64,000 nt of DNA from Bacillota bacterium. GTDB lineage: Bacteria > Bacillota_I > Bacilli_A > RF39 > UBA660. Position numbers and translations under genes: made by a program. Position 1 is the first letter of the stretch, and each line of letters begins with the position of its first letter. The stretch lies in assembly GCA_015059285.1 (NCBI GenBank), contig SVAS01000001.1, forward strand, positions 327,291-391,290. The letters run 5' to 3'. The notes below the pieces were generated by a model. It saw only the letters and a program-made list of their open reading frames with translations, did not search any database and had not been told where the DNA came from. Shown piece by piece: positions 1-64,000 of the stretch.

Positions 1-120
1 AATCATATATATCTAGAATTGAAAAGAAAGTTATAAAAAAATTAAAAAATTTAACAAAAATATAATTTATTGAATATTAAATCTCTTTTTACATCAAAAC
101 AATGTGAAAGGAGATTTTTT

Positions 121-897
121 ATGGCACGTCACAAAGTAGAAATAAGTGGCGTGAATACTGCGAATATTGAAGTGTTATCTAATGAAGAACAATTAGAATT
201 ATTTAAAAGAATGCATAGTGGTGATGTATTGGCTAAAGACCGTTTGATTAATTGCAATTTAAAATTAGTTCTTAGTATTTTAAAAAAATTTAATAATAGA
301 AATGAAAATATGGATGATCTATTTCAAGTTGGTTGTGTAGGTTTAATTAAAGCAATTGAAAACTTTGATTTAAGCTATGATGTTAAGTTTTCAACTTATA
401 GTGTTCCCATGATTATGGGTGAAATAAAAAGATATTTAAGAGATAACAGTAGTGTAAGAGTTTCCAGAAGTATTAAAGATTTGGCTTTTCATGCTATTCA
501 AAAAAAAGAAGAGTTAACAACTATAAATGGAAAAGAACCAAGTGTAAAAGAAATAGCTAAAGCTATGAATATTCCTGAAATAGATATATCTATGGCACTA
601 GATTCTATGAAAGATACTATTAGTATGTTTGAACCTATTTATAATGATGGAAGTGATACAATTTATTTATCTGATCAATTAGAAGATAAAAAAAATAATA
701 CCTATGATTTAAATACAAAATTAGCAGTTAAAGAAGCTTTAAAAAAATTAAGAGAAAAAGAAAAATTTATTTTATATGAAAGGTTTTTGGTAGGTAAAAC
801 ACAAGTTGAACTTGCTCAAGAACTTGGTATTTCTCAAGCTCAAATATCAAGATTAGAAAAAAGTGGGATTGAAAATATTAAAAAAATGGTAGAATAA
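121..897 (+). CDS. sigG: Sporulation sigma factor SigG (forespore sigma-70 family). Start trimmed to the ATG at 121, which follows the RBS AAAGGAG.
   Basis: Translation MARHKVEISGV...NEEQLELFKR...DDLFQVGCVGLIKAIENFDLSYDVKFSTY..PMIMGEIKRYLRDNSS.. closely matches Bacillus/Clostridium SigG over regions 2-4. GAAAGGAG lies 6 nt upstream of the ATG at 121. Confidence 0.85.
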   Translation: MARHKVEISGVNTANIEVLSNEEQLELFKRMHSGDVLAKDRLINCNLKLVLSILKKFNNRNENMDDLFQVGCVGLIKAIENFDLSYDVKFSTYSVPMIMGEIKRYLRDNSSVRVSRSIKDLAFHAIQKKEELTTINGKEPSVKEIAKAMNIPEIDISMALDSMKDTISMFEPIYNDGSDTIYLSDQLEDKKNNTYDLNTKLAVKEALKKLREKEKFILYERFLVGKTQVELAQELGISQAQISRLEKSGIENIKKMVE

Positions 898-971
898 TCA
901 AAAATCAACTAATGGTTTGTTGATAAATGATAGATATTTTTGTATACTTTTATTATATAGTAGGAGGTATT

Positions 972-1892
972 ATGGATAATCAAAAAATAGGTACTTTTAT
1001 TAAAGAGTTAAGAAAAGAAAAAAATTTAACGCAAAAAGATTTAGCAGGTAAACTAAATATAACAGATAGAGCTATTTCTAAATGGGAAAGAGGAATTAAC
1101 TGTCCAGATATTTTTCTTTTAGATGATTTGTCACAAATATTAGATGTATCAGTAATTGAAATTTTAAAAGGAAGAAGATTAAGTAAGGAAGAAATAATTA
1201 ATAATAAAGAATTGGTAGAAACTATGTCTTTTGCAAATAAAACTTTAAAAGAAAAATTAAAAAAAGTAATTGATACTGTAACTATATCAATAGTAGTTTT
1301 TATATCGTTATTACTTCTTTTATATAATATTAGAGGAATATATTATAGCAATAAAGTTTATAATACAGATTCTAATCAAGAAATTTCTTTACAAGATAAA
1401 TATATAAATAAAATTAATAATAATATTAATCTTATTGAAAACAATCAAGGAAAATATAATTATGAAGAATATCAGCTTATCTTAAATTTTATAAATGATA
1501 TTAAATATTTAACTAATAAAAATATAGAGCAAGAATTAATTAATAAAACACAATTTACAATAAAAGATTTTAATAACTTTTTTGATAATATGTCTATATA
1601 TGATATATATGGTTATGACGGTTCAAATTCTTACAAGCAAATATATAAAATAATATTAAAATATGATATTAATAAATATGATAATATGTTAAATTATAAT
1701 TTAGCTCAACGTTATTATGCAAACAGCTATCAAGAATTATCAGAAATATATTATCCAATATATTTATATAATTATAATTTTAAAGAACATATAGGGTATG
1801 AAATTTATATAAAAAATTTAATTCAAATAAAATATAGTTCTTATTTATTAATTCTTAATGATATTGTTGAAGTGGGAGGTATTTATGAATAA
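972..1892 (+). CDS. Membrane-anchored XRE-family HTH transcriptional regulator: N-terminal HTH, one TM segment, Asn/Tyr-rich extracytoplasmic domain.
   Basis: Cro/C1-type HTH (TQKDLAGKLNITDRAISKWERG), then hydrophobic segment ISIVVFISLLLLLY. AGGAGG RBS before the ATG at 972. Paralog of the 45003-45872 gene. Confidence 0.7.
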   Translation: MDNQKIGTFIKELRKEKNLTQKDLAGKLNITDRAISKWERGINCPDIFLLDDLSQILDVSVIEILKGRRLSKEEIINNKELVETMSFANKTLKEKLKKVIDTVTISIVVFISLLLLLYNIRGIYYSNKVYNTDSNQEISLQDKYINKINNNINLIENNQGKYNYEEYQLILNFINDIKYLTNKNIEQELINKTQFTIKDFNNFFDNMSIYDIYGYDGSNSYKQIYKIILKYDINKYDNMLNYNLAQRYYANSYQELSEIYYPIYLYNYNFKEHIGYEIYIKNLIQIKYSSYLLILNDIVEVGGIYE

Positions 1893-2439
1893 AAGAAGTT
1901 TAATCAAATTTGTTTTAAGTTTACTGGCTTTAATTTTCATCTTATCTTTTGAAATAAAAATAGAAAATTTTAGTTGGGTAATTCTTTTACCACTACTACC
2001 CCTTATAACAATTTATATGTATAAATATAAAAATAACATAAAAAAATATAATTTTATTTATAACGTAATTTTATTATTATTAATATTTTTTACGTTTTTA
2101 ATAAGTGCTTATTTAATTATAGTTATGGTACAAACCTTAGACTATCTTTTATATGATGGTTCAATATTTTTTAATATATTTAATTTATATTTAATATTAA
2201 AAATATTAATTGATAGTATTATTGATTTCAAAAATAATACTAATAAACTAAATGATTATTTAGCTATGTTAGTACTTATAATAATTAATTTAATTTTTGT
2301 AAGATATTATTTAAATATTAATTTAATAATTAATCGTTTTGATGCACCTAAGTTTATATATCAAAATTATGCATATTTCTTTATGATGTTACTTATAACT
2401 GAATGCCATAGATATTTTAGTAACAATTTATCTAAATAG
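1885..2439 (+). CDS. Hypothetical polytopic membrane protein
   Basis: Highly hydrophobic 184-aa ORF; GGGAGG RBS before the ATG at 1885; hairpin terminator downstream. Confidence 0.55.
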   Translation: MNKRSLIKFVLSLLALIFILSFEIKIENFSWVILLPLLPLITIYMYKYKNNIKKYNFIYNVILLLLIFFTFLISAYLIIVMVQTLDYLLYDGSIFFNIFNLYLILKILIDSIIDFKNNTNKLNDYLAMLVLIIINLIFVRYYLNINLIINRFDAPKFIYQNYAYFFMMLLITECHRYFSNNLSK

Positions 2440-2463
2440 ATAGGAACTCCTATCTATTTTTTC
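2438..2463 (+). terminator. Rho-independent terminator (hairpin AGATAGG-AACT-CCTATCT plus T-run)
   Basis: Perfect inverted repeat followed by TTTTTT, read directly in the sequence. Confidence 0.6.
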
Positions 2464-2535
2464 TATTTATGTTGTACTTCTGTTCTAAAAAGTAAAAGAA
2501 TATATAATAAGACTTGTTAGAATAGGAGTAAGTTT

Positions 2536-3555
2536 ATGAATAAAAAAGGATTTACATTGATCGAGTTACTAGCAGTAATCGTAATACTAGCAATTATTGC
2601 ATTAATAGCCGTACCAGTTATTATGAATATAATAAGTAGTGCAAGAAAAAGTGCATTTGAAGATACAGCATATGGACTAATAAGTGCTGGGGAAATGTAT
2701 TATGCTCAAGAATTATTAGAAAATGGAATGACTTCAGATAAAGAATTTATCATAGAAGGTGGAGAATTTGTTGGAGAAAACAAACTAGAAGTTAAAGGGT
2801 CTTTACCAATAAATGGAAAAATAACTGTAACAAAGGATGGTAAAGTTGCAATAGCAGTAGAAAATGGAGCACATTGTGTAACAAAAGCAACAAGTGAAAG
2901 TGCAATCACAACAACAAAATATGAAGGAAGTTGTGAATATAAAAAGGTAGCCAATCCAATCATTACAACAAATACATTTTGTTTAATAGATGGAAGTGAA
3001 TGTGCGGTAGGAACAGAATTAGTAGTACAGGTAAATGCAACAACAACAAACACATTCTTTGTAATAGACGATGCTGAAAACACTTTAACTTTGCTTATGA
3101 ATAGAAATGTAGATGAAGAAACAGTAGCGTGGATAGCAAAAACAGATTATTTAACAGCAGGAGGAACAGAAGCAGATTATGGTGAATATGGAAATAACAC
3201 AACGGGGCCAATCACAGCTTTAAATTATTTAGAAAGAAAAACAAGTAGTTGGACAAATATATCAGCGAAAACATATACATTAGCAGATGATCAAGGAAGG
3301 TACACAATAGAAAGAACAAATGCAAGAGCAAGAATGTTAACAGAAACAGAAGCAACCAAAATAAAATCTTATGATTGGTCACATGACAATTTGGTTGCAC
3401 CATTATATGGTTATTGGACAAGTACTAGTGCAGGAAATTATTACACTGCTTTAGTAATGTATGTTGGTGGCATGGTTCGTGGTGGCTATGGTGTATATAG
3501 TGATAATTATTTTGGTGTTCGCCCAGTAATAGAAATACCTAAAACAATTATTTAA
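2536..3555 (+). CDS. Type IV pilin / pseudopilin-like protein: prepilin N-terminal cleavage/methylation domain plus a large Thr-rich C-terminal domain containing Cys pairs.
   Basis: N-terminus MNKKG|FTLIELLAVIVILAIIALIAVP is a class III signal peptide (G-1, E+5). Full length is 339 aa, much larger than ComGC-type pseudopilins. Confidence 0.75.
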   Translation: MNKKGFTLIELLAVIVILAIIALIAVPVIMNIISSARKSAFEDTAYGLISAGEMYYAQELLENGMTSDKEFIIEGGEFVGENKLEVKGSLPINGKITVTKDGKVAIAVENGAHCVTKATSESAITTTKYEGSCEYKKVANPIITTNTFCLIDGSECAVGTELVVQVNATTTNTFFVIDDAENTLTLLMNRNVDEETVAWIAKTDYLTAGGTEADYGEYGNNTTGPITALNYLERKTSSWTNISAKTYTLADDQGRYTIERTNARARMLTETEATKIKSYDWSHDNLVAPLYGYWTSTSAGNYYTALVMYVGGMVRGGYGVYSDNYFGVRPVIEIPKTII

Positions 3556-3556
3556 A

Positions 3557-3579
3557 AATGAGTTAAGCTCATTTTTTTA
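3557..3579 (+). terminator. Rho-independent terminator after the pilin-like gene
   Basis: AATGAG-TTAAG-CTCATT hairpin followed by TTTTTTT. Confidence 0.55.
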
Positions 3580-3611
3580 TTTATTATAAATATACTTAAA
3601 TAGGTGGTAAT

Positions 3612-3842
3612 ATGAGGCTTTCTGATTTACAAAACAAAGATATAATTAATATTAATGATGGCAAAAAAATAGGTAATATTATAGATATAAATATTGATAT
3701 GAATGGGAAAATGTCAGGTTTAGTTGTAGAAAAGAGTAAATTTTTAGTTTCTATGTTTAGTAATAAGGATGAAATAGAAGTTAAGTGGGAGCAAATTGAA
3801 AAAATTGGTGAAGATGTTATTTTAGTTAGATTAAATATTTAG
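3612..3842 (+). CDS. ylmC: YlmC/YmxH-family sporulation protein (PRC-barrel)
   Basis: MRLSDLQNKDIININDGKKIGNI.D.NID...G fits the YlmC/YmxH family pattern; 76 aa. Confidence 0.7.
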   Translation: MRLSDLQNKDIININDGKKIGNIIDINIDMNGKMSGLVVEKSKFLVSMFSNKDEIEVKWEQIEKIGEDVILVRLNI

Positions 3843-3890
3843 TTTTACTAAAATTAATAATAATGTTATAATGAATTTGGAGATGGTTAA

Positions 3891-4934
3891 ATGAAAAAGA
3901 TAACAATAAATATGCTTTCTAGTGCTGATAAAGTAGATGGTCAAGGAGTTGGAAGTGCTTATTTAGAACAAGTGGCTTTAGTAAAAGAAGGGGCAACTGA
4001 TATATTTGATGTAGTAATTAATAGTAAGAAAAAAACAGATATCATTCATCATCACACAATAGATTTGGATCATTTTTTCAAAATGCAGATGAGTGATGCT
4101 ATTAATGTTGCGTATGTACATTTTTTGCCTACAACTTTAGATGGTAGTATTAAATTACCTAAAGCTATTTTTCCAGTATTTAAAAAGTATGTAATTAGTT
4201 TTTATAATAGTGCGGATTATTTAGTTGTAGTAAATCCAAGTTTTATTAAAGAATTAGTATCATGTGGTATTGATGAAGAAAAAATAATATATATTCCAAA
4301 TTATGTTTCAAAAGAAAACTTTTATAGTAAGAAAAAAGCAGAAATATTAGAAATTAGAAAAAAATATGGTTTTACTGAAAAAGATTTTATTGTTTTAGGT
4401 GCGGGACAAGTACAAACTAGAAAAGGTGTTCAAGATTTTGTTGAAGTAGCGAAAAAAACTCCTGATATTTCTTATGTATGGTGTGGAGGTTTTTCGTTTG
4501 GCAAAATTACAGATGGTTATGAAGAATTGAAAGAAATAGTTGAAAACCCACCAAAAAATGTTAAATTTTTAGGTATAATTCCAAGAGAAGAAATGAACGA
4601 TATTTATAATATGGCGGACGTTTTATTTGTTCCTTCATATAACGAATTATTTCCGATGACTATATTAGAGGCAGTAAATTCTAAAAAGCCTTTGTTATTA
4701 AGAGATTTAGAATTATATGAAGAAATTTTATTTAAGAAGTATCTATTAGGTCATGATAATAAAGATTTTATAAAAAAATTAAATGAGTTAAAAGATAATA
4801 AAGAATTATATAAAAAATATAGCAATTATTCTAAAGAGATTAGCGAATTTTATTCTAAAGAAAATGTTTTAAATCTATGGATTGAGTTTTATACTAAAAT
4901 TTATAATGAACGTAAGGAAAAAATTAATTCATAA
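3891..4934 (+). CDS. Family 4 (GT-B fold) glycosyltransferase, CpoA/diacylglycerol-glycosyltransferase-like
   Basis: N-terminal MKKITINMLSSADKVDGQGVGSAY and C-terminal FVPS..ELFPMTILEAV motifs typical of retaining GT4 enzymes. Confidence 0.65.
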   Translation: MKKITINMLSSADKVDGQGVGSAYLEQVALVKEGATDIFDVVINSKKKTDIIHHHTIDLDHFFKMQMSDAINVAYVHFLPTTLDGSIKLPKAIFPVFKKYVISFYNSADYLVVVNPSFIKELVSCGIDEEKIIYIPNYVSKENFYSKKKAEILEIRKKYGFTEKDFIVLGAGQVQTRKGVQDFVEVAKKTPDISYVWCGGFSFGKITDGYEELKEIVENPPKNVKFLGIIPREEMNDIYNMADVLFVPSYNELFPMTILEAVNSKKPLLLRDLELYEEILFKKYLLGHDNKDFIKKLNELKDNKELYKKYSNYSKEISEFYSKENVLNLWIEFYTKIYNERKEKINS

Positions 4935-4941
4935 GTGCTTC

Positions 4942-4968
4942 AAAAACTAGTATTTAACTAGTTTTTTT
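4942..4968 (+). terminator. Rho-independent terminator (AAAAACTAGT-ATTT-AACTAGTTTTT)
   Basis: Inverted repeat plus T-run immediately after the GT4 stop. Confidence 0.55.
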
Positions 4969-4992
4969 GATATAATCTATTTTGGTGGTAGT

Positions 4993-5970
4993 ATGAATAA
5001 GTGCTTAAAATATATAATTAGTATCTTTATAATAAATTTACTAATTATAGGTTTTATATATAAAAAAAATAAACAAGAATTATATACAACTAATTTATTT
5101 TATATGGATACTTATATTAATATAAAGTTTTATAGTAATAATGAAAAAAATGCCATAAAAGCTTTAGAAGAAGCAGAAAATTTATATGAAACTTATCACA
5201 ATTTGACTGATCGTTATAATAGTTCTAGTGAACTTTATTTAGTAAATCATACATTCAGTGAACTTGAAATAGATGAAAGATTATATAATTTAATTGATTA
5301 TTCTAAAAATTGGCATTCTAAAAGTAATGGACTTTTTAATATTAATATGGGAGATGTGATTGATATTTGGAAAAAATATCGTGATAGTGGTACTGGAATA
5401 CCTACTAAAGAAGAACTTAAGGTTAATATAGATATAAATAGTTTTACTTTACTGGAAAATAATACAATTTTAAATAAAAATGCTAATATTGATTTAGGTG
5501 GCATTGTTAAAGGATATGTTACTAATTTAGTAGGAGAGGCTTTTTCTAAACTTGGAATAGAGGACTATATTATTAATGCTGGAGGTAATGTTTTAGTTGG
5601 TAAAAAAGCTAAAGGTAAATATAAAATTGGTATTGAGAGTCCTATAAATACTGGAGAAATATATCAAGTAGTTACTGGAAATAATATTAGTGTAGTAACA
5701 AGCGGTAGTTATGAAAGATTTTATGAGTATAATGGAAAAATGTATCATCACATTATTAATCCTAATACTTTGTATCCAAGTGGATTTATGAAAAGTGTTA
5801 CTGTTGTTTGTGAAGATAGTGCTTTAGCTGATATATTATCTACAACTTTATTTTTAATGCCTATTGAAGATGGTAAAAATTATTTAAAACAATTTGAAAA
5901 TGTAGAAGCTGTTTGGTTTGATAATAATAACAATATAATAAAATCAGAGGGTTTTAATAAATATGAATAA
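4993..5970 (+). CDS. apbE: FAD:protein FMN transferase (ApbE family), membrane-anchored
   Basis: ApbE signatures: MDTYINIKFY..., DLGGIVKGYV, and a C-terminal ...DILSTTLFLM segment. N-terminal hydrophobic anchor. Confidence 0.8.
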   Translation: MNKCLKYIISIFIINLLIIGFIYKKNKQELYTTNLFYMDTYINIKFYSNNEKNAIKALEEAENLYETYHNLTDRYNSSSELYLVNHTFSELEIDERLYNLIDYSKNWHSKSNGLFNINMGDVIDIWKKYRDSGTGIPTKEELKVNIDINSFTLLENNTILNKNANIDLGGIVKGYVTNLVGEAFSKLGIEDYIINAGGNVLVGKKAKGKYKIGIESPINTGEIYQVVTGNNISVVTSGSYERFYEYNGKMYHHIINPNTLYPSGFMKSVTVVCEDSALADILSTTLFLMPIEDGKNYLKQFENVEAVWFDNNNNIIKSEGFNKYE

Positions 5971-6322
5971 AACTGATATAAAACTAATAGGTATTATTTT
6001 ATTAATCGCGTTAATCTTTCTATTAAGTTTTAAATTGTTTGAAAAAAATGATAATAAGCAAGCCATAGTATATTATGAAAATAAAAAAGTATTAACGGTT
6101 AATCTTAATGAAAAAAAAGAATATAAAGTAGATGGTTATAATGGTGAAGTTATTATTATTGTTAATAATGGGAAAATAAAAGTAGAACAAGAAAATAGTC
6201 CTTTGCATTTATGTTCTAAACAAGGGTATATTAGTAAGTCTTATGAAACAATAGTATGCTTACCAAATAAAATATCAATTAAAATAATAGGAAATGAAGA
6301 ATTAGATGTAGTAGTAAATTAG
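5963..6322 (+). CDS. NusG domain II-containing small membrane protein (ApbE/Gx-transporter-associated)
   Basis: N-terminal TM helix. Position between apbE and the Gx-transporter gene is the conserved synteny for this family. Overlaps the apbE stop by 8 nt. Confidence 0.55.
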   Translation: MNKTDIKLIGIILLIALIFLLSFKLFEKNDNKQAIVYYENKKVLTVNLNEKKEYKVDGYNGEVIIIVNNGKIKVEQENSPLHLCSKQGYISKSYETIVCLPNKISIKIIGNEELDVVVN

Positions 6323-6329
6323 GTGATTT

Positions 6330-6824
6330 ATGGAAATAAAAAAATATGCAAGATTATCACTTTTATTAGCGCTTTCTGTAGTTTTAAATTTAATAGAAAG
6401 TTCAATTCCTATTTTTAATGGTTTTATACCAGGATTGAAGCTTGGTTTGGCCAATACAGTTATTTTATTTGTTTTATATGTTTTTTCTTTTAAAGATGCT
6501 TTATATGTATCGATAACAAGAGTATTTATTGTTGGTATACTCAGAACTGGATTATTTTCAATTACATTTTTCTTTAGTTTAGGGGGAGCAATTTTAAGTA
6601 TACTTGCTATGAGCATATGTAAAAAAATATCTAAACTATCAATTATAGGAACTAGTATTATTGGTTCGATTTTCCATAGTTTAGGTCAAATATTAATAGC
6701 TATTCTATTAATAAAAACAACTAATATGATTTATTATTTACCATGGTTACTTTTATTTTCAATTCCAACAGGTATAATTACAGGTTTAATTACAAAAGAA
6801 TTAATTAAGTATTTTCAAAAATAA
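6330..6824 (+). CDS. Gx transporter family protein (heptaprenyl diphosphate synthase component I-like membrane protein)
   Basis: 164-aa polytopic membrane protein, MEIKKYARLSLLLALSVVLNLIESSIP..; typical partner of ApbE/FMN-binding proteins. Confidence 0.6.
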   Translation: MEIKKYARLSLLLALSVVLNLIESSIPIFNGFIPGLKLGLANTVILFVLYVFSFKDALYVSITRVFIVGILRTGLFSITFFFSLGGAILSILAMSICKKISKLSIIGTSIIGSIFHSLGQILIAILLIKTTNMIYYLPWLLLFSIPTGIITGLITKELIKYFQK

Positions 6825-6893
6825 AAATAGATACTTGAAATAAAATAAAAATTATTATACAATTATATTGTTATATGATCGAGGAGGTTAATT

Positions 6894-7367
6894 ATGAAAA
6901 AGATTTTAGCATTTGTTGCACTTATTTGTTTAATAGGTATTTCTGGATGTACACCAGTAGAAGAAGGAATTTATAAAGAAGGAACATATTATGGAACAGC
7001 AACTGATAATTATGGTGGTGAAACAAATACAGCTACTGCTATTGTTTATGTAGATGCTTCTGGAGTAATTAAATCCGTTACTTTAGATACTACTTATGTC
7101 AAAGATGGTGTTGTTACTACTAAAAAATCATTAGGTAATGAATATGGTATGAAAGGTGTTTCTGCTTCTAAAGGAACTATTGCAGGTGGTGCTGAATGGT
7201 TTGAACAAGTAGCAAATTTAGAAAAGAAGATTGTTTCAGAACAAGGTTTAGATTGGTTAGTTTGGTCTGATACAGACAAAACAGTTACTGATTCTGTAAG
7301 TGGTGTAACAATTAAAATCAATGCTTTAGTTGAAGCAGCAAACAATGCAATTAATCAAGCAAAATAA
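6894..7367 (+). CDS. FMN-binding domain lipoprotein (extracytoplasmic flavoprotein, PplA/RnfG-like FMN_bind)
   Basis: Lipobox LIGISGC. Gly/Thr-rich FMN_bind-like sequence T.TDNYGGETNTATAIVYVDASGVIKSV. Directly downstream of apbE. Confidence 0.65.
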   Translation: MKKILAFVALICLIGISGCTPVEEGIYKEGTYYGTATDNYGGETNTATAIVYVDASGVIKSVTLDTTYVKDGVVTTKKSLGNEYGMKGVSASKGTIAGGAEWFEQVANLEKKIVSEQGLDWLVWSDTDKTVTDSVSGVTIKINALVEAANNAINQAK

Positions 7368-7402
7368 TTATGTAAATTAAAATTACTGTTAAAGCAGTAA
7401 TT

Positions 7403-7428
7403 TTTTTGTTTATATAATTAAATTGTAT
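7403..7428 (+). terminator. Rho-independent terminator (ATTACTG-TTAAAG-CAGTAAT plus T-run)
   Basis: Inverted repeat and TTTTTTT after the FMN-binding gene stop. Confidence 0.6.
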
Positions 7429-7783
7429 TAGCATATTTTATGTCGTATAATGTATATAATAGCAAGCCTTTTAGCTATGAGTATATAAATGAAATTAAAA
7501 ATAGAATTTTTGTAGTTAGTAGTATATTTCTATTTTAGGTGATTTATATTATTTAGCTGTAAAAATAAATGATACATAGATTTTGCAGTATTTTCTAGTA
7601 TGTATTTATAAGGAATTGCTCTGAAATGAGGAATTCAATGATAATTAAAAAATACTGCACTAAAAAATTATTGTTTCAAAACTTAAAAAAATGTAAAGCA
7701 AATTGTTTTTCAATTTTAATATGGAAAATAATTTGTTTTTGTTTTGTAATAAAAGGTAAATCTAATTGTAGATCACCCCCTTT

Positions 7784-7812
7784 TATCAATTTAATACGAA
7801 ATTAAATTGATA
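7784..7812. promoter_or_regulatory. Perfect 12-bp inverted repeat TATCAATTTAAT-acgaa-ATTAAATTGATA, candidate operator ending 1 nt before the RBS of the sigma-like regulator gene
   Basis: Seen directly in the sequence: the right arm is the exact reverse complement of the left arm, ends 1 nt before GGAGG, and is 13 nt upstream of the ATG at 7825. Confidence 0.55.
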
Positions 7813-7824
7813 GGAGGAATATAT

Positions 7825-8310
7825 ATGGCAAAAATGCCTAAAAGAAGAAAAAATAAGGATAATCCTTATACTCTAGAATACATAGAAGATAAAAACATTT
7901 ATAAAGTTAATTTTAAAGATAACAAAGGAAAATTAAATACGTTAGAAATAAGTGCTGATGTATATAAAGCAATGGATAAATTTGAACTAGAAGACATATC
8001 TCAAATGCATCAATTTGAGCGTCATATAGAACATTCTGAACTATTTGAAGGAACATTAAATGAAAGAGCTGTGGACAAGCCTCTTGCAGTAGAAGAAATA
8101 GTTGAAAATACTATTATAAATGAAGAACTTATAAGGGCAATTGGTGGTTTATCGGAAGTACAAAAAAGAAGAATAAAGTTATATTATTTTGAAGGTTTAA
8201 CACAAAAAGAAATCGCTAATAGAGAAGGAACTTCTTTGAGGGCAGTACAATATACTTTAAATAGCGCAATTAATAAATTGAAAGAAATTCTAAAAAATTT
8301 GCAAATTTGA
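7825..8310 (+). CDS. Sigma-70 region-4-only transcriptional regulator, phage ArpU/RinA-like or TcdR-like late/toxin-gene activator
   Basis: C-terminal HTH LSEVQKRRIKLYYFEGLTQKEIANREGTSLRAVQYTLNSAINKLKE is sigma region 4-like. No region 2 recognisable. Start trimmed to MAKMPKRR after GGAGG. Confidence 0.6.
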   Translation: MAKMPKRRKNKDNPYTLEYIEDKNIYKVNFKDNKGKLNTLEISADVYKAMDKFELEDISQMHQFERHIEHSELFEGTLNERAVDKPLAVEEIVENTIINEELIRAIGGLSEVQKRRIKLYYFEGLTQKEIANREGTSLRAVQYTLNSAINKLKEILKNLQI

Positions 8311-8337
8311 CTTCGTAAAATTGCTTTTGAGTGGGGA

Positions 8338-8374
8338 AACAGGTGAAAGGATAGATTGTATCCTTTCACCTGTT
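8338..8374 (+). terminator. Very strong 14-bp perfect hairpin (AACAGGTGAAAGGA-tagattgta-TCCTTTCACCTGTT) with a weak U-tract; terminator or RNA-processing/regulatory stem-loop
   Basis: Perfect inverted repeat 27 nt after the regulator stop; the downstream T-run is poor (CTTTGAAAA). Confidence 0.5.
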
Positions 8375-8687
8375 CTTTGAAAATTGAATAATGATAATTG
8401 AATACATAATGCTTCTTTTAAGCACGTTAGTAAGTTCGCTTGCGACTAATACTTGACTATGAATGCTAACAGATTATTAGCAATGCAATGATGAAGAAGT
8501 GTGATAATGATACTTCCACCTAGCGACAGTCTCAAACAATCGGAGTGGTTCTGATAAATACAGAAAGGTGAAATCCCTATGGTGCTGACATATCATCAGC
8601 CATTCAATTATCATGTGTAATAAAATTTTAGAAGAATTGCTAAATATTAGACTAAAACATAAAAAATATAGAAAGGTCGTGTAACGT

Positions 8688-9287
8688 ATGAACGAAACAG
8701 AACAAACTACAACTAATACAGGAGATTTTACTTTAGAAGATATTTATTTTAAAGATGCATTTACCCAAACTGAGGATAAATTAAATTTAGAAGTTGATAA
8801 TGCAAATATTAGTTGTTTAACTTCAAAAAACAATAAATTTAGTCTAGATGAGGATGGAAATTTAATTGTTAATAGCATCACATGCAGTCAAAGTGGGGAA
8901 ACAAGTGAAAGTTTGGATTTTAATCAAATATATCCAATTGGGTCAATTTACTTATCGGTAAACGATAGCAACCCTTCAATTTTATTTGGTGGTATTTGGG
9001 AACAACTTAAAGATCGTTTTTTGTTGGGTGCGGGAGATAATTATGCTAATACTTCTACTGGTGGTGAAGCATCTCATATTTTAAGTGTGTCAGAAATGCC
9101 GGCTCATAATCATAGAATTGGTTATGACCAAATATGGGGATATGGTGGTACTGCAAGTATTGCTTTAACTTCTGGTGGACCTTATTATGTGAGTTCAACA
9201 AATTATATTGGAAACACTGGCGGAAATCAAGCACATAACAATATGCCGCCTTATTTAACCGTATACATGTGGAAAAGAGTTAGTTAA
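8688..9287 (+). CDS. Phage tail-collar domain protein (tail-fiber-like, receptor-binding-type module)
   Basis: YPIGSIYLSVNDSNP..FGGIWEQLKDRFLLGAG....GGEASHILSVSEMPAHNH....GGNQAHNNMPPY matches the Collar domain consensus (G.W..L..RFLLG...GGE..H.L...EMP.H.H). Confidence 0.75.
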   Translation: MNETEQTTTNTGDFTLEDIYFKDAFTQTEDKLNLEVDNANISCLTSKNNKFSLDEDGNLIVNSITCSQSGETSESLDFNQIYPIGSIYLSVNDSNPSILFGGIWEQLKDRFLLGAGDNYANTSTGGEASHILSVSEMPAHNHRIGYDQIWGYGGTASIALTSGGPYYVSSTNYIGNTGGNQAHNNMPPYLTVYMWKRVS

Positions 9288-9336
9288 TTAATATATTACA
9301 ATTCTTCTAAAATGTATAATTTAAAGGAGAAATTTT

Positions 9337-12300
9337 ATGAAAGAAATAGAATTAAAAGAGTTAAGAAAAAAAAGAGAGAAACATTTTCTACAGGAAAATG
9401 GTAATATCGTAGCAAAAATATATGATGATGATGTACATTTTTTTAAAGATGGAAAATATGAAGAAATTGACAACACAATAATAATCAAAGATAATTACTA
9501 TACCAATAAGAGTAATGATTATAATGTATATTTTGGTAATGATAGTTATTTGATGAGAATGGAAAAAGATGATTGTTTTCTTAAATTTAAATTAGAAAAT
9601 GGTAATCATGATATAGTAAAAAAAGAAAACGGAAATGTTTGCTATGAAAATATATTAGATAACGTAGATATAAAATATTTTATTAAGTCTAATAAAGTTA
9701 AAGAAGATATTATTATTAAAAACAAAGAGGCAAACATTAAAAAAGTAAGTTTTATTATTGAAACCAACTTATCTTTATATGTGGTTAATAATAAAATTAA
9801 TGCGTTTAAAAATGATGATATTATTTTTGTTTTAGATGCTCCTTTCATGTATGATGCTAATGGTAACATAAATAAAAATATTTATTATGAATTAAAAAAA
9901 ACAGACAATCTTTATAAATTAGATTTGACATTAGATGAAAAATGGTTAACCCAAGCTGCTTATCCAGTTATAATTGACCCTACTATTACTGAGTATAGTG
10001 AAAATGATAGTGTAGTTGACACTTATATTTATCCTGGGGATACTGGTGTTGATAGAAATAGTCAGGACATTTTAAAAGCTGGTGTTGAAAGAATAAATGG
10101 CGTAGATAGAATTAATAGGACTCTATTAAGGTTTAACTTGCCGGAAATTGGAACCGGTAGCCAAATTATTAAAGCAGAATTGAGATTAATTGGTTACCCA
10201 CATATAGGAGAAACTTCTGAAAGTGATATCGTAAACATTCATAGTCTTACAACAGAATGGGAAGAAGATGAAGCTAATTGGGAAAATATGAATGATAAAT
10301 TTAATCCTAGATTAGAAGGTTCTTTCTATAGTGCCAGAAGTGTTAGAATGACATTAGAAGATGTTACTCCAAGAGAATGTACAGAAGATATAACAAATTT
10401 AGTAAAGAAGTGGTATTCAAGTAAAGAAAATTATGGAATAATGCTAAAAATGAATACAGAAGTGTATAGAAGTGACGTTATTCCAGCATTTTTTTCAAAA
10501 AACAATTCAGTATCTAATTATAATCCTAAACCACTTTTAGCAATTACATATAGAAACCAGAATGGTTTGGAAGATTATATGAATTATAAGAAACAAGCAT
10601 TTAGTAATGGAATGTCATATGTTAATACTTACAATGGAAATTTAACTACAATTTTTGATGTTGGTGCAACTATTGGTGGGATTAATCCGGTTAATTTAAG
10701 TTTAGTCTATAATACTAACGATGTTGTGTTGGAAAATAATTTAGGTGATGGTTTAGGATATAGATTTAATTTTAATCAAACGATAAAGCTCTTACCAATA
10801 GAAGAAGTTGAATATTTAGAATATATTGATGGTGATGGAACAATTCATTATTTTTACGAAACTGATGGAATCTACAAAGACGAAGATAACTTAAATATGA
10901 TTATAACTAAAGTTAATAATGAATACATTTTAGCGGATAAGAATGATAATAGAATGAAATTTGCAATTATCAATGAAGTTGGCTATTTAACTGAATTAGA
11001 AAATTTGAACCATGATAAAATTCAAATATTATATAATTCTAATAATCAAATAATAAAGATAATAGATCCAAATCTAGAAGAAATAAATATTTCAAGAGAA
11101 ACAAATAAAACAATCATTAGTAGTCCTGGAAAAACAGCTAATTTGATTTATAACGGAAATAAGCTCATATCTATACAAACTATTTTAGGTAATACAACAA
11201 TTACATATAATGATAAAAATATTATAGAAAGTATAACAGATGAGAATAATCAAAAATTGGCATATCAATATTATGAACAACAACCTTATCGTATGAAGAC
11301 AGTGACCGAATATGGCTTAAACAACGAAATGGGTAATTATTTTACTTTAGAATATAATTTTAATTCAACAACTATAGTTGATAATAAAGATAGAGCAAAT
11401 ACAATGACTTTTAATAATTTTGGAAATGCTGTTTCTATTACAACCTTAAAATCTAAAGAAGATGTAAAAGAAGCGTATGGGAAAAGGCTAATTTATGGTA
11501 GTAGTTATATAACTTCAGAAGGAGAGTATGCGCCTTATAAAAACAAACTACTTAACGAAGAAGTTTTTAATAAATGTATCAAAAATCACTTTCCTAACTC
11601 TAACTTTGAGGAAGATGACTTTGTATTTACCCCATGCGCGAACAATATTTTATACATTGTTGATGACGAATACTTAGAAGGTCCAAAATCTTTAGCGTTT
11701 ATAACTAAAGATTATAATCAATATATAACAAAAACAATATCTGTCCCTAAAGGAAAATATTACACATTTAGTTTTAATTTAATCAACCACATGTCTTTTA
11801 CAATATCACTTTCATATAAGGATGCCAATGATTATACTGTTAGCGAACGAACTTATGTTGACTATATAAATTTAGAATTTGAAAAACAGGAAGTAAGCAT
11901 TTTCTATCCTGAAGATGCAAAATCAGATTTAACAATAATGATTTCCGCTTATGAAATGGGGACATCCTATATAAATTCTATTCAATTAGAAGAAGGTGAT
12001 GTTGCTAATAGTTATAATTACATTTCTAATTCAGATTTTTCAAATGGTCTTAGTGACTGGGAATTAAGAGCACAAATTAATGATCAAGGGGACTATGTTA
12101 ATGCTGATGATAAATTTGAAGTAGTTACATTAGACAATGGATTAAATGCACTTAAAGTCAAGATGAATCCACTATATTCTACTGGTTTTTCAAAAACGTT
12201 TAAAGTTAGAGGTAAACCTGGTGATATTTTTACAATTGCTTTTTGGTATAAACATCAAGGATATAAAGGTTCGGATTACGCACAAGCGCCGAGACATAAT

Positions 12301-15300
12301 AACGTTATTATTAGATTTAACTATATTGACCAAAGTTATGGACATTGTATATCACCAAGTAGTTCATTTAATCCGAATGAAAATGAATGGCAATATTTTT
12401 CTGCCGATTTCGTAGCAGAAAAAGAATTTGATTCACTATATTTATCATTTTCACAAGGTTTTAATGGCAATGATTTTTATATAACTAATTTAAGTTTAGT
12501 TAAAGATAGTGGTAGTGTTAGTTTTAATTATGATGAAAAAGGAAATATAATTGGAAAGAGCGGTTTAAATAACGAATTAAGCGAATTTAATTATGATAAG
12601 AATAATCAATTAATAAAAATGACTGATTCCATGGGAAACAATCACACGTTTGAATATGATAAAGATGTTAGTGATAGAGTTATAAATGGCATATCTGCAA
12701 CTGGCATATCTAATAAAATAAAATATAATAGCGATGGAAATCCAATTGTTACAAAAATAGTTAATCATGGTAAAAATGAAGAAATATTATCCGGATTTTA
12801 TAAAGTTAAAGCAAAAGGTGCTAATAAATATATAAAAAACAATTATAACGTTTTAATATTAAAAGAAACTAATTGTAATCATCATTTATGGTTGCTTGAA
12901 AAAGTTGATGAAAACTATAGGATAAAACATTCTTTATTAAATAAATATATAAATATTTTGAATAATACGTTAATATTATCAGAAGAATATGCATTATTCA
13001 GTTTAATAAAAAATCAATGTAATAGTTTTTTGATCAAAGAAATAGAAAGTGGTAACTACATTAAAAACAATAATGATGTATTGGAAATTACTTCTTTGAT
13101 TGAAGATGATGATAGTTTTGAATTTTATTTTGAAAATGGAAACGAACTATTTATAGAAAACAACGCTGAATATACATCGGATAAAAGATTTATTAAAGAG
13201 ACTACGGATACTTTATTACATAAAACAGAATATGAAGTTGATGAGGGGACTGGATTAATTAAATCCGTAATAAATCCTAAAGGACAATTAACAACTTATG
13301 AATACAACGATAAACAACAATTATCAAAAATAATCACTAATGCAAAAACTATTGATTATGTTTATAATAGTAACAATTTGTTGGATAAGATAGTAGAAGG
13401 TAACAAAAGCTACCAATTTCAATATGATAATTTCTTAAATGTTAATCAAATTAAAATTGGCGATAATATTACCTTAATAACCAATAATTATGCACCAAAT
13501 AATGGAAATTTAATTAATTCAGTATATGGAAATAATGATATTGTTAGTTATGAATATGATGATTTTGATAGAGTCAGCAAAATATTTAGAATGAATGATA
13601 CCTATAATTATAAATATGATAATAATGGTAATGTTGCAAAAGTTTTTGGCAATGTAGACAAATGGAAATATTTCTATGATTCTGCCAAAAGACTGAATGA
13701 ATATAGATTAAATAATTTTAAAATAAAATATTTTTATGATAAAAATGATAACCTATATAGAAAAACTTATTGGCTTGATGACACAAATATCAACATTTGG
13801 AATAATGTACCTAGCTCAAGAATAGCTATTTATGGTATAGAGCAAATCAACGAATTTAATGATGATGACTGTATTACAAAAACGACAATAGGAAATGTTT
13901 CTCTTGATTATGATTATGATTATTTAGGTAGATTAACAAGCAGAAGTATAAATAATAATTATAAAACAGATTATCAATATGTAACTAATGGCAAAAGAAC
14001 ATCACTATTAGTAAAAAGTATTAAAAACAATAATGATTTATATAATTACAGATATGATAAATTAAATAATATCACTCACGTATATTACAACAATAGTCTT
14101 ATAAATAGGTATTATTATGATGAGTATAATGAACTTATTAAAGAAAACAATTATGTAACTAATGAAACAACAGAATATACTTATGATAACTATGGAAACA
14201 TATTAAATAAAAAAGTATATGCATTAAATACTAATAACTTATTAAGTCAAGACACTTATGAATATAATAATTCTAATTGGGTTGACCAATTAACTAGATT
14301 TAATAATGAAACTATCGTGTATGATGAAATAGGAAACCCACTTGCTATTGGTTCAAAAACATTATCATGGATAAACGGAAGACAATTGAGTGGTTATAAT
14401 GACTCAACAATTAATGCTAACTACAGATACGATAAAGATGGATATAGGATAAGTAAAATTGTAAATAATCAAGAAACAAAATATTACCTTGAAAATAATA
14501 AAATAATACTTGAAATTAAAGGTGATGATATTATATACTATATGTATAATGAAGTTGATGACATAATAGGATTTAAATATAATAATGATGTATATTATTA
14601 TATAAAAAATGTTAAAAATGATATAATTGGTATATTAGATAGCAGTCATACTCAAGTCGTAAAATATAATTATGATTCTTGGGGCAATATTATATCAATA
14701 ACAGATAATAATAATAATGACATAAGTAATACTTTAAATCATATAGGCAATATTAATCCATTTAGATATAGAAGTTATTATTATGATTCGGAAACAAATT
14801 TTTATTATTTAAACTCAAGATATTACAATCCTGTTTGGGGTAGATTTTTGAATGCTGATGGCATTGTTAATGATGGAGAAATTATAGGCTGCAATTTGTT
14901 CGCTTATTGTAATAATAATCCTATAAATTTAGTTGACCCTACTGGAGAGCTTGCACTTGCAGGCACTATAGGCGGAGTTTTGGGTGTGGTTGCAATTGTT
15001 GGTTCTATTTATTATGCAAGCAAAAGTCTGATAAAAAGTGCCACAAGTATTCCGAATGTAATATATGATACTAAAACAAAAATAGAAAATGCTATTGGTT
15101 CCATAGAGATTAACAAAACAGAAACTAAAACACAAACGCCTGCAATATCCGTTCCTAAAATAGAAAGTATTGACTTGGGCACACCTAAGTATAAACCTTG
15201 TACTGAGGCATGGCTATCTAATGGCGACGTGGCAAGAGGAAATAGATTAACAATTGATGAATCATATATCCATGTAAGCAATGGTCATGATGTAATGTGT

Positions 15301-15456
15301 GACAATCAGTTTTCTGCACATCAAGTAGCACAAAGATTTGTTGGTTATATTGGTCCGGAAATAGACAAAAAACAATTGCCTGGCAATAAGTATTATTGTC
15401 ACTATCATCCGGATAGAACGTCGCATAGACATATTTGGTTCTATTCAATGCAATAA
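9337..15456 (+). CDS. RHS/YD-repeat polymorphic toxin, 2039 aa. No signal peptide. N-terminal DNRLRE-like domain, about 30 YD repeats, RHS core ending at a DPTGE autoprocessing motif, then a C-terminal TM helix and a toxin tip of unknown family.
   Basis: Repeated YxYDxxGN/R motifs (e.g. YDEIGNPLAIGSKTLSWINGRQLSGY...YRYDKDGYRISKI). RHS core signature YYNPVWGRFLNADGIV...NPINLVDPTGE. C-terminal 170 aa comprise LALAGTIGGVLGVVAIVGSIYY... through ...YYCHYHPDRTSHRHIWF. Confidence 0.9.
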   Translation: MKEIELKELRKKREKHFLQENGNIVAKIYDDDVHFFKDGKYEEIDNTIIIKDNYYTNKSNDYNVYFGNDSYLMRMEKDDCFLKFKLENGNHDIVKKENGNVCYENILDNVDIKYFIKSNKVKEDIIIKNKEANIKKVSFIIETNLSLYVVNNKINAFKNDDIIFVLDAPFMYDANGNINKNIYYELKKTDNLYKLDLTLDEKWLTQAAYPVIIDPTITEYSENDSVVDTYIYPGDTGVDRNSQDILKAGVERINGVDRINRTLLRFNLPEIGTGSQIIKAELRLIGYPHIGETSESDIVNIHSLTTEWEEDEANWENMNDKFNPRLEGSFYSARSVRMTLEDVTPRECTEDITNLVKKWYSSKENYGIMLKMNTEVYRSDVIPAFFSKNNSVSNYNPKPLLAITYRNQNGLEDYMNYKKQAFSNGMSYVNTYNGNLTTIFDVGATIGGINPVNLSLVYNTNDVVLENNLGDGLGYRFNFNQTIKLLPIEEVEYLEYIDGDGTIHYFYETDGIYKDEDNLNMIITKVNNEYILADKNDNRMKFAIINEVGYLTELENLNHDKIQILYNSNNQIIKIIDPNLEEINISRETNKTIISSPGKTANLIYNGNKLISIQTILGNTTITYNDKNIIESITDENNQKLAYQYYEQQPYRMKTVTEYGLNNEMGNYFTLEYNFNSTTIVDNKDRANTMTFNNFGNAVSITTLKSKEDVKEAYGKRLIYGSSYITSEGEYAPYKNKLLNEEVFNKCIKNHFPNSNFEEDDFVFTPCANNILYIVDDEYLEGPKSLAFITKDYNQYITKTISVPKGKYYTFSFNLINHMSFTISLSYKDANDYTVSERTYVDYINLEFEKQEVSIFYPEDAKSDLTIMISAYEMGTSYINSIQLEEGDVANSYNYISNSDFSNGLSDWELRAQINDQGDYVNADDKFEVVTLDNGLNALKVKMNPLYSTGFSKTFKVRGKPGDIFTIAFWYKHQGYKGSDYAQAPRHNNVIIRFNYIDQSYGHCISPSSSFNPNENEWQYFSADFVAEKEFDSLYLSFSQGFNGNDFYITNLSLVKDSGSVSFNYDEKGNIIGKSGLNNELSEFNYDKNNQLIKMTDSMGNNHTFEYDKDVSDRVINGISATGISNKIKYNSDGNPIVTKIVNHGKNEEILSGFYKVKAKGANKYIKNNYNVLILKETNCNHHLWLLEKVDENYRIKHSLLNKYINILNNTLILSEEYALFSLIKNQCNSFLIKEIESGNYIKNNNDVLEITSLIEDDDSFEFYFENGNELFIENNAEYTSDKRFIKETTDTLLHKTEYEVDEGTGLIKSVINPKGQLTTYEYNDKQQLSKIITNAKTIDYVYNSNNLLDKIVEGNKSYQFQYDNFLNVNQIKIGDNITLITNNYAPNNGNLINSVYGNNDIVSYEYDDFDRVSKIFRMNDTYNYKYDNNGNVAKVFGNVDKWKYFYDSAKRLNEYRLNNFKIKYFYDKNDNLYRKTYWLDDTNINIWNNVPSSRIAIYGIEQINEFNDDDCITKTTIGNVSLDYDYDYLGRLTSRSINNNYKTDYQYVTNGKRTSLLVKSIKNNNDLYNYRYDKLNNITHVYYNNSLINRYYYDEYNELIKENNYVTNETTEYTYDNYGNILNKKVYALNTNNLLSQDTYEYNNSNWVDQLTRFNNETIVYDEIGNPLAIGSKTLSWINGRQLSGYNDSTINANYRYDKDGYRISKIVNNQETKYYLENNKIILEIKGDDIIYYMYNEVDDIIGFKYNNDVYYYIKNVKNDIIGILDSSHTQVVKYNYDSWGNIISITDNNNNDISNTLNHIGNINPFRYRSYYYDSETNFYYLNSRYYNPVWGRFLNADGIVNDGEIIGCNLFAYCNNNPINLVDPTGELALAGTIGGVLGVVAIVGSIYYASKSLIKSATSIPNVIYDTKTKIENAIGSIEINKTETKTQTPAISVPKIESIDLGTPKYKPCTEAWLSNGDVARGNRLTIDESYIHVSNGHDVMCDNQFSAHQVAQRFVGYIGPEIDKKQLPGNKYYCHYHPDRTSHRHIWFYSMQ

Positions 15457-15482
15457 TTAAAATAGAAATTGGGGGAATTTAT

Positions 15483-16238
15483 ATGTATATAAACAAGGTA
15501 ACTACTGAGGTTTATAAAAAGATACTTGATTATAAGTTAGAAAAGTGCAATTATGCATCTTTGACTGTATATACAGATCAACATTTAGATGAACATCTAG
15601 ATATTATTAATATTATTACATCCAATCCTAAATACTCTAAACAATATATTTTATCTAATTATTCAGAAATACTGTTAGGACAAATTTATAATGATTTTAA
15701 GAATGATAAAAGAATATATAATGTTAAGGAACATGTAAGAAAAATAAAAAAAAGTTCTTTTAGAAAATGTGAATCTAATGATGAATTGGAAAACTTTCTA
15801 TATCAGCATGAATCTGAAAATAGAAAATCATCTATATTTAGCGCCATACAAAGCTTTGTTTATAATAATTTTACAACCCAATTTATTGAAGAATATAGGA
15901 GTAAAATTGTAAAAATAAAGGATGAATTATATGAGCATGAACTCACACCATTCCATAAAAAAGAAGCGTTTTATAAAAAAGAATATATATTTCAGCTTGA
16001 TGATGAATTAAAACAAATTATACATAACACTTATTTATATGACTGGAGTTTTCCAATGAAATTAGAAGATTTAAGCTTGTTTGTTGAAAATTATTTGTGG
16101 ATATATTCAGTTACACATGAAGAACTATGCTATATTTATTGTGAAACAGAGGAAGAATATAATTATTTAAAATCAATGGGTGTTGAGTTCTATGAAGAAC
16201 ACTTTATTCCACAAGAAAAGCAAGAAATCGTTTTTTAA
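15483..16238 (+). CDS. Putative cognate immunity protein for the RHS C-terminal toxin (cytoplasmic, 251 aa)
   Basis: Sits immediately downstream; the long ORF's ATG at 15435 overlaps the RHS stop. The likely true start, ATG at 15483, follows RBS GGGGGA. No TM or signal peptide. The toxin-then-immunity order is typical. Confidence 0.6.
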   Translation: MYINKVTTEVYKKILDYKLEKCNYASLTVYTDQHLDEHLDIINIITSNPKYSKQYILSNYSEILLGQIYNDFKNDKRIYNVKEHVRKIKKSSFRKCESNDELENFLYQHESENRKSSIFSAIQSFVYNNFTTQFIEEYRSKIVKIKDELYEHELTPFHKKEAFYKKEYIFQLDDELKQIIHNTYLYDWSFPMKLEDLSLFVENYLWIYSVTHEELCYIYCETEEEYNYLKSMGVEFYEEHFIPQEKQEIVF

Positions 16239-16253
16239 TAAAATAAAACAAAA

Positions 16254-16283
16254 AACAATCAAATTAAATTTGATTGTTTTTTG
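16254..16283 (+). terminator. Rho-independent terminator (AACAATCAAAT-TAA-ATTTGATTGTT plus T-run) separating the toxin-immunity unit from the lysis cassette
   Basis: 11-bp perfect inverted repeat followed by TTTTT. Confidence 0.6.
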
Positions 16284-16466
16284 TATATAGGATATGATAT
16301 TTGAAATCAAATATAACACACAATATATTCTATAGTTTATGATGGATTTGATGGTATGATAATGATTAAATAAAAATTTATGCAGTAATATAATAGTAAA
16401 CATTTTAAAAGGACACAATCTTAAACTTGATTAAGTCTTTTTATTTTTATTATGGAGGTGATATAT

Positions 16467-16772
16467 ATGATAGAAATAATATGTAGATATTGGCTAGAAA
16501 TATTATTAACTACTATCACAAGCGGTTTTATATATGTTATCAAAGAACATATAGGATTAAAAAATGGAGTGAAAGCTTTACTTAGAAATGAGATAGTTAG
16601 AATATATGAAACGTATTCTAAATTAGGATATTGTCCAAGTTATATGAAAGAAAATGCAAATGAAATTTATATTAATTATCATAGATTAGAAAAAAATGGT
16701 ATGATAACATCTATGCTAGAAGAAATAAATAAATTACCTGTTGAGATAAAAGTGGAGGTTATAAATGCATAA
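16467..16772 (+). CDS. Small N-terminally membrane-anchored protein, holin-associated (phage lysis-module accessory protein)
   Basis: Start trimmed to MIEIICRYW.. (ATG at 16467 after GGAGGTG). One N-terminal TM segment. Its stop overlaps the holin start. Confidence 0.45.
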   Translation: MIEIICRYWLEILLTTITSGFIYVIKEHIGLKNGVKALLRNEIVRIYETYSKLGYCPSYMKENANEIYINYHRLEKNGMITSMLEEINKLPVEIKVEVINA

Positions 16773-16995
16773 AATTTTAAACGACAAGTATGTAAGTAAA
16801 ATTATAAAAACATTTATTGAAGGTTTTCTTGCATCTTTAATTGTAAGTTTTCAGACCATAGAAAATTTATCTGATTTGAATTTAATTAAAACAGTATTAG
16901 TTGGTGCAATTGCTATGGGGATTTCAGCTGTACTAAACTTATTTCAAATGTATTTAAATAAAGAGAAAGTTGAATATGGAAAAAGCAATACTTAA
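16765..16995 (+). CDS. Phage holin, phi-LC3/LL-H-like family
   Basis: 76 aa. SKIIKTFIEGFLASLIVSF fits the ..KTF.Q.F.A.L motif of this holin family. Two hydrophobic segments and a charged C-terminus (NKEKVEYGKSNT). Confidence 0.65.
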   Translation: MHKILNDKYVSKIIKTFIEGFLASLIVSFQTIENLSDLNLIKTVLVGAIAMGISAVLNLFQMYLNKEKVEYGKSNT

Positions 16996-17782
16996 TTTAG
17001 ATATATTAAATATAAGTCAAGGAATGAATGATAGCTTTTCCCATCCAGGTAATTTAGCAATAGATGTAACAGGTTGTTCTTATTTAAAAGCCCCATTTAC
17101 AGGTGTTATAAAAAAGATTTATTCAGAGTGCAATGCTGTTTGGCTAGAAAGTGTAGAAAAGGTAGAGTATGCAGATGGAACTATAGATTATATGACAATT
17201 ATGACAATGCATGATAATGATATATCAGATCTTTATGTTGGTAAATTAATAAAACAAGGAGATATATTTTATCAACAAGGAATGAAAGGTTACGCAACAG
17301 GACCACATATTCAGATTTCAGTAGGAAAAGGTAAATTTAGTGGTTCGGGTTGGTATGAAAATAAACAAGGTTCTTGGTGCATTAATAATCAATATGATAT
17401 AACTAGGGCACTATTTTTACACACCGATGTTAGAATAATTTATAGTATGTATAATTGGAAAATAACTGTTTATTCAAAACTTGTTAATAAAAATAAGTCT
17501 ATTGATGAAATGGCTAATGAAGTTATTCAAGGTAAATGGGGAAATAATCCTGAAAGAAAACAAAGATTAATTCAAGCTGGATATGATTATACAGCTATAC
17601 AAAATAGAGTTAATGAGTTATTAAGTACTTCATCTGAAATAATACATACAGTAGAAAAAGGCGAATATTTAATCAAAATAGCTGCAAAGTATAACAAGAA
17701 TTGGCGTAAAATTGCAAGCGATAATAATATAAAATCTCCGTGGATAATATATCCAGGGCAAAAGTTAATAATATATAAATAG
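16976..17782 (+). CDS. Endolysin: N-terminal M23 metallopeptidase domain, CW_7 (Cpl-7) cell-wall-binding repeat, C-terminal LysM
   Basis: M23 HxxxD/H.H-type motifs (SFSHPGNLAIDVTG; GPHIQISV). CW_7 repeat DEMANEVIQGKWGNNPERKQRLIQAGYDYTAIQ. LysM HTVEKGEYLIKIAAKYNKNWRKIASDNN...YPGQKLII. The ORF-track start is a TTG at 16970; the ATG at 16976 with RBS AAGAGAAAG is preferred. Confidence 0.8.
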   Translation: MEKAILNLDILNISQGMNDSFSHPGNLAIDVTGCSYLKAPFTGVIKKIYSECNAVWLESVEKVEYADGTIDYMTIMTMHDNDISDLYVGKLIKQGDIFYQQGMKGYATGPHIQISVGKGKFSGSGWYENKQGSWCINNQYDITRALFLHTDVRIIYSMYNWKITVYSKLVNKNKSIDEMANEVIQGKWGNNPERKQRLIQAGYDYTAIQNRVNELLSTSSEIIHTVEKGEYLIKIAAKYNKNWRKIASDNNIKSPWIIYPGQKLIIYK

Positions 17783-17789
17783 TTGAGTG

Positions 17790-17819
17790 AGATAACCATT
17801 TTGGTTATCTTGCTTTTTT
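17790..17819 (+). terminator. Rho-independent terminator after the endolysin gene (AGATAACCA-TTTT-GGTTATCT plus T-run)
   Basis: Inverted repeat followed by TGCTTTTTTATTT. Confidence 0.6.
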
Positions 17820-17896
17820 ATTTGGTAAATTTCACGTTTTTTTCTTGACTAAATAGTTTTTTTAATATAAACTTATTTAGGATGCTAGGTGATGAT

Positions 17897-18595
17897 ATGA
17901 AAAAAATATTAATATTAATTACACTAATGATTGTTACTTTATTTAGTTTTTTTTCATTTAAAGATAAAAATAAAATTGAAGCAAAAGAAGAAAATCTTTG
18001 TATAAAAGATTGTATGTCTGGTGATAAAATTAGACTAAAAGATGGTAGTTACTGGCATATAATTACAACTTCTTCTGAAAAAACAATTTTATTTAGTGAT
18101 GCAAATATTGATTTAGAAGGTAATTATTTACCTGTAAATTATATGAGTTATGAAAATACTGGACAACCTGTAGCATTTGACACAATAAATGCTAGAACAA
18201 AAGAAAAAAATCCTTATTGTATTTATCCTGATTTAGGTTGTAGTGCTTATGAAAAAAATGCTAAAGATGTTTTAGAAGATAGTAATATTAAAAAAATAAT
18301 TGATGAAAATTTTGTTCCTAAAATTCAAGAATTATTTAAAACGGAAGATATAACAGTAAGACTTTTAAAAACAAAAGAATTTTGGTATTTACAAAGATTA
18401 GAAGTTATAAAAGAAGAAAAATTTTCTTGGTTATATCATAGTGCTTATTGGCTTATGGACGCGTATAGTCCTTATAGTGTATATTTATTAAAAGAAGGGG
18501 ATAAAAGTCTTTCTGTTTTAGCGCCTTATATTTTATATCAAGCTGGAATTAGACCGGTTATCGAACTTGATTCAAATCTTTTATTTGAAGCTTAA
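17897..18595 (+). CDS. Secreted/exported hypothetical protein (signal peptide) at the island edge
   Basis: MKKILILITLMIVTLFSFFSF signal-like N-terminus; no family recognised; start trimmed to the ATG at 17897. Confidence 0.5.
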   Translation: MKKILILITLMIVTLFSFFSFKDKNKIEAKEENLCIKDCMSGDKIRLKDGSYWHIITTSSEKTILFSDANIDLEGNYLPVNYMSYENTGQPVAFDTINARTKEKNPYCIYPDLGCSAYEKNAKDVLEDSNIKKIIDENFVPKIQELFKTEDITVRLLKTKEFWYLQRLEVIKEEKFSWLYHSAYWLMDAYSPYSVYLLKEGDKSLSVLAPYILYQAGIRPVIELDSNLLFEA

Positions 18596-19563
18596 TAAAA
18601 AATATTAAATAAAAAGTATACTAACGTTCCTGAAATTAAAGCATGAATAATACGGGCAAATAAAAACGGCAAATATTTAATTTTAGTATCACCTAAAATA
18701 CTCATTATTTGCATATGCCCACTTAGTCCACCAAAAGAAATAATCATTGTGCATATAGTTGTTTTTATTTTAAGAGATATTGGCAGATTACTTATAGATT
18801 TTAATCCTTGTGTTATTTCAAAAATACCATTTAAGATACTTTGACGGTATAAACTTAAATTAATATTGCAATTAATGATAGTTGTAATAACTAAAAAGAA
18901 AGTTATTACTCCTAATATTAAAAGTAATGTATTAATAGTATTAATTAAAGAATTAGTAAGAATGTTTCCAAAACTTTTATTATTACTAATTCTTTTATTA
19001 TGCATAGCTAAAATAGCTTTTTGAAAATTTATTTTTGTATTATTTTCTTTTGTAGGATAATAATTCCTAAATATAATTCCAATAATAATATTAGCTATAT
19101 AGTGACAAAATAGGATTAAAATACCAACATTTTTATTATTTAAAAATAAAATTGAGACAGTGCCTAAAATAAATAGAGGATTAGAAAAATGGGTAAACAT
19201 AAGTAGTTTAGTACCTTCTTTTTCATCTATAAGATTGTTTTGATATAATTCTTTTATATACTTGGCATTTGATGGCATTCCTGATATAATACTCATTATA
19301 AAGATAAATGAACAAACACCCCTTGTTTTAAATAATAAGTTCATTAAGGGTTTGAAAATTTCACTTAATAATTCTACAAATCCATAATTAATTAATAGTT
19401 CGGATAAAACAAAAAAAGGAAATAGAGATGGGAAAATATTATTTTTCCATATATCAAACGAAAAGGCTACAGAAGTTAAAATATTAGAAGATCTTATTAG
19501 TATTTGGCTTCCAATAAATATTAAAATTATTATAATAATAATACTGGTACTAATTTTTTTCAT
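18592..19563 (-). CDS. ylbJ: Sporulation integral membrane protein YlbJ (nucleoside-recognition-domain membrane protein)
   Basis: Polytopic membrane protein with YlbJ-like sequence (..GVCSFIFIMSIISGMPSNAKY.., ..SGHMQIMSILGDT..) and conserved adjacency to ylbL. Confidence 0.65.
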   Translation of the reverse strand: MKKISTSIIIIIILIFIGSQILIRSSNILTSVAFSFDIWKNNIFPSLFPFFVLSELLINYGFVELLSEIFKPLMNLLFKTRGVCSFIFIMSIISGMPSNAKYIKELYQNNLIDEKEGTKLLMFTHFSNPLFILGTVSILFLNNKNVGILILFCHYIANIIIGIIFRNYYPTKENNTKINFQKAILAMHNKRISNNKSFGNILTNSLINTINTLLLILGVITFFLVITTIINCNINLSLYRQSILNGIFEITQGLKSISNLPISLKIKTTICTMIISFGGLSGHMQIMSILGDTKIKYLPFLFARIIHALISGTLVYFLFNIFY

Positions 19564-19600
19564 TTTATCACCATATATTCTATATTGAAAGGAGTTTCTT

Positions 19601-20611
19601 ATGTTTACTAAAGTATATGAAAAAATAAAAGAAATTTTTAAAGAAAATTATAAAGCTTTTATAACTATGTTAGTAGTTTTTATAGTATGTACAGTAGAAT
19701 TTCCATATTACATTAATACACCGGGCGGCCTTATTAATGTAAATGATAGAGTTTCTATTGATGGTGCTTATCATGTAGAAGGAAGCTTAAACATGGCTTA
19801 TGTAACTGAAATAAAAGCAACACTACCAACTCTTTTAATTAGTTTATTTAATAAAGATTGGGATGTTTTAAAAGAAGAAGATATTGTTTATGAAAACGAA
19901 ACAATAGAAGATGCTTATTATAGAGATCATTTATTACTTGAAGAAAGTATTAATAATGCTATTATAGTAGGTTTTTCTAAAGCAGGTAAACAAGTAGAAA
20001 TCACATCATCTAGTTTACTTGTTACTTATGTAGATTTAGATAGTGAAACAAATTTAAAAATAGGCGATGAAATTATTAGTGTTAATGGAATAGAAATTAA
20101 TAATAGTAAAGATATTAGTGAAGTGCTGAAGAATAAAAAAGCGGGAGACCAAATTTATCTGCAAGTCTTAGAAGACAACAAAGAATTAACTAAGGTAGCC
20201 ACTTTAAAAGAAGAAGATGGTAAAGTTATTATTGGTATTTTAATTACTGAGAAAAAAGAAGTTGAAACAATACCAGAAGTAAAACTAAAATTTAAAAAAT
20301 CCGAATCTGGTCCTTCTGGTGGATTAATGACTTCTCTTGCTATATATAATTATTTAACGGAAGAAGATATTACTCATGGTAAAAAGATAGTTGGTACTGG
20401 TACTATTGATAATTATGGTAATGTTGGATCTATTGGCGGAATTAAATATAAATTAAAAGGTGCTATTAAAAATGGTGCTGAAATATTTATTGTACCTAAC
20501 GGAGAAAATTATAAAGATGCTATTCGGTTAAAAGAAGAAAATAACTATAAAATAGAAATAATAGGAGTATCTACAATTGATGATGCCCTAAATTATTTAA
20601 TGGACTTATAG
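19601..20611 (+). CDS. ylbL: YlbL/SepM-family PDZ-domain Lon-like S16 serine protease
   Basis: N-terminal TM, PDZ segment (IGDEIISVNGIEI), Lon-type catalytic motif SGPSGGLMTSLAIYN. Confidence 0.75.
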   Translation: MFTKVYEKIKEIFKENYKAFITMLVVFIVCTVEFPYYINTPGGLINVNDRVSIDGAYHVEGSLNMAYVTEIKATLPTLLISLFNKDWDVLKEEDIVYENETIEDAYYRDHLLLEESINNAIIVGFSKAGKQVEITSSSLLVTYVDLDSETNLKIGDEIISVNGIEINNSKDISEVLKNKKAGDQIYLQVLEDNKELTKVATLKEEDGKVIIGILITEKKEVETIPEVKLKFKKSESGPSGGLMTSLAIYNYLTEEDITHGKKIVGTGTIDNYGNVGSIGGIKYKLKGAIKNGAEIFIVPNGENYKDAIRLKEENNYKIEIIGVSTIDDALNYLMDL

Positions 20612-20645
20612 TCTTTTTTTTGATAAAATAATTACAGGTGGTTTT

Positions 20646-23189
20646 ATGAAACGTAGTGAAGTTGATATAGAAAAAGTAACGCCTATGATGCGTCAATATT
20701 TGGAAATTAAAAATGAAAATCCTGATGTCATCATCTTTTTTCGTTTAGGTGATTTTTATGAAATGTTTTTTGAAGATGCTGTTTTAGCCTCTAGAGAATT
20801 AGAACTTACTTTAACAGGAAAGAATGCAGGTTTATCTGAAAGAATTCCTATGTGTGGAGTACCGCATCATGCCGCTAATATGTACATTGAAAAATTAACA
20901 GAAAAAGGTTATAAAGTTGGTATTTGTGAACAAATGGAAGACCCAAGAAGCGTTAAAGGTATTGTAAAAAGAGATTTAACGCAAATAGTAAGTATAGGAA
21001 CTGTTATTGATAATAATGCATTAATAGAAAATGATTTTAATTATATTGGTAATGTGGTTGATTTTAATCATGCCTATGGACTTTCTTATATGGATATTTC
21101 AACAGGAATAATTTATGTTTCTTTAGTAGAACATAATATAACAAAACTAGTTAGTGAAATTGTAAGTAATGGTATTAAGGAAGTAATAATAACTGATAAA
21201 GTTGATAAAAGTATATATTCACTTTTAAAAAATCAATTTAGAATAACAGTAACTATTACAAATCATATTGATACATATAATGAATATAATTATATCTATG
21301 AAGACATAGAAGATGTTAGATATGTTGAAACGGTTAAACATTTATTAACTTATATTATGGATACACAAAAAAGAAGTTTATCGCATTTTCAAAAAGCCAT
21401 TATTAAAGAAAATAAGAAATATTTAAAAATGGATGTTCATACTAAAAGAAATTTAGAACTTACTGAAACATTAAGATTGAAAGAGCGAAATTATTCATTA
21501 ATTTGGTTACTCGATAAAACTAAAACAGCAATGGGTTCTAGAATGCTTAAAAATATATTAGAAAACCCATTAACTGATAAAGTAGAAATTAATAAACGCT
21601 ATGATTTGGTTGAGACCCTATTAAAAGAATTTATTTTAAAAGAAGAATTACAGAATTATTTATATGAAGTATATGATTTAGAAAGACTTAGTGGTCGTGT
21701 AGCGTATGGTAATGCCAATGCAAGAGATTTGTTACAATTAAAAAACTCTTTAAAAGTATTACCTGCTATTAAAGATATATTAGAACAAATAAATTTTTAT
21801 CATACTTTTACCCCTGTTTATGAACTTTATGATTTACTTGAAAAAAGTATTTATGAAAACCCACCAATTGGTTTAAAAGAAGGATTTTTAATTAAAGAAG
21901 GATATAATAGTGAATTAGATGAGTTAAAAGATTTACGTAAAGGTGGTAAGGATTTTGTAGCTCGTTTTGAAGCTTTTGAGCGAGAAAAAACAGGTATTAA
22001 AAATTTAAAAGTTGGGTATAATAAAGTATTCGGATATTTCATAGAAGTATCTAAAGGAAATACTAATTTAGTAAAAGAAGAATATGGTTATGAAAGAAAG
22101 CAAACTTTAAGTAATTGTGAAAGATATATTAGTCCAATTTTAAAAGAAAAAGAAGCATTAATTTTAAATGCTGAAGAAAAAATTGTTGAACTTGAATATG
22201 AACTTTTTATAAATATCCGTGATAAAATTAAAGAATATATTCCACAGTTACAAGAAATTTCTAAAGTTATTAGTGAAATAGACGTTTTACAATCTTTTGC
22301 AACTGTTGCTGAAAATAATAATTATGTAAGACCTACAATAGTAGAAGATAGAACTATTTCTATTATCAATGATAGACACCCTGTTATTGAAAAAGTAATA
22401 GATGGAGAATTTGTTCCAAATGACATAATTATGGATGAAAATACTAATATTTTACTTATTACAGGACCAAATATGGCTGGTAAAAGTACTTATATGAGGC
22501 AAATGGCTATAACTGTTATAATGGCTCAAATTGGTTGTTTTGTCCCTGCTGACAAAGCTAAATTACCAATATTTGATCAAATATTTACAAGAATTGGCGC
22601 TTCTGATGATTTGGTTAGCGGAGAATCGACATTTATGGTTGAAATGACTGAAGCTAATAATGCTATTACAAACGCTACTGAAAATAGTTTGATATTATTT
22701 GATGAATTAGGAAGAGGAACAGCTACTTTTGATGGTATGGCTTTAGCGCAATCAATTATTGAATATATTCATGAAAATATTAAAGCTAAAACTTTTTTCT
22801 CAACACATTATCATGAACTTACTGATTTAGAAAATAATTTAGTGGGTCTTAAAAACATTCATGTTAGTGCTTATGAAGAAAATGGCAATATTACATTTTT
22901 ACATAAAATTAAAAATGGTAGTGTGGATAAAAGTTATGGTATATATGTTGCTAAAATTGCCAAATTACCAACTAGTCTTATTAAAAGGGCTGATCAAATA
23001 TTAAAAGTATATGAAAACAAAGAAACAAAACGTGATATAAAAATTCAACAGGCTCTACCTTTAGAAGAACTTACAATAAATAAAAATGTTTTAGAAGAAG
23101 AATTAGAAAAAATTAATCCTTTAGAAATAACACCAATAGAAGCTTTAAATATACTTTATAAACTAAAGGAACAAATAAAAAACAAATAG
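20646..23189 (+). CDS. mutS: DNA mismatch repair protein MutS
   Basis: TPMMRQYLEIKNENPDVIIFFRLGDFYEMFFEDA mismatch-binding N-terminus. Walker A GPNMAGKSTYMRQ. ...STHYHELT. 847 aa. Confidence 0.92.
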   Translation: MKRSEVDIEKVTPMMRQYLEIKNENPDVIIFFRLGDFYEMFFEDAVLASRELELTLTGKNAGLSERIPMCGVPHHAANMYIEKLTEKGYKVGICEQMEDPRSVKGIVKRDLTQIVSIGTVIDNNALIENDFNYIGNVVDFNHAYGLSYMDISTGIIYVSLVEHNITKLVSEIVSNGIKEVIITDKVDKSIYSLLKNQFRITVTITNHIDTYNEYNYIYEDIEDVRYVETVKHLLTYIMDTQKRSLSHFQKAIIKENKKYLKMDVHTKRNLELTETLRLKERNYSLIWLLDKTKTAMGSRMLKNILENPLTDKVEINKRYDLVETLLKEFILKEELQNYLYEVYDLERLSGRVAYGNANARDLLQLKNSLKVLPAIKDILEQINFYHTFTPVYELYDLLEKSIYENPPIGLKEGFLIKEGYNSELDELKDLRKGGKDFVARFEAFEREKTGIKNLKVGYNKVFGYFIEVSKGNTNLVKEEYGYERKQTLSNCERYISPILKEKEALILNAEEKIVELEYELFINIRDKIKEYIPQLQEISKVISEIDVLQSFATVAENNNYVRPTIVEDRTISIINDRHPVIEKVIDGEFVPNDIIMDENTNILLITGPNMAGKSTYMRQMAITVIMAQIGCFVPADKAKLPIFDQIFTRIGASDDLVSGESTFMVEMTEANNAITNATENSLILFDELGRGTATFDGMALAQSIIEYIHENIKAKTFFSTHYHELTDLENNLVGLKNIHVSAYEENGNITFLHKIKNGSVDKSYGIYVAKIAKLPTSLIKRADQILKVYENKETKRDIKIQQALPLEELTINKNVLEEELEKINPLEITPIEALNILYKLKEQIKNK

Positions 23190-23199
23190 GAGGAATATT

Positions 23200-23589
23200 A
23201 TGAATTTATTAAAAAGGGAAAATTGGTGGATTTGGTTATTATTAACTATTTTTTCAGGTGGTAGTAGTGCTATTGTTTTGGGAGCGCTATTAGATTGTTT
23301 TGATAAAAAAGCTTGGTATGCAAATTATAAAAATTGGTTAATTGGATTTTTATGTTTTATATTTCCACTTTCAATTATGTTTGCAGTTTTCCAAATACAA
23401 TTTTTATGTATGACATCTGCTAAATTAGATGTTCCTGGTAAAGAAATATATCTTTCGCCATATATTTGGCTTTTATGTATTATCATTCCTATAATAGGAT
23501 GGATAATGTTTATAGTAATGCTTGTTTATTTAGAAGTATGGATTTTAGTAGTACTATATAAAGGTAATGGAGAAAAATATGTAAAATAG
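23200..23589 (+). CDS. Hypothetical small membrane protein (4 predicted TM segments)
   Basis: Hydrophobic 129-aa ORF with AGGAGG RBS, occupying the position where mutL is usually found. Confidence 0.5.
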   Translation: MNLLKRENWWIWLLLTIFSGGSSAIVLGALLDCFDKKAWYANYKNWLIGFLCFIFPLSIMFAVFQIQFLCMTSAKLDVPGKEIYLSPYIWLLCIIIPIIGWIMFIVMLVYLEVWILVVLYKGNGEKYVK

Positions 23590-23678
23590 AATGATGACAT
23601 TCTATTTTTCTTTCTAAATAAAGATTGTTTAAAATAATATTTAATGATATAATTAATGCTAGTGAAAAAGGTGATTAG

Positions 23679-24092
23679 ATGGAACAACAAAACAGAAGTG
23701 AATTAAGAAAAAAAATAATGACAATTTTATATCAAATTAATATTTATGAAAAAAATAAGATGGAATATAGTGTTGAAGATGTAATTAAAGAAGTAATAGA
23801 AATAGATAATGAATTTGTTAAAGATATCGTATATGGTGTAATTACATATAAAAATGATATTGATACATTAGCAAACGAATCTTTAAATAATTGGACAATT
23901 GATCGTTTAGGAAACACAGATCAGGCTATTTTAAGAATGGGCATATATGAACTTTTATATACTGATACACCATCAATTGTATCAATAAACGAAGCTGTTG
24001 AACTTGCTAAAGATTATAGTGATGATGATGTTCGTAAAATGATTAATGGTGTATTAGATAAAATATATCACGATAAAGAAAATGAGCGATAA
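23679..24092 (+). CDS. nusB: Transcription antitermination factor NusB
   Basis: 137 aa; NusB-like ..DRLGNTDQAILRMGIYELLY.. core. Confidence 0.85.
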   Translation: MEQQNRSELRKKIMTILYQINIYEKNKMEYSVEDVIKEVIEIDNEFVKDIVYGVITYKNDIDTLANESLNNWTIDRLGNTDQAILRMGIYELLYTDTPSIVSINEAVELAKDYSDDDVRKMINGVLDKIYHDKENER

Positions 24093-25284
24093 TAAGTATT
24101 TAACTGTTTCGGTATTAACTAAGTATTTAAAACATAAATTTGATACTGATGAACATTTAAGATGTGTTTTTATAAAAGGTGAGTTATCTAATTTTAAATT
24201 TCATACTTCTGGGCATTTATATTTTTCTATTAAAGATGAAAATAGTAAAATTAATGCTATTATGTTTAGTAATAATGCTAAAAAATTAACATTTAAACCC
24301 GCTGATGGCACAAAAGTTTTAATTATGGGAAGGGTTTCAATATATGAAACAACAGGCAACTACCAAATTTATGTAGAAGAAATGCAAGAAGATGGCGTTG
24401 GTAATTTATATATAGCTTTTGAAAAATTAAAAGAACAATTATCAAAAGAAGGTCTATTTAATCCTGAACATAAACTTAAAATACCTAAAATACCACACAA
24501 AATAGGAGTTATTACTGCTCCTACAGGAGCAGCTATTAAAGATATAATCTCAACTTTAAAAAGACGTTTTCCAATATGTGAAATTATTTTATTTCCTAGT
24601 TTGGTTCAAGGAGAAAACGCAGCAAGTGATATTGTTAAAAAGATTGAACTTGCTAAGAGTTATAATTTGGATTTATTAATTGTTGGCCGTGGTGGTGGTT
24701 CAATAGAAGATTTATGGCCATTTAACGAAGAAATAGTAGCTCGTGCTATATATAACTGTCAAATTCCTACTATTAGTGCTGTTGGTCATGAAATAGATTA
24801 TACAATAGCTGATTTTGTAGCCGATTTAAGGGCTCCAACTCCAACAGGCGCTGCAGAAATGGCAGTTCCAAATATTAATGATGTTATTAAACATATAGAA
24901 CAATTAAAAATTAGAACAAATGAAAGTTTATTTAAAAATATTAATTATAAAAAATTAATGTTAGATGCTATCAAAAATTCTTTTGTTTTAAAAAATCCAT
25001 TAATTTTATACGAAAATAAAAAACAACGTTTAGATATGTACTATGAAAAAATTGAAAACATTTTGAAATTTAAACTTGGGGACGCTAAAAATAAATATAG
25101 TATTATTTTAGATAAATTAGAACTATTAAATCCTATTAACACATTAAAAAGAGGCTATAGTGTTACATATTTAAGTGGAAAAGTAATAACTGATGTTAAA
25201 AAACTGAAAGAAAAAGATGAGATAAATATTAAACTTTCTAAGGGTAGTGTTTTAGCTGAAGTAAAAAAAATAGTAGAGGAATGA
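24082..25284 (+). CDS. xseA: Exodeoxyribonuclease VII large subunit
   Basis: N-terminal OB-fold motif LTVSVLTKYLKHKF...FIKGELSNFKFHTSGHLYFSIKD; 400 aa; followed by xseB. Confidence 0.9.
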   Translation: MSDNKYLTVSVLTKYLKHKFDTDEHLRCVFIKGELSNFKFHTSGHLYFSIKDENSKINAIMFSNNAKKLTFKPADGTKVLIMGRVSIYETTGNYQIYVEEMQEDGVGNLYIAFEKLKEQLSKEGLFNPEHKLKIPKIPHKIGVITAPTGAAIKDIISTLKRRFPICEIILFPSLVQGENAASDIVKKIELAKSYNLDLLIVGRGGGSIEDLWPFNEEIVARAIYNCQIPTISAVGHEIDYTIADFVADLRAPTPTGAAEMAVPNINDVIKHIEQLKIRTNESLFKNINYKKLMLDAIKNSFVLKNPLILYENKKQRLDMYYEKIENILKFKLGDAKNKYSIILDKLELLNPINTLKRGYSVTYLSGKVITDVKKLKEKDEINIKLSKGSVLAEVKKIVEE

Positions 25285-25288
25285 TTTT

Positions 25289-25507
25289 ATGAAAGAATTA
25301 AAATTTGAAGATAAAATAAATTTATTAGAAAAAATTGTTAATGATTTAGAAAATGACAATGTTAATTTAGATGAATCAATTGAAAAATACACTAAAGCTA
25401 TGAATTTGATTAAAGAATGTGATTTAGAACTTAAAAACATTGAAGAAAAAATAGCTAAAATAGTAAAAGATGATGGTTCTTTAGAAGAGTTTGAAATTGA
25501 AAATTAA
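25289..25507 (+). CDS. xseB: Exodeoxyribonuclease VII small subunit
   Basis: 72-aa coiled-coil protein ...FEDKINLLEKIVNDLENDNVNLDESIEKYTKAMNLIKEC; conserved xseA-xseB pair. Confidence 0.85.
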   Translation: MKELKFEDKINLLEKIVNDLENDNVNLDESIEKYTKAMNLIKECDLELKNIEEKIAKIVKDDGSLEEFEIEN

Positions 25508-25527
25508 TGCCAAATTGGCATTTTTTT
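25507..25527 (+). terminator. Rho-independent terminator (ATGCCAA-A-TTGGCAT plus TTTTTTT)
   Basis: Inverted repeat directly after the xseB stop. Confidence 0.6.
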
Positions 25528-25599
25528 AAATTTATATTTAAATTAATTTGTTTCATAATAATAATGTAGTCTGTAAAATATAAAAAAGGAGATGAAAGT

Positions 25600-26583
25600 G
25601 TGTTTTTTAAAAATTTTAAAAAAACTACTTTATTTATTCTTCTAACATTAATTAGTATACCAATAAATGCATTTGCCTATTCAGACTATATTATAGTAGG
25701 TGGACAAAACATCGGTATTGAAATTAAATCAAAAGGTGTTTTAGTTGTTGGGACTTATGAAATAAATAATCAAAATATTGCTTATGATGCAGGAATACGT
25801 ATTGGAGATGTAATCGTTTCTATCGATGATGAAAAAATTTCTAATGTTCAGGAAATGATTACCAAAATTAATAATTCTGATGGTAATATCAAATTAGGTT
25901 ACGTTCGTAATGATATTAATAAATATGCTAATTTAAAACTTTATAGAGAAAATAATAGTTATAAAACAGGTATATATGTTAAAGATAGTATTACTGGTAT
26001 TGGGACATTAACTTTTATAGATCCCAATACTAAACTTTTTGGTGCCTTAGGACATGAAATTATTGAAAGAAATTCAGGTCAAATACTAGAAGCCTCAGGT
26101 GGTACTATTTTTGATTCTGAAGTGATTGGTATTTCACCGAGTACTAATGGTTCAGCTGGAGAAAAAAACGCTAAATATTATATAGAACGTATCCAAGGGA
26201 ATATATTTGAAAATACAACTCAAGGCATTTTTGGTAAATATACCTCTGCTATTGATGAAAATAAATTATATAAAGTAGCAAATATTGATGAAGTAAAAAA
26301 AGGCGAAGCAAAAATTCTCACTGTTTTAAATGGTACTGATGTAAAAGAATATACAATTGATATTACTAAAATAACTTCAAATCAAAAAGTTAAAAATATA
26401 ACATTTAATATAACTGATAAAGAATTATTAAGTAAAACCGGTGGTATTGTTCAAGGTATGAGTGGTAGTCCAATTATTCAAGACGATAAAATTATAGGTG
26501 CAGTTACTCATGTAGTTTTAGATAATCCAACTAAAGGTTATGGAATATTCATTAGAAATATGTTAGAAGAGGCTGAAAATTAA
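25600..26583 (+). CDS. spoIVB: SpoIVB peptidase (S55 family), sporulation signalling serine protease; GTG start
   Basis: Signal peptide, PDZ domain (GIRIGDVIVSIDDEKI), catalytic GMSGSPI motif, GHEI motif. GTG at 25600 follows RBS AAGGAGA. Confidence 0.85.
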   Translation: MFFKNFKKTTLFILLTLISIPINAFAYSDYIIVGGQNIGIEIKSKGVLVVGTYEINNQNIAYDAGIRIGDVIVSIDDEKISNVQEMITKINNSDGNIKLGYVRNDINKYANLKLYRENNSYKTGIYVKDSITGIGTLTFIDPNTKLFGALGHEIIERNSGQILEASGGTIFDSEVIGISPSTNGSAGEKNAKYYIERIQGNIFENTTQGIFGKYTSAIDENKLYKVANIDEVKKGEAKILTVLNGTDVKEYTIDITKITSNQKVKNITFNITDKELLSKTGGIVQGMSGSPIIQDDKIIGAVTHVVLDNPTKGYGIFIRNMLEEAEN

Positions 26584-26612
26584 GATGAATTTTTTAAATT
26601 CATCTTTTTTTT
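26584..26612 (+). terminator. Rho-independent terminator after spoIVB
   Basis: AGATGAATTT...AAATTCATCT inverted repeat followed by TTTTTTTT. Confidence 0.6.
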
Positions 26613-26799
26613 GAGCCTTTATTTTTCAAAGGAAAAATTGACTTTTGACTAAAAATATGATATAATTACTCTACATCTAGAAAAAGACATAAATCAAATT
26701 AAAAAATTGATTATTACATTTTTATTTAACAAATTTGATTTAAGTTGACAAGTAGGGATTATTGTGGTAGTATATACCGTACTCAAAGGGGGAATTTAT

Positions 26800-28080
26800 A
26801 TGTATAATGAAAGATATGAGAGTAAAAAAGATGGTTTTTCTATTAAAGATATAATCGTCCAATTATTATTTATTGTATTATTTGTTTTTATCTTAATTTG
26901 GTTATTTCCAACTAAAAATAGCTTAAATGGAAAATTTGATTCAATTGATAAAGTAAATGAAAAGTTTGATGTTTTAACAAATCGTATTTTTAATGATAAT
27001 CTTCAAACAATGAAAGATGCTGCTATAAATTACTATACAACACCAAGATTACCAAAAAATGTTAACGATGTTAAATCAATGACTTTGCGTGAAATGCTTA
27101 AAGAAAAATTATTGGTTGAATTTAAAGATGCTAACAATAAATCATGTGATTTAGATGATTCATATGTAGAAGTTACAAAACTTGATGATGAATTCTTATT
27201 AAAAGTTAATTTAAGCTGTACTGATAATGATGCATATATTTTAGTTCATTTAGGATGTTATGATTATTGTAGTACTGATGTTTGTGAAAAGAAAGATACA
27301 AAAACAAATCCTGTTGTAAATGTACAACCAACTGTAACTCCAAGTGTTCCAAGTAAACCAAGTACTCCAGTGCAAAAAACATGTTCTTATAAATATCAAA
27401 AAGTAGTTACTGATTCTAAATGGTCTGGCTGGTCAAAATGGTCTACAAAACAAGTGAGTGCTACAAGTACTAGAAAAGTAGATACAAAAACAGAAGTTGA
27501 AACTGTATATAAAGACGTATTAAAAGGTTACCAAAAAACAACTTATAGAGATATGGATAATCCAATTGTTGAAAATGTTCAAGTTCAAACTGAAACTGTA
27601 AGTTCAACATACTGTACATCTTATACATCTCAATATACATCTACTGGTCAAAAGAAATATGAATGGATTGATCAAGGTACTTCTTACTACAATTCACAAC
27701 CTCAACCAGATTCAAATACAAAATATGAATATGTAGGAAAAACTACTGTTGACTGTGCTGATTGTTATAATGGGGTATTATATATTTATAGAAAATATAC
27801 TTTAAAAGTTTATGATGTTGTTTCTGCTAATAGTGTATGTGCTTCATGGGGAACTGTCTCAGCTCCTATTTATATAACTGTACCAAAAATCGTAGGTTAT
27901 AACACATATACAAAAGTAGTTCCTGTTTATGAAAAACAACAAGTAACAGAAAAAGTTAAATACTATAGATATAAAACTTTATCAACTACTAGTGAAACTT
28001 TAACAAAATGGAGTTCAAGTAGTAATGATACAACTTTAATCAATCAAGGTTATAAATATGTAACTAGTGTTTGTAACTAA
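26800..28080 (+). CDS. Hypothetical membrane-anchored protein with a Cys-rich module and a Thr/Ser/Tyr-rich C-terminal region
   Basis: Start trimmed to MYNERYE after RBS AAAGGGGGA. One TM segment. CTDNDAYILVHLGCYDYCSTDVCEKKD cluster. No family recognised. Confidence 0.5.
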   Translation: MYNERYESKKDGFSIKDIIVQLLFIVLFVFILIWLFPTKNSLNGKFDSIDKVNEKFDVLTNRIFNDNLQTMKDAAINYYTTPRLPKNVNDVKSMTLREMLKEKLLVEFKDANNKSCDLDDSYVEVTKLDDEFLLKVNLSCTDNDAYILVHLGCYDYCSTDVCEKKDTKTNPVVNVQPTVTPSVPSKPSTPVQKTCSYKYQKVVTDSKWSGWSKWSTKQVSATSTRKVDTKTEVETVYKDVLKGYQKTTYRDMDNPIVENVQVQTETVSSTYCTSYTSQYTSTGQKKYEWIDQGTSYYNSQPQPDSNTKYEYVGKTTVDCADCYNGVLYIYRKYTLKVYDVVSANSVCASWGTVSAPIYITVPKIVGYNTYTKVVPVYEKQQVTEKVKYYRYKTLSTTSETLTKWSSSSNDTTLINQGYKYVTSVCN

Positions 28081-28100
28081 TAGAAAGGGGTACAATCATT

Positions 28101-29840
28101 ATGGAAAAAAGAGTTTATGAATATACTGGCCCTGATGGAAAAAAAATCAAGGTTCCAGTTAAGGTTAATAGTAAATTAAAATCTAAAAAAGATAAAAAAG
28201 TTAAAGAAAAGAAAGAAAAAACTAATAAATCAGAACTTGCTAAAAAAATAGCTACAGGTGCTTTAGTTTTAAGTATAGGAACAGGGGTAGTATTAGGTGG
28301 TGCAGCTTTATGGAATAAAATCAGTGAAAATGAACCTACTGCTATCGTTCAACAAGATGTACAACATGGTATAAGATTTAATCCAAATGGACAAGAAAAT
28401 ATTGTTGATAAAGCTGTTTTCTTAATTGAAGATGCTGCGAAGGCAGGACATGCAATAGATGCAGAAGATGCCGTTCTTGCCGTAATAGTTGCAAACTCTA
28501 ATGAAATTACTCCTGGATTTATGGGACAACTATTTGGTGAAAAAGCAGATCAAAAATATACTTATGGTCAATTAGTTGATGCCTTCTTAAGAGTAGGTAT
28601 GATGGAGTCTGAAAACATTGGTGTTGCTACTGATGATGAACTTGCAATCAATACTGAAAGTATTTTTGCAAGTGAGGAAGATTATGCATATTTATCTAAA
28701 ATAAGAAGCTTAACTGCTCGCCTTAATAGTACAACAGACGAAACTGAAAAAGCTAGTATTGCTGAAGAATTAAATAAATTAGCATTTGATTTATGTACTT
28801 ATGAAGCATATGATATTAGTAGTCCTGCTGGAGTATTTGCTATGCTATCTTTAGATGGTATGCGTACAACAACAAATACTAATAGCAAATACACTGTGCT
28901 TCCAGATGATATTCGTGATGAAATGTTTGGTGACGGTGATTATAGTTGTCGTACTGAATCAACATTTATAACAGATGATGGCCAAGTACTACAAACTCAT
29001 TATTCTTACCGTGTAAATGATTTAAAATTAGATAGCGTTAAATCAAAATTAGATGATGCTGTATTAAAAGATGGTAAAACAGTTATTTTAGATGATATTA
29101 TTGCTGAAGTAACTGAAAGAACTAAAGATGTAGTAGTATCAGACTTTAATGTAGTAGATGCTATCAATGAAACAATGGAAGCAAATAGAAATATTACTTA
29201 TGAATATGAAGCTTCAAAAGGAGTTGTTAAACCTAACTATTCTCCAAAAACATCTTCAGATAAAGTAACAACTGTAAATGGTAAAGAAGTCATAGTTGGA
29301 AAAGATAACACTTCAACGGCACCAACAGGCAAAACTCAATCGCAAGCCCAAGCTGAAGTTGATAATAAAGCAGCTGTTGCTCAAGCAGAAGCTAATAAAG
29401 GTGCCGCAGATGGTAAATATTATGGTGAAAATGGTTTAGCAAAACCTTCACTTAGTGGTAAATCAGATTCATATGTAAAAGCTTTCAATGTTGCATACGA
29501 TGCTTATAAAGCTGTATATGATGCTAAACATTCTAAACAACCAGATGAAGTAGTTAGTTCAGAATTTGTACCTACTAATTCTTATGCTAACAACAGTAGT
29601 TATAATAATGGATATAAAAATAATCATACAAACAACAATAATAATGATAGAAATACTTCACGTAATGATCGTAACACCAATAGTTATAATGATAGAACAA
29701 CAAGTTCAAATAGAGGTTCTAGTGAAGTAGTTAGTTCAGAATTTATTCCATTAGATGGCTTATCTAAAGAAGAGTTAAGAGAATTAGAAAGAGCTGCTGC
29801 TGGTGAAACACCAATATATACTGATGGGAAAACTAGATAA
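28101..29840 (+). CDS. Hypothetical protein: Lys-rich N-terminus, one TM, internal duplicated EVVSSEF(V/I)P motif, Asn/Arg/Ser low-complexity tract
   Basis: 579-aa ORF; repeats and low complexity visible in the translation; no family recognised. Confidence 0.5.
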   Translation: MEKRVYEYTGPDGKKIKVPVKVNSKLKSKKDKKVKEKKEKTNKSELAKKIATGALVLSIGTGVVLGGAALWNKISENEPTAIVQQDVQHGIRFNPNGQENIVDKAVFLIEDAAKAGHAIDAEDAVLAVIVANSNEITPGFMGQLFGEKADQKYTYGQLVDAFLRVGMMESENIGVATDDELAINTESIFASEEDYAYLSKIRSLTARLNSTTDETEKASIAEELNKLAFDLCTYEAYDISSPAGVFAMLSLDGMRTTTNTNSKYTVLPDDIRDEMFGDGDYSCRTESTFITDDGQVLQTHYSYRVNDLKLDSVKSKLDDAVLKDGKTVILDDIIAEVTERTKDVVVSDFNVVDAINETMEANRNITYEYEASKGVVKPNYSPKTSSDKVTTVNGKEVIVGKDNTSTAPTGKTQSQAQAEVDNKAAVAQAEANKGAADGKYYGENGLAKPSLSGKSDSYVKAFNVAYDAYKAVYDAKHSKQPDEVVSSEFVPTNSYANNSSYNNGYKNNHTNNNNNDRNTSRNDRNTNSYNDRTTSSNRGSSEVVSSEFIPLDGLSKEELRELERAAAGETPIYTDGKTR

Positions 29841-29856
29841 AATGATATAAATATTA

Positions 29857-29888
29857 AAAGGAGATAATGACACATTATCTCCTTTTAA
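29857..29888 (+). terminator. Rho-independent terminator (AAAGGAGATAATG-ACAC-ATTATCTCCTTTT)
   Basis: 13-bp inverted repeat after the stop of the 28101-29840 gene. Confidence 0.6.
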
Positions 29889-30144
29889 GTAAAACTTGAT
29901 TTAAAAATTAAGATATACTAAAAAATAAGGTAAACCTTATTTGTAATTATTTAGTATATTTTTATATGAACATAATACTTGCTACAAACATCGCTATCAT
30001 AGCTATAAGCATAATATATACAAATATTTTTTGAATATTAATTTTTTTCTTTCTTTTTTTACTCATTGTTTCACCTCTATAAATATTATAATACAATTTA
30101 GTCATATTTTAAATAGTTTTTAATAAAATTAAGTAGGTGATATA

Positions 30145-30774
30145 ATGAAAAAAACAATGGACAAACTATTAAATAAAATTAAAATTAATAAAAAAATATT
30201 TGTATTTTTATTAGTATTATCAACAGTCGCACTTATATCTGGTTCTATATTAGTAGTAATGCTAGATAAGACAGATAAAACAACAATAACGAGTTATTTA
30301 AATGAGTTTATAACAAATATTGAACAAAATAAAATAGAATATATTGGTGTTTTTAAAAGTACATTAATTACTAATATTTTTTTAGTTTTAAGTATTTGGT
30401 TATTAGGAATATCAGTAATTGGTTTACCAATAATAGTATTTTTATATTTTGCTCAAATTTTTACATTTGGTTTTGCTTTAGCAAGTATTATTTTGAAATT
30501 TAAATTAAAAGGAACTATATTTGCATTCATTTATACTTTTCCAAGCTATTTAATATATATATTTGTACTTTTAATTCTAACATCATATGCTTTGTTATTA
30601 TCTTTAAAATTCATAAATACTATATTAAAGAAAAAACAAATTGACTTTAAACCTATATTCAATAGATATGGCTTGATTTTAGTTATTTCTTTAATTATAA
30701 CATGTATAACTTCATTATATGAAGTGTTTGTATTCCCAAATATTATCAAACTAATTGTGCCTATTTTAAAGTAA
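30145..30774 (+). CDS. spoIIM: Stage II sporulation protein M-like polytopic membrane protein (SpoIIM/DUF95 family)
   Basis: 209-aa membrane protein of SpoIIM-like size and topology, close to xerD. Confidence 0.5.
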   Translation: MKKTMDKLLNKIKINKKIFVFLLVLSTVALISGSILVVMLDKTDKTTITSYLNEFITNIEQNKIEYIGVFKSTLITNIFLVLSIWLLGISVIGLPIIVFLYFAQIFTFGFALASIILKFKLKGTIFAFIYTFPSYLIYIFVLLILTSYALLLSLKFINTILKKKQIDFKPIFNRYGLILVISLIITCITSLYEVFVFPNIIKLIVPILK

Positions 30775-30812
30775 TTTTAGATAATTGTGGTATAATATAT
30801 GTGGTGAGATGT

Positions 30813-31919
30813 ATGAAAACAGTTGTAATTGGAATGAGTGGGGGAGTAGACAGTAGTGTTGCGGCTATTATACTTAAAAATCAAGGTTATAATGTAATTG
30901 GTTTATTTATGCGTAACTGGGATAGTAGTATTAATAACGACATTTTAGGTAATCCTACATTGAATAATAATATATGCCCACAAGAGCAAGATTATAATGA
31001 TGCTTTAGAGGTATGTAAAAAAATTGATATTCCATTACATAGAGTAGATTTTGTTAAGGAATATTGGGATTATGTTTTTACTTATTTTTTGGATGAATTA
31101 AAAAAAGGAAGAACTCCAAACCCTGATATAATGTGTAATAAATATATTAAATTTGATATGTTTATTAAAGAAGCTAAAAAATTAAACGCTGATTATATTG
31201 CTACAGGACATTATGCTAGGATAAAAGATGGTAAACTCTTAAGAGGAGTTGACAATAATAAAGATCAAACATATTTTCTATCGCAATTAAGCAATAAACA
31301 ATTGGAAAATGTTTTGTTTCCAATAGGAGATTTAGAAAAAACAGAAGTTCGCGAAATAGCTCAAAGATATAATTTGATAACAGCTAAGAAAAAAGATTCG
31401 ACAGGTATTTGTTTTATTGGAGAAAGAAACTTTAAACAATTTTTAGAAAATTATCTTCCGAATATTCCAGGTGATATTGTTAATATAGAAACAGGCGAAA
31501 AGGTAGGTAGTCATGTTGGATTAATGTATTATACAGTAGGTCAAAGAAAAGGGTTAAATCTAGGAGGTAACTCTGATAGATTATTTACAGTTGGTAAAGC
31601 CTTAGAAAAAAATATTTTATATGTTGCTTATGGTGATGATAATGACTATTTGTATACTGACAGTGCTCTTATTGAACAAATGAATTGGATAAGCAAAGAA
31701 AAACCTAAAAAATGTACTGCTAAATTTAGATATCGTCAACAAGATAACGATGTTGAAATAGAAATAGTAGATGAAGAACATATTTTAGTAAAATATCCAC
31801 AAGGTGTTAAAGCTGTCACTCCTGGACAAGCTTGTGTGCTATATTTAGGTGAAGAATGTCTAGGTGGTGGAATTATTAAAGAAGTTTATAAAAATGGAGA
31901 AAAAACATGGTATTTGTAA
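30813..31919 (+). CDS. mnmA: tRNA-specific 2-thiouridylase MnmA
   Basis: PP-loop VVIGMSGGVDSSVAA; catalytic Cys region; conserved C-terminal barrel. Start trimmed to MKTVVIG. Confidence 0.9.
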   Translation: MKTVVIGMSGGVDSSVAAIILKNQGYNVIGLFMRNWDSSINNDILGNPTLNNNICPQEQDYNDALEVCKKIDIPLHRVDFVKEYWDYVFTYFLDELKKGRTPNPDIMCNKYIKFDMFIKEAKKLNADYIATGHYARIKDGKLLRGVDNNKDQTYFLSQLSNKQLENVLFPIGDLEKTEVREIAQRYNLITAKKKDSTGICFIGERNFKQFLENYLPNIPGDIVNIETGEKVGSHVGLMYYTVGQRKGLNLGGNSDRLFTVGKALEKNILYVAYGDDNDYLYTDSALIEQMNWISKEKPKKCTAKFRYRQQDNDVEIEIVDEEHILVKYPQGVKAVTPGQACVLYLGEECLGGGIIKEVYKNGEKTWYL

Positions 31920-32020
31920 TCATGTTTTTAATTTACACAACTTTTCTAATATATACTATTACTTTACACTTGACAATTGACATAAACGTGATAAAATGAT
32001 AGTAGGAGGTTATACATAAT

Positions 32021-32800
32021 ATGGAAAGACTGAATGAAATATTACACGAATTAGGTATATCAAAAGTTAAATTGGCTAAATTTTTAGGTGTATCAAGACA
32101 AATGATTTATAATTATTTAGAACTAGACGATATAAACAAATGGCCTAAAGATAAAAAAGTAATGTTATTAAATTTATTAGGAGTAAAATCTGCAGAAGAA
32201 GTTAATAATATAAAAGTGGATACTGATTATATTTTAGATGTAGAAACAAGATTAAATAATATTGTTCAAGTAAGTAACAAGACATCATTAAATAGTAGTA
32301 ATTTATTTAATGATTTAGGCAAAAAACAAAAAGAATTGTTTTTAGATATAATGAATTTAGTTAAAGAACACTTAGAAGATGAAAAAAACGATAATATGTA
32401 TTATACATATAAATATTTACACCATTTTTTACAAACTATTGAAACTTCTAAAGAATTAAAATATATTTTAGCTTATATTTCAAAAGCTGCTGGTTTTGTT
32501 GATCCAATGGAGTTTAAATTTAATGAAGATGAACAATTTATTTTTGAAAGTATTATGTTTTCAGGGATGACTTTATATAATAGTGGGGGAGCATCTAAAA
32601 CCAGAATTGCCGAATCTCATCGTCGTTTTGTTAATCAAATTGAACATAAGTTAGAAGAAAAATTGAGCCGTACTTTGGAATTAAATACAATTAAAGCTCA
32701 AGCTTTAAAAGAACTTGGTTATACTACAATTACTGATGAAAATGCTGCTGAAGTATTCCAAAAAATTGCTGAAATAGAATCAAGAAAAGTTACTAATTAA
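32021..32800 (+). CDS. HTH domain-containing hypothetical regulator
   Basis: N-terminal HTH-like LGISKVKLAKFLGVSRQMIYNYLE; remainder unassigned. Confidence 0.5.
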   Translation: MERLNEILHELGISKVKLAKFLGVSRQMIYNYLELDDINKWPKDKKVMLLNLLGVKSAEEVNNIKVDTDYILDVETRLNNIVQVSNKTSLNSSNLFNDLGKKQKELFLDIMNLVKEHLEDEKNDNMYYTYKYLHHFLQTIETSKELKYILAYISKAAGFVDPMEFKFNEDEQFIFESIMFSGMTLYNSGGASKTRIAESHRRFVNQIEHKLEEKLSRTLELNTIKAQALKELGYTTITDENAAEVFQKIAEIESRKVTN

Positions 32801-33596
32801 ACCATATTAATGGTTTTTTTAATTCACTTCCCCTACTTTTAAATCAATATAATTTAATTAGGGTAGAGAAGGTTATTTTAATTAATAAAGAATAAATAAA
32901 CAATAATATGTATTTAATTTTATTTTTATGAATAATCTTATGATTATTTATATATACGAAACAGATATCACAATTATAAAAAATTAAAAATTTTTGATTA
33001 ATAAAGTTATAAATAATATATTTAAATAAATATATATATATTATAAATTATAGTTAAAATAATGATTTATATATTTTGTTTTAGGGTTAATAAGTGTTTG
33101 ATTTTCATCAAAATATAAAACTTTGTATAATATATATTATGTTAACTTGTCAAAAGAAGGAAAATTATGCTGCTGGTAATAATAGTTATGTGTATTTTAA
33201 TGATGATTATAGTGCTTAAGATATAAATAATTATTACTATTCTACTCTTTTTTTGTATATTTTAAAAAAATAAGTTAATACTATTACTGGGTGATGAAAA
33301 TGAAAAGAAATGAAAAAATGCAATCAAACAACAAAGTAAGTAATAAACAACAAAATAATATTACTAATAGAGAAAGTAACAAGATTTCAAATAGTAATAA
33401 TAGTAAAATTACTAATAAAAAGTCTTGTAACAATAATGTAACTAATAGTAATAAAAAAAGTGTTGGCTTTGTTTCAGATTCTTCTTCTTTTGAATTAGAT
33501 GAAGATTCAGATCATTCTTTCCAATTGAGAGATTGCAAGTAATTTTACCCAAAAAAAGAGATAATTATTATCTCTTTTTCTTATACTTACTCTACC

Positions 33597-34373
33597 CTAT
33601 TTATTGTTAATTTTTGTTATTATTTCTTCAATTTTTTCTTTATTTGCATTACCATCAAATGCCCTTAATATTTCAATAGGCAGCGCAAAAATAATTGTAT
33701 TTGATTGATCTGATGAAACATCATTAATTGTAGATAATGTACGTAAGTGTAATGCACCTGGAACGCTTGCCATAGTGCTTGCAGCTATAGCTAAATTTTT
33801 AGAAGCTTCTACTTCACCTTCAGCCTTAGTAATAACTGCCATTTTTTCTCTTTCTGCTTCTGCAGCTTTAGCAATTACACGTTTCATTTCTTCTGGTAAT
33901 GCTACATCTTTTAATTCTACATTTTCTACTTTAACACCCCATGGATCTGTTGCTTCATCAATTACTTGACAAATTTGATTAGATAATTTTTCTCTTTCAC
34001 TTAAAAGTTCATCAAGAGTAACAGAACCAACTACATTACGCATGGTAGTTTGCGCCAACTGGCTTACTGCATAATAATAGTTTTCTACAGCTAATATACT
34101 TTTAGATGCATCAAATATTTTATAGTAAATAACAGCGTTAATTCTAACTGAAACGTTATCTTTAGTTATAGCTTCTTGTTCAGGAACGTCTACAGCTTTT
34201 GTTCTAATATCAACTTTTTGATATGATTGGAATATTGGAAAAACTAAATTCCAACCTGGTTGCATAACACTGCTATATTTACCTAAAGTATATTTAACTC
34301 CTCTTTCGTATTCGTTAATTTGTTTAATAGACACTAAAATAAGTATAATTAAAAGTACCATAATTGTAATCAT
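33597..34373 (-). CDS. SPFH/band-7 (stomatin/slipin-like) membrane protein
   Basis: N-terminal TM followed by an SPFH-domain sequence (..RERGVKYTLGKYSSVMQPGWNLVFPIFQ..; ..AEGE.EA..). Confidence 0.8.
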   Translation of the reverse strand: MITIMVLLIILILVSIKQINEYERGVKYTLGKYSSVMQPGWNLVFPIFQSYQKVDIRTKAVDVPEQEAITKDNVSVRINAVIYYKIFDASKSILAVENYYYAVSQLAQTTMRNVVGSVTLDELLSEREKLSNQICQVIDEATDPWGVKVENVELKDVALPEEMKRVIAKAAEAEREKMAVITKAEGEVEASKNLAIAASTMASVPGALHLRTLSTINDVSSDQSNTIIFALPIEILRAFDGNANKEKIEEIITKINNK

Positions 34374-34442
34374 GTTTTCAATCCTCCTTCTATACTAATA
34401 ATAACAAAATCATATAAAAATGTAAATATCTATAATATAAAA

Positions 34443-35189
34443 TTACGATATAACAAAGTGATTAATAAGCATTACTCCTACCCCTATTATAAAAAAAGTA
34501 ATAGTTAATTTTTTATTATGGTAATTAAGTGAAGTTGGTATTAATTCGTATATAGCAATATGTATCATAATACCAGCAATAATACTAAATAACATCCCCA
34601 TGAAAATAGAATTAATAAGATTTCCTAAAAATAAGTATGTTATAATAGCACCTAATAGTTCAGACATTCCCGATAAAAACGTATAACCTAGTGCTTTTAA
34701 ACGGCTATTGGTTGAATAAAAAATTGGAATAGATATACTTATTCCTTCTGGTATGTTATGAAGCGCTATAGCAATTGCAAGTGATATTCCAAGGCTTATA
34801 TTAGTATTACTAGCCATAAAAGTAGCAATTCCTTCAGGAATATTATGTAGAATAATTGCTAACATAGAAATAATTCCTACTCTATATAGATTATTACTAT
34901 TATTTGGTAAATATTTATCTATAATCATAGAAGTAATTATTCCTATTATAATAAATATTAAACATATAAGAATAACTGGTATATAATGAAAAGTTTCCAT
35001 TAATAAATTAACCGATTCTGGAATAAGATCAGTTATTGAAACACATGTCATAACTCCTGACGCAAATGCAAGTGATGCAGTAATAATATTATTGTTTTTC
35101 TTTTTATAAAAAATTAATAAACTTCCAATCATTGTTGAAAGTCCTGCTAATGTAGTAATTAAAAAAGCATAAATTACAGATGTTTCCAT
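34443..35189 (-). CDS. zupT: ZIP-family metal (zinc) transporter, ZupT-like
   Basis: Repeated HNIPEG motifs (LHNIPEGIATFMAS; LHNIPEGISISIP); 8 TM segments. Confidence 0.8.
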   Translation of the reverse strand: METSVIYAFLITTLAGLSTMIGSLLIFYKKKNNNIITASLAFASGVMTCVSITDLIPESVNLLMETFHYIPVILICLIFIIIGIITSMIIDKYLPNNSNNLYRVGIISMLAIILHNIPEGIATFMASNTNISLGISLAIAIALHNIPEGISISIPIFYSTNSRLKALGYTFLSGMSELLGAIITYLFLGNLINSIFMGMLFSIIAGIMIHIAIYELIPTSLNYHNKKLTITFFIIGVGVMLINHFVIS

Positions 35190-35251
35190 AATATCACCTA
35201 GTAATTATATGCTTTTTTAATTTTAGTTTATTCAAAATAATAAAATTATAT

Positions 35252-36154
35252 TTATGCATTTGTATGATAATTATCATAGTTTTCTCTTAATTTTTCAGTA
35301 GATAAATGAGTATATATTTGGGTAGTAGAAATATTTGAATGTCCAAGTAGTTCTTGAATAGTTCTTAAATCTGCTCCATATTCTAACATATGGGTTGCAA
35401 AAGAATGTCTTAAAGTATGAGGTGAAAACTTAGTTTTTATGTTTTTTTGTTTAGCTAAATTTTGAATAATTTTGAAAAACATTTGTCTAGATATATTAGT
35501 TCCACTTTTATTTAAAAAGACATATTCACTATTATATTTTTTTATAAATTTTAAACGATGATTATAAATATATTCTTTTAAATATTCAGTTGCATAATCT
35601 CCTATTGGTATAATTCTTTCTTTATTTCCTTTACCAATAGTTTTAATCAAATTAAGTTCTAAGTCAACGTTAGAAAGCTTAAGATTGATTAATTCACTTA
35701 TTCTAAGTCCTGTTGCGTACATTAATTCAAGCATTGCTTTATTACGGTAATCATAATGATTATTTAAAGGAATATCTAAAAGAATTAATATTTCTTCAAT
35801 TGAAAGTACAGTTGGTAATGTTTTTTTTTGTTTGGGTATTATTATAAATTCTAAAGGATTATTATTAATTTTTTTAGTAATAATTAAATATTTATAATAT
35901 GTTTTTAAAGTAGATATTTTTCTAGCAATACTTCTATCACTAATATTATTTGTTTTTAAGTTTTTAATATAGTTTCTAATATCTGTTTCTTTAAGTTTGT
36001 ATAAATCTTTTTCTTGTCCATTTGGATTAAAAAAATTTAAAAAATTATATAGATCATTTATATATGATGAAATAGTATTTATACTATAGTTTTTATCAAA
36101 TAATAAATAGTTATAGAAATCTTTAAAAAGCTCTTGTTTTATATCCTTTAGCAT
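35252..36154 (-). CDS. xerD: Site-specific tyrosine recombinase XerD (chromosome dimer resolution)
   Basis: C-terminal catalytic region HTLRHSFATHMLEYGADLRTIQELLGHSNISTTQIYTHL; 300 aa. Confidence 0.85.
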   Translation of the reverse strand: MLKDIKQELFKDFYNYLLFDKNYSINTISSYINDLYNFLNFFNPNGQEKDLYKLKETDIRNYIKNLKTNNISDRSIARKISTLKTYYKYLIITKKINNNPLEFIIIPKQKKTLPTVLSIEEILILLDIPLNNHYDYRNKAMLELMYATGLRISELINLKLSNVDLELNLIKTIGKGNKERIIPIGDYATEYLKEYIYNHRLKFIKKYNSEYVFLNKSGTNISRQMFFKIIQNLAKQKNIKTKFSPHTLRHSFATHMLEYGADLRTIQELLGHSNISTTQIYTHLSTEKLRENYDNYHTNA

Positions 36155-36235
36155 ACCCTCACCTATTAATAATTATATCAAATTTACTTTTGTTTTACTA
36201 TGATTTTTGGTAAAATATAAATAGGAAGTGATTAT

Positions 36236-37447
36236 ATGAATGAACCTTTAGCAGTTAAAATAAGACCTATGTGCATTGATGATATTATAGGTCAACAACA
36301 TTTAGTTGGTGAAAATAAAGTAATTCGTAATCTAGTTAAAAATAAAAAATTATTTTCTATGATTTTTTATGGTAAACCTGGTATTGGTAAAACTTCACTA
36401 GCTACTGCAATAGTTACAGAATTAAATTTAAAATATCGTATGCTAAATGCAGTTATTAATAATAAAAAAGATTTTGATGTTGTTATAGAAGAAGCAAAAA
36501 TGTATAATGGTATGGTTGTTATAATGGATGAAATTCATAGACTAAATAAAGATAAACAAGACCTACTTTTACCTTATTTAGAAAATGGATTAATTACTTT
36601 AATTGGTCTTACTTCATCTAATCCGTATCACAAAATAAATCCTGCTATTAGAAGTAGATGTCAAATATTTGAATTACAAGAACTTGATTGCAATGATATA
36701 GAAATAGGTATAAAAAAAGTTATACAAAAAGGTATTTTAAAAGATATTCAAATAGAAGATGACGTTATTAAATATATTGCTAAAGTGTCATCAGGTGATT
36801 TAAGAAGTGCTTTAAATTTATTAGAAGTCGCATATTATGGATCAAGTGATTTTAACATAACTATAGATGGTGTTAAAAATATTAATGCTAAACCAGTATT
36901 TTTTCATGACAAAAATGAAGATGGTCATTATGATGTATTAAGTGCTTTTCAAAAATCTATTCGTGGTAGTGATGTAAATGCTGCCTTGCATTATTTAGCG
37001 CGTTTAATAGAAGTTGAAGATTTAGATAGTATTTACCGTAGAATGAGTGTTATCGCATATGAGGATATCGGGCTTGCTAATCCTAGTATGGGACCTAAAG
37101 TAGATGCTGCTATTAATGCGTGTGAAAGATTAGGTCTTCCAGAAGCCAGAATTCCCCTTGCTGTGGTTGTTACCGAGCTTGCCTTATCTCCTAAATCAAA
37201 TAGTGCTTATTTAGCTTTAGACGCTGCTTTAAACGATATTAAAAGTGGTAATGTAGGCAATGTACCACATCACATTAAAACGTCTTCTACAACCTATTTA
37301 TATCCTCATGATTATCCTAATGGATATGTTAAACAACAGTATTTACCAGATAATATTAAAAATAAAAAATATTATAAACCAAAAACAACTAGTAAATATG
37401 AACAAACGTTAAAAAATGTATATGATAAACTAAATTTGACAAAATAA
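36236..37447 (+). CDS. rarA: Replication-associated recombination protein A (RarA/MgsA AAA+ ATPase)
   Basis: Walker A GKPGIGKTSLA; the RarA-specific C-terminal region is conserved. Confidence 0.88.
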   Translation: MNEPLAVKIRPMCIDDIIGQQHLVGENKVIRNLVKNKKLFSMIFYGKPGIGKTSLATAIVTELNLKYRMLNAVINNKKDFDVVIEEAKMYNGMVVIMDEIHRLNKDKQDLLLPYLENGLITLIGLTSSNPYHKINPAIRSRCQIFELQELDCNDIEIGIKKVIQKGILKDIQIEDDVIKYIAKVSSGDLRSALNLLEVAYYGSSDFNITIDGVKNINAKPVFFHDKNEDGHYDVLSAFQKSIRGSDVNAALHYLARLIEVEDLDSIYRRMSVIAYEDIGLANPSMGPKVDAAINACERLGLPEARIPLAVVVTELALSPKSNSAYLALDAALNDIKSGNVGNVPHHIKTSSTTYLYPHDYPNGYVKQQYLPDNIKNKKYYKPKTTSKYEQTLKNVYDKLNLTK

Positions 37448-37489
37448 CTAATTTATTATATTATATACCTTGTTTTAAGAGGTGTTATT

Positions 37490-37639
37490 ATGTTATTTAA
37501 GACAAAGAATGTACTTTATTTCATTTGTACAATTATTTCTTTGATTACATTTAATAAAATAGATAAAACCATATTATTTATGGCTATATTATATTTAATT
37601 TATAAAATTATAAATAAAAAAGCAGAAAATATCTGCTAA
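37490..37639 (+). CDS. Candidate 49-aa small membrane protein (not in the ORF track)
   Basis: ATG preceded by AAGAGGTG. Translation MLFKTKNVLYFICTIISLITFNKIDKTILFMAILYLIYKIINKKAENIC has two hydrophobic stretches. Converges on the holA stop with a 4-nt overlap. Confidence 0.3.
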   Translation: MLFKTKNVLYFICTIISLITFNKIDKTILFMAILYLIYKIINKKAENIC

Positions 37640-38574
37640 AGATTTATTATAAATAATTCTAGTCCAATTTCTTTATTGATATTACCAGTTTTAATACCAA
37701 TATCTAAATCGGCTAGTTTTTTTATATATTCTAATAAGTTTTGATTACTATAATTTCTACTGCTATTTAAAGCAAGCTTAATTCTATACGGATGAATTGC
37801 TAAAGTAGATGCTATATCATTTTCAGTATAACCTTTTTTATACATTTCTTTAGTTTGATAAATAATTCTAAACTGATTAGAAAGCATTACGATGATTTTA
37901 ATTGGTTCTTCATTAAGTTTAAGCATTTCATGATATATATTTAAAGCTTGCAATTTATCTTTTTTTATAATAGCATCAATTAAAGCAAAAATATCTATAT
38001 CAAAACTTTTATGAGTAAGACTAACAACATCTTCATCTGTTATATTAATATCGTCTCCCTTATAAGTTATTATTTTGTTTGCTTCTTGTTCTAAAATAGC
38101 TAAATTTTTACCTACCCTATCAATTAAAAGATTAATTGTATTAAAATTTATTTGATAACCACTAAACATTTCCTTAACTAAATTATGAATATTGGTGTTA
38201 TTAGAAAATAATTGCACTTGCCCTTTTTGTTTAAAAACTTTAACTATTTTTTTTCGTTCATCCAATTTTTCTTCATATAAAACAAAAATTAATATAGTAT
38301 CCGGATTAATATTTTCTAAATATTGTTCAAAAACTTGGGTATTTTGCTCAATATTATTTTTTTTAGCGGTAAAAATATTACTATTATTAATAATTATGAC
38401 TTTTTTATCATTAAATAAGGATATTGTTTGAGCATCATCAATTATATTTTCTAAAGTATCTAAGTTTAAGTCAAAATGATTTACATTCAAACTATCTATT
38501 TGCTCATTTTTAATTATTTTTTTAATTTCTTTATCAATTAAAAACTTTTCTGTTCCGTATAATAAATATAACAT
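37636..38574 (-). CDS. holA: DNA polymerase III subunit delta
   Basis: MLYLLYGTEKFLIDKEI N-terminus and delta-subunit length (312 aa). Confidence 0.8.
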   Translation of the reverse strand: MLYLLYGTEKFLIDKEIKKIIKNEQIDSLNVNHFDLNLDTLENIIDDAQTISLFNDKKVIIINNSNIFTAKKNNIEQNTQVFEQYLENINPDTILIFVLYEEKLDERKKIVKVFKQKGQVQLFSNNTNIHNLVKEMFSGYQINFNTINLLIDRVGKNLAILEQEANKIITYKGDDINITDEDVVSLTHKSFDIDIFALIDAIIKKDKLQALNIYHEMLKLNEEPIKIIVMLSNQFRIIYQTKEMYKKGYTENDIASTLAIHPYRIKLALNSSRNYSNQNLLEYIKKLADLDIGIKTGNINKEIGLELFIINL

Positions 38575-39512
38575 TATAACATATCTCTCTTTCTTAAGAT
38601 AAATGCAATGATGATAGCTACAACTAAAGATATACCAGCTAAAATGACAAATGCGTATGGATTATTAGCAAGTGGTCCTAAAGGGACATTCATACCCATA
38701 AAAGAAGAAATCATAGTTGGAATAGAACAAACAATTGTAATACTTGCTAAAAATTTCATTACCTCGTTTAGATTGTTTGAAATAATTGAAGCATAAGTAT
38801 CAGTCAAACTGCTAGTAATTTCCCTAAAAATATTTGCAGTTTCTATCCCTTGTTTATTTTCAATTATAGCATCTTCTAGTAAATCACGATCTTCTTCATA
38901 TAAGTTAATGACATTTCCTCTAGATAATTTTTCTAAAATCATATCATTTGACTTTAAACTTGTTACAAAATAGACTAAACTCTTTTGAATATTCATTAAA
39001 CTAATTAATTCTTTATTGCTCGTTGATTTAATCAAAGTTTTTTCACGAGTTTCAATCTCTTTATTAATAATATTTAAGTATTTAACGTAAAGACCTGATA
39101 TTCTAAGTAACATTTGAATAACAAATCTAGTTTTTTTATATGTATATAAACTTTTTATTTTATTTTTCTTAATTTCATTTAACACTTCTACTTCTTTCGT
39201 TGAAATAGTTACCAAATATCCTTTATTTAAAATAATACCTAAAGGTAATGTATAGTATTTATTTTTTGCTTTTCTATCTTCAACATAAGGAACGTCTATA
39301 ACAATTAAAGTAGCGTCCCCTTCGGTTTCAATACGAGGAAGTTCTTCAACGTCCAGTAGTTTTTCTAGTAAGCTTTTAGGTATTTTTGTTTTAGATTCTA
39401 CTTCTTCAATTTCATTGATATTAGGATTAATTAAATCAATCCAAGCATTGTTTTCATAAGCTTTAATATTCTCAATTTCGCCATTAATATTACTCTTATA
39501 TATCTTAATCAT
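38574..39512 (-). CDS. corA: CorA-family magnesium/cobalt transporter
   Basis: C-terminal two TM segments with the GMN motif (FMGMNVP). Start trimmed to MIKIYK after RBS AAAGGGGTGA. Confidence 0.85.
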   Translation of the reverse strand: MIKIYKSNINGEIENIKAYENNAWIDLINPNINEIEEVESKTKIPKSLLEKLLDVEELPRIETEGDATLIVIDVPYVEDRKAKNKYYTLPLGIILNKGYLVTISTKEVEVLNEIKKNKIKSLYTYKKTRFVIQMLLRISGLYVKYLNIINKEIETREKTLIKSTSNKELISLMNIQKSLVYFVTSLKSNDMILEKLSRGNVINLYEEDRDLLEDAIIENKQGIETANIFREITSSLTDTYASIISNNLNEVMKFLASITIVCSIPTMISSFMGMNVPLGPLANNPYAFVILAGISLVVAIIIAFILRKRDML

Positions 39513-39614
39513 AATATCACCCCTTTCATTATACAATAAAAGTGAGTATTTATATAGTTTTAATTTGCTAAAATTAAAAAAATCTGTTAAAATAGTCTAC
39601 CTAGAGGTGGTTTT

Positions 39615-40265
39615 ATGATAAAAATCAATTATAAAAAAGATAATACGTATGGTAATACCATGTACGAATTTTTAAATCAAGATTTAATTATGAAGTGGTT
39701 TACTGATCGTTCTGGAGATTTATATTGGGTTTTATTTGATAAAGCTATCTCTCATAACGATGAATATGATTTTAGAGTTCCTATTCAAAACTATAAATTT
39801 TATTCAATTATTGAAAGAATATATAATGATTTCAAAAATGGTAAAATATTTTATCAAACAGAAATAGATGCGGATTTAAAATATAATGCTGCTACTTTAA
39901 ATAGAAATCAGTATGTGAGAGAAGCTGTTCATGATATTTTTAATTCTAATACAGAAGAAGTTACTTGGGACAGTGATGAAGATATTAGAAATAAAACCAA
40001 TAGTCTTAAAATAATAAAAGAACATGATGCTTTTATATTGAGATTCACTGATGTCATTCATGGAAATTTAATTAGAGTATGTTTTAAAAAAAATAGAGGT
40101 CACTATGGACCTTGTAGTATGCCTTTTTTTAGAGCTTATGAGCATATGGATAAAATTAAAGATGCATACGATATATCTTTTGAAGAATATTTTAATAAAG
40201 TTAAACCAACGTTAGATAATCCAGTACCAGAAACAAAAACATATCTTAAAAAGAGCGAAAATTAA
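39615..40265 (+). CDS. Hypothetical cytoplasmic protein
   Basis: 216-aa ORF with RBS AGAGGTGG; no recognisable family. Confidence 0.5.
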   Translation: MIKINYKKDNTYGNTMYEFLNQDLIMKWFTDRSGDLYWVLFDKAISHNDEYDFRVPIQNYKFYSIIERIYNDFKNGKIFYQTEIDADLKYNAATLNRNQYVREAVHDIFNSNTEEVTWDSDEDIRNKTNSLKIIKEHDAFILRFTDVIHGNLIRVCFKKNRGHYGPCSMPFFRAYEHMDKIKDAYDISFEEYFNKVKPTLDNPVPETKTYLKKSEN

Positions 40266-40714
40266 TTTTCTCGCTCTTTTTTATTAGAAATAATGAGTTG
40301 TTCTAAAGTATCAAGAAATATTTTATTTATTTCTTTAGTTCTTTTTTTAAGCTTTTTAGTTTTAATATTTTGTTTTCTATTTAAAATATTTAAGTATCTT
40401 TGTTCTAATAAAGTATCAATATTTTTATTATCATATACTATACCGCTTGGACTTATTACTAAAGAGTTTTTAGACAAACCAATACAAGCTAGTCCATAAT
40501 CTGCTGTAATCAAAAGATCATTTGTTTTGATGAAATTACTTATAGCTATATCAACCATTTGATATCCTTCGCTAATATAATGAATTTCAGCATTAATTAT
40601 ATTAAGATTATGGTTATAATCACAAAAAAGATGACACTCAATATTATTTTTAAAAGCTATATTAGTAATACTTTCTAATGAAGGACAAGCATCCGCATCT
40701 ACAATTATTCGCAT
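40262..40714 (-). CDS. YaiI/YqxD-family protein (DUF188/UPF0178)
   Basis: N-terminal MRIIVDADACP motif characteristic of the family; 150 aa. Confidence 0.75.
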   Translation of the reverse strand: MRIIVDADACPSLESITNIAFKNNIECHLFCDYNHNLNIINAEIHYISEGYQMVDIAISNFIKTNDLLITADYGLACIGLSKNSLVISPSGIVYDNKNIDTLLEQRYLNILNRKQNIKTKKLKKRTKEINKIFLDTLEQLIISNKKEREN

Positions 40715-41946
40715 ATATTTTCTAAAATAGCTTTGGAAATAGCTGTAATATAATTATCCATGTTATTTTTTATATCTTGAGTATCTTTAGGATTAGTGAT
40801 ATAACCCAATTCTAAAATATAACTTTCAAGTCCAACGTTAGTATCATAATGTTTATTATAATCATCTTCTCTTCCATCGGTATAAGCACCAGTAATAATT
40901 CCGCCTGTTTCTCTAATAATGTAATAATAAGTAGTGTTAGTAGTTATATTATAAGAATCATAGCCTTCTTCTTCAGCGTCTTTAATAACATCGCTTATTT
41001 CATATTTTTGAAATGTTCTTGTGTAAATCCCCTTATCTACTTTAAAAATAGGATTATTTGAATAATTAGTATTAGTACTTATTACAATATTATCAACTAT
41101 AGACTTAGCTAAAGTATAATCAATATTATTAGTAGTATATATTTCTGTACCAGTTCTTGAAGATAAACCGCTATTTAAATGAAATGAAAATAAATATTTA
41201 GCTTTAGAACTCATAGCGCGATCAATACGACCATTATCTCCATATGTTTCAAACTTTTTACCCTTTTTATCACTATCATCACGAGTAAGTTTAACTTTTA
41301 AACCATTTTCTTCTAATTTTTCTTTAAGTTTTTTGCTTAAATCTAAAGTAAAATCTGTTTCACATATTCCTTTATAACAAGCTCCAGTATCAATACCACC
41401 ATGACCTGCATCAATTACAACATCATAAATCTCTTTTTTCTTTGAAGATTTAACTTCTATATTTAAAGTATCTTCTAATTCACTAATTAAAATATAATTA
41501 AATTTATTATCTTTTCTAATAGTATAATATTCTGTTTCAGAATATTTTGTATTATTTTTAAGCTTATAATAGGCGTTAGAATTATTTTCAAATGTAATTT
41601 TGATATAAACTTGATAATTACCTTTATCTAAATTATCTAAATAAATACCATTATTTTTTTTATCACTAATATAAAAATTAATTTGATTATTATCATTTTT
41701 ATAATTAAGGTTGTAAGTTTGCTCTATAGTATCAAATAAAACTAGTTCAATAGTATTAATATTTTGATTAATATTTAAAGATCCTTTTAAATTTAAATGA
41801 TTACCATAAATATATAATTCGTTAATGTCTGCTTTTATTTCTTCAAAATTAATATTTACTTTATCACTTTTAAAATAAAAGTATAATAAAATTATTAAAG
41901 CAATTAAAATAATTGGTAATAATATTTTAAATATTAGTTTTTTCAT
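40705..41946 (-). CDS. N-acetylmuramoyl-L-alanine amidase (Amidase_3 family) with N-terminal membrane anchor
   Basis: DVVIDAGHGGIDTGA zinc-binding motif and ..ELGYITN C-terminal motif. Start trimmed to MKKLIFK. Confidence 0.8.
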   Translation of the reverse strand: MKKLIFKILLPIILIALIILLYFYFKSDKVNINFEEIKADINELYIYGNHLNLKGSLNINQNINTIELVLFDTIEQTYNLNYKNDNNQINFYISDKKNNGIYLDNLDKGNYQVYIKITFENNSNAYYKLKNNTKYSETEYYTIRKDNKFNYILISELEDTLNIEVKSSKKKEIYDVVIDAGHGGIDTGACYKGICETDFTLDLSKKLKEKLEENGLKVKLTRDDSDKKGKKFETYGDNGRIDRAMSSKAKYLFSFHLNSGLSSRTGTEIYTTNNIDYTLAKSIVDNIVISTNTNYSNNPIFKVDKGIYTRTFQKYEISDVIKDAEEEGYDSYNITTNTTYYYIIRETGGIITGAYTDGREDDYNKHYDTNVGLESYILELGYITNPKDTQDIKNNMDNYITAISKAILENICE

Positions 41947-42565
41947 ATTGCTCTTCTCTACTCCTTTTTGAATAAATACAACCACAATAGTCTTGGCGAT
42001 ATAAATTATATTTTTTAGATAATTCTATTGATCTTTTATAACCATTTTTCTTTTTAAAATCAGCTCTTAAAAAATTAATATTATATTTTTCTTCTAAATA
42101 GGATCCAATTTCATTTAATTTATCGCTATTTTTATAAGGACTTACTGAAAGTGTTGTTGTAAAATAATCAAAATTATGTTCTTTAGAATATAAACAAGTC
42201 TTTTCCAAACGTAAGTTATAACATTTAAAACATCTAGGTCCGCCTTCTAATTCATTTGTTAATCCAACAACTATTTGTTCAAATTCATCATTATTATATT
42301 TTTCAATAATATAGTTTATAGGATTTTTAGTCTTAAGTTTTTTTATTAAATTAACTTGTTCTAAAGCTCTTTTTTCAAACTCCTCATAAGGACTTATATT
42401 GGGATTATAGTAATAGATAGTAATATTAAAGTAATTACTCAAATATTCTAAAACATAACTACTACAAGGAGCACAACAACTATGTAGTAAAAGGTTTGGT
42501 ATTTTATCATTTTTTACAATTTTTTCTAGTGTTTCATCTAATATAACTTGATAATTTGGTTTCAT
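41927..42565 (-). CDS. queH: Epoxyqueuosine reductase QueH (DUF208)
   Basis: LLHSCCAPCSSYVLEYL Cys motif and a second Cys cluster (CFKCY...CGC) typical of QueH. Confidence 0.8.
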   Translation of the reverse strand: MKPNYQVILDETLEKIVKNDKIPNLLLHSCCAPCSSYVLEYLSNYFNITIYYYNPNISPYEEFEKRALEQVNLIKKLKTKNPINYIIEKYNNDEFEQIVVGLTNELEGGPRCFKCYNLRLEKTCLYSKEHNFDYFTTTLSVSPYKNSDKLNEIGSYLEEKYNINFLRADFKKKNGYKRSIELSKKYNLYRQDYCGCIYSKRSREEQYEKTNI

Positions 42566-42596
42566 AAACTCACATCCTTTAAAAAAAGAAATACAA

Positions 42597-43517
42597 TTAT
42601 TTCTTTATAAAAAGCTTATTAATGTTTTTTTTAGGTAATAATATTTTTACATCATTAATTGTTTCAATATCATAAAACTTAGTAGTTTCTTCTAACTTTT
42701 CTCCATCAATACACCAAGCATTTTTAGGATAATCTTTAAAGATTATCTTAAGTTCACTAGCACGATGAAATTCAAATCCTTCCATAGATGTAATATTTCC
42801 CGCTGTAATATGATATAAAGAACGTAAAATATCTTTTTTCTTTGTTAACTTACAAAATAGTATTTCAAATTGATTATCATCTAATTTTACATCTTTATGA
42901 AAATTATTAAACCCAGCTATAGAATCAGCATTAGAAATTAACATAAAAGAATATTTTCCTTTATATGTTTTATCATTTACTTTATAAGTTAATTCATATA
43001 AAGGGGTTGAACTAATAAAGTTCTTAACTGCATGGAAAAAATAAGCCATTCTACCAAGCATTTTTTTGTTTTTTCTAGGAGTTTCATAAGGAACATTCAT
43101 AAATTTACCAAAACCAGCCGAATATACAAATGGTTTATTATTTATAGTACAAATATCAATACCTTTTACTTCCCCATTTAAAGCTAGGTTTAAATTATTG
43201 ATGATATTTTTATTATAACCGAACATTGCGCCTAAATCATTAGTAGTACCAACTGGAATGTGTGCAAGTAGTAATCTATCTTCTCTTTGTAAATTTCCGA
43301 TCATAACTTCATTAAAAGTTCCGTCTCCTCCAATGGATATAACCAAATCAGCACTATCTAATTCATAGACAATTTCACTAGCATGACCATGATATCTAGT
43401 AAAATAAATACTAGTTTCATATCCTGAATTTGCTAATGTTTTAACATATTCTTCTAAAAAACTTTTATCTAATTTTTTACCACTATTAGGATTAAAAATA
43501 ATTACACACTTTTTCAT
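42597..43517 (-). CDS. Diacylglycerol/lipid kinase family protein (DagK/YegS-like)
   Basis: MKKCVIIFNPNSGKK and GGDGTFNEV catalytic-domain motifs. Confidence 0.8.
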   Translation of the reverse strand: MKKCVIIFNPNSGKKLDKSFLEEYVKTLANSGYETSIYFTRYHGHASEIVYELDSADLVISIGGDGTFNEVMIGNLQREDRLLLAHIPVGTTNDLGAMFGYNKNIINNLNLALNGEVKGIDICTINNKPFVYSAGFGKFMNVPYETPRKNKKMLGRMAYFFHAVKNFISSTPLYELTYKVNDKTYKGKYSFMLISNADSIAGFNNFHKDVKLDDNQFEILFCKLTKKKDILRSLYHITAGNITSMEGFEFHRASELKIIFKDYPKNAWCIDGEKLEETTKFYDIETINDVKILLPKKNINKLFIKK

Positions 43518-43674
43518 ATAAACGCTCCTTTTTATATAATAAAGTATAGCACATATATAAAAAAATAACTAGTATTTTACTAATTATTTGCTATTTAAAA
43601 ATGGAAAAACTTTACTATGAATAGTAATAAATATTTTATATGTTTTATTGCGTTTTTTTAAAATTAAACATATA

Positions 43675-44901
43675 TCACCTCGTTAATTTGATATCTAAAT
43701 CATCTTTCTTTAAGATTTTTAAAAAACACTCTTGAAATTTTTTGTCATCTATGTTTGAATTTATAACAATATTTAAGTAATTATTATAAGAACATATAGT
43801 ACATTTAATTTTTTGCGTTTTAACAGGTTTAACTTTTACATATATATTATCAATATATTTTTGATATTGTTTATCAATATCTATTATTCCTAAATTTGAT
43901 AAAGTGGAAGTAGATGTTTTACAAAAGTTATTACCTAAATAATTCATAAATATCTTTTTAACATATAAAGGTATTAGTCTAATTATAACATTAGTACCTA
44001 AACAGATATCTCTATTAAGGTATTTTTGTATTTTGATTTTATTCAGTTTCTTTTTAAATTCTTGTTTTACTTGGTTTAAAACGTTATCAAAAGTTAAAGT
44101 AGTATTAGTTTTACAATTAATATTCATGCATACAAAAAAATTATTTAAAGTATCAATCTTAAAATATTTTCTCAAATTAATAGGTACTGCTATAACAATA
44201 TCTTTCTTAGAATTTATATTATACTTTGTTTTATATAATGCATAAATATAAGTAGTTATTAAATATTCTGAAACAGTGGTTTCATATTTTTTGCATATTT
44301 CTTTAATTTTATCAATTTTAATAATATAATGGTGTGTATTATTTATATTACTATTTATTTTGTCTGTTATTTGATATATTTTGTTATTCTTTAATTTGAA
44401 TTTAGTATTTTTTTTCTTATATTTTATAATATCAGGATTTTTATTAACAAACTTACTTTTTTCTATTTTTTTTAGTTTATATTTTAAATTTAAATAATTA
44501 TAAAGTAATTCCTTTACAAAATAAGTTGCTCCTATTCCATCTGTTAATACATGTAACATATCAATGTTAAGAATATTTTTATAATAAGTTATTTTAAATA
44601 AATAGTCGTTGTTTTCTTTTAAACTGATGCAGTTATTCCAATTATTATTATCTTGGTTTATTATTGGTACTTTTTTATTAAATTCTAAATAATTCCAAAA
44701 CATTCCTGTTCTTAACTTGACTTTAAAATCAGGATAAGTACTTAAAGTTTTATTAAGTGCTAAAGATAATATATATTTATTTACTTTTTGTTTTAAAATA
44801 ACAGTAAATCTAAATATATTGGTGTTTTTTTTATTACTTAATGAAAACAATTTAGCCATATTATCTAATTTTTGCCACTTGTTTTTTAGTATATCTTCCA
44901 T
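43675..44901 (-). CDS. HxxxD-type acyltransferase (condensation-domain / alcohol-acetyltransferase-like fold)
   Basis: Catalytic-motif-like HVLTDGIGA (HxxxDG) about 120 aa from the N-terminus; 408 aa; no closer assignment. Confidence 0.5.
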   Translation of the reverse strand: MEDILKNKWQKLDNMAKLFSLSNKKNTNIFRFTVILKQKVNKYILSLALNKTLSTYPDFKVKLRTGMFWNYLEFNKKVPIINQDNNNWNNCISLKENNDYLFKITYYKNILNIDMLHVLTDGIGATYFVKELLYNYLNLKYKLKKIEKSKFVNKNPDIIKYKKKNTKFKLKNNKIYQITDKINSNINNTHHYIIKIDKIKEICKKYETTVSEYLITTYIYALYKTKYNINSKKDIVIAVPINLRKYFKIDTLNNFFVCMNINCKTNTTLTFDNVLNQVKQEFKKKLNKIKIQKYLNRDICLGTNVIIRLIPLYVKKIFMNYLGNNFCKTSTSTLSNLGIIDIDKQYQKYIDNIYVKVKPVKTQKIKCTICSYNNYLNIVINSNIDDKKFQECFLKILKKDDLDIKLTR

Positions 44902-45002
44902 AAATCACCCATATTTATCAATATAATTATATTTGAAATTAGTGATATTATACTAAATTAATAAAAAGCTATTACTTACTAATAGCTTTTAAACTTTTAT
45001 AT

Positions 45003-45872
45003 TTATTTATGAAAGTATAATTTCACCTGTTCTTGTATATTTAATTCTAATTTTTCAATAGTACCATCCATATAAACTTTATTCATGTCATTTCTGACAC
45101 TTCTAGGAAAAATATTTGCCATATCGGCTTTATACAAATTACCATCTCTAGGTATTCTTGAATCAGTTACTATATACTTATCATCAATAAATTCCACAAT
45201 GAACTTATATGGTATAGAAGATCCGCTATCTTTTTTTAATTCATTATTTTCTAAATAATATTTTTCTTCTAAAACCCAAGCGTAAATTTCATAATGAAGA
45301 TTTTTCTTTTTTTCATTTAATAAGTAAATTCTAAAGCTTGCAAAACCTTTTTCATTTTTGTGATGCGTAGATTCACTATCCAACTTTTCACTTAAATAAT
45401 CATTTATAGCTATTTCAATTTCTTTTTCATGTAAATCTATAGCAGGTGTATAAGTATAACCCCAAGTACTAAATAATACAGGTTTATTATTTTTAATTCT
45501 ATTAATATCAACCAAAAATAAAGTAATAAAAATTATAAAACATAAAAGTATAAAACTAATAGTAGTTTTAAAAATTAATTTTATTTTATTAATCTTTTTT
45601 TCTGAATGTTTTATGGTGTTTAAAATATTTTCTTCAAATTTATCTTGGTAGTTTGTTTTGTTTAATTTTTCACCACTTAATAATTCATTAATTGTTATTT
45701 TTAATTCATCACATAATGGTTTTATTAATGATATATCTGGCATTCCACGGCCGTTTTCCCATTTGGAAATGGCACGATCAGTAACCCCTATTTTTTTAGC
45801 AAGCTCATCTTGGGTTAAATTTTGTTCTTTGCGAAGTTTAGCTATAAATTTTCCAATCTTATCTTGTTCCAT
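45003..45872 (-). CDS. Membrane-anchored XRE-family HTH regulator (paralog of the 972-1892 gene)
   Basis: N-terminal LTQDELAKKIGVTDRAISKWENG HTH aligns residue for residue with the 972-1892 product. One TM (ISFILLCFIIFITLFLV) plus an extracytoplasmic domain. Confidence 0.7.
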   Translation of the reverse strand: MEQDKIGKFIAKLRKEQNLTQDELAKKIGVTDRAISKWENGRGMPDISLIKPLCDELKITINELLSGEKLNKTNYQDKFEENILNTIKHSEKKINKIKLIFKTTISFILLCFIIFITLFLVDINRIKNNKPVLFSTWGYTYTPAIDLHEKEIEIAINDYLSEKLDSESTHHKNEKGFASFRIYLLNEKKKNLHYEIYAWVLEEKYYLENNELKKDSGSSIPYKFIVEFIDDKYIVTDSRIPRDGNLYKADMANIFPRSVRNDMNKVYMDGTIEKLELNIQEQVKLYFHK

Positions 45873-46001
45873 ATAATATTACTCCCTTCAAGAATAATTA
45901 TAATAGTAAAATAACTAAATTGCACCAAACGAATCGTAGAGTATTATGCTTTTAATTTGACAATATATAAAAAACTAGGTATATACCTAGTTATTATTTA
46001 T

Positions 46002-46047
46002 TGGTAGCGACGGAGAGATTCGAACTCACGACCTATCGGGTATGAAC
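46002..46047 (-). repeat. Displaced 3' half of a tRNA-Met(CAT) gene (anticodon loop to CCA). Left boundary of the integrated element; complementary to the 5' half at 52408-52445.
   Basis: Reverse complement GTTCATACCCGATAGGTCGTGAGTTCGAATCTCTCCGTCGCTACCA shows the anticodon-stem 3' side, T-arm, acceptor 3' strand and CCA. It pairs with the acceptor and anticodon-stem 5' strands of the truncated tRNA at 52396-52445. Confidence 0.65.
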
Positions 46048-46320
46048 TGTACTAAATGCTTTTTACATCCTTTTTTATGCTTTTATAACATTCATTTTTA
46101 TTGATGTAAAAATTATAATTTCCAAAAAACATTCAATAACTTTTAATATCTTTTCATAACTTTTATAAAAATATTGCCCCAAAAATTGCCACCACTTTAA
46201 TTATGCTTGAAATATTGTTTTATATTTATTTAAAAAATATACTTCCATTACTTCCATACTTCCACTAAATTATATCATATTTTGCTTATTTTTAATAAAA
46301 AAGATTAAACATTTTAGTAT

Positions 46321-46908
46321 TTAATCTTGGTTTTTAATAATTACTTGTAAAGTAGATATGAATTTTTGAGCTACTTCATAAGCATTTTTATATTTTTTAT
46401 TATTCTTATTAGTTTTTTTAGTAATAAATGTAATATATTCTTGTGGGCTTGATATTGAGTTTAAAACAACCTTTATTTGCAAATTAGTACAATAGTTATA
46501 TGTTATTGAACCACTGCTGTATGTTCTCTTAAATACTGCATTTTGTCTTGTCGCTGTATATGTTTGGTCTTTGTTATTTTCTACAATATCAGCTGAAACT
46601 ATATCTTTGAAATTATATTCATTATTATTTATAAGAACTTTCTTTTCAGTTTCATTTACATATAAATAAGCATTGTCATAACTTCCAATTTTTCGCCAAT
46701 TACCATTTGAATATTTAATATCAAGTGCTTTTATTTCTTTACTATCTACAACTTTATTATGTTTTTTTATATTTAAAACAAATAAAGCTACAACAATAAT
46801 CGTTGCTATACCAAAACCAACACTTTTTTCAGCAAAAGTCCCAGCACAAGTGAATATAAAAATTATTACTAATAATACATTTACAAACCAATAACCTAAT
46901 TTTTTCAT
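46321..46908 (-). CDS. Membrane-anchored hypothetical protein, cargo gene of the integrated element (possible exclusion/defence function)
   Basis: Two N-terminal TM segments, then a soluble domain; no family recognised. Confidence 0.5.
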   Translation of the reverse strand: MKKLGYWFVNVLLVIIFIFTCAGTFAEKSVGFGIATIIVVALFVLNIKKHNKVVDSKEIKALDIKYSNGNWRKIGSYDNAYLYVNETEKKVLINNNEYNFKDIVSADIVENNKDQTYTATRQNAVFKRTYSSGSITYNYCTNLQIKVVLNSISSPQEYITFITKKTNKNNKKYKNAYEVAQKFISTLQVIIKNQD

Positions 46909-47209
46909 ATTTAAACACCTCTTACAAATAAAAAAGGGACATTGTACTAACTGTCCCCGATACTACTATATCGGCTGACAATAAACTGCATACTACATCA
47001 TCTACCGATAATATACTGCATCGATTGATAGATTACTACATTTACTACATAATCAATCGATTTACTTCATCAAACAATAACAATAGACACTGCTGTTATC
47101 GTTTGACAATATAATTGTATCACAACTTTTGACAAAATGCAATACATTTTGCAATGCATACTTATTTTTATTTTTGCAATACTATAAATATGACTGGAGG
47201 TATTGCAAA

Positions 47210-47395
47210 ATGGCTTTTCAAATTAGACCAAATAGAAAAGAAACTGAAAATAAAACAATAAGATTTCCAATTAACTTGATAGAAAAAATAGAAGAGGCAA
47301 TCAAAGGAGAAGATGTATCATTTTCAAAATTTGTTATTCAAGCTTGTGAGTATGCTTTAACAAATATGAAGAAAGACAAAAAAGATAGCAAATAA
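47210..47395 (+). CDS. Small ribbon-helix-helix (CopG/Arc-like) DNA-binding protein
   Basis: Start trimmed to MAFQIRPNRKETENKTIRFPINLIEKIEEAIK after GGAGG. The beta-strand then helix pattern is typical of RHH proteins. Confidence 0.5.
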   Translation: MAFQIRPNRKETENKTIRFPINLIEKIEEAIKGEDVSFSKFVIQACEYALTNMKKDKKDSK

Positions 47396-47410
47396 CACTG
47401 CTATCTTCTT

Positions 47411-48658
47411 TTAATTATTAAATATATCACTCATTTTATTAGTCATAACATTTGAAAGTGTTTCTTTTGATTTATCAGTTGTTTTGATGTATATATTGCT
47501 TGTAGTACTTATATTAGAATGACCCAATGTTTTTGATATTGCATTTATTGGTTGTTTTTCTTCTAGTGATAAAGTGGCAAATGTATGCCTAAATGAATGT
47601 GGTGTATAATCTTTTAAATTATGTTTAGATGTAAATTTCTTTAACCAATGATGACAAGTACACGGGTTTATTGGCAAACCATTTTCTTGAGTAAATATTT
47701 TATCATTGTCTTTTATAAAACTATTTCCTTTTTCATCCTTTAACTCAATTTTATATTGCCATAAATCGCCCATAACACTTTTTAATTCGTTTTGTTCTAC
47801 TTGATGCATCTTTAATAATTCCAATACATCTTGACCGATATAAACTTCTCTTATTGAATTTTTAGTTTTTGGTGGTTTTTCAACCATACCTATTTTTGGT
47901 ATTCTTTGTATGGTTTTTGTTATCTTTGTTTTACCCGTTTTAAAGTTTATATCTTTCCATTCTAAAGCATTTATCTCGCCAATTCTTAACCCCGTATCTA
48001 AAGCAATTCTAACCATACATTGATATTTTAATTTTTCTTTTCCTAAATCTTGAGCTAAATATTTTAAATCGTTTTCATCTAAAAATACTATCTCTTTTTT
48101 TTCAGGTTTAGGAGTTGGAAAATTCTTTTTGTGTAAAGGGTTTTTAATAATGATTTCATCATCAACAGCACAATCTAAAATACTACAAAAAACATCGTGT
48201 ATATTCTTTAATGTCTTTTCACTTAAACCTTTATTACTATTATTTTTATTAGCACCTTTTTGTCTTAACTTTTCATAAAATCTAACAACCATTAAATCAG
48301 TTATTTCAACAAGTTTGTATTGACCGAACTCGCCAATCAATCTATTAACTGTATTTGAATAATCGGTATAAGTACTTGGAGCTAAACCCGATTGCTTTTT
48401 AATATATAGCCAATTTTCAGCATATTGCTTTAAAAATATACTTTTATTTGTTGTTTGATTGTTTTTTATTTCATTTTCAAATTTATAATTTTCTTCTTCT
48501 AAAAATTTTATAATTTTAGTATTACTTAAACCTAGTGGAACACGGACATCTCTTTTTGAATATTTTGTATTTCCGTTTTTCAATCTCCCGTTTGCCACTC
48601 TTAAAGTATATACTTTTTCGCCACTTTTTAGTGTTCTTTTTAATACTGGTTTTACCAT
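47411..48658 (-). CDS. int: Tyrosine-type site-specific integrase (phage integrase family)
   Basis: C-terminal catalytic region ..RIALDTGLRIGEI..HSFRHTFATLSLEEKQPINAISKTLGHSNISTTSNIYIK (R..H..R..Y); 415 aa. Confidence 0.88.
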   Translation of the reverse strand: MVKPVLKRTLKSGEKVYTLRVANGRLKNGNTKYSKRDVRVPLGLSNTKIIKFLEEENYKFENEIKNNQTTNKSIFLKQYAENWLYIKKQSGLAPSTYTDYSNTVNRLIGEFGQYKLVEITDLMVVRFYEKLRQKGANKNNSNKGLSEKTLKNIHDVFCSILDCAVDDEIIIKNPLHKKNFPTPKPEKKEIVFLDENDLKYLAQDLGKEKLKYQCMVRIALDTGLRIGEINALEWKDINFKTGKTKITKTIQRIPKIGMVEKPPKTKNSIREVYIGQDVLELLKMHQVEQNELKSVMGDLWQYKIELKDEKGNSFIKDNDKIFTQENGLPINPCTCHHWLKKFTSKHNLKDYTPHSFRHTFATLSLEEKQPINAISKTLGHSNISTTSNIYIKTTDKSKETLSNVMTNKMSDIFNN

Positions 48659-48786
48659 TTTTTTACCTCCTAATATAGATTTAATTTTAATTTAATGCTA
48701 TAATTGGAGTACATAAAAGAAATCTCGCCGAAAGTATTTTATGTACTCAAGACTTTACCATTGCCGTGGTATTGTCTTTTTTTATT

Positions 48787-49560
48787 CTATTTTTGAGAAT
48801 TTAACCATTTAATATAGTCATTTTTTGTAATCTTATTTTGATTAAATAAATCTACTTTTTTTGTATTTTCAATTTTAAATTTATTGAATTTTAATTCAGC
48901 ATCTTTTCGCTTTTCATCATCTTTTGTTCTTAATGCTTTATTTCTTAATGTATTATAAACTTGTTTATGAAGTTTAAAGATTTCATCATCTTTTATTTTT
49001 TGCTGATGCTGTATGTATTTATATGCTTGATTACATTGCATTGTCGTATATACTTCATCGTTTCTATAACAAAATTTTGTATCTTTGGTTGTTCTAGGAA
49101 TAAACCATTTTTTACAATTCTTACATCTTTTTACTATATAACCATATCTTGAAAAATGCAATATACATACTAAAGGGACATCGCTTATATCTTCTATTTC
49201 ATATATTGTAGTTGGCGAAGTTAAAGCCACTTTTTTTAGTTTGTTTGAATATTCTTTGATTTCTTTTTGAGTTGGTAGTTTTTCAAGTGTAGCATTTTCT
49301 AAATCGTTTGGAATAGGAAGTTCTATTCCTTTATTTATGTATTTAACATTATAGTTTTTAGCATACCAACTTAAATAAGCAACTACATTATTAAAATAAT
49401 CATCATTTGATTTGTTTAAATCATCTAAAACATTTAAAAATATATTTTGATGCTTACTTAAATGATTAAACACTTCAATATTTGCATCCATTCTAATATC
49501 TTTTTTACCATTTTCTTTAATAGTTATATCAAGATTTTTTCCCTCGATGTGTACTTCCAT
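48787..49560 (-). CDS. Hypothetical protein with Cys4 cluster (CKNCKKW..C..C), divergent from the cro/xis genes; candidate master repressor by position
   Basis: Divergent arrangement across a 140-bp intergenic region, as for stl/str of PICIs; no recognisable HTH. Confidence 0.4.
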   Translation of the reverse strand: MEVHIEGKNLDITIKENGKKDIRMDANIEVFNHLSKHQNIFLNVLDDLNKSNDDYFNNVVAYLSWYAKNYNVKYINKGIELPIPNDLENATLEKLPTQKEIKEYSNKLKKVALTSPTTIYEIEDISDVPLVCILHFSRYGYIVKRCKNCKKWFIPRTTKDTKFCYRNDEVYTTMQCNQAYKYIQHQQKIKDDEIFKLHKQVYNTLRNKALRTKDDEKRKDAELKFNKFKIENTKKVDLFNQNKITKNDYIKWLNSQK

Positions 49561-49702
49561 TTTATCAACTGCCTTTCGTTTGGTTGTTTACCTTAAAAAT
49601 AGATTTATATTTTAGTTATTGCAACAATGTTGTTGTTAACTAATATAAATTATATAATAGAAACAACTAGATGTCAATAGGTATATGAAAGGAAGTGTTA
49701 AA

Positions 49703-49894
49703 ATGACAATCTATGAAATTAAAATTGAAATGATGAAAGCTAATATTAAACAATATGAGGTTGCTGAAAAGCTAGGTTATAGTGAAACGGTTTTCTCTAA
49801 AAAGTTAAGAAAAGGGCTTTCAAAAGAAGAATTGGAAAAGGTTTTAATGATTATAAAGGATGCGAAAGGAAGTGTTAAAAATGGCGAGAATTAG
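49703..49894 (+). CDS. Small Cro/XRE-like HTH regulator
   Basis: MTIYEIKIEMMKANIKQYEVAEKLGYSETVFSKKLRKG HTH. ATG after AAAGGAAG, the same RBS-start cassette as the next gene. Confidence 0.55.
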   Translation: MTIYEIKIEMMKANIKQYEVAEKLGYSETVFSKKLRKGLSKEELEKVLMIIKDAKGSVKNGEN

Positions 49895-50096
49895 AACATT
49901 AAAAAAAGCAATTATCGAGTTAAAACAAGATGACCCAAATTGTGATTTAACATATTCAGCTTTAAGGAAAATGGTATTGGCTAAAAAAGTGCCTTTTGCT
50001 ATGAGTGGCACAAAATACTTGGTTGATGTAGATATTATTAAAGATGCCATTTTTAACATAAAAGAGGTGGCTACAAATGGAATTGAAAGAATTTAA
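49881..50096 (+). CDS. xis: Excisionase-family (MerR-like winged HTH) DNA-binding protein
   Basis: ..LTYSALRKMVLAKKVPFAMSGTKYLVDVDII.. resembles Xis/AlpA-type excisionases. Start trimmed to MARIRTLKK. Confidence 0.55.
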   Translation: MARIRTLKKAIIELKQDDPNCDLTYSALRKMVLAKKVPFAMSGTKYLVDVDIIKDAIFNIKEVATNGIERI

Positions 50097-51501
50097 TAAT
50101 ATTGAAAACGAAAGAATAAGACTAATATTAAATATATTAGATGATTACCCTAAATATATTGATGAAAATAACATCCCGTATATATTTATTGGAAATAATA
50201 GTTATACTTTAAATAGCACCGAATTTAAGCAAGAATTACAAAGTATATGTTTTGATAATAATATCAACTATACTACTACTCTAATAAATAAAGTGGTTGG
50301 CATATTGAGTAGTAAAATAAGAAAAGATGCTAATAAATTAGAATTAGATTATAGAATAACAAAAGATATTAACGGCGATTTTCTTTATCAGCTTACAAAA
50401 GATGAAATGGTTGTCATAAATGAAAATGGGTATAAAATAGCACCTATTTTGAAACCAACTTTTAAAGTAGATAATACTTTTACTAATCAAGTGAAACCAA
50501 GCAACAAACCAAGTATGAAAAGAATTTTAGATATATTAAATTTAAGTGATGATGATAAAAAGTTATTACAAGTAATTATTATAACTTTATTTGTACCAGA
50601 CATTCAAAAAATATCTTTAGTTTTTGCATCTCCAACTGGAACTGGAAAATCAACTATAACTGATATTATAAAAAGAATTATTGACCCAGCACCTAATAAA
50701 AAAGCTAAAGCACCAAAAAGTTTAAATGAATTAGAACAAATAATATCTAAATCATATTTACCGTGTTTTGATAATATAGATTATATTTCAACCGAGCAAT
50801 CAAATGTTCTTTGTAGAGCAATTACTGGCGATACTCATATAAAATATGAAAAAAATAAAACTATCGCATCATCATATACTAGACCAATAATACTAAATGG
50901 TATTAAATGTCCCGTATATAAAGAAGATTTAATCGATAGATTACTTATAATTGAACCTCCAAAAATAAGTACTCCACTAACTAGAGAAGAAATTGACAAA
51001 ATAATTGATGAAGAATTACCAAATGTTTTAGCTTATATTTTTAATACTTTAGCAAAAGCAAAAGAAATATACAAAGATTTAAAAATTGATGTTGCTGATA
51101 GAATGGCTGATAGTTATAAATGGGCTTATGCCATTGCTGAAGCTATCGAGTATGGTAGTGGTTGGATGTTTGATAGTTTGTTTAGAAAAAATCGTGCTAA
51201 ACAAAATGAAATTATTATCAATAATAACTATTCGGCTTTAGCTTTATGTGATTATATTAAAAATGGTGGTTTATTCGTTGGAGAAACCAAAGAAATGACT
51301 TCAACTGAACTATTTAATATATTATCATCAGTAGCCCGAGAAAACGGCTATATAAAGCATTTTAGAGGCGATATAACTTGGTTTATTAAAGATTTAAAAA
51401 GTCTTGTAAATATACTTGAAAAAGAGGGCATCGTTCTTGAATTTCCCCGAAGAGCCAATGCTAACTATGTAAAAATCACAAAAACACCACCAAAGGAATG
51501 A
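50077..51501 (+). CDS. Replication initiator: P4/D5-type primase-helicase-like NTPase
   Basis: Walker A FASPTGTGKSTITDII; the DNID...ITGD...... region is consistent with a D5_N/primase C-terminal (PriCT) NTPase; 474 aa. Confidence 0.55.
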   Translation: MELKEFNNIENERIRLILNILDDYPKYIDENNIPYIFIGNNSYTLNSTEFKQELQSICFDNNINYTTTLINKVVGILSSKIRKDANKLELDYRITKDINGDFLYQLTKDEMVVINENGYKIAPILKPTFKVDNTFTNQVKPSNKPSMKRILDILNLSDDDKKLLQVIIITLFVPDIQKISLVFASPTGTGKSTITDIIKRIIDPAPNKKAKAPKSLNELEQIISKSYLPCFDNIDYISTEQSNVLCRAITGDTHIKYEKNKTIASSYTRPIILNGIKCPVYKEDLIDRLLIIEPPKISTPLTREEIDKIIDEELPNVLAYIFNTLAKAKEIYKDLKIDVADRMADSYKWAYAIAEAIEYGSGWMFDSLFRKNRAKQNEIIINNNYSALALCDYIKNGGLFVGETKEMTSTELFNILSSVARENGYIKHFRGDITWFIKDLKSLVNILEKEGIVLEFPRRANANYVKITKTPPKE

Positions 51502-51507
51502 TGAAAA

Positions 51508-51891
51508 ATGTATGATTATGTAGAGAATTTTAAAAAATTAAATGATAAACAGCAACAAGCTATAATATTGCTTTTAATTGGAGATAATAACAAAACCGTA
51601 GCATCTAAAGTTGGAGTTGATGAAAATACTGTTTATAGGTGGAGAAATAGCGAACCATTTAAAAGTATATTGGTTGAAATGAGATTACAAGCCGTTGAAA
51701 GTTTAGAGTTAAAATTGAATAGTTTAGGAAATAAAGCGATAGATAAATTATTATATATATTAGAAAATGCCGAAAATGAAAACAACCAATTAAAAGCATC
51801 AACTTTTATTCTTGATAAAACATTACAATATAATCAATTAGAAATACTTAAAAGATTAGATAATATCGAGGAGCGATTAAAAAATGAATAA
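51508..51891 (+). CDS. HTH protein, candidate small terminase subunit / packaging-redirecting factor of the satellite
   Basis: N-terminal HTH (..VASKVGVDENTVYRWRNSEPFKS..) followed by a coiled coil, as in PICI/phage TerS proteins. Confidence 0.4.
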   Translation: MYDYVENFKKLNDKQQQAIILLLIGDNNKTVASKVGVDENTVYRWRNSEPFKSILVEMRLQAVESLELKLNSLGNKAIDKLLYILENAENENNQLKASTFILDKTLQYNQLEILKRLDNIEERLKNE

Positions 51892-52111
51892 TATAGAAAG
51901 AAGATTAAAAAATATTGAAACTATATTGCAAAAGAAATTTAATCATCACGGAGCATTTGTTATATTGGTTGAAAATGGCAAATATAAAATTTTAAATAAA
52001 GAAGTTAAAAAACAAATATTTGATAGTAAAAAAGAATTGGAAGATTATATATATGAAAAATATGATTGTGAGAAGTATGTTTTTATTATTATTGATACAT
52101 CTAAAATATAA
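51884..52111 (+). CDS. Hypothetical small protein
   Basis: 75-aa ORF overlapping the upstream stop; no family recognised. Confidence 0.35.
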   Translation: MNNIERRLKNIETILQKKFNHHGAFVILVENGKYKILNKEVKKQIFDSKKELEDYIYEKYDCEKYVFIIIDTSKI

Positions 52112-52297
52112 AAAAAGAATTAAATACTTTTATTTGTAAATTTCTAAATGGAACTATGGAGCAAATGGAAGTATTTTTTTGTTGTCTTGAAAATTTATTA
52201 TTTTACAAAAAAACTAACTTTTTGATTAAATGTTGCCCCAAAAGTTGCCCCCAAGCATAAAAAAAAGAATACCTTTCAGTATTCTAAAATTTCAAAT

Positions 52298-52374
52298 TGG
52301 TAGCGAGAGAGGGACTTGAACCCCCGACTTTTCGGGTATGAACCGAACGTTCTAGCCAACTGAACTATCTCGCC
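52298..52374 (-). tRNA. tRNA with CAT anticodon (Met / fMet / lysidine-modified Ile2 type), 77 nt with encoded CCA
   Basis: Reverse complement GGCGAGATAGTTCAGTTGGCTAGAACGTTCGGTTCATACCCGAAAAGTCGGGGGTTCAAGTCCCTCTCTCGCTACCA folds as a cloverleaf: D-arm AGTTCAGTTGG, anticodon loop TTCATAC, T-loop GGTTCAAGTCC. Confidence 0.85.
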
Positions 52375-52395
52375 ATAACTGGCTGTTTAACTCAC

Positions 52396-52445
52396 TGGTC
52401 GCACGGGTATGAACCGATTGCTCTAGCCAACTGAGCTACATCGCC
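52396..52445 (-). pseudogene. Truncated tRNA-Met(CAT) gene: intact 5' half through the anticodon loop, then joined to ...CCGTGCGACCA with no T-arm. Right boundary of the integrated element.
   Basis: Reverse complement GGCGATGTAGCTCAGTTGGCTAGAGCAATCGGTTCATACCCGTGCGACCA is only 50 nt. Its 5' acceptor and anticodon-stem strands pair with the fragment at 46002-46047. Confidence 0.6.
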
Positions 52446-52524
52446 AAAAAAAGAACAATATAATAATATCATAATTGTCGCGTTTTAGCAAGACTTTTTT
52501 TAAGTTTTTATTATAAAATTATAT

Positions 52525-53382
52525 TTAATCTTTTTTATTCATCATATTATAACTTTTTAAAGTATTATTTAAAAGGATAGCTATTGTCACAGGTCCTACT
52601 CCACCTGGCACCGGAGTAATATATGAAACTTTATCTAATACATCGTTAAAATTAACATCCCCATATAGTTTATTATCAATTTTGTTAATGCCAACATCAA
52701 TAATAATTGCCCCATTTTTTACCATTTCTGAGCATATTAAATGCTTTTTACCAGCCACGACTATAAGTATATCTGCTTTGGTTGTAAATCGCTTTAAATC
52801 AACTGTTTTTGAGTGACAAACAACAACAGTAGCATTTTCTTTTAATAACATGTGAATTAATGGTTTTCCTACTAATGTAGACCTACCTACAATAGTAACA
52901 CATTTACCTTCTAATTTAATGTTATATGCTTTTAATAACTCTATAATACCAGCTGGTGTACATGAAGTTAGACATTCTTCATCATTAAATAGTTTTCCCA
53001 AATTAATAGTAGTTAATCCATCTACATCTTTGATAGGAACGATATGATTTATAATTTTATTAGAGTTTAAGTGGTGTGGTAATGGTAACTGAACAATAAT
53101 TCCGTTAACTGTATTATCTTTATTTAATTTTTCTATCGTTTTTATTATTTCTTGTTCATTAATGGTTTCTTCAAAATGAATATGGTTAAAATTCATACCT
53201 ACATTAATAGCAGCATTTTTTTTATTTTTAACATATACATTACTAGCTTCATTATTACCAACTTGAATTACTACTAAAGTTGGTTTTACATCGAGATTTT
53301 GAATTTTTTCTTTTATCTTTTCTTTAATTTTAGAACTTATTAATTTACCATCAATAATTTTATTCATATTTAACACCTTCAT
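52525..53382 (-). CDS. folD: Bifunctional methylenetetrahydrofolate dehydrogenase/cyclohydrolase
   Basis: ..[22 protein letters not shown].. and ..[13 protein letters not shown].. FolD signatures; 285 aa. Confidence 0.9.
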
Positions 53383-54595
53383 ATAATGGAAATTTGGAAG
53401 TTATATCTTCAACTTCTCTTTTTAATTCATTTAAAATATCTTTATTTTTACTATTTTTTAAAGCTTTAGATATTATTAATCCAATTTTAATAAAATCTTT
53501 TTCTTTTAGTCCTCTACTAGTCATAGCAGGGCTTCCTAAACGAATACCGCTTGTTTTAAATGGGTTTTCTAAATCATTTGGTATCATATTTTTATTACAA
53601 GTAATATTAATTTGTTCTAAAATGGTTTCAGCATCTTTTCCAGTTAGGTTAACACTAGTAACATCTACTAGTATTAAATGATTATCAGTACCATCTGATA
53701 TTATTTTAAAACCTTCGTTCATTAAAGTACTTGATAGAGCTTTTATATTTTTTAATACTTGATTTTGATAACTTTTAAAACTTGGATTCAAAGCCTCATA
53801 AAAACACTCTGCTTTAGCAGCAATAACATGCATTAAAGGTCCGCCTTGGATACCAGGAAATATTGTTTTATTAATTTTAGTTATTATTTCTTCATTATTA
53901 GTTAGAATTAAACCACCTCTAGGACCTCTTAAGGTTTTATGTGTAGTTGAAGTTACTATATCAGCATATGGGAATGGTGATGGGTGAAAATTAGTTGCTA
54001 CTAAACCTGCTATATGAGCTATATCAACCATTAAAATAGCACCACAACTATCAGCAGCTTCTCTAAATTTTTTAAAATCAATTATACGTGAATACGCACT
54101 AGCGCCCGCTATAATCATTTTTGGCTTTTCTTTTTTAGCAGTTTCTATCAATTTATCATAATCAATTAAACCCGTATTTATATCAACGTCATAAGAAATA
54201 ACATTATATTCTAAACCACTAAAATTAATTTTATGACCGTGAGTTAAATGACCACCATGATCTAAATTCATACCCATAACTTTGTCCCCTGGTTTTAATA
54301 ATGCTTTATATACTGCCATATTAGCACTACTACCGCTATGAGGTTGTACATTAGCATATTTACAGTTAAATAGCTTACAAACATAAGAAATAGCTAAACT
54401 TTCTATTTCATCAACATTAGAGCATCCTCCATAATATCGTTTATTTGGATAACCTTCAGCATATTTGTTAGTTAATATACTCCCTTGTAATTTAAGAATA
54501 TCTTCACTTACAAAATTTTCAGAAGCAATTAATTCTATATTATTTTGTTGCCTTTTAAGTTCATTTTTTAAAGCATTTAATATTTTATTATCCAT
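53360..54595 (-). CDS. glyA: Serine hydroxymethyltransferase
   Basis: ..[16 protein letters not shown].. and PLP-lysine region ..[18 protein letters not shown]..; 411 aa. Confidence 0.92.
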
Positions 54596-54658
54596 TGAAT
54601 CACCTCTTAAATTATTATAACATTTAAACTAAAAAAAACGGAGTAAATCCGTCTTAAA

Positions 54659-55198
54659 TTAATAATTTTGTTTACGTACTTCAAAATATGCTTTTGGATG
54701 AGCACATACAGGACATAATTCCGGAGCGTTTTCTCCATAATGTATATGCCCACAATTACGACAAATCCACATTGTAGGAACATCTTTTTTAAATACCGTA
54801 TCATTTTCAATATTAGCAACTAATGCTTTATATCTTTCTTCGTGTTCTTTTTCTATTTTAGCAACTTCAGCAAATAGATATGCAATATGGTCAAAACCTT
54901 CTTCTTTAGCAGTTTCAGCAAATGATGCATACATATCTGTCCATTCGTAGTTTTCACCAGCAGCAGCATCTTTTAAATTTTCTAAAGTTGATGGAACACT
55001 CCCACCATGCAATTCTTTGAACCACATTTTAGCATGTTCTTTTTCATTATCAGCAGTTTCAGAAAATATTGCTGCTATTTGTTCAAAACCTTCTTTTTTA
55101 GCTTTAGAAGCATAATAAGTATATTTATTTCTAGCTTGACTTTCACCAGCGAAAGCAGCCATTAAATTTTTTTCTGTTTTAGATCCTTTTAATTCCAT
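54659..55198 (-). CDS. rbr: Rubrerythrin (ferritin-like diiron domain plus C-terminal rubredoxin-like Cys4)
   Basis: [10 protein letters not shown] / E.EH. diiron motifs and C-terminal [20 protein letters not shown]. Confidence 0.88.
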
Positions 55199-55265
55199 TT
55201 TATCAATTCCTTTCTTAATCTATATAATTAAATTGTATAAAAATTAGTATATTTTGTCAATATTG

Positions 55266-56375
55266 TTATTTTTTAAATTTTTCAATAATGGCATCAACAA
55301 TTCTTTTACTAGCGTGTCCATCTCCATAAGGATTACTTGCTTTGCTCATTTGATTATATACATCTTTATCAGATAATAATTCTTTTGTAAGTTCATATAT
55401 TTTTTCTTCATCAGTACCTGATAACTTAAGAGTTCCTGCTTCTATTCCTTCAGGTCTTTCTGTAGTATCTCTAAGAACTATTACTGGTTTTCCAAGTGAA
55501 GGAGCTTCTTCTTGAATACCACCGCTATCAGTTAATATGATATATGATTTATTTTGAAAATTATGAAAGTCAAATACTTCTAATGGTTCAATTAATTTAA
55601 CTTTGTCTGAACCATTTAACACTTCATTAGCAATTGCTCTAACTTTCGGATTTAAATGAATTGGATATACAACTTTTACATCTTCAAATTCATCAACTAT
55701 TCTTTTAACAGCTTTGAAAATATTATACATAGGTTCACCAAGATTTTCTCTTCTGTGAGCAGTTAAAAGTATCATTCTGCTATCTCCAACCCAATCTAGT
55801 ACTTCATGTTTATAATTATCATCAACTGTCGTTTTCATAGCATCAATAACTGTATTACCAGTTATATATATTTTTTCTTCACTTTTACCTTCATTTATAA
55901 GATTTGTTGCACTTAATTTAGTAGGCGCAAAAAACATATCAGTCATACAGTCTACCATTTGTCTATTCATTTCTTCTGGATATGGAGAGTATTTATTATG
56001 TGTTCTAAGACCTGCTTCAACATGACCAATTGCTACTTGGTTATAAAAAGCAGCAAGACCACCTACAAAAGTTGTAGTAGTATCACCATGTACTAAAACA
56101 ATATCAGGTTTAACTTCTTTAATAACATTATCTAAACCAATTAAAGCATTGCATGTTATTTCTCCTAATGTTTGATTTTGTTTCATAATATTTAAATCAT
56201 AATCAGCTTTAATATTAAATGTAGTCATTACTTGATCTAACATTTCCCTGTGTTGTGCTGTTACACATACAATTGACTCTATTTCTTCTCTTTTTTCTAA
56301 TTCTTGAACAAGAGGAGCCATTTTAATAGCTTCTGGTCTTGTTCCAAATACAGTCATAACTTTAATCTTATTCAT
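55266..56375 (-). CDS. wecB: UDP-N-acetylglucosamine 2-epimerase (non-hydrolysing), WecB/MnaA type
   Basis: MNKIKVMTVFGTRPEAIKMAPLV N-terminus and ..HVEAGLRT.. catalytic region. Start trimmed from the longer ORF. Confidence 0.85.
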   Translation of the reverse strand: MNKIKVMTVFGTRPEAIKMAPLVQELEKREEIESIVCVTAQHREMLDQVMTTFNIKADYDLNIMKQNQTLGEITCNALIGLDNVIKEVKPDIVLVHGDTTTTFVGGLAAFYNQVAIGHVEAGLRTHNKYSPYPEEMNRQMVDCMTDMFFAPTKLSATNLINEGKSEEKIYITGNTVIDAMKTTVDDNYKHEVLDWVGDSRMILLTAHRRENLGEPMYNIFKAVKRIVDEFEDVKVVYPIHLNPKVRAIANEVLNGSDKVKLIEPLEVFDFHNFQNKSYIILTDSGGIQEEAPSLGKPVIVLRDTTERPEGIEAGTLKLSGTDEEKIYELTKELLSDKDVYNQMSKASNPYGDGHASKRIVDAIIEKFKK

Positions 56376-57132
56376 TTGGCACCTTATTAAATTTTTTATA
56401 TATTTTATGAATAAAAGAAGAAATTTTATCGCCAAACACTCTATTAATAAATCTATATATTCTTAATTTAAATTTAGCAGATGGTTTTAACCAAGATGCA
56501 GCAAAATGATGAATACAATAAGTATTCTTTGTAATATGAATTTTATTTGTCAAATGATCTTTAGGACAAAAATAATCTTTTGGATAAAAAGTTACATCTT
56601 TAAAATCTTGAAATGAATTTTTTTCTTTTAACGGAAACATTTCTTTAGTTATATTTGTTATAGTTACTACATTAGTTGTATAGTCAAAAGAACCATCTTC
56701 TAATACGAAATGTCTATTATCATAATATTTTAATTGTTCTGTAACCCAACGTCCATTTTTTTCTGAAGCAATTATTCCAGTTGGAATTTGAGTATCATTT
56801 TCAAACCCAGAAAATGCTTTTAAATTTAAAAATTCATCTAAATTTTTTATTACTTCAACATCAGTGTCCATATATATTCCGCCATATTCTTTCAAAACAT
56901 ATAAACGAACATAATCTGTTATAAAAGCCCACTTTTTATTTTCATAAGCTTCTTTTACATATGAATTAGAATTTAAATCAAAGTTAGTTTCATCCCATCT
57001 TTTAATCTCGTAATCTGGTAAATACTTTTTCCAAGAATCGATACATTTAACAGCTAATTCTGGTAATTCTTTACCACCAAACCAACAATAATGTATTATT
57101 TTGGGTATATTAGTTTTTTTCATTTTTATCAC
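56368..57132 (-). CDS. Glycosyltransferase family 32-like (Gly_transf_sug, DXD-motif sugar transferase)
   Basis: IIHYCWFGG....W.K.LPDYEI..W N-terminus and YMDTD (DxD) motif; paralog of the 62015-62779 gene. Confidence 0.65.
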   Translation of the reverse strand: MIKMKKTNIPKIIHYCWFGGKELPELAVKCIDSWKKYLPDYEIKRWDETNFDLNSNSYVKEAYENKKWAFITDYVRLYVLKEYGGIYMDTDVEVIKNLDEFLNLKAFSGFENDTQIPTGIIASEKNGRWVTEQLKYYDNRHFVLEDGSFDYTTNVVTITNITKEMFPLKEKNSFQDFKDVTFYPKDYFCPKDHLTNKIHITKNTYCIHHFAASWLKPSAKFKLRIYRFINRVFGDKISSFIHKIYKKFNKVPNE

Positions 57133-58381
57133 TTGTTCCTTTCTTAAAAATACTAAATATTAATGGTATGTAACAAATAGTTCTAAAAATCATGGTAATT
57201 AAATAACTATAGATACCTCCACTCAAACCCAATTTAGGTACTAAAACATTAGAAATGACATAAGCAAATATTGAACATAATACAGCAATGACAAGTTGTA
57301 TTTTTATTTTTCTAAATGCTATTAAAATTTGACCTAAAATAGTAACAAAAGTATATAAAATAGCCCCAACTATTACTATTAATAATTCAGTTTTATATTT
57401 TGTAAAACTTAAACCATAAATTATACCTAAAGCCCATGTTCCTAAAAAATATGAAGCAATTAATGCTAAAACACCAAACAATAATAAATAGCAAATAACT
57501 TTTGTTATCATTGATTTTAATTCATTATTTTTTCTTTTTTCGTACTTTTCTGCAACGTCTACTAATATTGGATTTATAATAAACCCACCAATTAAAAGCA
57601 TTAAAGTAGCCGGCATAATAAGCATATTAAATATTGCTTGTATATCATTTGTTAAATAAGTATCTATTGCATATTTAGGAGCATTTATTAAATAAGTTGA
57701 GAAAAAAGTAAACCCACAAATATAAAAATTAACTTCTAATAGTGCTATAATTTCTTTTTTATCAAATTTTAAATGCCATGTTTCTAATTTTTCCGCTTTT
57801 TTTCTTTCAATACAAAATAGAAATATTGTATTATTTAAAGTTATTAGTAAAACTGTTACAATTAAGTTTTTAATAAATATAATACCTATACAAAACAAAA
57901 TTATATTAATAATTGATTTTATAAATTGATATTGTCCAACTTTATATAATTTTTTACGTTTTTGTAATATACCATAATAAACATCGCTTAATTCTTCTAA
58001 AAATTTAAATATGCATAGAATTAAAATAATTAATGTTTTTTCTATATTATAATTTTTAATTAGTGCAAAAATAATTACTAATAAATAACTTAATAGTACA
58101 GTTATATAACGTGTGATAATGTATGTTGATGTTTTGATTTCACCTTTAGTATCTGTAACCTGAAAAGTTCTACCGCCAAATGAAGCTAGTGTAACAATCA
58201 TACATGCAAATGAAAATGCAAACGAAAATATTCCTACATCGTTTAAATTACAAAATCTAGACATTATTACTGTATAAATTAATGAGGTCGCAGAAATTGT
58301 TAAAGCTCCGACAGTATTCCAAATGTAATCTTTTTTTAAACTATTTGTTTTCATAATTTTTAATTCCTGTCTTGATATCAT
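57110..58381 (-). CDS. wzx: Polysaccharide flippase, Wzx-like (MOP superfamily)
   Basis: 423 aa with about 12 predicted TM segments and the PST/Wzx-type N-terminal hydrophobic pattern; located in a glycan cluster. Confidence 0.6.
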   Translation of the reverse strand: MISRQELKIMKTNSLKKDYIWNTVGALTISATSLIYTVIMSRFCNLNDVGIFSFAFSFACMIVTLASFGGRTFQVTDTKGEIKTSTYIITRYITVLLSYLLVIIFALIKNYNIEKTLIILILCIFKFLEELSDVYYGILQKRKKLYKVGQYQFIKSIINIILFCIGIIFIKNLIVTVLLITLNNTIFLFCIERKKAEKLETWHLKFDKKEIIALLEVNFYICGFTFFSTYLINAPKYAIDTYLTNDIQAIFNMLIMPATLMLLIGGFIINPILVDVAEKYEKRKNNELKSMITKVICYLLLFGVLALIASYFLGTWALGIIYGLSFTKYKTELLIVIVGAILYTFVTILGQILIAFRKIKIQLVIAVLCSIFAYVISNVLVPKLGLSGGIYSYLITMIFRTICYIPLIFSIFKKGTSDKNEKN

Positions 58382-59477
58382 TTATAATTTTCTCAGATGT
58401 TTTATCCCATACGAACGTATCTAAAATAGTTCTTTTTAAATTTTTGGCATATTTATTTCTTGATTTAGGATTATCAATCAATGTTTTTAAAGCGTTAGTT
58501 AATTCTTCTTCACTATTTACCATTAAACCGTTTTCTTCATGAATAACAATTTCTTTATTTCCACCTTGGGGTGAAGAAATAACGGCACATTCCATTAATC
58601 CAGCTTCTAAAACACTTGTAGGAAGCCCTTCCGGCCAATTTGGAGCATACACAAAAATGTCTGTTTTGGTATATAGTTCACAAAGAGTATTAAAATCTAA
58701 TTTACCATAGAAAATAATACGTTCATTATTATTTTCTTTTTTTAAACTTTCTAATAAATTACCATCTCCTGCAATATGAAGGTAAATGTTATCGTAATTT
58801 TTACTTAATTTATTAAAACTATTAATTAATTCATTAATTCCTTTTTGTTTCAAAATTCTACCTGCGTAACAGATATTTATTTTGTCTTTTTCTTTTTCAA
58901 TTTTATAATTACTTGAAAAATCATTTATAGAATTATACCAAACACCATTAGAATTTATTTTAAAATGTTTTTGCCAATTACAAGCTTCTTTTGATACACC
59001 ATAATAATAATTAACAAATCTTTTTATGTAACTCGTTAAAACGTGTTCATATATTGCACCAAAATAATCTAATACTTTATTATCTACAGTTAAGTGTTCA
59101 GAACCATGTTCAATTAAAAATACTGGAATATTATGTTTTTTTCCGTATTTGGCACCCACTAAGGATGTTAAATGAAATCTAGTGTTTACAATAATAGCAT
59201 CTATATTAAATTGTTCTAATTTTTTTAAAACTTCTCTGTAATCTTTGTTAAGGTTTGGGATTGGATATCTTGAAACAAATAATTTATGAACTGGAATTTT
59301 TAAAAAAATAATTCCATCTTTTTCTTCATAATAGTTTTTATCAAATTGATAATCTGAACTAATAATAATTACTTTATAACCTTTATTAATAAGTTTTTTT
59401 GAAAGATTATCAGTATATCTTTCAATACCACCTAAATGAGGAAGATGATATCCAGAGAAAATTGCAATTGTTTTCAT
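58341..59477 (-). CDS. Glycosyltransferase family 4 (GT-B)
   Basis: MKTIAIFSGYHLPHLGGIERYTDNLSK N-terminus and E...EGLPTSVLEAGLMECAVISS C-terminal motif. Confidence 0.7.
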   Translation of the reverse strand: MKTIAIFSGYHLPHLGGIERYTDNLSKKLINKGYKVIIISSDYQFDKNYYEEKDGIIFLKIPVHKLFVSRYPIPNLNKDYREVLKKLEQFNIDAIIVNTRFHLTSLVGAKYGKKHNIPVFLIEHGSEHLTVDNKVLDYFGAIYEHVLTSYIKRFVNYYYGVSKEACNWQKHFKINSNGVWYNSINDFSSNYKIEKEKDKINICYAGRILKQKGINELINSFNKLSKNYDNIYLHIAGDGNLLESLKKENNNERIIFYGKLDFNTLCELYTKTDIFVYAPNWPEGLPTSVLEAGLMECAVISSPQGGNKEIVIHEENGLMVNSEEELTNALKTLIDNPKSRNKYAKNLKRTILDTFVWDKTSEKIINDIKTGIKNYENK

Positions 59478-59812
59478 TATTTAATCTTCTCCTTTAACAT
59501 AGAAACTTCTTGAATTAATAATCTGATTTTTTCATTTTGACCTGAGACAATTACTGTTAAAACAATAGTTATAAACATAAGCATCGCTATTAAACCTGCA
59601 AAAATCATATTAGAACCAATATCAAATCCTAGTAGATGTGTTAACCAATTAAAAAGATTAGGAAACGCTAAGAAAAGAAGTAAAACAAATGAGGCAAATA
59701 ACCATACAAGTGAATATTTAATAGCCATTCTACCTTTTCTTAAAATGTAAAATATACAAAATAATATAATAAGTATAAAAATTAAAGAAACAATGATTAA
59801 ATTTAAATTCAT
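59477..59812 (-). CDS. DUF2304-like small membrane protein associated with polyprenyl-phosphate glycosyltransferase
   Basis: 111 aa with 3-4 TM segments, translationally coupled between the GT2 and GT4 genes. Confidence 0.5.
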   Translation of the reverse strand: MNLNLIIVSLIFILIILFCIFYILRKGRMAIKYSLVWLFASFVLLLFLAFPNLFNWLTHLLGFDIGSNMIFAGLIAMLMFITIVLTVIVSGQNEKIRLLIQEVSMLKEKIK

Positions 59813-60510
59813 TATTTATACCTCCTAATACTTACAACAAATATTGATAATATAACATTTATCATATAATAAGCGTTTTTCCAAGCTCTAATTGAAGACA
59901 CTCCGCCTTCTCTATCTTTCATTTTTACAGGAATTTCTTCAACTTGATATCCTTTTTTTAACAGTTCTGTAGTTGAAACAGGCTCTGGATATTCAGTAGG
60001 ATAATAACGAGCAAATTCTTTAATTATTTTTTTGTTCATTGCTCTAAATCCGCTAGTAGTGTCATAGATTTTAACACCTGTAAATAATTTTATAAAAAAT
60101 GAAATAACTTTAATACCAAATCTTCTCATACCAGTAGATTTGAATTCACTTAGATCACTTACAAATCTAGATCCAATTACAAAATCAGCTTGTCCTTCTA
60201 AAATAGGTTTAATAATATCTTCTACATATTTAACTTCATGTTGACCATCACCATCAAATTGAACAGCAATATCATAACCATTTTCATAAGCATATTTATA
60301 TCCTGTTTGAACAGCCCCACCTATTCCTAAATTGTGTACTAAATTAATACATGGTAGTTTATTTTCACGACAAATTTCGCCAGTTTTATCTTTGGAACCA
60401 TCATTAATAACAATAAAATCAAACTTTTTTGAATATTTTTTAATGTCAGTACAAGTTTTTAAAATATTAGCTTCTTCATTATAAGCTGGTATAATCAATA
60501 ATACTTTCAT
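59812..60510 (-). CDS. Glycosyltransferase family 2, polyprenyl-phosphate sugar synthase type (GtrB/CsbB/DPM1-like)
   Basis: MKVLLIIPAYNEEANI...DFIVINDGSKDKT and DGDGQH motifs typical of GT2 polyprenol-P glycosyltransferases. Confidence 0.75.
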   Translation of the reverse strand: MKVLLIIPAYNEEANILKTCTDIKKYSKKFDFIVINDGSKDKTGEICRENKLPCINLVHNLGIGGAVQTGYKYAYENGYDIAVQFDGDGQHEVKYVEDIIKPILEGQADFVIGSRFVSDLSEFKSTGMRRFGIKVISFFIKLFTGVKIYDTTSGFRAMNKKIIKEFARYYPTEYPEPVSTTELLKKGYQVEEIPVKMKDREGGVSSIRAWKNAYYMINVILSIFVVSIRRYK

Positions 60511-60621
60511 AATTACTCCTCTTTCAAATTAATACCTTTCAATTAATATCACTATATTAATTATACATTATTTTTTATAATATATAAAGTAAATATTAGT
60601 TTTAAAGACAAAAAAAAGAGC

Positions 60622-62034
60622 TTATGCTCTTTTAAATTTACATTTTTTAAATAGATTTTTTAAATATGTAAGAACTTCTTTATAATTTAATACTATTAGT
60701 AGTCCTACAAACCCTAAAGTTAAATAATTAATGTAAACATATCTTAAATCTTGGGCTAAATTAATTGGGAGTAATGATGTTATGTTTGCAAGCATTGGAG
60801 TTAAAATAACCCATAATTTTTTATTTTTCAAGCTTTTTACTAATATAAATGTAAGTATTATACTAATATACATAATAGTAGCTGGTTGATACATAATAAC
60901 TCTAATTGGTCTTTTCATAGTAATTGTTATAACCTTTTCATAAGCTTTATTTAAAAATGGAAATAAACTAGTATCTCTTACATCAAAACCATAATCAGGG
61001 CCCCATAATTTAAAATCGTATTGATATACATATCCAACTGGTATAGGGCTCCATAACAAAGCATCTGCTTTCATATAGTGTTCTACAACTGTTAATGGAT
61101 GTTTTAATGAGTATTTTATAAATATGTTTCTAAATTCATCTAAATTATCTAGCACATACTGGTTATCTCTAGTTGATGCTAAATTAGTTGCATTTATTAA
61201 AAATGGTGAATAAACTTTTTTCCATTCTTTTATATCAATAAATTCGTTTAAAAATTCTAAATCTTCATCTGTAATATAATTTTTATTTATATGAGCTCCC
61301 ATAATCCAAGCAGCATAAGAATCAATAGTACCTAAACTTGGCTTATCATCTTCAACATTCAAATTACTTAAGTAATGATTTTTAGGAATAGATATAACCG
61401 TAAAAGAAATTATAAAAGTAATTGGTATAATTATACTTCTTTTTAAATTATCTTTGTTTTTTCCTTTAATCATTAGAATCATTAATAATATAAAGAGTAA
61501 AGGCGCAACTATCATACCATTATGTCTATAACTAAAAATCAAAAATAGTAATAAGCCTATAAATACATACTCTTTTTTATTATAATTGTAATCTTTCTTA
61601 CTTCCTATATACAAAAAGTAAACAATTGCTAGTAAAAAATATGAATATAAAACATCTTTCCAAGCAGTAATTGAATATATAGAAATAATTGGTACCAAAC
61701 ATAAAATAACGCTATATATAATAATTAATTTAATATTTTTCTTTTCTTTTAATAATTCGCTACAAATGTTACCCCAAATAAGAGAAAAAATAATGATTTG
61801 AAAAATAAATAATATTGTATTTGAATTCCAAATTTTAGATAAAATTAATAATACAAAAGTTGATAGAAATGGATGAGCATTTGAAATATTATTAGTAGCC
61901 ACTTGATTCCATTGATTATTACCATCATAAGTGTATATTCCTGGCCAAAAAACAAGTAAAGTACCAATTAATATAATAAACGGAATTAAATATAATAAAG
62001 TTTTTTGAATTTTATTATTTTTTAGTATTTTCAC
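60622..62034 (-). CDS. Large polytopic membrane protein, putative GT-C-type glycosyltransferase or polymerase partner of the GT2/DUF2304 pair
   Basis: 470 aa with more than 10 TM segments. The GT2 - small membrane protein - large membrane protein order matches three-component glycosylation systems. Confidence 0.45.
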   Translation of the reverse strand: MKILKNNKIQKTLLYLIPFIILIGTLLVFWPGIYTYDGNNQWNQVATNNISNAHPFLSTFVLLILSKIWNSNTILFIFQIIIFSLIWGNICSELLKEKKNIKLIIIYSVILCLVPIISIYSITAWKDVLYSYFLLAIVYFLYIGSKKDYNYNKKEYVFIGLLLFLIFSYRHNGMIVAPLLFILLMILMIKGKNKDNLKRSIIIPITFIISFTVISIPKNHYLSNLNVEDDKPSLGTIDSYAAWIMGAHINKNYITDEDLEFLNEFIDIKEWKKVYSPFLINATNLASTRDNQYVLDNLDEFRNIFIKYSLKHPLTVVEHYMKADALLWSPIPVGYVYQYDFKLWGPDYGFDVRDTSLFPFLNKAYEKVITITMKRPIRVIMYQPATIMYISIILTFILVKSLKNKKLWVILTPMLANITSLLPINLAQDLRYVYINYLTLGFVGLLIVLNYKEVLTYLKNLFKKCKFKRA

Positions 62035-62779
62035 TCTTATCTCCAGTTAATCTTTTTTTAATTCTTCTATATTTATCTAAAACAATCCAAGCAGGTTTAA
62101 CAGCCCATCCCATTTTATGACGTCTAAGCCAAACGGCTGTTCTTTCACCAATATCTGTCCAACTAGCACTAAATAAATGTATAGTGTGAGTGTTTTCTGT
62201 AAATACATTGTTTTTCATATCATAACTTAAAGGATAAAAATATTCACGAGGATAAATTGTTATATCACCATTTAAAACTTGTATTTCATTACATCCTTTT
62301 TTAAATCCATATTCCTTAAATACTTTTTCTAATTGTCTAGGAATAGCTATATCAAATAAATTACCAGTTTCATTAAATTTGCTGTTTTGATAAATTTCTA
62401 ATAATTTTTTCATATATTTATTTTTTTTATTTTTACAAATAACTATAGCAGCATTTGCATCTCCTGAATCTTCAAGTCCTACAACAAACTCTTTATCAAA
62501 GAATTCATCCATATTCTTAATAACTTCCATATCAGTATCAAAATATATACCACCATATTCATATAAAGCCTTACTACGCACATAATCAGCTACATAAGCC
62601 CATTTTTTTTGAGCATAAGCTTCTTTTATAAATTCACATTCTTCTAAGTCAACGTTTTCTTCTGACCATTTCATAATTTTATAATCAGGTAGATATTTTT
62701 CCCAACTTTTCAAACATTTCTTTTCTAATTTTCCCAACGGTCTTGGTCCAAACCAACAATAATGTATAATTTTAGTCAT
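62015..62779 (-). CDS. Glycosyltransferase family 32-like (paralog of the 56368-57132 gene)
   Basis: MTKIIHYCWFGPRP....W.KYLPDYKI..W and YFDTD (DxD) motif. Confidence 0.65.
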   Translation of the reverse strand: MTKIIHYCWFGPRPLGKLEKKCLKSWEKYLPDYKIMKWSEENVDLEECEFIKEAYAQKKWAYVADYVRSKALYEYGGIYFDTDMEVIKNMDEFFDKEFVVGLEDSGDANAAIVICKNKKNKYMKKLLEIYQNSKFNETGNLFDIAIPRQLEKVFKEYGFKKGCNEIQVLNGDITIYPREYFYPLSYDMKNNVFTENTHTIHLFSASWTDIGERTAVWLRRHKMGWAVKPAWIVLDKYRRIKKRLTGDKSENTKK

Positions 62780-62782
62780 AAA

Positions 62783-63721
62783 TTACTCCTTTACAAATTT
62801 TTCTATTAATTTTTTAACTTCTTTATCATAGTTTTCTTTTTCTTTAATATAAATATTATTTATTTGCTCAATATTTTCTAAACAATACTTCATTTTTAGA
62901 GCTATTTCATTAATATCGTCATCACTACTCACTATAACCATTTTTTCAAGTTCAGTACCCTTAAAAAATAAATTATTATTACCAAGTACTACCGGAATTC
63001 CATGATTATAAGTATCAATAACCAGTAGATCATATAAATTTGAAAACTCTACACAAGATGCTATATCAAAGTGATTATAAGATAATCTAATATTTGTGAC
63101 ATTTGTCTTTTTCTTAAAATTAATATATTTTATTTCAAAAGAATTACAAAATCTTCTTGCTATATTTTTAACATCCAATAGAAATGCTTTATAATTATCC
63201 ATTAGTTTAATTGCGGATAATTGATTAAAAATATTACTTTGCCAGTTATAAGCATCACCATACACGCAAATATTATTTGTTTTTTCTTTTACTATTTTTT
63301 CTTTATTTTTTACGGTCAATTTTATATGCATAACATTTTTCAAATCTTTATATGTTTCATACATACTAACATCTGTAAAAGCAAGGCATTTGATTTGTTT
63401 AAACTTTAGTAAATCTAAAATAGTTAATAAATTACCTAGATCAATTTCTTCTATTAAAGTAGCAAGCCCACCTGTCCAAACAACTTTAACAGTAATGTTT
63501 TTATTATTTAATTCTTTTACAAAATATTTAATACCTATAAAATAATCTTCTATAATAACTTGGCATATATTTTCTTTGACAACTTTATTAATGATTTTTT
63601 TTAAAGTAGATTTAAATGGTGCGGAACTAATGAAGATGGTATTAACAAAGTTATCTTGTATATATTCTTTTATATTTTTTCTAGAAGAAATATAAATGGT
63701 TTTATTTTCCATCTTTATCAC
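62783..63721 (-). CDS. Hypothetical protein in the glycan cluster
   Basis: 312-aa ORF, no clear family; overlaps the neighbouring genes by a few nt (operon-like). Confidence 0.4.
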   Translation of the reverse strand: MIKMENKTIYISSRKNIKEYIQDNFVNTIFISSAPFKSTLKKIINKVVKENICQVIIEDYFIGIKYFVKELNNKNITVKVVWTGGLATLIEEIDLGNLLTILDLLKFKQIKCLAFTDVSMYETYKDLKNVMHIKLTVKNKEKIVKEKTNNICVYGDAYNWQSNIFNQLSAIKLMDNYKAFLLDVKNIARRFCNSFEIKYINFKKKTNVTNIRLSYNHFDIASCVEFSNLYDLLVIDTYNHGIPVVLGNNNLFFKGTELEKMVIVSSDDDINEIALKMKYCLENIEQINNIYIKEKENYDKEVKKLIEKFVKE

Positions 63722-64000
63722 CTCCTATAAAAATTTCAACTTGTTTTTTAGTTGATAAATCATTATCTTTTTTCCATTTTTCATAAAGTTCTAGAATTTC
63801 TTGTTTATTTTTTATACAACCTTCAATTTTTTCTTTTATTTCAATTACATCCGTTTCATTACTAATAACTAAATATTTTTCAAGAGGTGTATTTTTAAAA
63901 TAGTGATGATTATTACCTGATAAACAAGGAACACCTACTTCCAAACTTTCAAGTGGTACCATTGGTGCACATTCAGAAAAAGTAACATATAAATTCACAT
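63702..64000 (-). CDS. Glycosyltransferase family 1/4, C-terminal portion only; gene continues beyond the window end
   Basis: ..YVTFSECAPMVPLESLEVGVPCL.. matches the GT-B C-terminal nucleotide-sugar-binding motif. The ORF runs to the window edge. Confidence 0.5.
   Translation of the reverse strand, partial: VNLYVTFSECAPMVPLESLEVGVPCLSGNNHHYFKNTPLEKYLVISNETDVIEIKEKIEGCIKNKQEILELYEKWKKDNDLSTKKQVEIFIGGDKDGK

Follow-up and report, generated by a model that had tools for sequence, protein, structure and literature searches.

The lysis cassette described here, which encodes a small membrane protein, a holin and an endolysin, is probably a release module, serving a mobile RHS weapon that derives from phage and resembles a bacteriocin, a reading to which a probability of roughly 60% is assigned. 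The cassette lies in a stretch of 64,000 nucleotides of Bacillota DNA (hereafter the window), downstream of an RHS toxin gene and its putative immunity gene (Table 1). Comparison of the loci gives good support to a functional tie between the cassette and this toxin-immunity pair, because their synteny is kept across species and insertion sites, the lysis modules have been swapped for non-orthologous ones, and the RHS protein has no signal peptide. Published export routes of RHS toxins in Gram-positive bacteria are Sec signal peptides or the T7SS. For RHS toxins of more than 200 kDa the locus family suggests a third route by means of a domesticated phage lysis cassette, which would combine the logic of colicin operons with a phage receptor-binding protein, perhaps in the role of targeting subunit.

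Table 1. Features of the island in the window, in order of position.
Feature	Position	Strand	Evidence or remark
Sigma-70 region-4 (ECF-like) regulator, first island gene	7825-8310	+	Sigma70_r4_2 E = 1.6e-9; sigma70-ECF superfamily (NCBIfam) E = 4e-14
Terminator hairpin 3' of sigma gene	8333-8378	+	-26.7 kcal/mol, z = -6.2; conserved in alignment A4
-35-like box TCTTTGAAAATT (TCTTTGACAATT in relatives)	8374-8385	+	almost invariant in 10 aligned copies (A4)
Conserved structured leader RNA	8405-8620	+	3' part (8504-8582) = Rfam pemK motif RF02913
Gp10_C (phage baseplate / tail-fibre-tip) protein, no signal peptide	8688-9287	+	Pfam Gp10_C E = 5.7e-22; PHROG tail/tail-fibre families
RHS polymorphic toxin, 2039 aa	9337-15456	+	DNRLRE_dom E = 3.7e-21, Rhs_assc_core E = 8e-19 (NCBIfam); Pfam RHS_repeat
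Putative cognate immunity gene	15483-16238	+	family searches without match
Terminator T1, directly 3' of immunity gene	16248-16284	+	17-bp stem + U-tract, -17.1 kcal/mol, z = -6.0
Hairpin + U-tract T2	16406-16443	+	-12.5 kcal/mol, z = -2.2
Accessory single-pass membrane protein gene, first in lysis cassette	16467-16772	+	phrog_4105 E = 1.6e-14
Holin gene, 76 aa	16765-16995	+	phrog_443; two hydrophobic segments, charged C-terminus
Endolysin gene	16976-17782	+	gp13-type M23, CW_7, LysM
Endolysin gp13-type M23 domain	16976-17470	+	
Endolysin Gln113 in place of Zn-ligand His	codon 17312-17314	+	
Endolysin CW_7 domain	17504-17623	+	Pfam E = 3.5e-18
Endolysin LysM domain	17645-17773	+	Pfam E = 8e-12
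Terminator T3, closes lysis cassette	17785-17815	+	14-bp stem + U-tract, -19.4 kcal/mol, z = -6.1

The three genes of the cassette overlap tightly, as the preliminary description had claimed. Their open reading frames (16452/16467-16772, 16765-16995 and 16970/16976-17782, all on the forward strand) share 8 nt between accessory gene and holin and 20 nt between holin and endolysin. The true accessory start is likely 16467, because GGAGGTG stands upstream of it, and the endolysin likely starts at 16976. On 39 blocks of public contigs the gene is called with this ATG, giving a 268-aa protein; the exact look-up of a 270-aa form with a TTG start gave no match. The accessory protein carries an N-terminal transmembrane helix and belongs to phrog_4105, a family of unknown function; its 122 homologues are 56-96% identical. 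Its AF2 model (pLDDT 90) comprises a long transmembrane helix and a helical bundle, and matched small siphovirus proteins in BFVD, some of them named holin. The holin had no match in the Pfam search; it matches the phrog_443 family, annotated as holin, at E = 2e-3, and 10 of the 12 members of its own family match phrog_443, the best at E = 4e-8. A small holin with two transmembrane segments, placed directly upstream of a modular endolysin as here, is the canonical phage layout. The accessory, holin and lysin genes are regarded as bona fide lysis genes, since in a real siphovirus (L040) they stand in the same order behind the tail fibres and complete the late operon. An antiholin role of the accessory protein is somewhat disfavoured: strongly conserved itself, it is found ahead of holins from two unrelated families, and its gene also opens the lysis genes of the siphovirus.

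The endolysin was initially read as a combination of M23 peptidase, CW_7 and LysM domains, and this architecture was recovered. CW_7 and LysM score above their Pfam cut-offs; Peptidase_M23 stays below its own (13.5 vs 28.7 bits) and is recognised by the homology of the N-terminal 165 aa to the LytM-like C-terminal domain of phi29 gp13 (PDB 3CSQ, E = 1.6e-14). The zinc site keeps H23, D30, H79 and H111, and the second histidine of the HxH motif, a ligand in M23 enzymes of the LytM/lysostaphin type, is replaced by Gln113 (HIQ). The motif is intact in phi29 gp13, in the Amboise endolysin and in six island homologues, and the 90% cluster of the window enzyme has 13 members, every one of them with the glutamine. 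Because the canonical ligand is absent, the window endolysin may be weak or inactive. Despite Gln113, its M23 domain is under purifying selection (dN/dS = 0.03-0.15). The same holds for the cassette as a whole, with dN/dS of 0.06-0.11 for the accessory gene, 0.06-0.13 for the holin and 0.08-0.14 for the complete endolysin gene (about 0.05-0.13 over all three), values that support an intact, selected cassette. Pseudogenisation in relatives had been named as an observation that would count against the proposal; the cassette recurs in relatives and its dN/dS is low, and some copies are degenerate (a truncated lysin in L036, accessory fragments only in L008-L011, L034 and L038).

The RHS protein begins with a conserved, signal-less N-terminus followed by a DNRLRE domain, the RHS shell and the RHS-associated core, whose DPTG motif lies at about residue 1867. 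The remaining 173 aa form a variable C-terminal toxin starting with a Gly-rich hydrophobic helix. RHS/YD repeats, the core DPxG motif, the variable C-terminus and the downstream immunity gene mark it as a polymorphic toxin. The N-termini of 15 homologues, including that of the window, all begin MKEIEL..REKHFL and contain no hydrophobic segment; a WapA-type Sec signal peptide is absent from the window protein and the 14 others. Among RHS relatives of 25-35% identity, a Sec signal peptide was present in all eight N-termini read, and Gp10_C, sigma and lysis genes, sought within 10 kb of these loci, were not found. The signal-less and the signal-peptide families are cleanly split by the presence of lysis genes.

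L012 has a homologous toxin C-terminus with a homologue of the putative immunity protein (49% identity) behind it, and more distant immunity homologues (25-30%) follow RHS genes in L024, L025 and L027. In the allele L003 a different toxin C-terminus and immunity gene occupy the same chromosomal site. In almost every locus of the signal-less family the Gp10_C gene directly precedes the RHS gene. The RHS protein was also considered as a substitute for a homologous tail protein, an idea that was rejected as its N-terminal 600 aa are unlike the L040 protein preceding the Gp10_C genes.

The island does not have the composition of a prophage. Structural, packaging and replication genes were sought from 7.4 to 18.6 kb of the window and none were found; the Gp10_C gene is the only phage gene of structural type, and from it to the cassette no structural module intervenes, in agreement with the first reading. 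Head, tail, packaging and integration genes are not contiguous with the cassette. Both flanks consist of core genes, namely an ApbE-like and an FMN-binding protein on one side and ylbJ, a SepM/ylbL-like gene and mutS on the other, and the prophage beyond 18.6 kb that had been named as fatal to the proposal was not found. Gene content therefore supports the view that the cassette does not belong to a prophage. The earlier notion of lysis genes retained without a phage was right in this respect, but relatives show the module as cargo of a small integrative element. In L041 and L006 the element includes a PemK arm and an integrase or serine recombinases, again with no structural genes, and relatives also possess a second sigma/leader unit. 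Judging from these relatives, the window island is the cargo arm of such an element; it contains no integrase or recombinase, and no att-like direct repeats were found flanking it.

The order sigma-like gene, Gp10_C, RHS, immunity, accessory, holin and lysin recurs in more than 25 loci of various gut Bacilli at differing chromosomal sites, and the conservation of the cassette next to RHS loci, suggested as a check, was thus confirmed. The module, with an RHS gene of 40-68% identity and immunity or orphan cassettes, was seen in L005, L006, L013, L014, L020-L022, L025, L026, L035, L039, L041, L043, L046 and L051, with flanking genes that vary by locus, and in part in L015, L018, L023, L024, L027 and L033. 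A scan seeded with the RHS N-terminus found lysis cassettes downstream of signal-less RHS genes in L045, L046, L047, L051 and L055, and upstream of them in L049, L054 and L098. Among the loci, non-orthologous swaps have affected both the holin (two families and Phage_holin_4_1) and the lysin (two types of M23, GH25 and Amidase_2). Exceptions are L058 and L059, where a signal-less RHS gene has no lysis cassette within 10 kb, and L017, which keeps the sigma, Gp10_C and lysis genes and has no RHS gene. L017 was considered as a phage-type locus and rejected as such, since core genes at its flanks identify it as an RHS-less mini-island.

This distribution bears on the explanation of the locus as a decaying remnant of a mobile element or prophage, in which the tail-fibre and lysis genes would be leftovers, the RHS-immunity pair an unrelated moron and their adjacency without function. 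Every phage-type part does have a counterpart at the end of the L040 late operon, the recombinase/PemK arm of L041 and L006 has been lost from the window copy, and degenerate copies exist (L036, L008-L011, L038). Decay is nevertheless quite unlikely in view of the same minimal architecture in many species and sites, the low dN/dS, the non-orthologous replacement of lysis modules, the confinement of a conserved hairpin to RHS-type loci, and the clean separation of signal-less from signal-peptide families by their lysis genes.

This hairpin belongs to the spacer between the immunity gene and the cassette. The strong terminator reported there at 16254-16283 corresponds to T1. A second and weaker hairpin, T2, had been overlooked; it lies directly 5' of the accessory RBS, ~23 nt from the ATG, and is the window copy of a hairpin conserved across RHS-type loci. 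T1 is absent from the alternative allele L003 and from L041 and L043. In the RHS-type loci a hairpin with U-tract ends 16-28 nt upstream of the accessory ATG, and in 17 of the 25 its stem reaches 9 bp or more. Hairpins were judged by stems of this length and by shuffle z-scores, stems of 6-7 bp being too permissive in AT-rich DNA. The z-scores range from -1.9 to -5.6 in nine relatives, vs +0.85, +0.6 and -0.7 in three phage-type loci, where the hairpin is missing and the accessory gene directly adjoins the last tail-fibre gene.

The description of the cassette as a stand-alone, transcriptionally separated unit could not be maintained. The spacer shrinks to 88 bp in L043 and to 63 bp in L041, where it holds only the hairpin and the RBS, and in relatives the terminator hairpin is the sole conserved feature ahead of the cassette. 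Because it ends so close to the ATG, no room is left for a promoter in between. The short spacers, the position of the hairpin and its absence from real phages with the same cassette suggest that the lysis genes are transcribed from the toxin operon by read-through of the terminator. By analogy with colicin operons, the likeliest design would be toxin, immunity, leaky terminator and lysis genes. A promoter of its own is possible for the window cassette, where the two hairpins are ~120 bp apart and a 10/12 sigma-70 match lies between them (16301-16329). It is the single such match in the spacer, and matches of this quality occur at chance frequency in AT-rich DNA (105 found, 101.7 expected). 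The conserved promoter box of the RHS operon is not repeated ahead of the lysis cassette.

The RHS operon itself is preceded by a distinct control region. A sigma-like gene occupies the equivalent position in L005, L006, L013, L014, L020-L022, L025, L026, L035, L041 and L046. The -35-like box occurs once within the island and is a candidate promoter of the Gp10_C-RHS operon. In the leader RNA, 29 of the 44 predicted pairs show compensatory changes; its pemK motif scores 48.2 bits (gathering score 34.8) and was matched at the equivalent position in L005, L013, L014, L020, L021, L035 and L041. A phage-like nature of this sigma/leader module was considered and rejected, as the phage collection gave no BLASTN match to the leader and only two weak matches to the sigma-like protein.

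Under the reading as a release module, the sigma-like regulator and the structured leader would switch on a long operon for the Gp10_C partner, the signal-less RHS toxin and the immunity protein. The majority of transcripts would end at the hairpin or hairpins behind the immunity gene, and a minority would reach the lysis genes by leakage or antitermination. Once toxin has accumulated, the holin would permeabilise the membrane and the endolysin open the wall. Lysis of the producer would then free the cytoplasmic RHS protein of ~230 kDa, probably with the tail-fibre-tip protein as targeting subunit, and the immunity protein would shield kin cells. Natural controls are offered by the signal-peptide RHS homologues without a cassette and by true phages that carry the same cassette without the hairpin.

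The preliminary description preferred a non-lytic secretion of type 10 character, in which the holin would act as a conduit, the wall would be opened locally and the RHS protein would leave living cells. It is compatible with the position of the holin and endolysin genes, which stand outside a prophage and next to a signal-less cargo; the conserved glutamine in lysins of the window clade could mean attenuated wall cleavage, and the additional membrane protein, itself conserved, could tune holin activity. However, relatives employ standard and apparently fully active phage endolysins (GH25, Amidase_2, M23 with intact HxH), the same cassette is found in a lytic siphovirus, and a folded RHS shell of this size far exceeds the known non-lytic holin cargo. 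Yen-Tc, the best-studied RHS-containing case, is released by lysis (PMC10847048), and release from living cells is considered unlikely here.

A further explanation is that the cassette serves the element, with lysis freeing DNA or helper-phage particles for a satellite-like transfer of the island and with Gp10_C donated to the helper virion. The integrase or serine recombinases and the second sigma/leader unit of relatives would suit such a role, as would L017 with its lysis genes in the absence of RHS. It is highly improbable for elements of roughly 15 kb that contain no replication, packaging or capsid genes, all the more as the attenuating hairpin is present only alongside RHS-immunity and the window copy keeps its cassette under selection yet has no recombinase.

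The release module favoured here can be compared with several known systems. With WapA-type toxins the window protein shares the DNRLRE domain, RHS shell, RHS-associated core, variable C-terminal toxin and downstream immunity gene (PMC12704120). Published Gram-positive RHS/WapA toxins use Sec (PMC12704120), whereas the window protein has neither a Sec signal peptide nor a cell-wall anchor and is adjoined by a Gp10_C partner and a lysis cassette. The xhlA-xhlB-xlyA genes of PBSX likewise comprise a small single-pass membrane protein, a holin and an endolysin in translational coupling. In contrast to PBSX, the present cassette is not located in a phage and is preceded by a terminator, and its accessory protein has no XhlA match; only a distant analogue in L049 matches XhlA weakly (E = 1.7e-4, below cut-off).

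The analogy with holin/endolysin-dependent toxin release in T10SS and the PaLoc, drawn from the outset, appears reasonable in the light of synteny, module swaps and the RHS protein without signal peptide. Relative L047 uses a Phage_holin_4_1 holin, the family of TcdE. The PaLoc of Clostridioides difficile (tcdR-tcdB-tcdE-tcdL-tcdA) is an island that likewise encodes a regulator of the alternative sigma type, a large toxin with no signal peptide, a phage holin and a relative of a phage endolysin (PMC12485765). Unlike the PaLoc, the window has a holin of another family (phrog_443), a full-length endolysin and an RHS toxin with an immunity gene, and its sigma-like protein matched only the generic sigma-70/ECF superfamily.

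T10SS (Yen-Tc of Yersinia entomophaga, ChiWXYZ of Serratia, TtsA of Salmonella) also combine a holin and a peptidoglycan hydrolase outside a prophage with an adjoining large signal-less cargo, which in Yen-Tc also has an RHS (TcC) shell. Both traits, lysis genes outside a functional prophage and their linkage to a cargo without signal peptide, are present in the window. In Yen-Tc, a subpopulation of specialised cells lyses in a holin/endolysin-dependent manner and thereby frees the toxin (PMC10847048). The present putative system differs in its Gram-positive host, and hence the lack of a spanin, in a cargo that is a polymorphic toxin directed at other bacteria and paired with an immunity gene, and in the Gp10_C partner and the extra conserved membrane protein.

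A close parallel in working is found in the colicin operons, to which the locus does not belong. The colicin E2 operon has the order cea-cei-T1-cel and yields a rare long transcript (PMC4353708). Here, too, toxin, immunity, terminator and lysis function follow each other on a single strand, the lysis genes stand behind a hairpin with no evident promoter of their own, and release of the signal-less toxin would kill the producer cell. The differences are a three-gene phage cassette in place of a small lipoprotein (BRP), a Gram-positive host with a ~230 kDa RHS shell toxin, and an element-encoded sigma-like protein with a structured leader, whereas the colicin promoter is under SOS/LexA control, a type of control that was not identified here. 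In the literature as far as covered, which is incomplete, no holin/endolysin-linked RHS system has been described in Gram-positive bacteria. As a tentative suggestion, put at less than even odds, the loci of gut Bacillota may constitute an undescribed class of lysis-released, diffusible RHS bacteriocins with a Gp10_C receptor-binding subunit and a captured phage cassette gated by a leaky or antiterminated hairpin, borne on small integrative elements with a sigma/pemK-RNA switch; such a class would represent a Gram-positive counterpart of the colicins and of the T10SS release of Tc toxins. If the reading as a release module is true, holin/endolysin-dependent toxin release would extend to interbacterial warfare in the gut microbiota.

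The window holds low-GC Bacillota DNA with an island of about 11 kb, set between core genes and with every gene on the plus strand. Behind the toxin and immunity genes lie the three tightly overlapping lysis genes of the preliminary description, which are confirmed (overlaps of 8 and 20 nt); the hairpins T1 and T3 bracket them. The composition of M23, CW_7 and LysM that it gave for the endolysin is upheld for CW_7 and LysM, which exceed their Pfam cut-offs. M23 stays under its own, yet the LytM-like C-terminal domain of phi29 gp13 (PDB 3CSQ) can be aligned to the first 165 residues of the endolysin (E = 1.6e-14). The holin candidate has two hydrophobic segments, and 10 of the 12 members of its family match PHROG 443 'holin' (best E = 4e-8). 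The accessory protein has a sole match, phrog_4105, a family of unknown function. Since it is conserved far more strongly than its partner holins, which fall into two families, the proposed antiholin role appears unlikely if tied to one particular holin. It could be a second holin-like component or a timer of lysis.

Features of the window and of compared loci (L numbers; window positions unless a locus is named)
Feature	Position	Strand	Remark
Upstream core genes	to 7367		ApbE-like and FMN-binding lipoprotein (end at 7367)
Sigma-70 region-4 protein gene	7825-8310	+	
Non-coding block	8311-8687		
pemK motif	8504-8582		48 bits
Gp10_C tail-fibre-tip protein gene	8688-9287	+	
Gp10_C N-terminal segment	8688-8930	+	residues 1-80
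RHS gene	9337-15456	+	2039 aa
RHS variable C-terminal toxin	14935-15456	+	residues 1867-2039
Putative immunity gene	15483-16238	+	
T1, terminator hairpin	16248-16284		z = -6.0
Promoter-like match	16301-16329		10/12
T2, hairpin and U-tract	16406-16443		ends ~23 nt before accessory start codon; missed in the preliminary description
Accessory gene	16467-16772	+	
Holin gene	16765-16995	+	76 aa
Endolysin gene	16976-17782	+	
Gln113 codon	17312-17314	+	
T3, terminator hairpin	17785-17815		z = -6.1
Secreted protein gene	17882-18595		237 aa; between lysin terminator and ylbJ; sub-threshold DUF6273 match only
ylbJ, downstream core gene	18592-19563	minus	then SepM/YlbL-like protease, mutS
Other allele	L003 1311-9388		versus window 7807-16238
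Degenerate tandem copy	L036 6138-10764		
Accessory fragments	L008-L011 10001-10252		
Mini-island	L017 8553-11373		
pemK motif elsewhere	L005 1628-1705; L013 916-971; L014 1557-1635; L020 1898-1953; L035 2002-2059		
pemK motif elsewhere	L041 1445-1523 and 12167-12245; L022 12557-12637; L025 13818-13898		

On the viral contig L040, genes for tail chaperone, tape measure, Dit and Tal are followed by four tandem Gp10_C genes and then by accessory, holin and endolysin; L028-L032 are arranged likewise. This layout marks the three genes as a true lysis cassette of phage type and Gp10_C as a tail-fibre tip. Genes for head, tail tube, packaging and replication are all missing from the RHS islands, and relatives carry recombinases, so that the RHS-lysis module is the cargo of a small integrative element. 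In L041 the lysin is followed by an HTH gene, a second sigma-like gene, a second pemK RNA, PemK and a tyrosine integrase, and serine recombinases terminate L006, L049, L053 and L054. Such an integrative arm is missing from the window copy, where the secreted-protein gene comes after the lysin instead; this gene is species-specific, occurring in L001-L004, contigs of the same species, and in none of the other island loci. An N-terminal segment of about 80 residues (NLEV.N.N.SCITSKNNKF.LD..GNL.V) is common to the RHS-linked Gp10_C proteins, and the tandem proteins of phage-type loci match mostly residues ~80-199 only, with two matches that begin earlier, at residues 40 and 54. This N-terminal segment is a candidate adaptor through which Gp10_C might dock onto RHS.

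The module recurs widely. Contigs in 39 blocks of the collection encode the exact window lysin; 24 of these contigs were read, and L001, L002 and L004 repeat the island layout of the window. At the same chromosomal site of the same species, L003 carries another allele, with an RHS protein only 53% identical to that of the window, a different immunity gene (137 aa) and a sigma gene shortened to 116-122 aa; identity to the window is 100% for Gp10_C and 97-100% for the lysis genes. With toxin and immunity diverging beside a constant cassette, the site behaves like a polymorphic toxin locus whose release arm stays fixed. For the accessory protein, 122 homologues (56-96% identity) were found. Its profile, scanned over one genome per species with every locus annotated by the window proteins, returned 28 loci in gut 'Bacilli/Tenericutes' MAGs and one IMG/VR viral contig. 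The expected conservation beside RHS loci elsewhere was borne out: the order sigma, Gp10_C, RHS, immunity or orphan cassettes, accessory, holin and lysin is complete in 13 loci (L005, L006, L013, L014, L020-L022, L025, L026, L035, L039, L041, L043) and partial, through contig ends, in six (L015, L018, L023, L024, L027, L033), with flanking genes that vary from locus to locus. Compared between the window, L041 and L043, the three lysis genes have dN/dS values of 0.05-0.13, and Gp10_C and RHS values of 0.2-0.44. Pseudogenisation in relatives, named earlier as what would refute the proposal, affects a minority of copies and so does not refute it: the L036 lysin is truncated to 91 aa, and in L008-L011, L034 and L038 nothing but accessory fragments is left. 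Judged from these comparisons, the cassette appears to be no stray remnant. The degenerate L036 lies in tandem with the intact element L035 on the same contig. Cut-short 5' accessory fragments adjoin orphan RHS C-terminus/immunity cassettes in L036 and L008-L011 (L034 and L038 are listed likewise), for which reason the accessory gene may be a downstream recombination anchor for swapping cassettes.

The published RHS/WapA toxins of Gram-positive bacteria are Sec substrates (PMC12704120). In all 15 homologues compared, the RHS protein begins with MKEIEL..REKHFL and has neither a hydrophobic segment there nor a Sec signal, and domain searches detected no LXG/WXG domain. From metagenome contigs, a scan with the first 400 RHS residues drew an unbiased sample, which falls into two groups. 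In the close, signal-less group, a Gp10_C gene lies directly upstream nearly always, and a lysis cassette is located downstream (L045, L046, L047, L051, L055) or upstream (L049, L054, L098). The cassette of L047 combines a Phage_holin_4_1 holin with an Amidase_2 lysin, and further loci employ GH25 or another M23 enzyme; this non-orthologous replacement argues for selection keeping a lysis cassette, whichever one, beside RHS. A natural contrast is formed by the distant group (L061-L064, L067-L097 and others, at 25-35% identity): all eight members read (L063, L064, L067, L073, L087, L095, L110, L112) have an N-terminal extension with a typical Sec signal peptide, and no distant-group locus has a BLAST-detectable match to Gp10_C, sigma or lysis genes within 10 kb. 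Orphan RHS fragments often lie downstream in these eight. Exceptions are L058/L059, signal-less but without a cassette, and L017, a mini-island of sigma, Gp10_C, accessory, holin and lysin genes but without RHS gene or hairpin, which could be a deletion derivative or an ancestral scaffold; core genes flank it (RRF, exonuclease VII, SpoIVB). L044, L048 and L065 are not classifiable for the cassette, as flanking sequence is missing. The variable toxin of the window RHS matches no family and opens with a Gly-rich hydrophobic helix, LALAGTIGGVLGVVAIVGSIYYA; comparable helices follow a DPxG motif in L006 and L014.

The cassette had been described as stand-alone and transcriptionally separated, a view that the relatives do not sustain. 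In the closest of them, the entire immunity-to-accessory spacers measure 63 bp (L041), 88 bp (L043) and 103 bp (L003), scarcely beyond hairpin and RBS, and the strong T1 with its 120-bp spacer goes with the window's own immunity cassette and is not conserved. Within this spacer, a single promoter-like match is at chance frequency, and no copy of the RHS operon's conserved promoter box is present. In RHS-type loci a hairpin and U-tract end 16-28 nt upstream of the accessory ATG, so that only an RBS fits between. Stems reach at least 9 bp in 17 of 25 loci, RNAfold adding several with interior-loop hairpins; shuffle z is -1.9 to -5.6 in nine loci tested versus +0.85, +0.6 and -0.7 in three phage-type loci. 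The structure is kept and the sequence varies. The most economical reading is the order toxin, immunity, leaky or antiterminated terminator and lysis genes, the last of which would be reached by passage through the terminator.

Each sigma-like gene is followed by about 300 nt of conserved non-coding sequence, comprising a terminator, a nearly invariant TCTTTGACAATT box and a structured leader. The 3' part of this leader (about 200 nt in all) is the Rfam pemK motif, and compensatory changes occur in 29 of 44 predicted pairs. At the listed loci the motif always follows a gene for a sigma-70 region-4 protein; of the two copies in L041, one stands before the RHS operon and the other before the PemK/integrase operon. 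The leader was not found in the phage collection. Sigma protein and leader are a candidate sigma-protein/RNA switch of integrative elements, and it may be speculated that the leader confers antitermination at T1 and T2.

Compared with phi29 gp13, the window lysin retains H23, D30, H79 and H111, and Gln113 stands at gp13 H280, the second His of HxH, a residue that is a zinc ligand in LytM and lysostaphin. HxH is intact in six island homologues, two remoter ones (L049, L054) and the Clostridium phage Amboise endolysin. Since HIQ is found in 13/13 members of the 90% cluster, with synonymous CAG or CAA codons and an M23 dN/dS of 0.03-0.15, indicating purifying selection, the substitution is old and the domain still constrained. 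The predicted enzyme of the window clade could be active, attenuated or repurposed, and Gln113 is the only trait that would speak for attenuation or a non-lytic mode in this clade.

Lytic release of the toxin is our main reading of the cassette, with a probability of roughly 0.6; a release module in the broader sense, lytic or non-lytic, is decidedly likely. No description of a Gram-positive RHS system of this kind was found in the searchable literature. The C. difficile PaLoc resembles it in parts, and, by genes alone, the T10SS release of Tc toxins (PMC10847048) works similarly. So does the colicin operon, in which the lysis gene is reached solely by rare transcripts passing terminator T1 (PMC4353708); the two would share their toxin-immunity-terminator-lysis logic, although the window system stands outside the colicin family because its lysis function differs.

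Follow-up and report, generated by a model that had tools for sequence, protein, structure and literature searches.

In the stretch of 64,000 nucleotides analysed here (the window), a host tRNA-Met(CAU) gene is cut at the anticodon loop by a capsid-less integrative element of 6.36 kb, which leaves the gene split and appears to supply a complete tRNA-Met(CAU) of its own (tRNA-B) in its place. The best explanation overall, which we consider quite probable, is that the element splits the tRNA-Met gene, brings a tRNA that is expressed from the host promoter, sequesters the orphan 5' half by means of a spacer, replicates with its own helicase and is transferred with the aid of a helper.

The interrupted host tRNA-Met gene

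The sequences 52445→52404 and 46047→46002 of the minus strand are the two halves of one tRNA-Met gene, interrupted by the element. The orphan 5' half (52404–52445) reads GGCGATGTAGCTCAGTTGGCTAGAGCAATCGGTTCATACCCG on that strand, i.e. tRNA positions 1–42, and then runs into element DNA, which is non-tRNA sequence, so the host gene is split without being rebuilt; the displaced 3' half (46002–46047), which extends from the anticodon loop to CCA, reads GTTCATACCCGATAGGTCGTGAGTTCGAATCTCTCCGTCGCTACCA. Both halves contain the 11-bp core GTTCATACCCG, at 52404–52414 in the former (the attL-side junction in the tRNA orientation) and at 46037–46047 in the latter (the attR-side junction), and the crossover by the tyrosine integrase falls within this anticodon-loop core, in the segment TTCATACCC. 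Comparison with other insertion contexts fixes the ends of the element exactly, at 46048–52403 (6,356 bp, or 6,367 bp with one copy of the core). The target is presumably a tRNA-Met of the elongator type rather than Ile2, judged against Bacillus tRNA sequences.

The 45-nt sequence across the reconstructed junction was found intact in 73 metagenome stretches, and a single compensatory acceptor pair sets the commonest intact tRNA apart from the reconstruction (C5:G69 versus A5:U69, in alignment columns). In the five independent insertion contexts with both junctions, the 5' and 3' fragments lie about 6.3 kb apart and the flanking halves are host-specific and co-varying: 59 of 60 cells are paired in the acceptor and anticodon stems formed between the halves, and changes on both sides occur at 5 of the 12 inter-half pairs, a level reached by none of 500 shuffles. 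Together with the gene content, which is as described, the recurrence of the junction and the pairing of the halves place the split gene far beyond chance. The preliminary description had proposed that an integrative element splits a single tRNA-CAT gene in its anticodon loop, and this proposal and all its coordinates hold; the tRNA prediction it suggested, carried out with ARAGORN and Rfam, returned one intact tRNA-Met(CAT), at 52298–52374 on the minus strand, and the halves are related. Its remark that insertion into the anticodon loop is uncommon is contradicted by the Islander database, which lists 2083 anticodon-centred versus 1836 T-stem attP sites, the anticodon loop being the commonest tRNA sublocation (PMC4383910).

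The promoter of the host tRNA-Met gene lies at 52463–52491 on the minus strand (TTGCTA, a spacing of 17 nt and a TG-extended TATTAT, with the −10 ending 17 nt before tRNA +1), and its terminator at 45973–45992 on the same strand (AACTAGGTATATACCTAGTT followed by a T-run). In 10 of 11 insertion contexts the host 5' half is preceded, at a distance of 11–21 nt, by an equivalent extended −10 promoter.

The element-borne tRNA and its spacer

tRNA-B (52298–52374, minus strand; ARAGORN and Rfam, 68.2 bits) lies inside attP and has the same orientation as the orphan half; it is 29 nt downstream of the crossover, flanked by the attP core and the P' arm-type repeats. The 29 nt from the crossover to tRNA-B (52375–52403, minus strand; TGCGACCAGTGAGTTAAACAGCCAGTTAT) form a spacer complementary to the orphan 5' half, and the length of this spacer is 28–29 nt in 8 of 8 spacer lineages despite their diverged sequences. 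Some spacers contain tRNA-like debris: GTGAGTT, in the window and the related lineage L011, resembles the start of a T-arm, while GGCGAGATAT in L008 and GAGATAATTCAA in L114 resemble tRNA 5' ends. In the window, L002 and L103, where the adjacent host halves differ, spacer and tRNA-B are identical or near-identical (tRNA-B itself is identical in all three), and they are homologous in L008, L011, L014, L102, L107, L112 and L114; spacer, whole tRNA and element genes move together across contexts. All 147 of 147 cells of the tRNA-B structure are paired among 7 variants, and 7 of 21 pairs are compensatory, which indicates that tRNA-B is under structural selection. The assignment of the intact tRNA to the element is thereby supported, in agreement with the earlier suggestion that it is an element-borne replacement, as its sequence is conserved along with the element, whereas that of the 5' fragment upstream varies by host.

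The promoter scan revealed no promoter-like site in the 5' half plus spacer in any of 11 contexts, nor, for the circular form, in the 150 nt preceding the tRNA (none in 5 of 5), such scans being crude in DNA of 25% GC, where a weak internal promoter could escape. Since tRNA-B has no recognisable promoter, it is probably transcribed from the host tRNA promoter. Directly after tRNA-B, an intrinsic-terminator-like hairpin (52258–52285, minus strand; AGAATAC/GTATTCT and 8 T) can be read from the sequence; it escaped the automatic terminator scan, having fewer than 3 GC pairs, and a hairpin with a T-run, of different stem sequence, occupies the same place in L002, L008, L011 and L014 (five lineages with the window). 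After integration, the host tRNA promoter would thus generate a transcript comprising the orphan 5' half, the spacer and tRNA-B, up to the element terminator, from which RNase P would free the element tRNA to assume the tRNA-Met function; precise excision would restore the host gene. With a whole tRNA carried, only the 9–11-bp anticodon-loop core would have to match, so the element could use tRNA-Met genes with differing acceptor stems (GGCGATG, GGCGAGA, GGCGCTG), which a fixed 3' half would mismatch.

The spacer is predicted to stop the orphan 5' half from mispairing with the new tRNA: by pairing with this half it would keep it sequestered, out of competition with the 5' strand of the element tRNA. 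The leader hairpin folds with −21 to −31 kcal/mol, and z versus shuffled spacers is −1.8 to −5.7 for 8 distinct spacers; for L010, which has a divergent host half, z is +0.47. In 6 of 9 contexts the tRNA-B acceptor stem has a predicted probability of 0.66–0.99 with the native spacer, up from 0.02–0.51 with shuffled ones, and the native spacer ranks in the top 5.3% against shuffled spacers in 9 of 9. Equilibrium folding still prefers the mispair in the remaining 3 (L002, L014 and L103), where the host acceptor strand equals that of tRNA-B. The register of pairing varies, the spacers of L114 and L107 pairing with positions 1–14 and those of L103, the window and L102 with the D-arm.

By default, islands in tRNA genes (PMC4383910) rebuild their target, and the relative L017 does so; 52298–52374 would then be a regenerated host gene (host 5' and element 3' part) and the upstream 5' fragment would be debris. 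This reading was tested and rejected, and we regard it as highly improbable: the whole of tRNA-B, its 5' half included, and the spacer are conserved with the element elsewhere, whereas the upstream 5' fragment depends on the host, and the displaced 3' half pairs with that fragment (GGCGATG/CGTCGCT, ATCGG/CCGAT) and fits tRNA-B (GGCGAGA, TTCGG) worse at acceptor pairs 6–7 and anticodon-stem pair 28:44. A different question is whether the complementarity between spacer and 5' half is a leftover without function at the RNA level, the remnant of a 3' half that has decayed or of an inverted duplication that accompanied acquisition of the whole tRNA, with tRNA-B transcribed from an unrecognised element promoter. 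This is possible, if somewhat doubtful; the tRNA-like debris in some spacers, the predicted mispair persisting in 3 of 9 contexts and the positive z value of L010 speak for it, whereas the preservation in 8 diverged lineages of both the 28–29-nt length and significant pairing to conserved segments of this half, the lineage-specific registers and the lack of a promoter-like site in any leader argue for the sequestering spacer.

Gene content and mobility of the element

All nine ORFs of the element are intact. The leftmost occupies a variable cargo slot, which holds a 195-aa membrane protein in the window (46321–46908, minus strand; phrog_888) and unrelated genes in L002, L008, L011, L014 and L017; PADLOC gave no match for this slot. 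Next come a 62-aa RHH/Arc-like (YlcI/YnfO-type) protein (47207–47395, plus strand), whose position is taken by an XRE HTH gene in sister elements, a 415-aa tyrosine integrase (47411–48658, minus strand; PF00589, E 2.6e-27; phrog_1, E 1.1e-65), and a 257-aa DUF6076 protein with a Cys-rich motif, a candidate regulator (48787–49560, minus strand; Pfam PF19553, E 5.8e-13). The DUF6076 gene is always directly upstream of int, in all clades including L014 and L017, and divergent from the HTH operon. This rightward operon starts with a 69-aa Cro/CI-type HTH protein (49685–49894, plus strand) and continues with a 71-aa protein weakly assigned as Xis-like or AlpA-like (49881–50096, plus strand; TIGR01764 excisionase domain, E 0.038 only), the gene of which is kept in every family member. 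The element Rep (474 aa; 50077–51501, plus strand) is a D5-like SF3 replicative helicase with no prim-pol domain; the top Foldseek match of its AlphaFold2 model (pLDDT 89) is the SaPI5 primase-helicase (7OLA; E 2e-11, TM 0.52/0.56), followed by the NrS-1, poxvirus D5/E5 and ASFV PrimPol helicases, and residues K191, D232, N233, N274 and R288 are invariant or nearly so. A 127-aa HTH protein (51508–51891, plus strand) is small-terminase-subunit-like (terS-like), with matches to PHROG 2538 (E 4.8e-13) and 7344 (E 2.1e-12), to Pfam HTH_Tnp_1_2 above the gathering threshold, and 34% identity over 82% of the length to terS of Staphylococcus phage SAP3; the last gene encodes a 75-aa protein (51884–52111, plus strand) conserved in the window, L008 and L011 clades. 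The gene content given in the preliminary description stands, except that the presumed primase-NTPase is a helicase only, with no primase domain; so does its statement that capsid genes are absent, the exact ends leaving no hidden capsid or terL gene beyond.

A P' arm-type repeat, the putative arm-binding site of the integrase, is located at 52231–52253 (GGGGCAAC-N4-GGGGCAAC on the minus strand), and a P arm-type repeat at 46172–46194 (GGTGGCAA-N4-GGGGCAAT on the minus strand). In 4 lineages the tandem motif recurs about 136–150 bp (P arm) and 160–180 bp (P' arm) from the core; the L014 and L017 integrase clades have GTCTA..GTCTA in its stead, i.e. the repeat sequence changes with the integrase clade. 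Two sets of iteron-like repeats, GGAAGTA three times on the minus strand of the P arm (46233–46264) and, in inverted orientation, TGGAAC/TGGAAG units (52149–52180), are candidates for an origin, Xis sites or a pac site.

Relatives of the element occur in at least 9 other genomic contexts. Related elements with 51–100% integrase identity share this architecture and occupy different loci on the chromosomes of several low-GC Bacilli, all uncultured; in a more distant relative (48%) the mode is the classical one, and no more than the 3' half is replaced by the element. The identical integrase protein is indexed in 70 blocks of a public-assembly collection, from which 23 contigs were examined.

Neither an empty attB of this element, in metagenome and assembly searches, nor its circular attP junction, in searches that included IMG/VR, was found, and every examined contig with identical flanking proteins either contains the element or stops at it or within it; the element may be fixed in this host. 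An immobile fossil, with the arrangement a frozen relic in this lineage, would account for these observations, yet it appears unlikely in view of the intact ORFs, the arm repeats conserved on both sides, and the occurrence of the identical integrase, in element DNA of about 91% identity, at another locus, unrelated to the first, where the cargo gene has been exchanged; moreover, several contigs of 6.4–6.9 kb end at the tRNA halves, as expected if one element has several contexts per sample. A mobile element would replicate through its own SF3 helicase and, given the terS-like gene and the absence of structural genes, would most likely be transferred by a helper phage, which is the weakest point of the explanation. 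That the same integration biology belongs to a non-satellite (a small integrative replicon or mobilisable island spread by transformation, generalised transduction or conjugative helpers, or an element of largely vertical inheritance) is a serious alternative, if short of an even chance. Its presence in every examined contig with identical flanking proteins would fit this, as would the lack of matches to element and circular junction in IMG/VR, the terS assignment leaning on an HTH-dominated profile match, and the sister clades L014 and L017, which are without the terS-like and 75-aa genes and keep int, DUF6076, Xis-like and helicase genes, L014 also keeping the tRNA arrangement of the window. 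No helper phage was found. Transfer as a satellite is favoured by the SaPI replication protein being the closest structural match of the helicase, by PHROG terS matches down to E 5e-13 that cover most of the profile, by the int, divergent regulators, rep, terS order with no structural, lysis, relaxase or coupling genes, and by near-identical copies in different chromosomal contexts.

Relation to satellites, islands and tRNA-dependent phages

With the PICIs and SaPIs of Gram-positive bacteria the element shares the order of int, divergent regulatory genes, Xis-like gene, replication helicase and terS-like gene, the absence of capsid, tail and lysis genes, a variable accessory slot, and a helicase most similar in structure to that of SaPI5. 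It differs in its size (6.4 kb, half the usual ~12–15 kb), in a helicase without primase domain, and in having sister clades without a terS-like gene; no homologues of Stl, Ppi or Cpm were recognised in it. The earlier PICI reading is thus borne out as to layout, but on account of size, helicase and sister clades the membership is unproven.

PICMIs of Vibrionaceae are of similarly small size, and are not known to have a tRNA-replacement feature. They resemble the element in their reduced set of integrase, regulator and replication genes and no capsid-remodelling genes (PMC10803314), but their hosts are unrelated to that of the element. Classical tRNA/tmRNA islands (Williams 2002; Islander, PMC4383910) likewise exhibit a tyrosine integrase, an anticodon-centred crossover, a displaced 3' fragment at the far end and int near one end, but the element regenerates nothing from an attP 3' fragment; it leaves a 5' fragment and supplies a whole gene. 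'Gene replacement' has been described for a tmRNA-encoding element inserted in the Rhodobacter tmRNA gene (PMC7192596).

By analogy, the element is a case of tRNA-dependent integration, the principle of which is already known from mycobacterial phages (2024; PMC10865867). An element bringing its own tRNA is therefore not the novelty that the preliminary description took it for: tRNA-dependent lysogeny has been described for the actinobacteriophages Fionnbharth, LeBron, Gaia, Mollymur and others (Guerrero-Bustamante & Hatfull, mBio 2024; PMC10865867), and a probable case named in that paper is the Lj965 prophage of Lactobacillus johnsonii. Common to these phages and the element are a tyrosine integrase with attB inside a host tRNA gene, arm-type sites flanking the core, a common core (~8–17 bp, 11 bp here) too short to rebuild the tRNA, a cognate tRNA, of identical anticodon, encoded by the integrating element, and close integrase relatives working in the classical mode (Cain versus Ximenita; the window clade versus L017). 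Here, however, a 6.4-kb element devoid of structural genes takes the place of the phage, in a lineage of uncultured low-GC Bacilli, and its target is a tRNA-Met that is probably of the elongator type. The Fionnbharth tRNA is encoded at another place in the phage genome, overlapping gene 37 on the opposite strand, and has a strong promoter of its own (PMC10865867), whereas tRNA-B lies inside attP, 29 nt from the crossover and in the same orientation as the orphan half, with no recognisable promoter. A spacer of constant length complementary to the orphan half is not known from earlier descriptions; the tRNA requirement was demonstrated by experiment for the actinobacteriophages (PMC10865867) and is predicted for the element. 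What looks new is the capsid-less carrier (with tyrosine integrase, DUF6076, HTH, Xis-like, SaPI-like SF3 helicase and terS-like genes), the location of a tRNA without recognisable promoter inside attP, and the 28–29-nt spacer complementary to the orphan 5' half. The tRNA swap known in mycobacterial phages is now encountered in a very small, satellite-like element from gut Bacilli that are uncultured.

Split host gene and insertion contexts

The tRNA prediction proposed in the preliminary description of this DNA returned a single tRNA gene in the whole window, an intact tRNA-Met(CAT) at 52298-52374 on the minus strand (ARAGORN; Rfam concurs with 68.2 bits), hereafter tRNA-B. According to both ARAGORN and Rfam, no functional tRNA is rebuilt at either junction of the element, where the host gene is present as two halves. 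The 5' half (52445->52404, minus strand, GGCGATGTAGCTCAGTTGGCTAGAGCAATCGGTTCATACCCG) corresponds to a tRNA-CAT from the acceptor strand through the D-arm, the anticodon 5' strand and the loop to the third base of the 3' strand, and continues into a 29-nt spacer (minus strand, TGCGACCAGTGAGTTAAACAGCCAGTTAT), which is not tRNA-like and after which the intact tRNA starts. The 3' half (46047->46002, minus strand, GTTCATACCCGATAGGTCGTGAGTTCGAATCTCTCCGTCGCTACCA) is preceded by element DNA. Both halves share a core of exactly 11 bp, GTTCATACCCG, and their acceptor strands (GGCGATG/CGTCGCT) and anticodon-stem strands (ATCGG/CCGAT) are complementary. The earlier claim of a tRNA-CAT gene split at the anticodon loop holds to the base.

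In a public-assembly collection, 70 blocks index an identical integrase protein; 23 contigs were read, most of which share the context of the window, i.e. glyA-folD, then the element, then the XRE membrane protein. On contigs L002 and L006, element DNA of ~91% identity resides at an unrelated locus between an RNHCP gene and cinA; here the element accounts for the spacer, for the tRNA in full and for what lies left of the other core, and the flanking halves (5' half GGCGAGATAGCTCAGTTGGCTAGAGCATACGGTTCATACCCG, 3' half GTTCATACCCGTAGGGTCGAGGGTTCGAATCCCCCTCTCGCTACCA) differ from those of the window yet pair mutually (TACGG/CCGTA, GGCGAGA/TCTCGCT). The same pattern was found at three further loci, L008, L011 and L014 (integrase identity 68%, 66% and 51%), whose neighbours are rpoB, glmS and tmk, respectively. 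In L011 the core is at most 9 bp (TTCATACCC) and the next base differs between the left (CCCG|TATG) and the right (TTCATACCCAGT) junction, hence the crossover must fall inside TTCATACCC.

Across the five insertion contexts, 59 of the 60 possible base pairs are formed between the 5' fragment and the 3' fragment located ~6.3 kb away, and 5 of 12 pairs are altered on both sides, which was matched by none of 500 shuffles. A 45-nt sequence spanning the reconstructed junction is intact in 73 metagenome stretches, among which the commonest complete tRNA exhibits one compensatory change with respect to the reconstruction (C5:G69 for A5:U69, alignment columns). The inter-half pairing in five contexts and the intact junction sequence in metagenomes make it secure that a host tRNA-Met gene was split by the element at 46048-52403 (6,356 bp plus one core copy). 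The expected junction of the circular form (attP) is GCATTTAGTACAGTTCATACCCGTGCGACCAGTG, and the reconstructed empty attB, flanked by the folD-side and XRE-side sequences, is GCAATCGGTTCATACCCGATAGGTCG.

Searches of public assemblies with the FolD protein (exact look-up; the 285-aa form starting at the first ATG gave no match, the 280-aa form did) or with the XRE neighbour revealed no empty site, and the attB of the window species was not recovered, the 73 metagenome matches being devoid of the window flanks and of FolD/GlyA synteny. No circular junction was present in the fetched loci, and IMG/VR yielded no match to the integrase, the terS-like protein, the attP junction or the core-spacer sequence.

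The five complete copies are each 6.24-6.45 kb long. The integrase family is small, with 16 relatives of 48-99% identity, all from metagenomes or MAGs, and a scan of 185,579 species-representative genomes identified the two-core architecture in five MAGs of 'uncultured Bacilli bacterium', from sources that include rabbit and Hadza gut; the GC content of all hosts is 25-32%. Artefacts of the scan were N-masked tandem tRNAs (L108, L111, L113), non-tRNA repeats (L109, L110, L115) and classical displaced fragments (L104-L106). In the last three loci (Lachnospiraceae, Eubacterium and Clostridiales MAGs) an intact tRNA-Met lies downstream of tRNA-Val and is followed within ~25 nt by a 3'-half-like fragment carrying an inserted hairpin, GTCCACGCAAGCGTGGAC; these fragments look like displaced pieces of classical islands or an odd tRNA-like remnant.

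Four metagenomic contigs of 6.4-6.9 kb (L009, L010, L012, L016) consist of the element alone and end at or inside the tRNA halves, as expected from assemblers, which break where one sequence has several contexts per sample. In one of them, L010 (positions 1-120), the 'host' 5' half (GGCGAGGTATATCAACTGGCTAGATAGTTCGG) is nearer to a degraded element-type tRNA-B than to a host tRNA, and the 45 nt upstream of it hold an antisense piece of a D-loop, CTCTAGCCAAC. This arrangement, on a contig that ends early, may reflect serial or tandem integration of one element into an older element's tRNA. On the L014 contig, genes for an FtsK/SpoIIIE protein and a XerC/D-like recombinase are located a few kb past the element (13710-17475). 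Within the window, a peak of cumulative GC skew at ~33000-38000, where gene orientation switches from mostly plus (left) to mostly minus (right), matches what a replication terminus would be expected to show and lies ~10 kb from the element. The plus strand also contains a pemK RNA motif at 8504-8582 (Rfam RF02913, gathering score 34.8, reached with 48.2 bits), which closely precedes an ORF at 8688-9287, and a very large ORF of 2039 aa at 9337-15456.

The element-borne tRNA, its expression and the spacer

The window, L002 and L103 share one and the same tRNA-B sequence despite their differing host halves, and close homologs exist in every family member. When seven distinct variants are aligned, every one of the 147 stem cells is paired, and 7 of 21 pairs exhibit compensatory double changes; this conservation argues that tRNA-B is an element-owned, functional gene, maintained as a working tRNA. 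It shares 79-85% identity with the host halves, and both have the CAU anticodon, the TTCATAC loop, G1:U73 (alignment columns) and discriminator A. By inspection, and judged by Bacillus tRNA genes, we take this combination to indicate the elongator tRNA-Met type rather than Ile2. Bacillus sp. REN16 (locus L111) has a tRNA of the same sequence type.

Among the relatives examined, L017/L018 of a Bacilli MAG is the most distant (integrase 48% identical). It retains the DUF6076-int-helicase layout, but its junction comprises an intact Ile2-like tRNA-CAT (GGACCC...CTCATAA...GGTCCACCA), with no 5' fragment within the 84 nt of upstream sequence present on the contig and with a displaced 3' half at the far end. 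L017 is therefore an ordinary 3'-half replacement, conforming to the definition of a classical tDNA island (PMC4383910). As the window clade replaces the whole gene, the family holds both integration modes, and the integrase phamily of actinophages likewise contains both (PMC10865867). The host acceptor stems vary by context (GGCGATG, GGCGAGA, GGCGCTG, GGCGAGG); a fixed 3' half ending in TCTCGCT would form, with GGCGATG of the window, a U6:C68 mismatch and a G7:U67 wobble. A whole gene would lift this acceptor-stem constraint, and therefore a match would be needed only at the anticodon-loop core.

Upstream of the host tRNA, 10 of 11 contexts have an extended -10 promoter whose end lies 11-21 nt from the gene (52491-52463 in the window), and the eleventh has TGcTATAAT with a weak -35 element. 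The computational scan found no promoter-like site in the 5' half and spacer in any of the 11 contexts, nor, in any of five, in the 150 nt that would lie ahead of tRNA-B in an excised circle. A hairpin and a T-run follow tRNA-B in all five lineages (52258-52285 in the window), with differing stem sequences. The simplest reading is that tRNA-B captures the host promoter: integration would put a promoter-less gene under the control of the host tRNA promoter, and the orphan half and the spacer would form a 71-nt leader, to be cut off by RNase P.

The spacer is 28 or 29 nt long in all eight sequence lineages despite strong divergence of its sequence. Folding predictions suggest that it pairs back on the D-arm and/or the acceptor strand of the orphan 5' half, and that the resulting leader hairpin has an energy of -21 to -31 kcal/mol; relative to composition-matched shuffles, the eight distinct spacers, each folded with its resident host half, have z-scores from -1.8 to -5.7, L010 with its divergent host half being the exception. 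When the spacer is shuffled, the predictions place the orphan half on the 3' acceptor strand of tRNA-B at a mean probability of 0.23-0.96, whereas with native spacers the correct acceptor stem of tRNA-B is predicted at 0.66-0.99 in 6 of 9 contexts, and the native spacer ranks within the top 5.3% of shuffles in all nine. In L002, L014 and L103, where the host acceptor strand is that of tRNA-B, the predicted equilibrium still favours the mispair, and the help provided by the hairpin could be limited to co-transcriptional folding. That the spacer insulates tRNA-B from the orphan 5' half is considered possible, though somewhat less likely than not.

Could the complementarity have another origin? 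It is possibly a vestige, and tRNA-like debris is indeed present in some spacers; on the other hand, the register of the pairing differs from lineage to lineage, which argues that the pairing has been maintained rather than left to decay. Symmetric core sites of the integrase are an unlikely source, as in L114 and L107 the partner segments lie asymmetrically, 1-14 nt and 28-41 nt from the crossover. Nor do the orphan 5' half and the spacer (71 nt) make up a tRNA-like cloverleaf of their own, since the spacer possesses neither a T-arm nor an acceptor 3' strand in register. Under the insulation reading, the antisense spacer would lock the orphaned 5' half in a hairpin and thus keep it from poisoning the folding of the new tRNA.

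The attP region and the encoded proteins

Both arms of each element carry a tandem repeat, GGGGCAAC-N4-GGGGCAAC, at matching offsets, with distances to the core of about 136-150 bp in the P arm and 160-180 bp in the P' arm, and the integrase clades of L014 and L017 have GTCTA..GTCTA at the same positions. As the motif changes with the integrase while its position stays, the repeats fit putative arm-type integrase sites. tRNA-B and its terminator are located between the core and the P' arm sites, i.e. within attP. Further into the element lies a second set of three short repeats, inverted between the arms (46233-46264 and 52149-52180), with the motif GGAAGTA in the window, L002, L008 and L011 and a lineage-specific version, TTAAAGCA, in the P and P' arms of L014; candidate roles for these repeats are those of origin iterons, of Xis sites or of a pac site.

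The element, whose ends were set by comparison with the other contexts, comprises nine ORFs and no structural or lysis genes. The integrase is a standard tyrosine recombinase (PF00589, E 2.6e-27; phrog_1, E 1.1e-65) and is always preceded by the DUF6076 gene, whose product was modelled with pLDDT 59 and of which our literature search found no mention. A 71-aa protein shows a marginal match to the excisionase domain, and a 127-aa HTH protein matches small-terminase families of PHROG (E 5e-13) and, weakly, TerS of a staphylococcal phage. A 7-kb 'Bacteriophage sp.' sequence (MT837364) shares only a terS-like ORF, has 55% GC and is considered unrelated. The gene adjoining the right-hand core is a variable cargo slot; PADLOC found no defence system in it or in the other proteins of the element.

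The 474-aa protein has been described as a primase-NTPase. NCBIfam and PDB sequence searches gave no annotation, and its sole sequence-profile match is a weak one to DUF5906; its structural model (pLDDT 89) is closest to the SaPI5 primase-helicase, followed by the NrS-1, poxvirus D5/E5 and ASFV helicases (Foldseek probability 1.00 for 7OLA, 6K9E, 8XJ7 and 8APL). The SF3 motifs are conserved, without exception at K191 (GTGKS), D232 and N233 and almost so at N274. The D5/SaPI5/NrS-1-type fold with Walker A, Walker B and motif C bears out the helicase part of the description, while the primase part finds no corresponding domain; the model thus identifies the protein as a D5-like SF3 replicative helicase that lacks a primase domain. 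Such a domain is probably present in relatives of greater length (580-800 aa); PF09250 is present in P0153, and the L014 protein shows a weak match to the NrS-1 HBD. A large, tight cluster of 653-aa homologs (P0057-P0139; 28% identity, 96% coverage) is spread over many short contigs, including one labelled uncultured Romboutsia. It suggests that gut Clostridia harbour another abundant family of small elements, which relies on the same unannotated Rep protein.

Implications and relation to known systems

Taken together, we tentatively propose, with somewhat less than half of our belief, that these ~6.3-kb satellite-like elements of gut Bacilli perform a 'hot-wired tRNA swap', combining gene kill, host-promoter capture, an evolved 28-29-nt antisense spacer lock and a broad host range. 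Integration would disable the host elongator tRNA-Met gene and in the same step bring the attP-embedded tRNA under the host promoter, and the need for an anticodon-loop match alone would open a broad range of hosts with divergent tRNA-Met genes. The architecture suggests two testable mechanisms, namely promoter capture and an antisense 'insulator' leader that handles the leftover RNA of a split gene. Finders of the Islander type, which assume a regenerated target and a 3' fragment, would mis-map or miss such elements. The compact attP-tRNA-int module (~2 kb) could become an integration vector that requires only a conserved anticodon loop in the recipient.

The preliminary description considered both the insertion into the anticodon loop and the replacement tRNA uncommon. 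Neither view is supported: among tRNA sublocations in Islander, crossovers centred on the anticodon are the most frequent (PMC4383910), and the combination seen here, in which a tRNA gene is entered through a short core and not reconstructed while the element provides the cognate tRNA, is that of tRNA-dependent lysogeny, established by experiments on mycobacteriophages in 2024, with Lj965 as a further suspected case (PMC10865867). 'Gene replacement' by an integrative element has also been noted for a tmRNA gene (PMC7192596). The element agrees with tRNA-dependent integration (PMC10865867) in its tyrosine integrase next to attP, with arm-type repeats flanking the core on both sides, in its attB within a host tRNA gene with a short core (11 bp, where ~10 bp is expected), in carrying a tRNA with the CAU anticodon of the host gene, and in that no tRNA is rebuilt at the junctions, but its carrier is not a temperate phage. 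The strategy would thus extend from actinobacteriophages to a minimal non-phage element of uncultured low-GC gut Bacilli and be wider than temperate phages, and the sisters that reconstruct the 3' half (L017) offer a natural series on how it evolved from the classical mode, a question left by the 2024 paper (PMC10865867). The descriptions of known systems that were consulted mention neither a minimal non-phage carrier in low-GC Bacilli, nor an attP-embedded tRNA apparently driven by the host promoter, nor an antisense spacer of conserved length.

The assignment to phage-inducible chromosomal islands fails on size, typically ~12-15 kb for PICIs (PMC6092414) versus 6.24-6.45 kb for the five complete copies. 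An integrase and an SF3 helicase are present, and the places of the regulators are taken by the divergent DUF6076 and HTH genes, candidates for which no repressor role emerged. The earlier interpretation is supported in part, in the split gene and its replacement. The phage Fionnbharth carries its tRNA at another place in its genome, under a demonstrated promoter of its own, whereas tRNA-B of the window adjoins the crossover and has no recognisable promoter. With classical tDNA islands (PMC4383910) the element shares the displaced 3' fragment, but the target is not regenerated and a whole gene is supplied instead.
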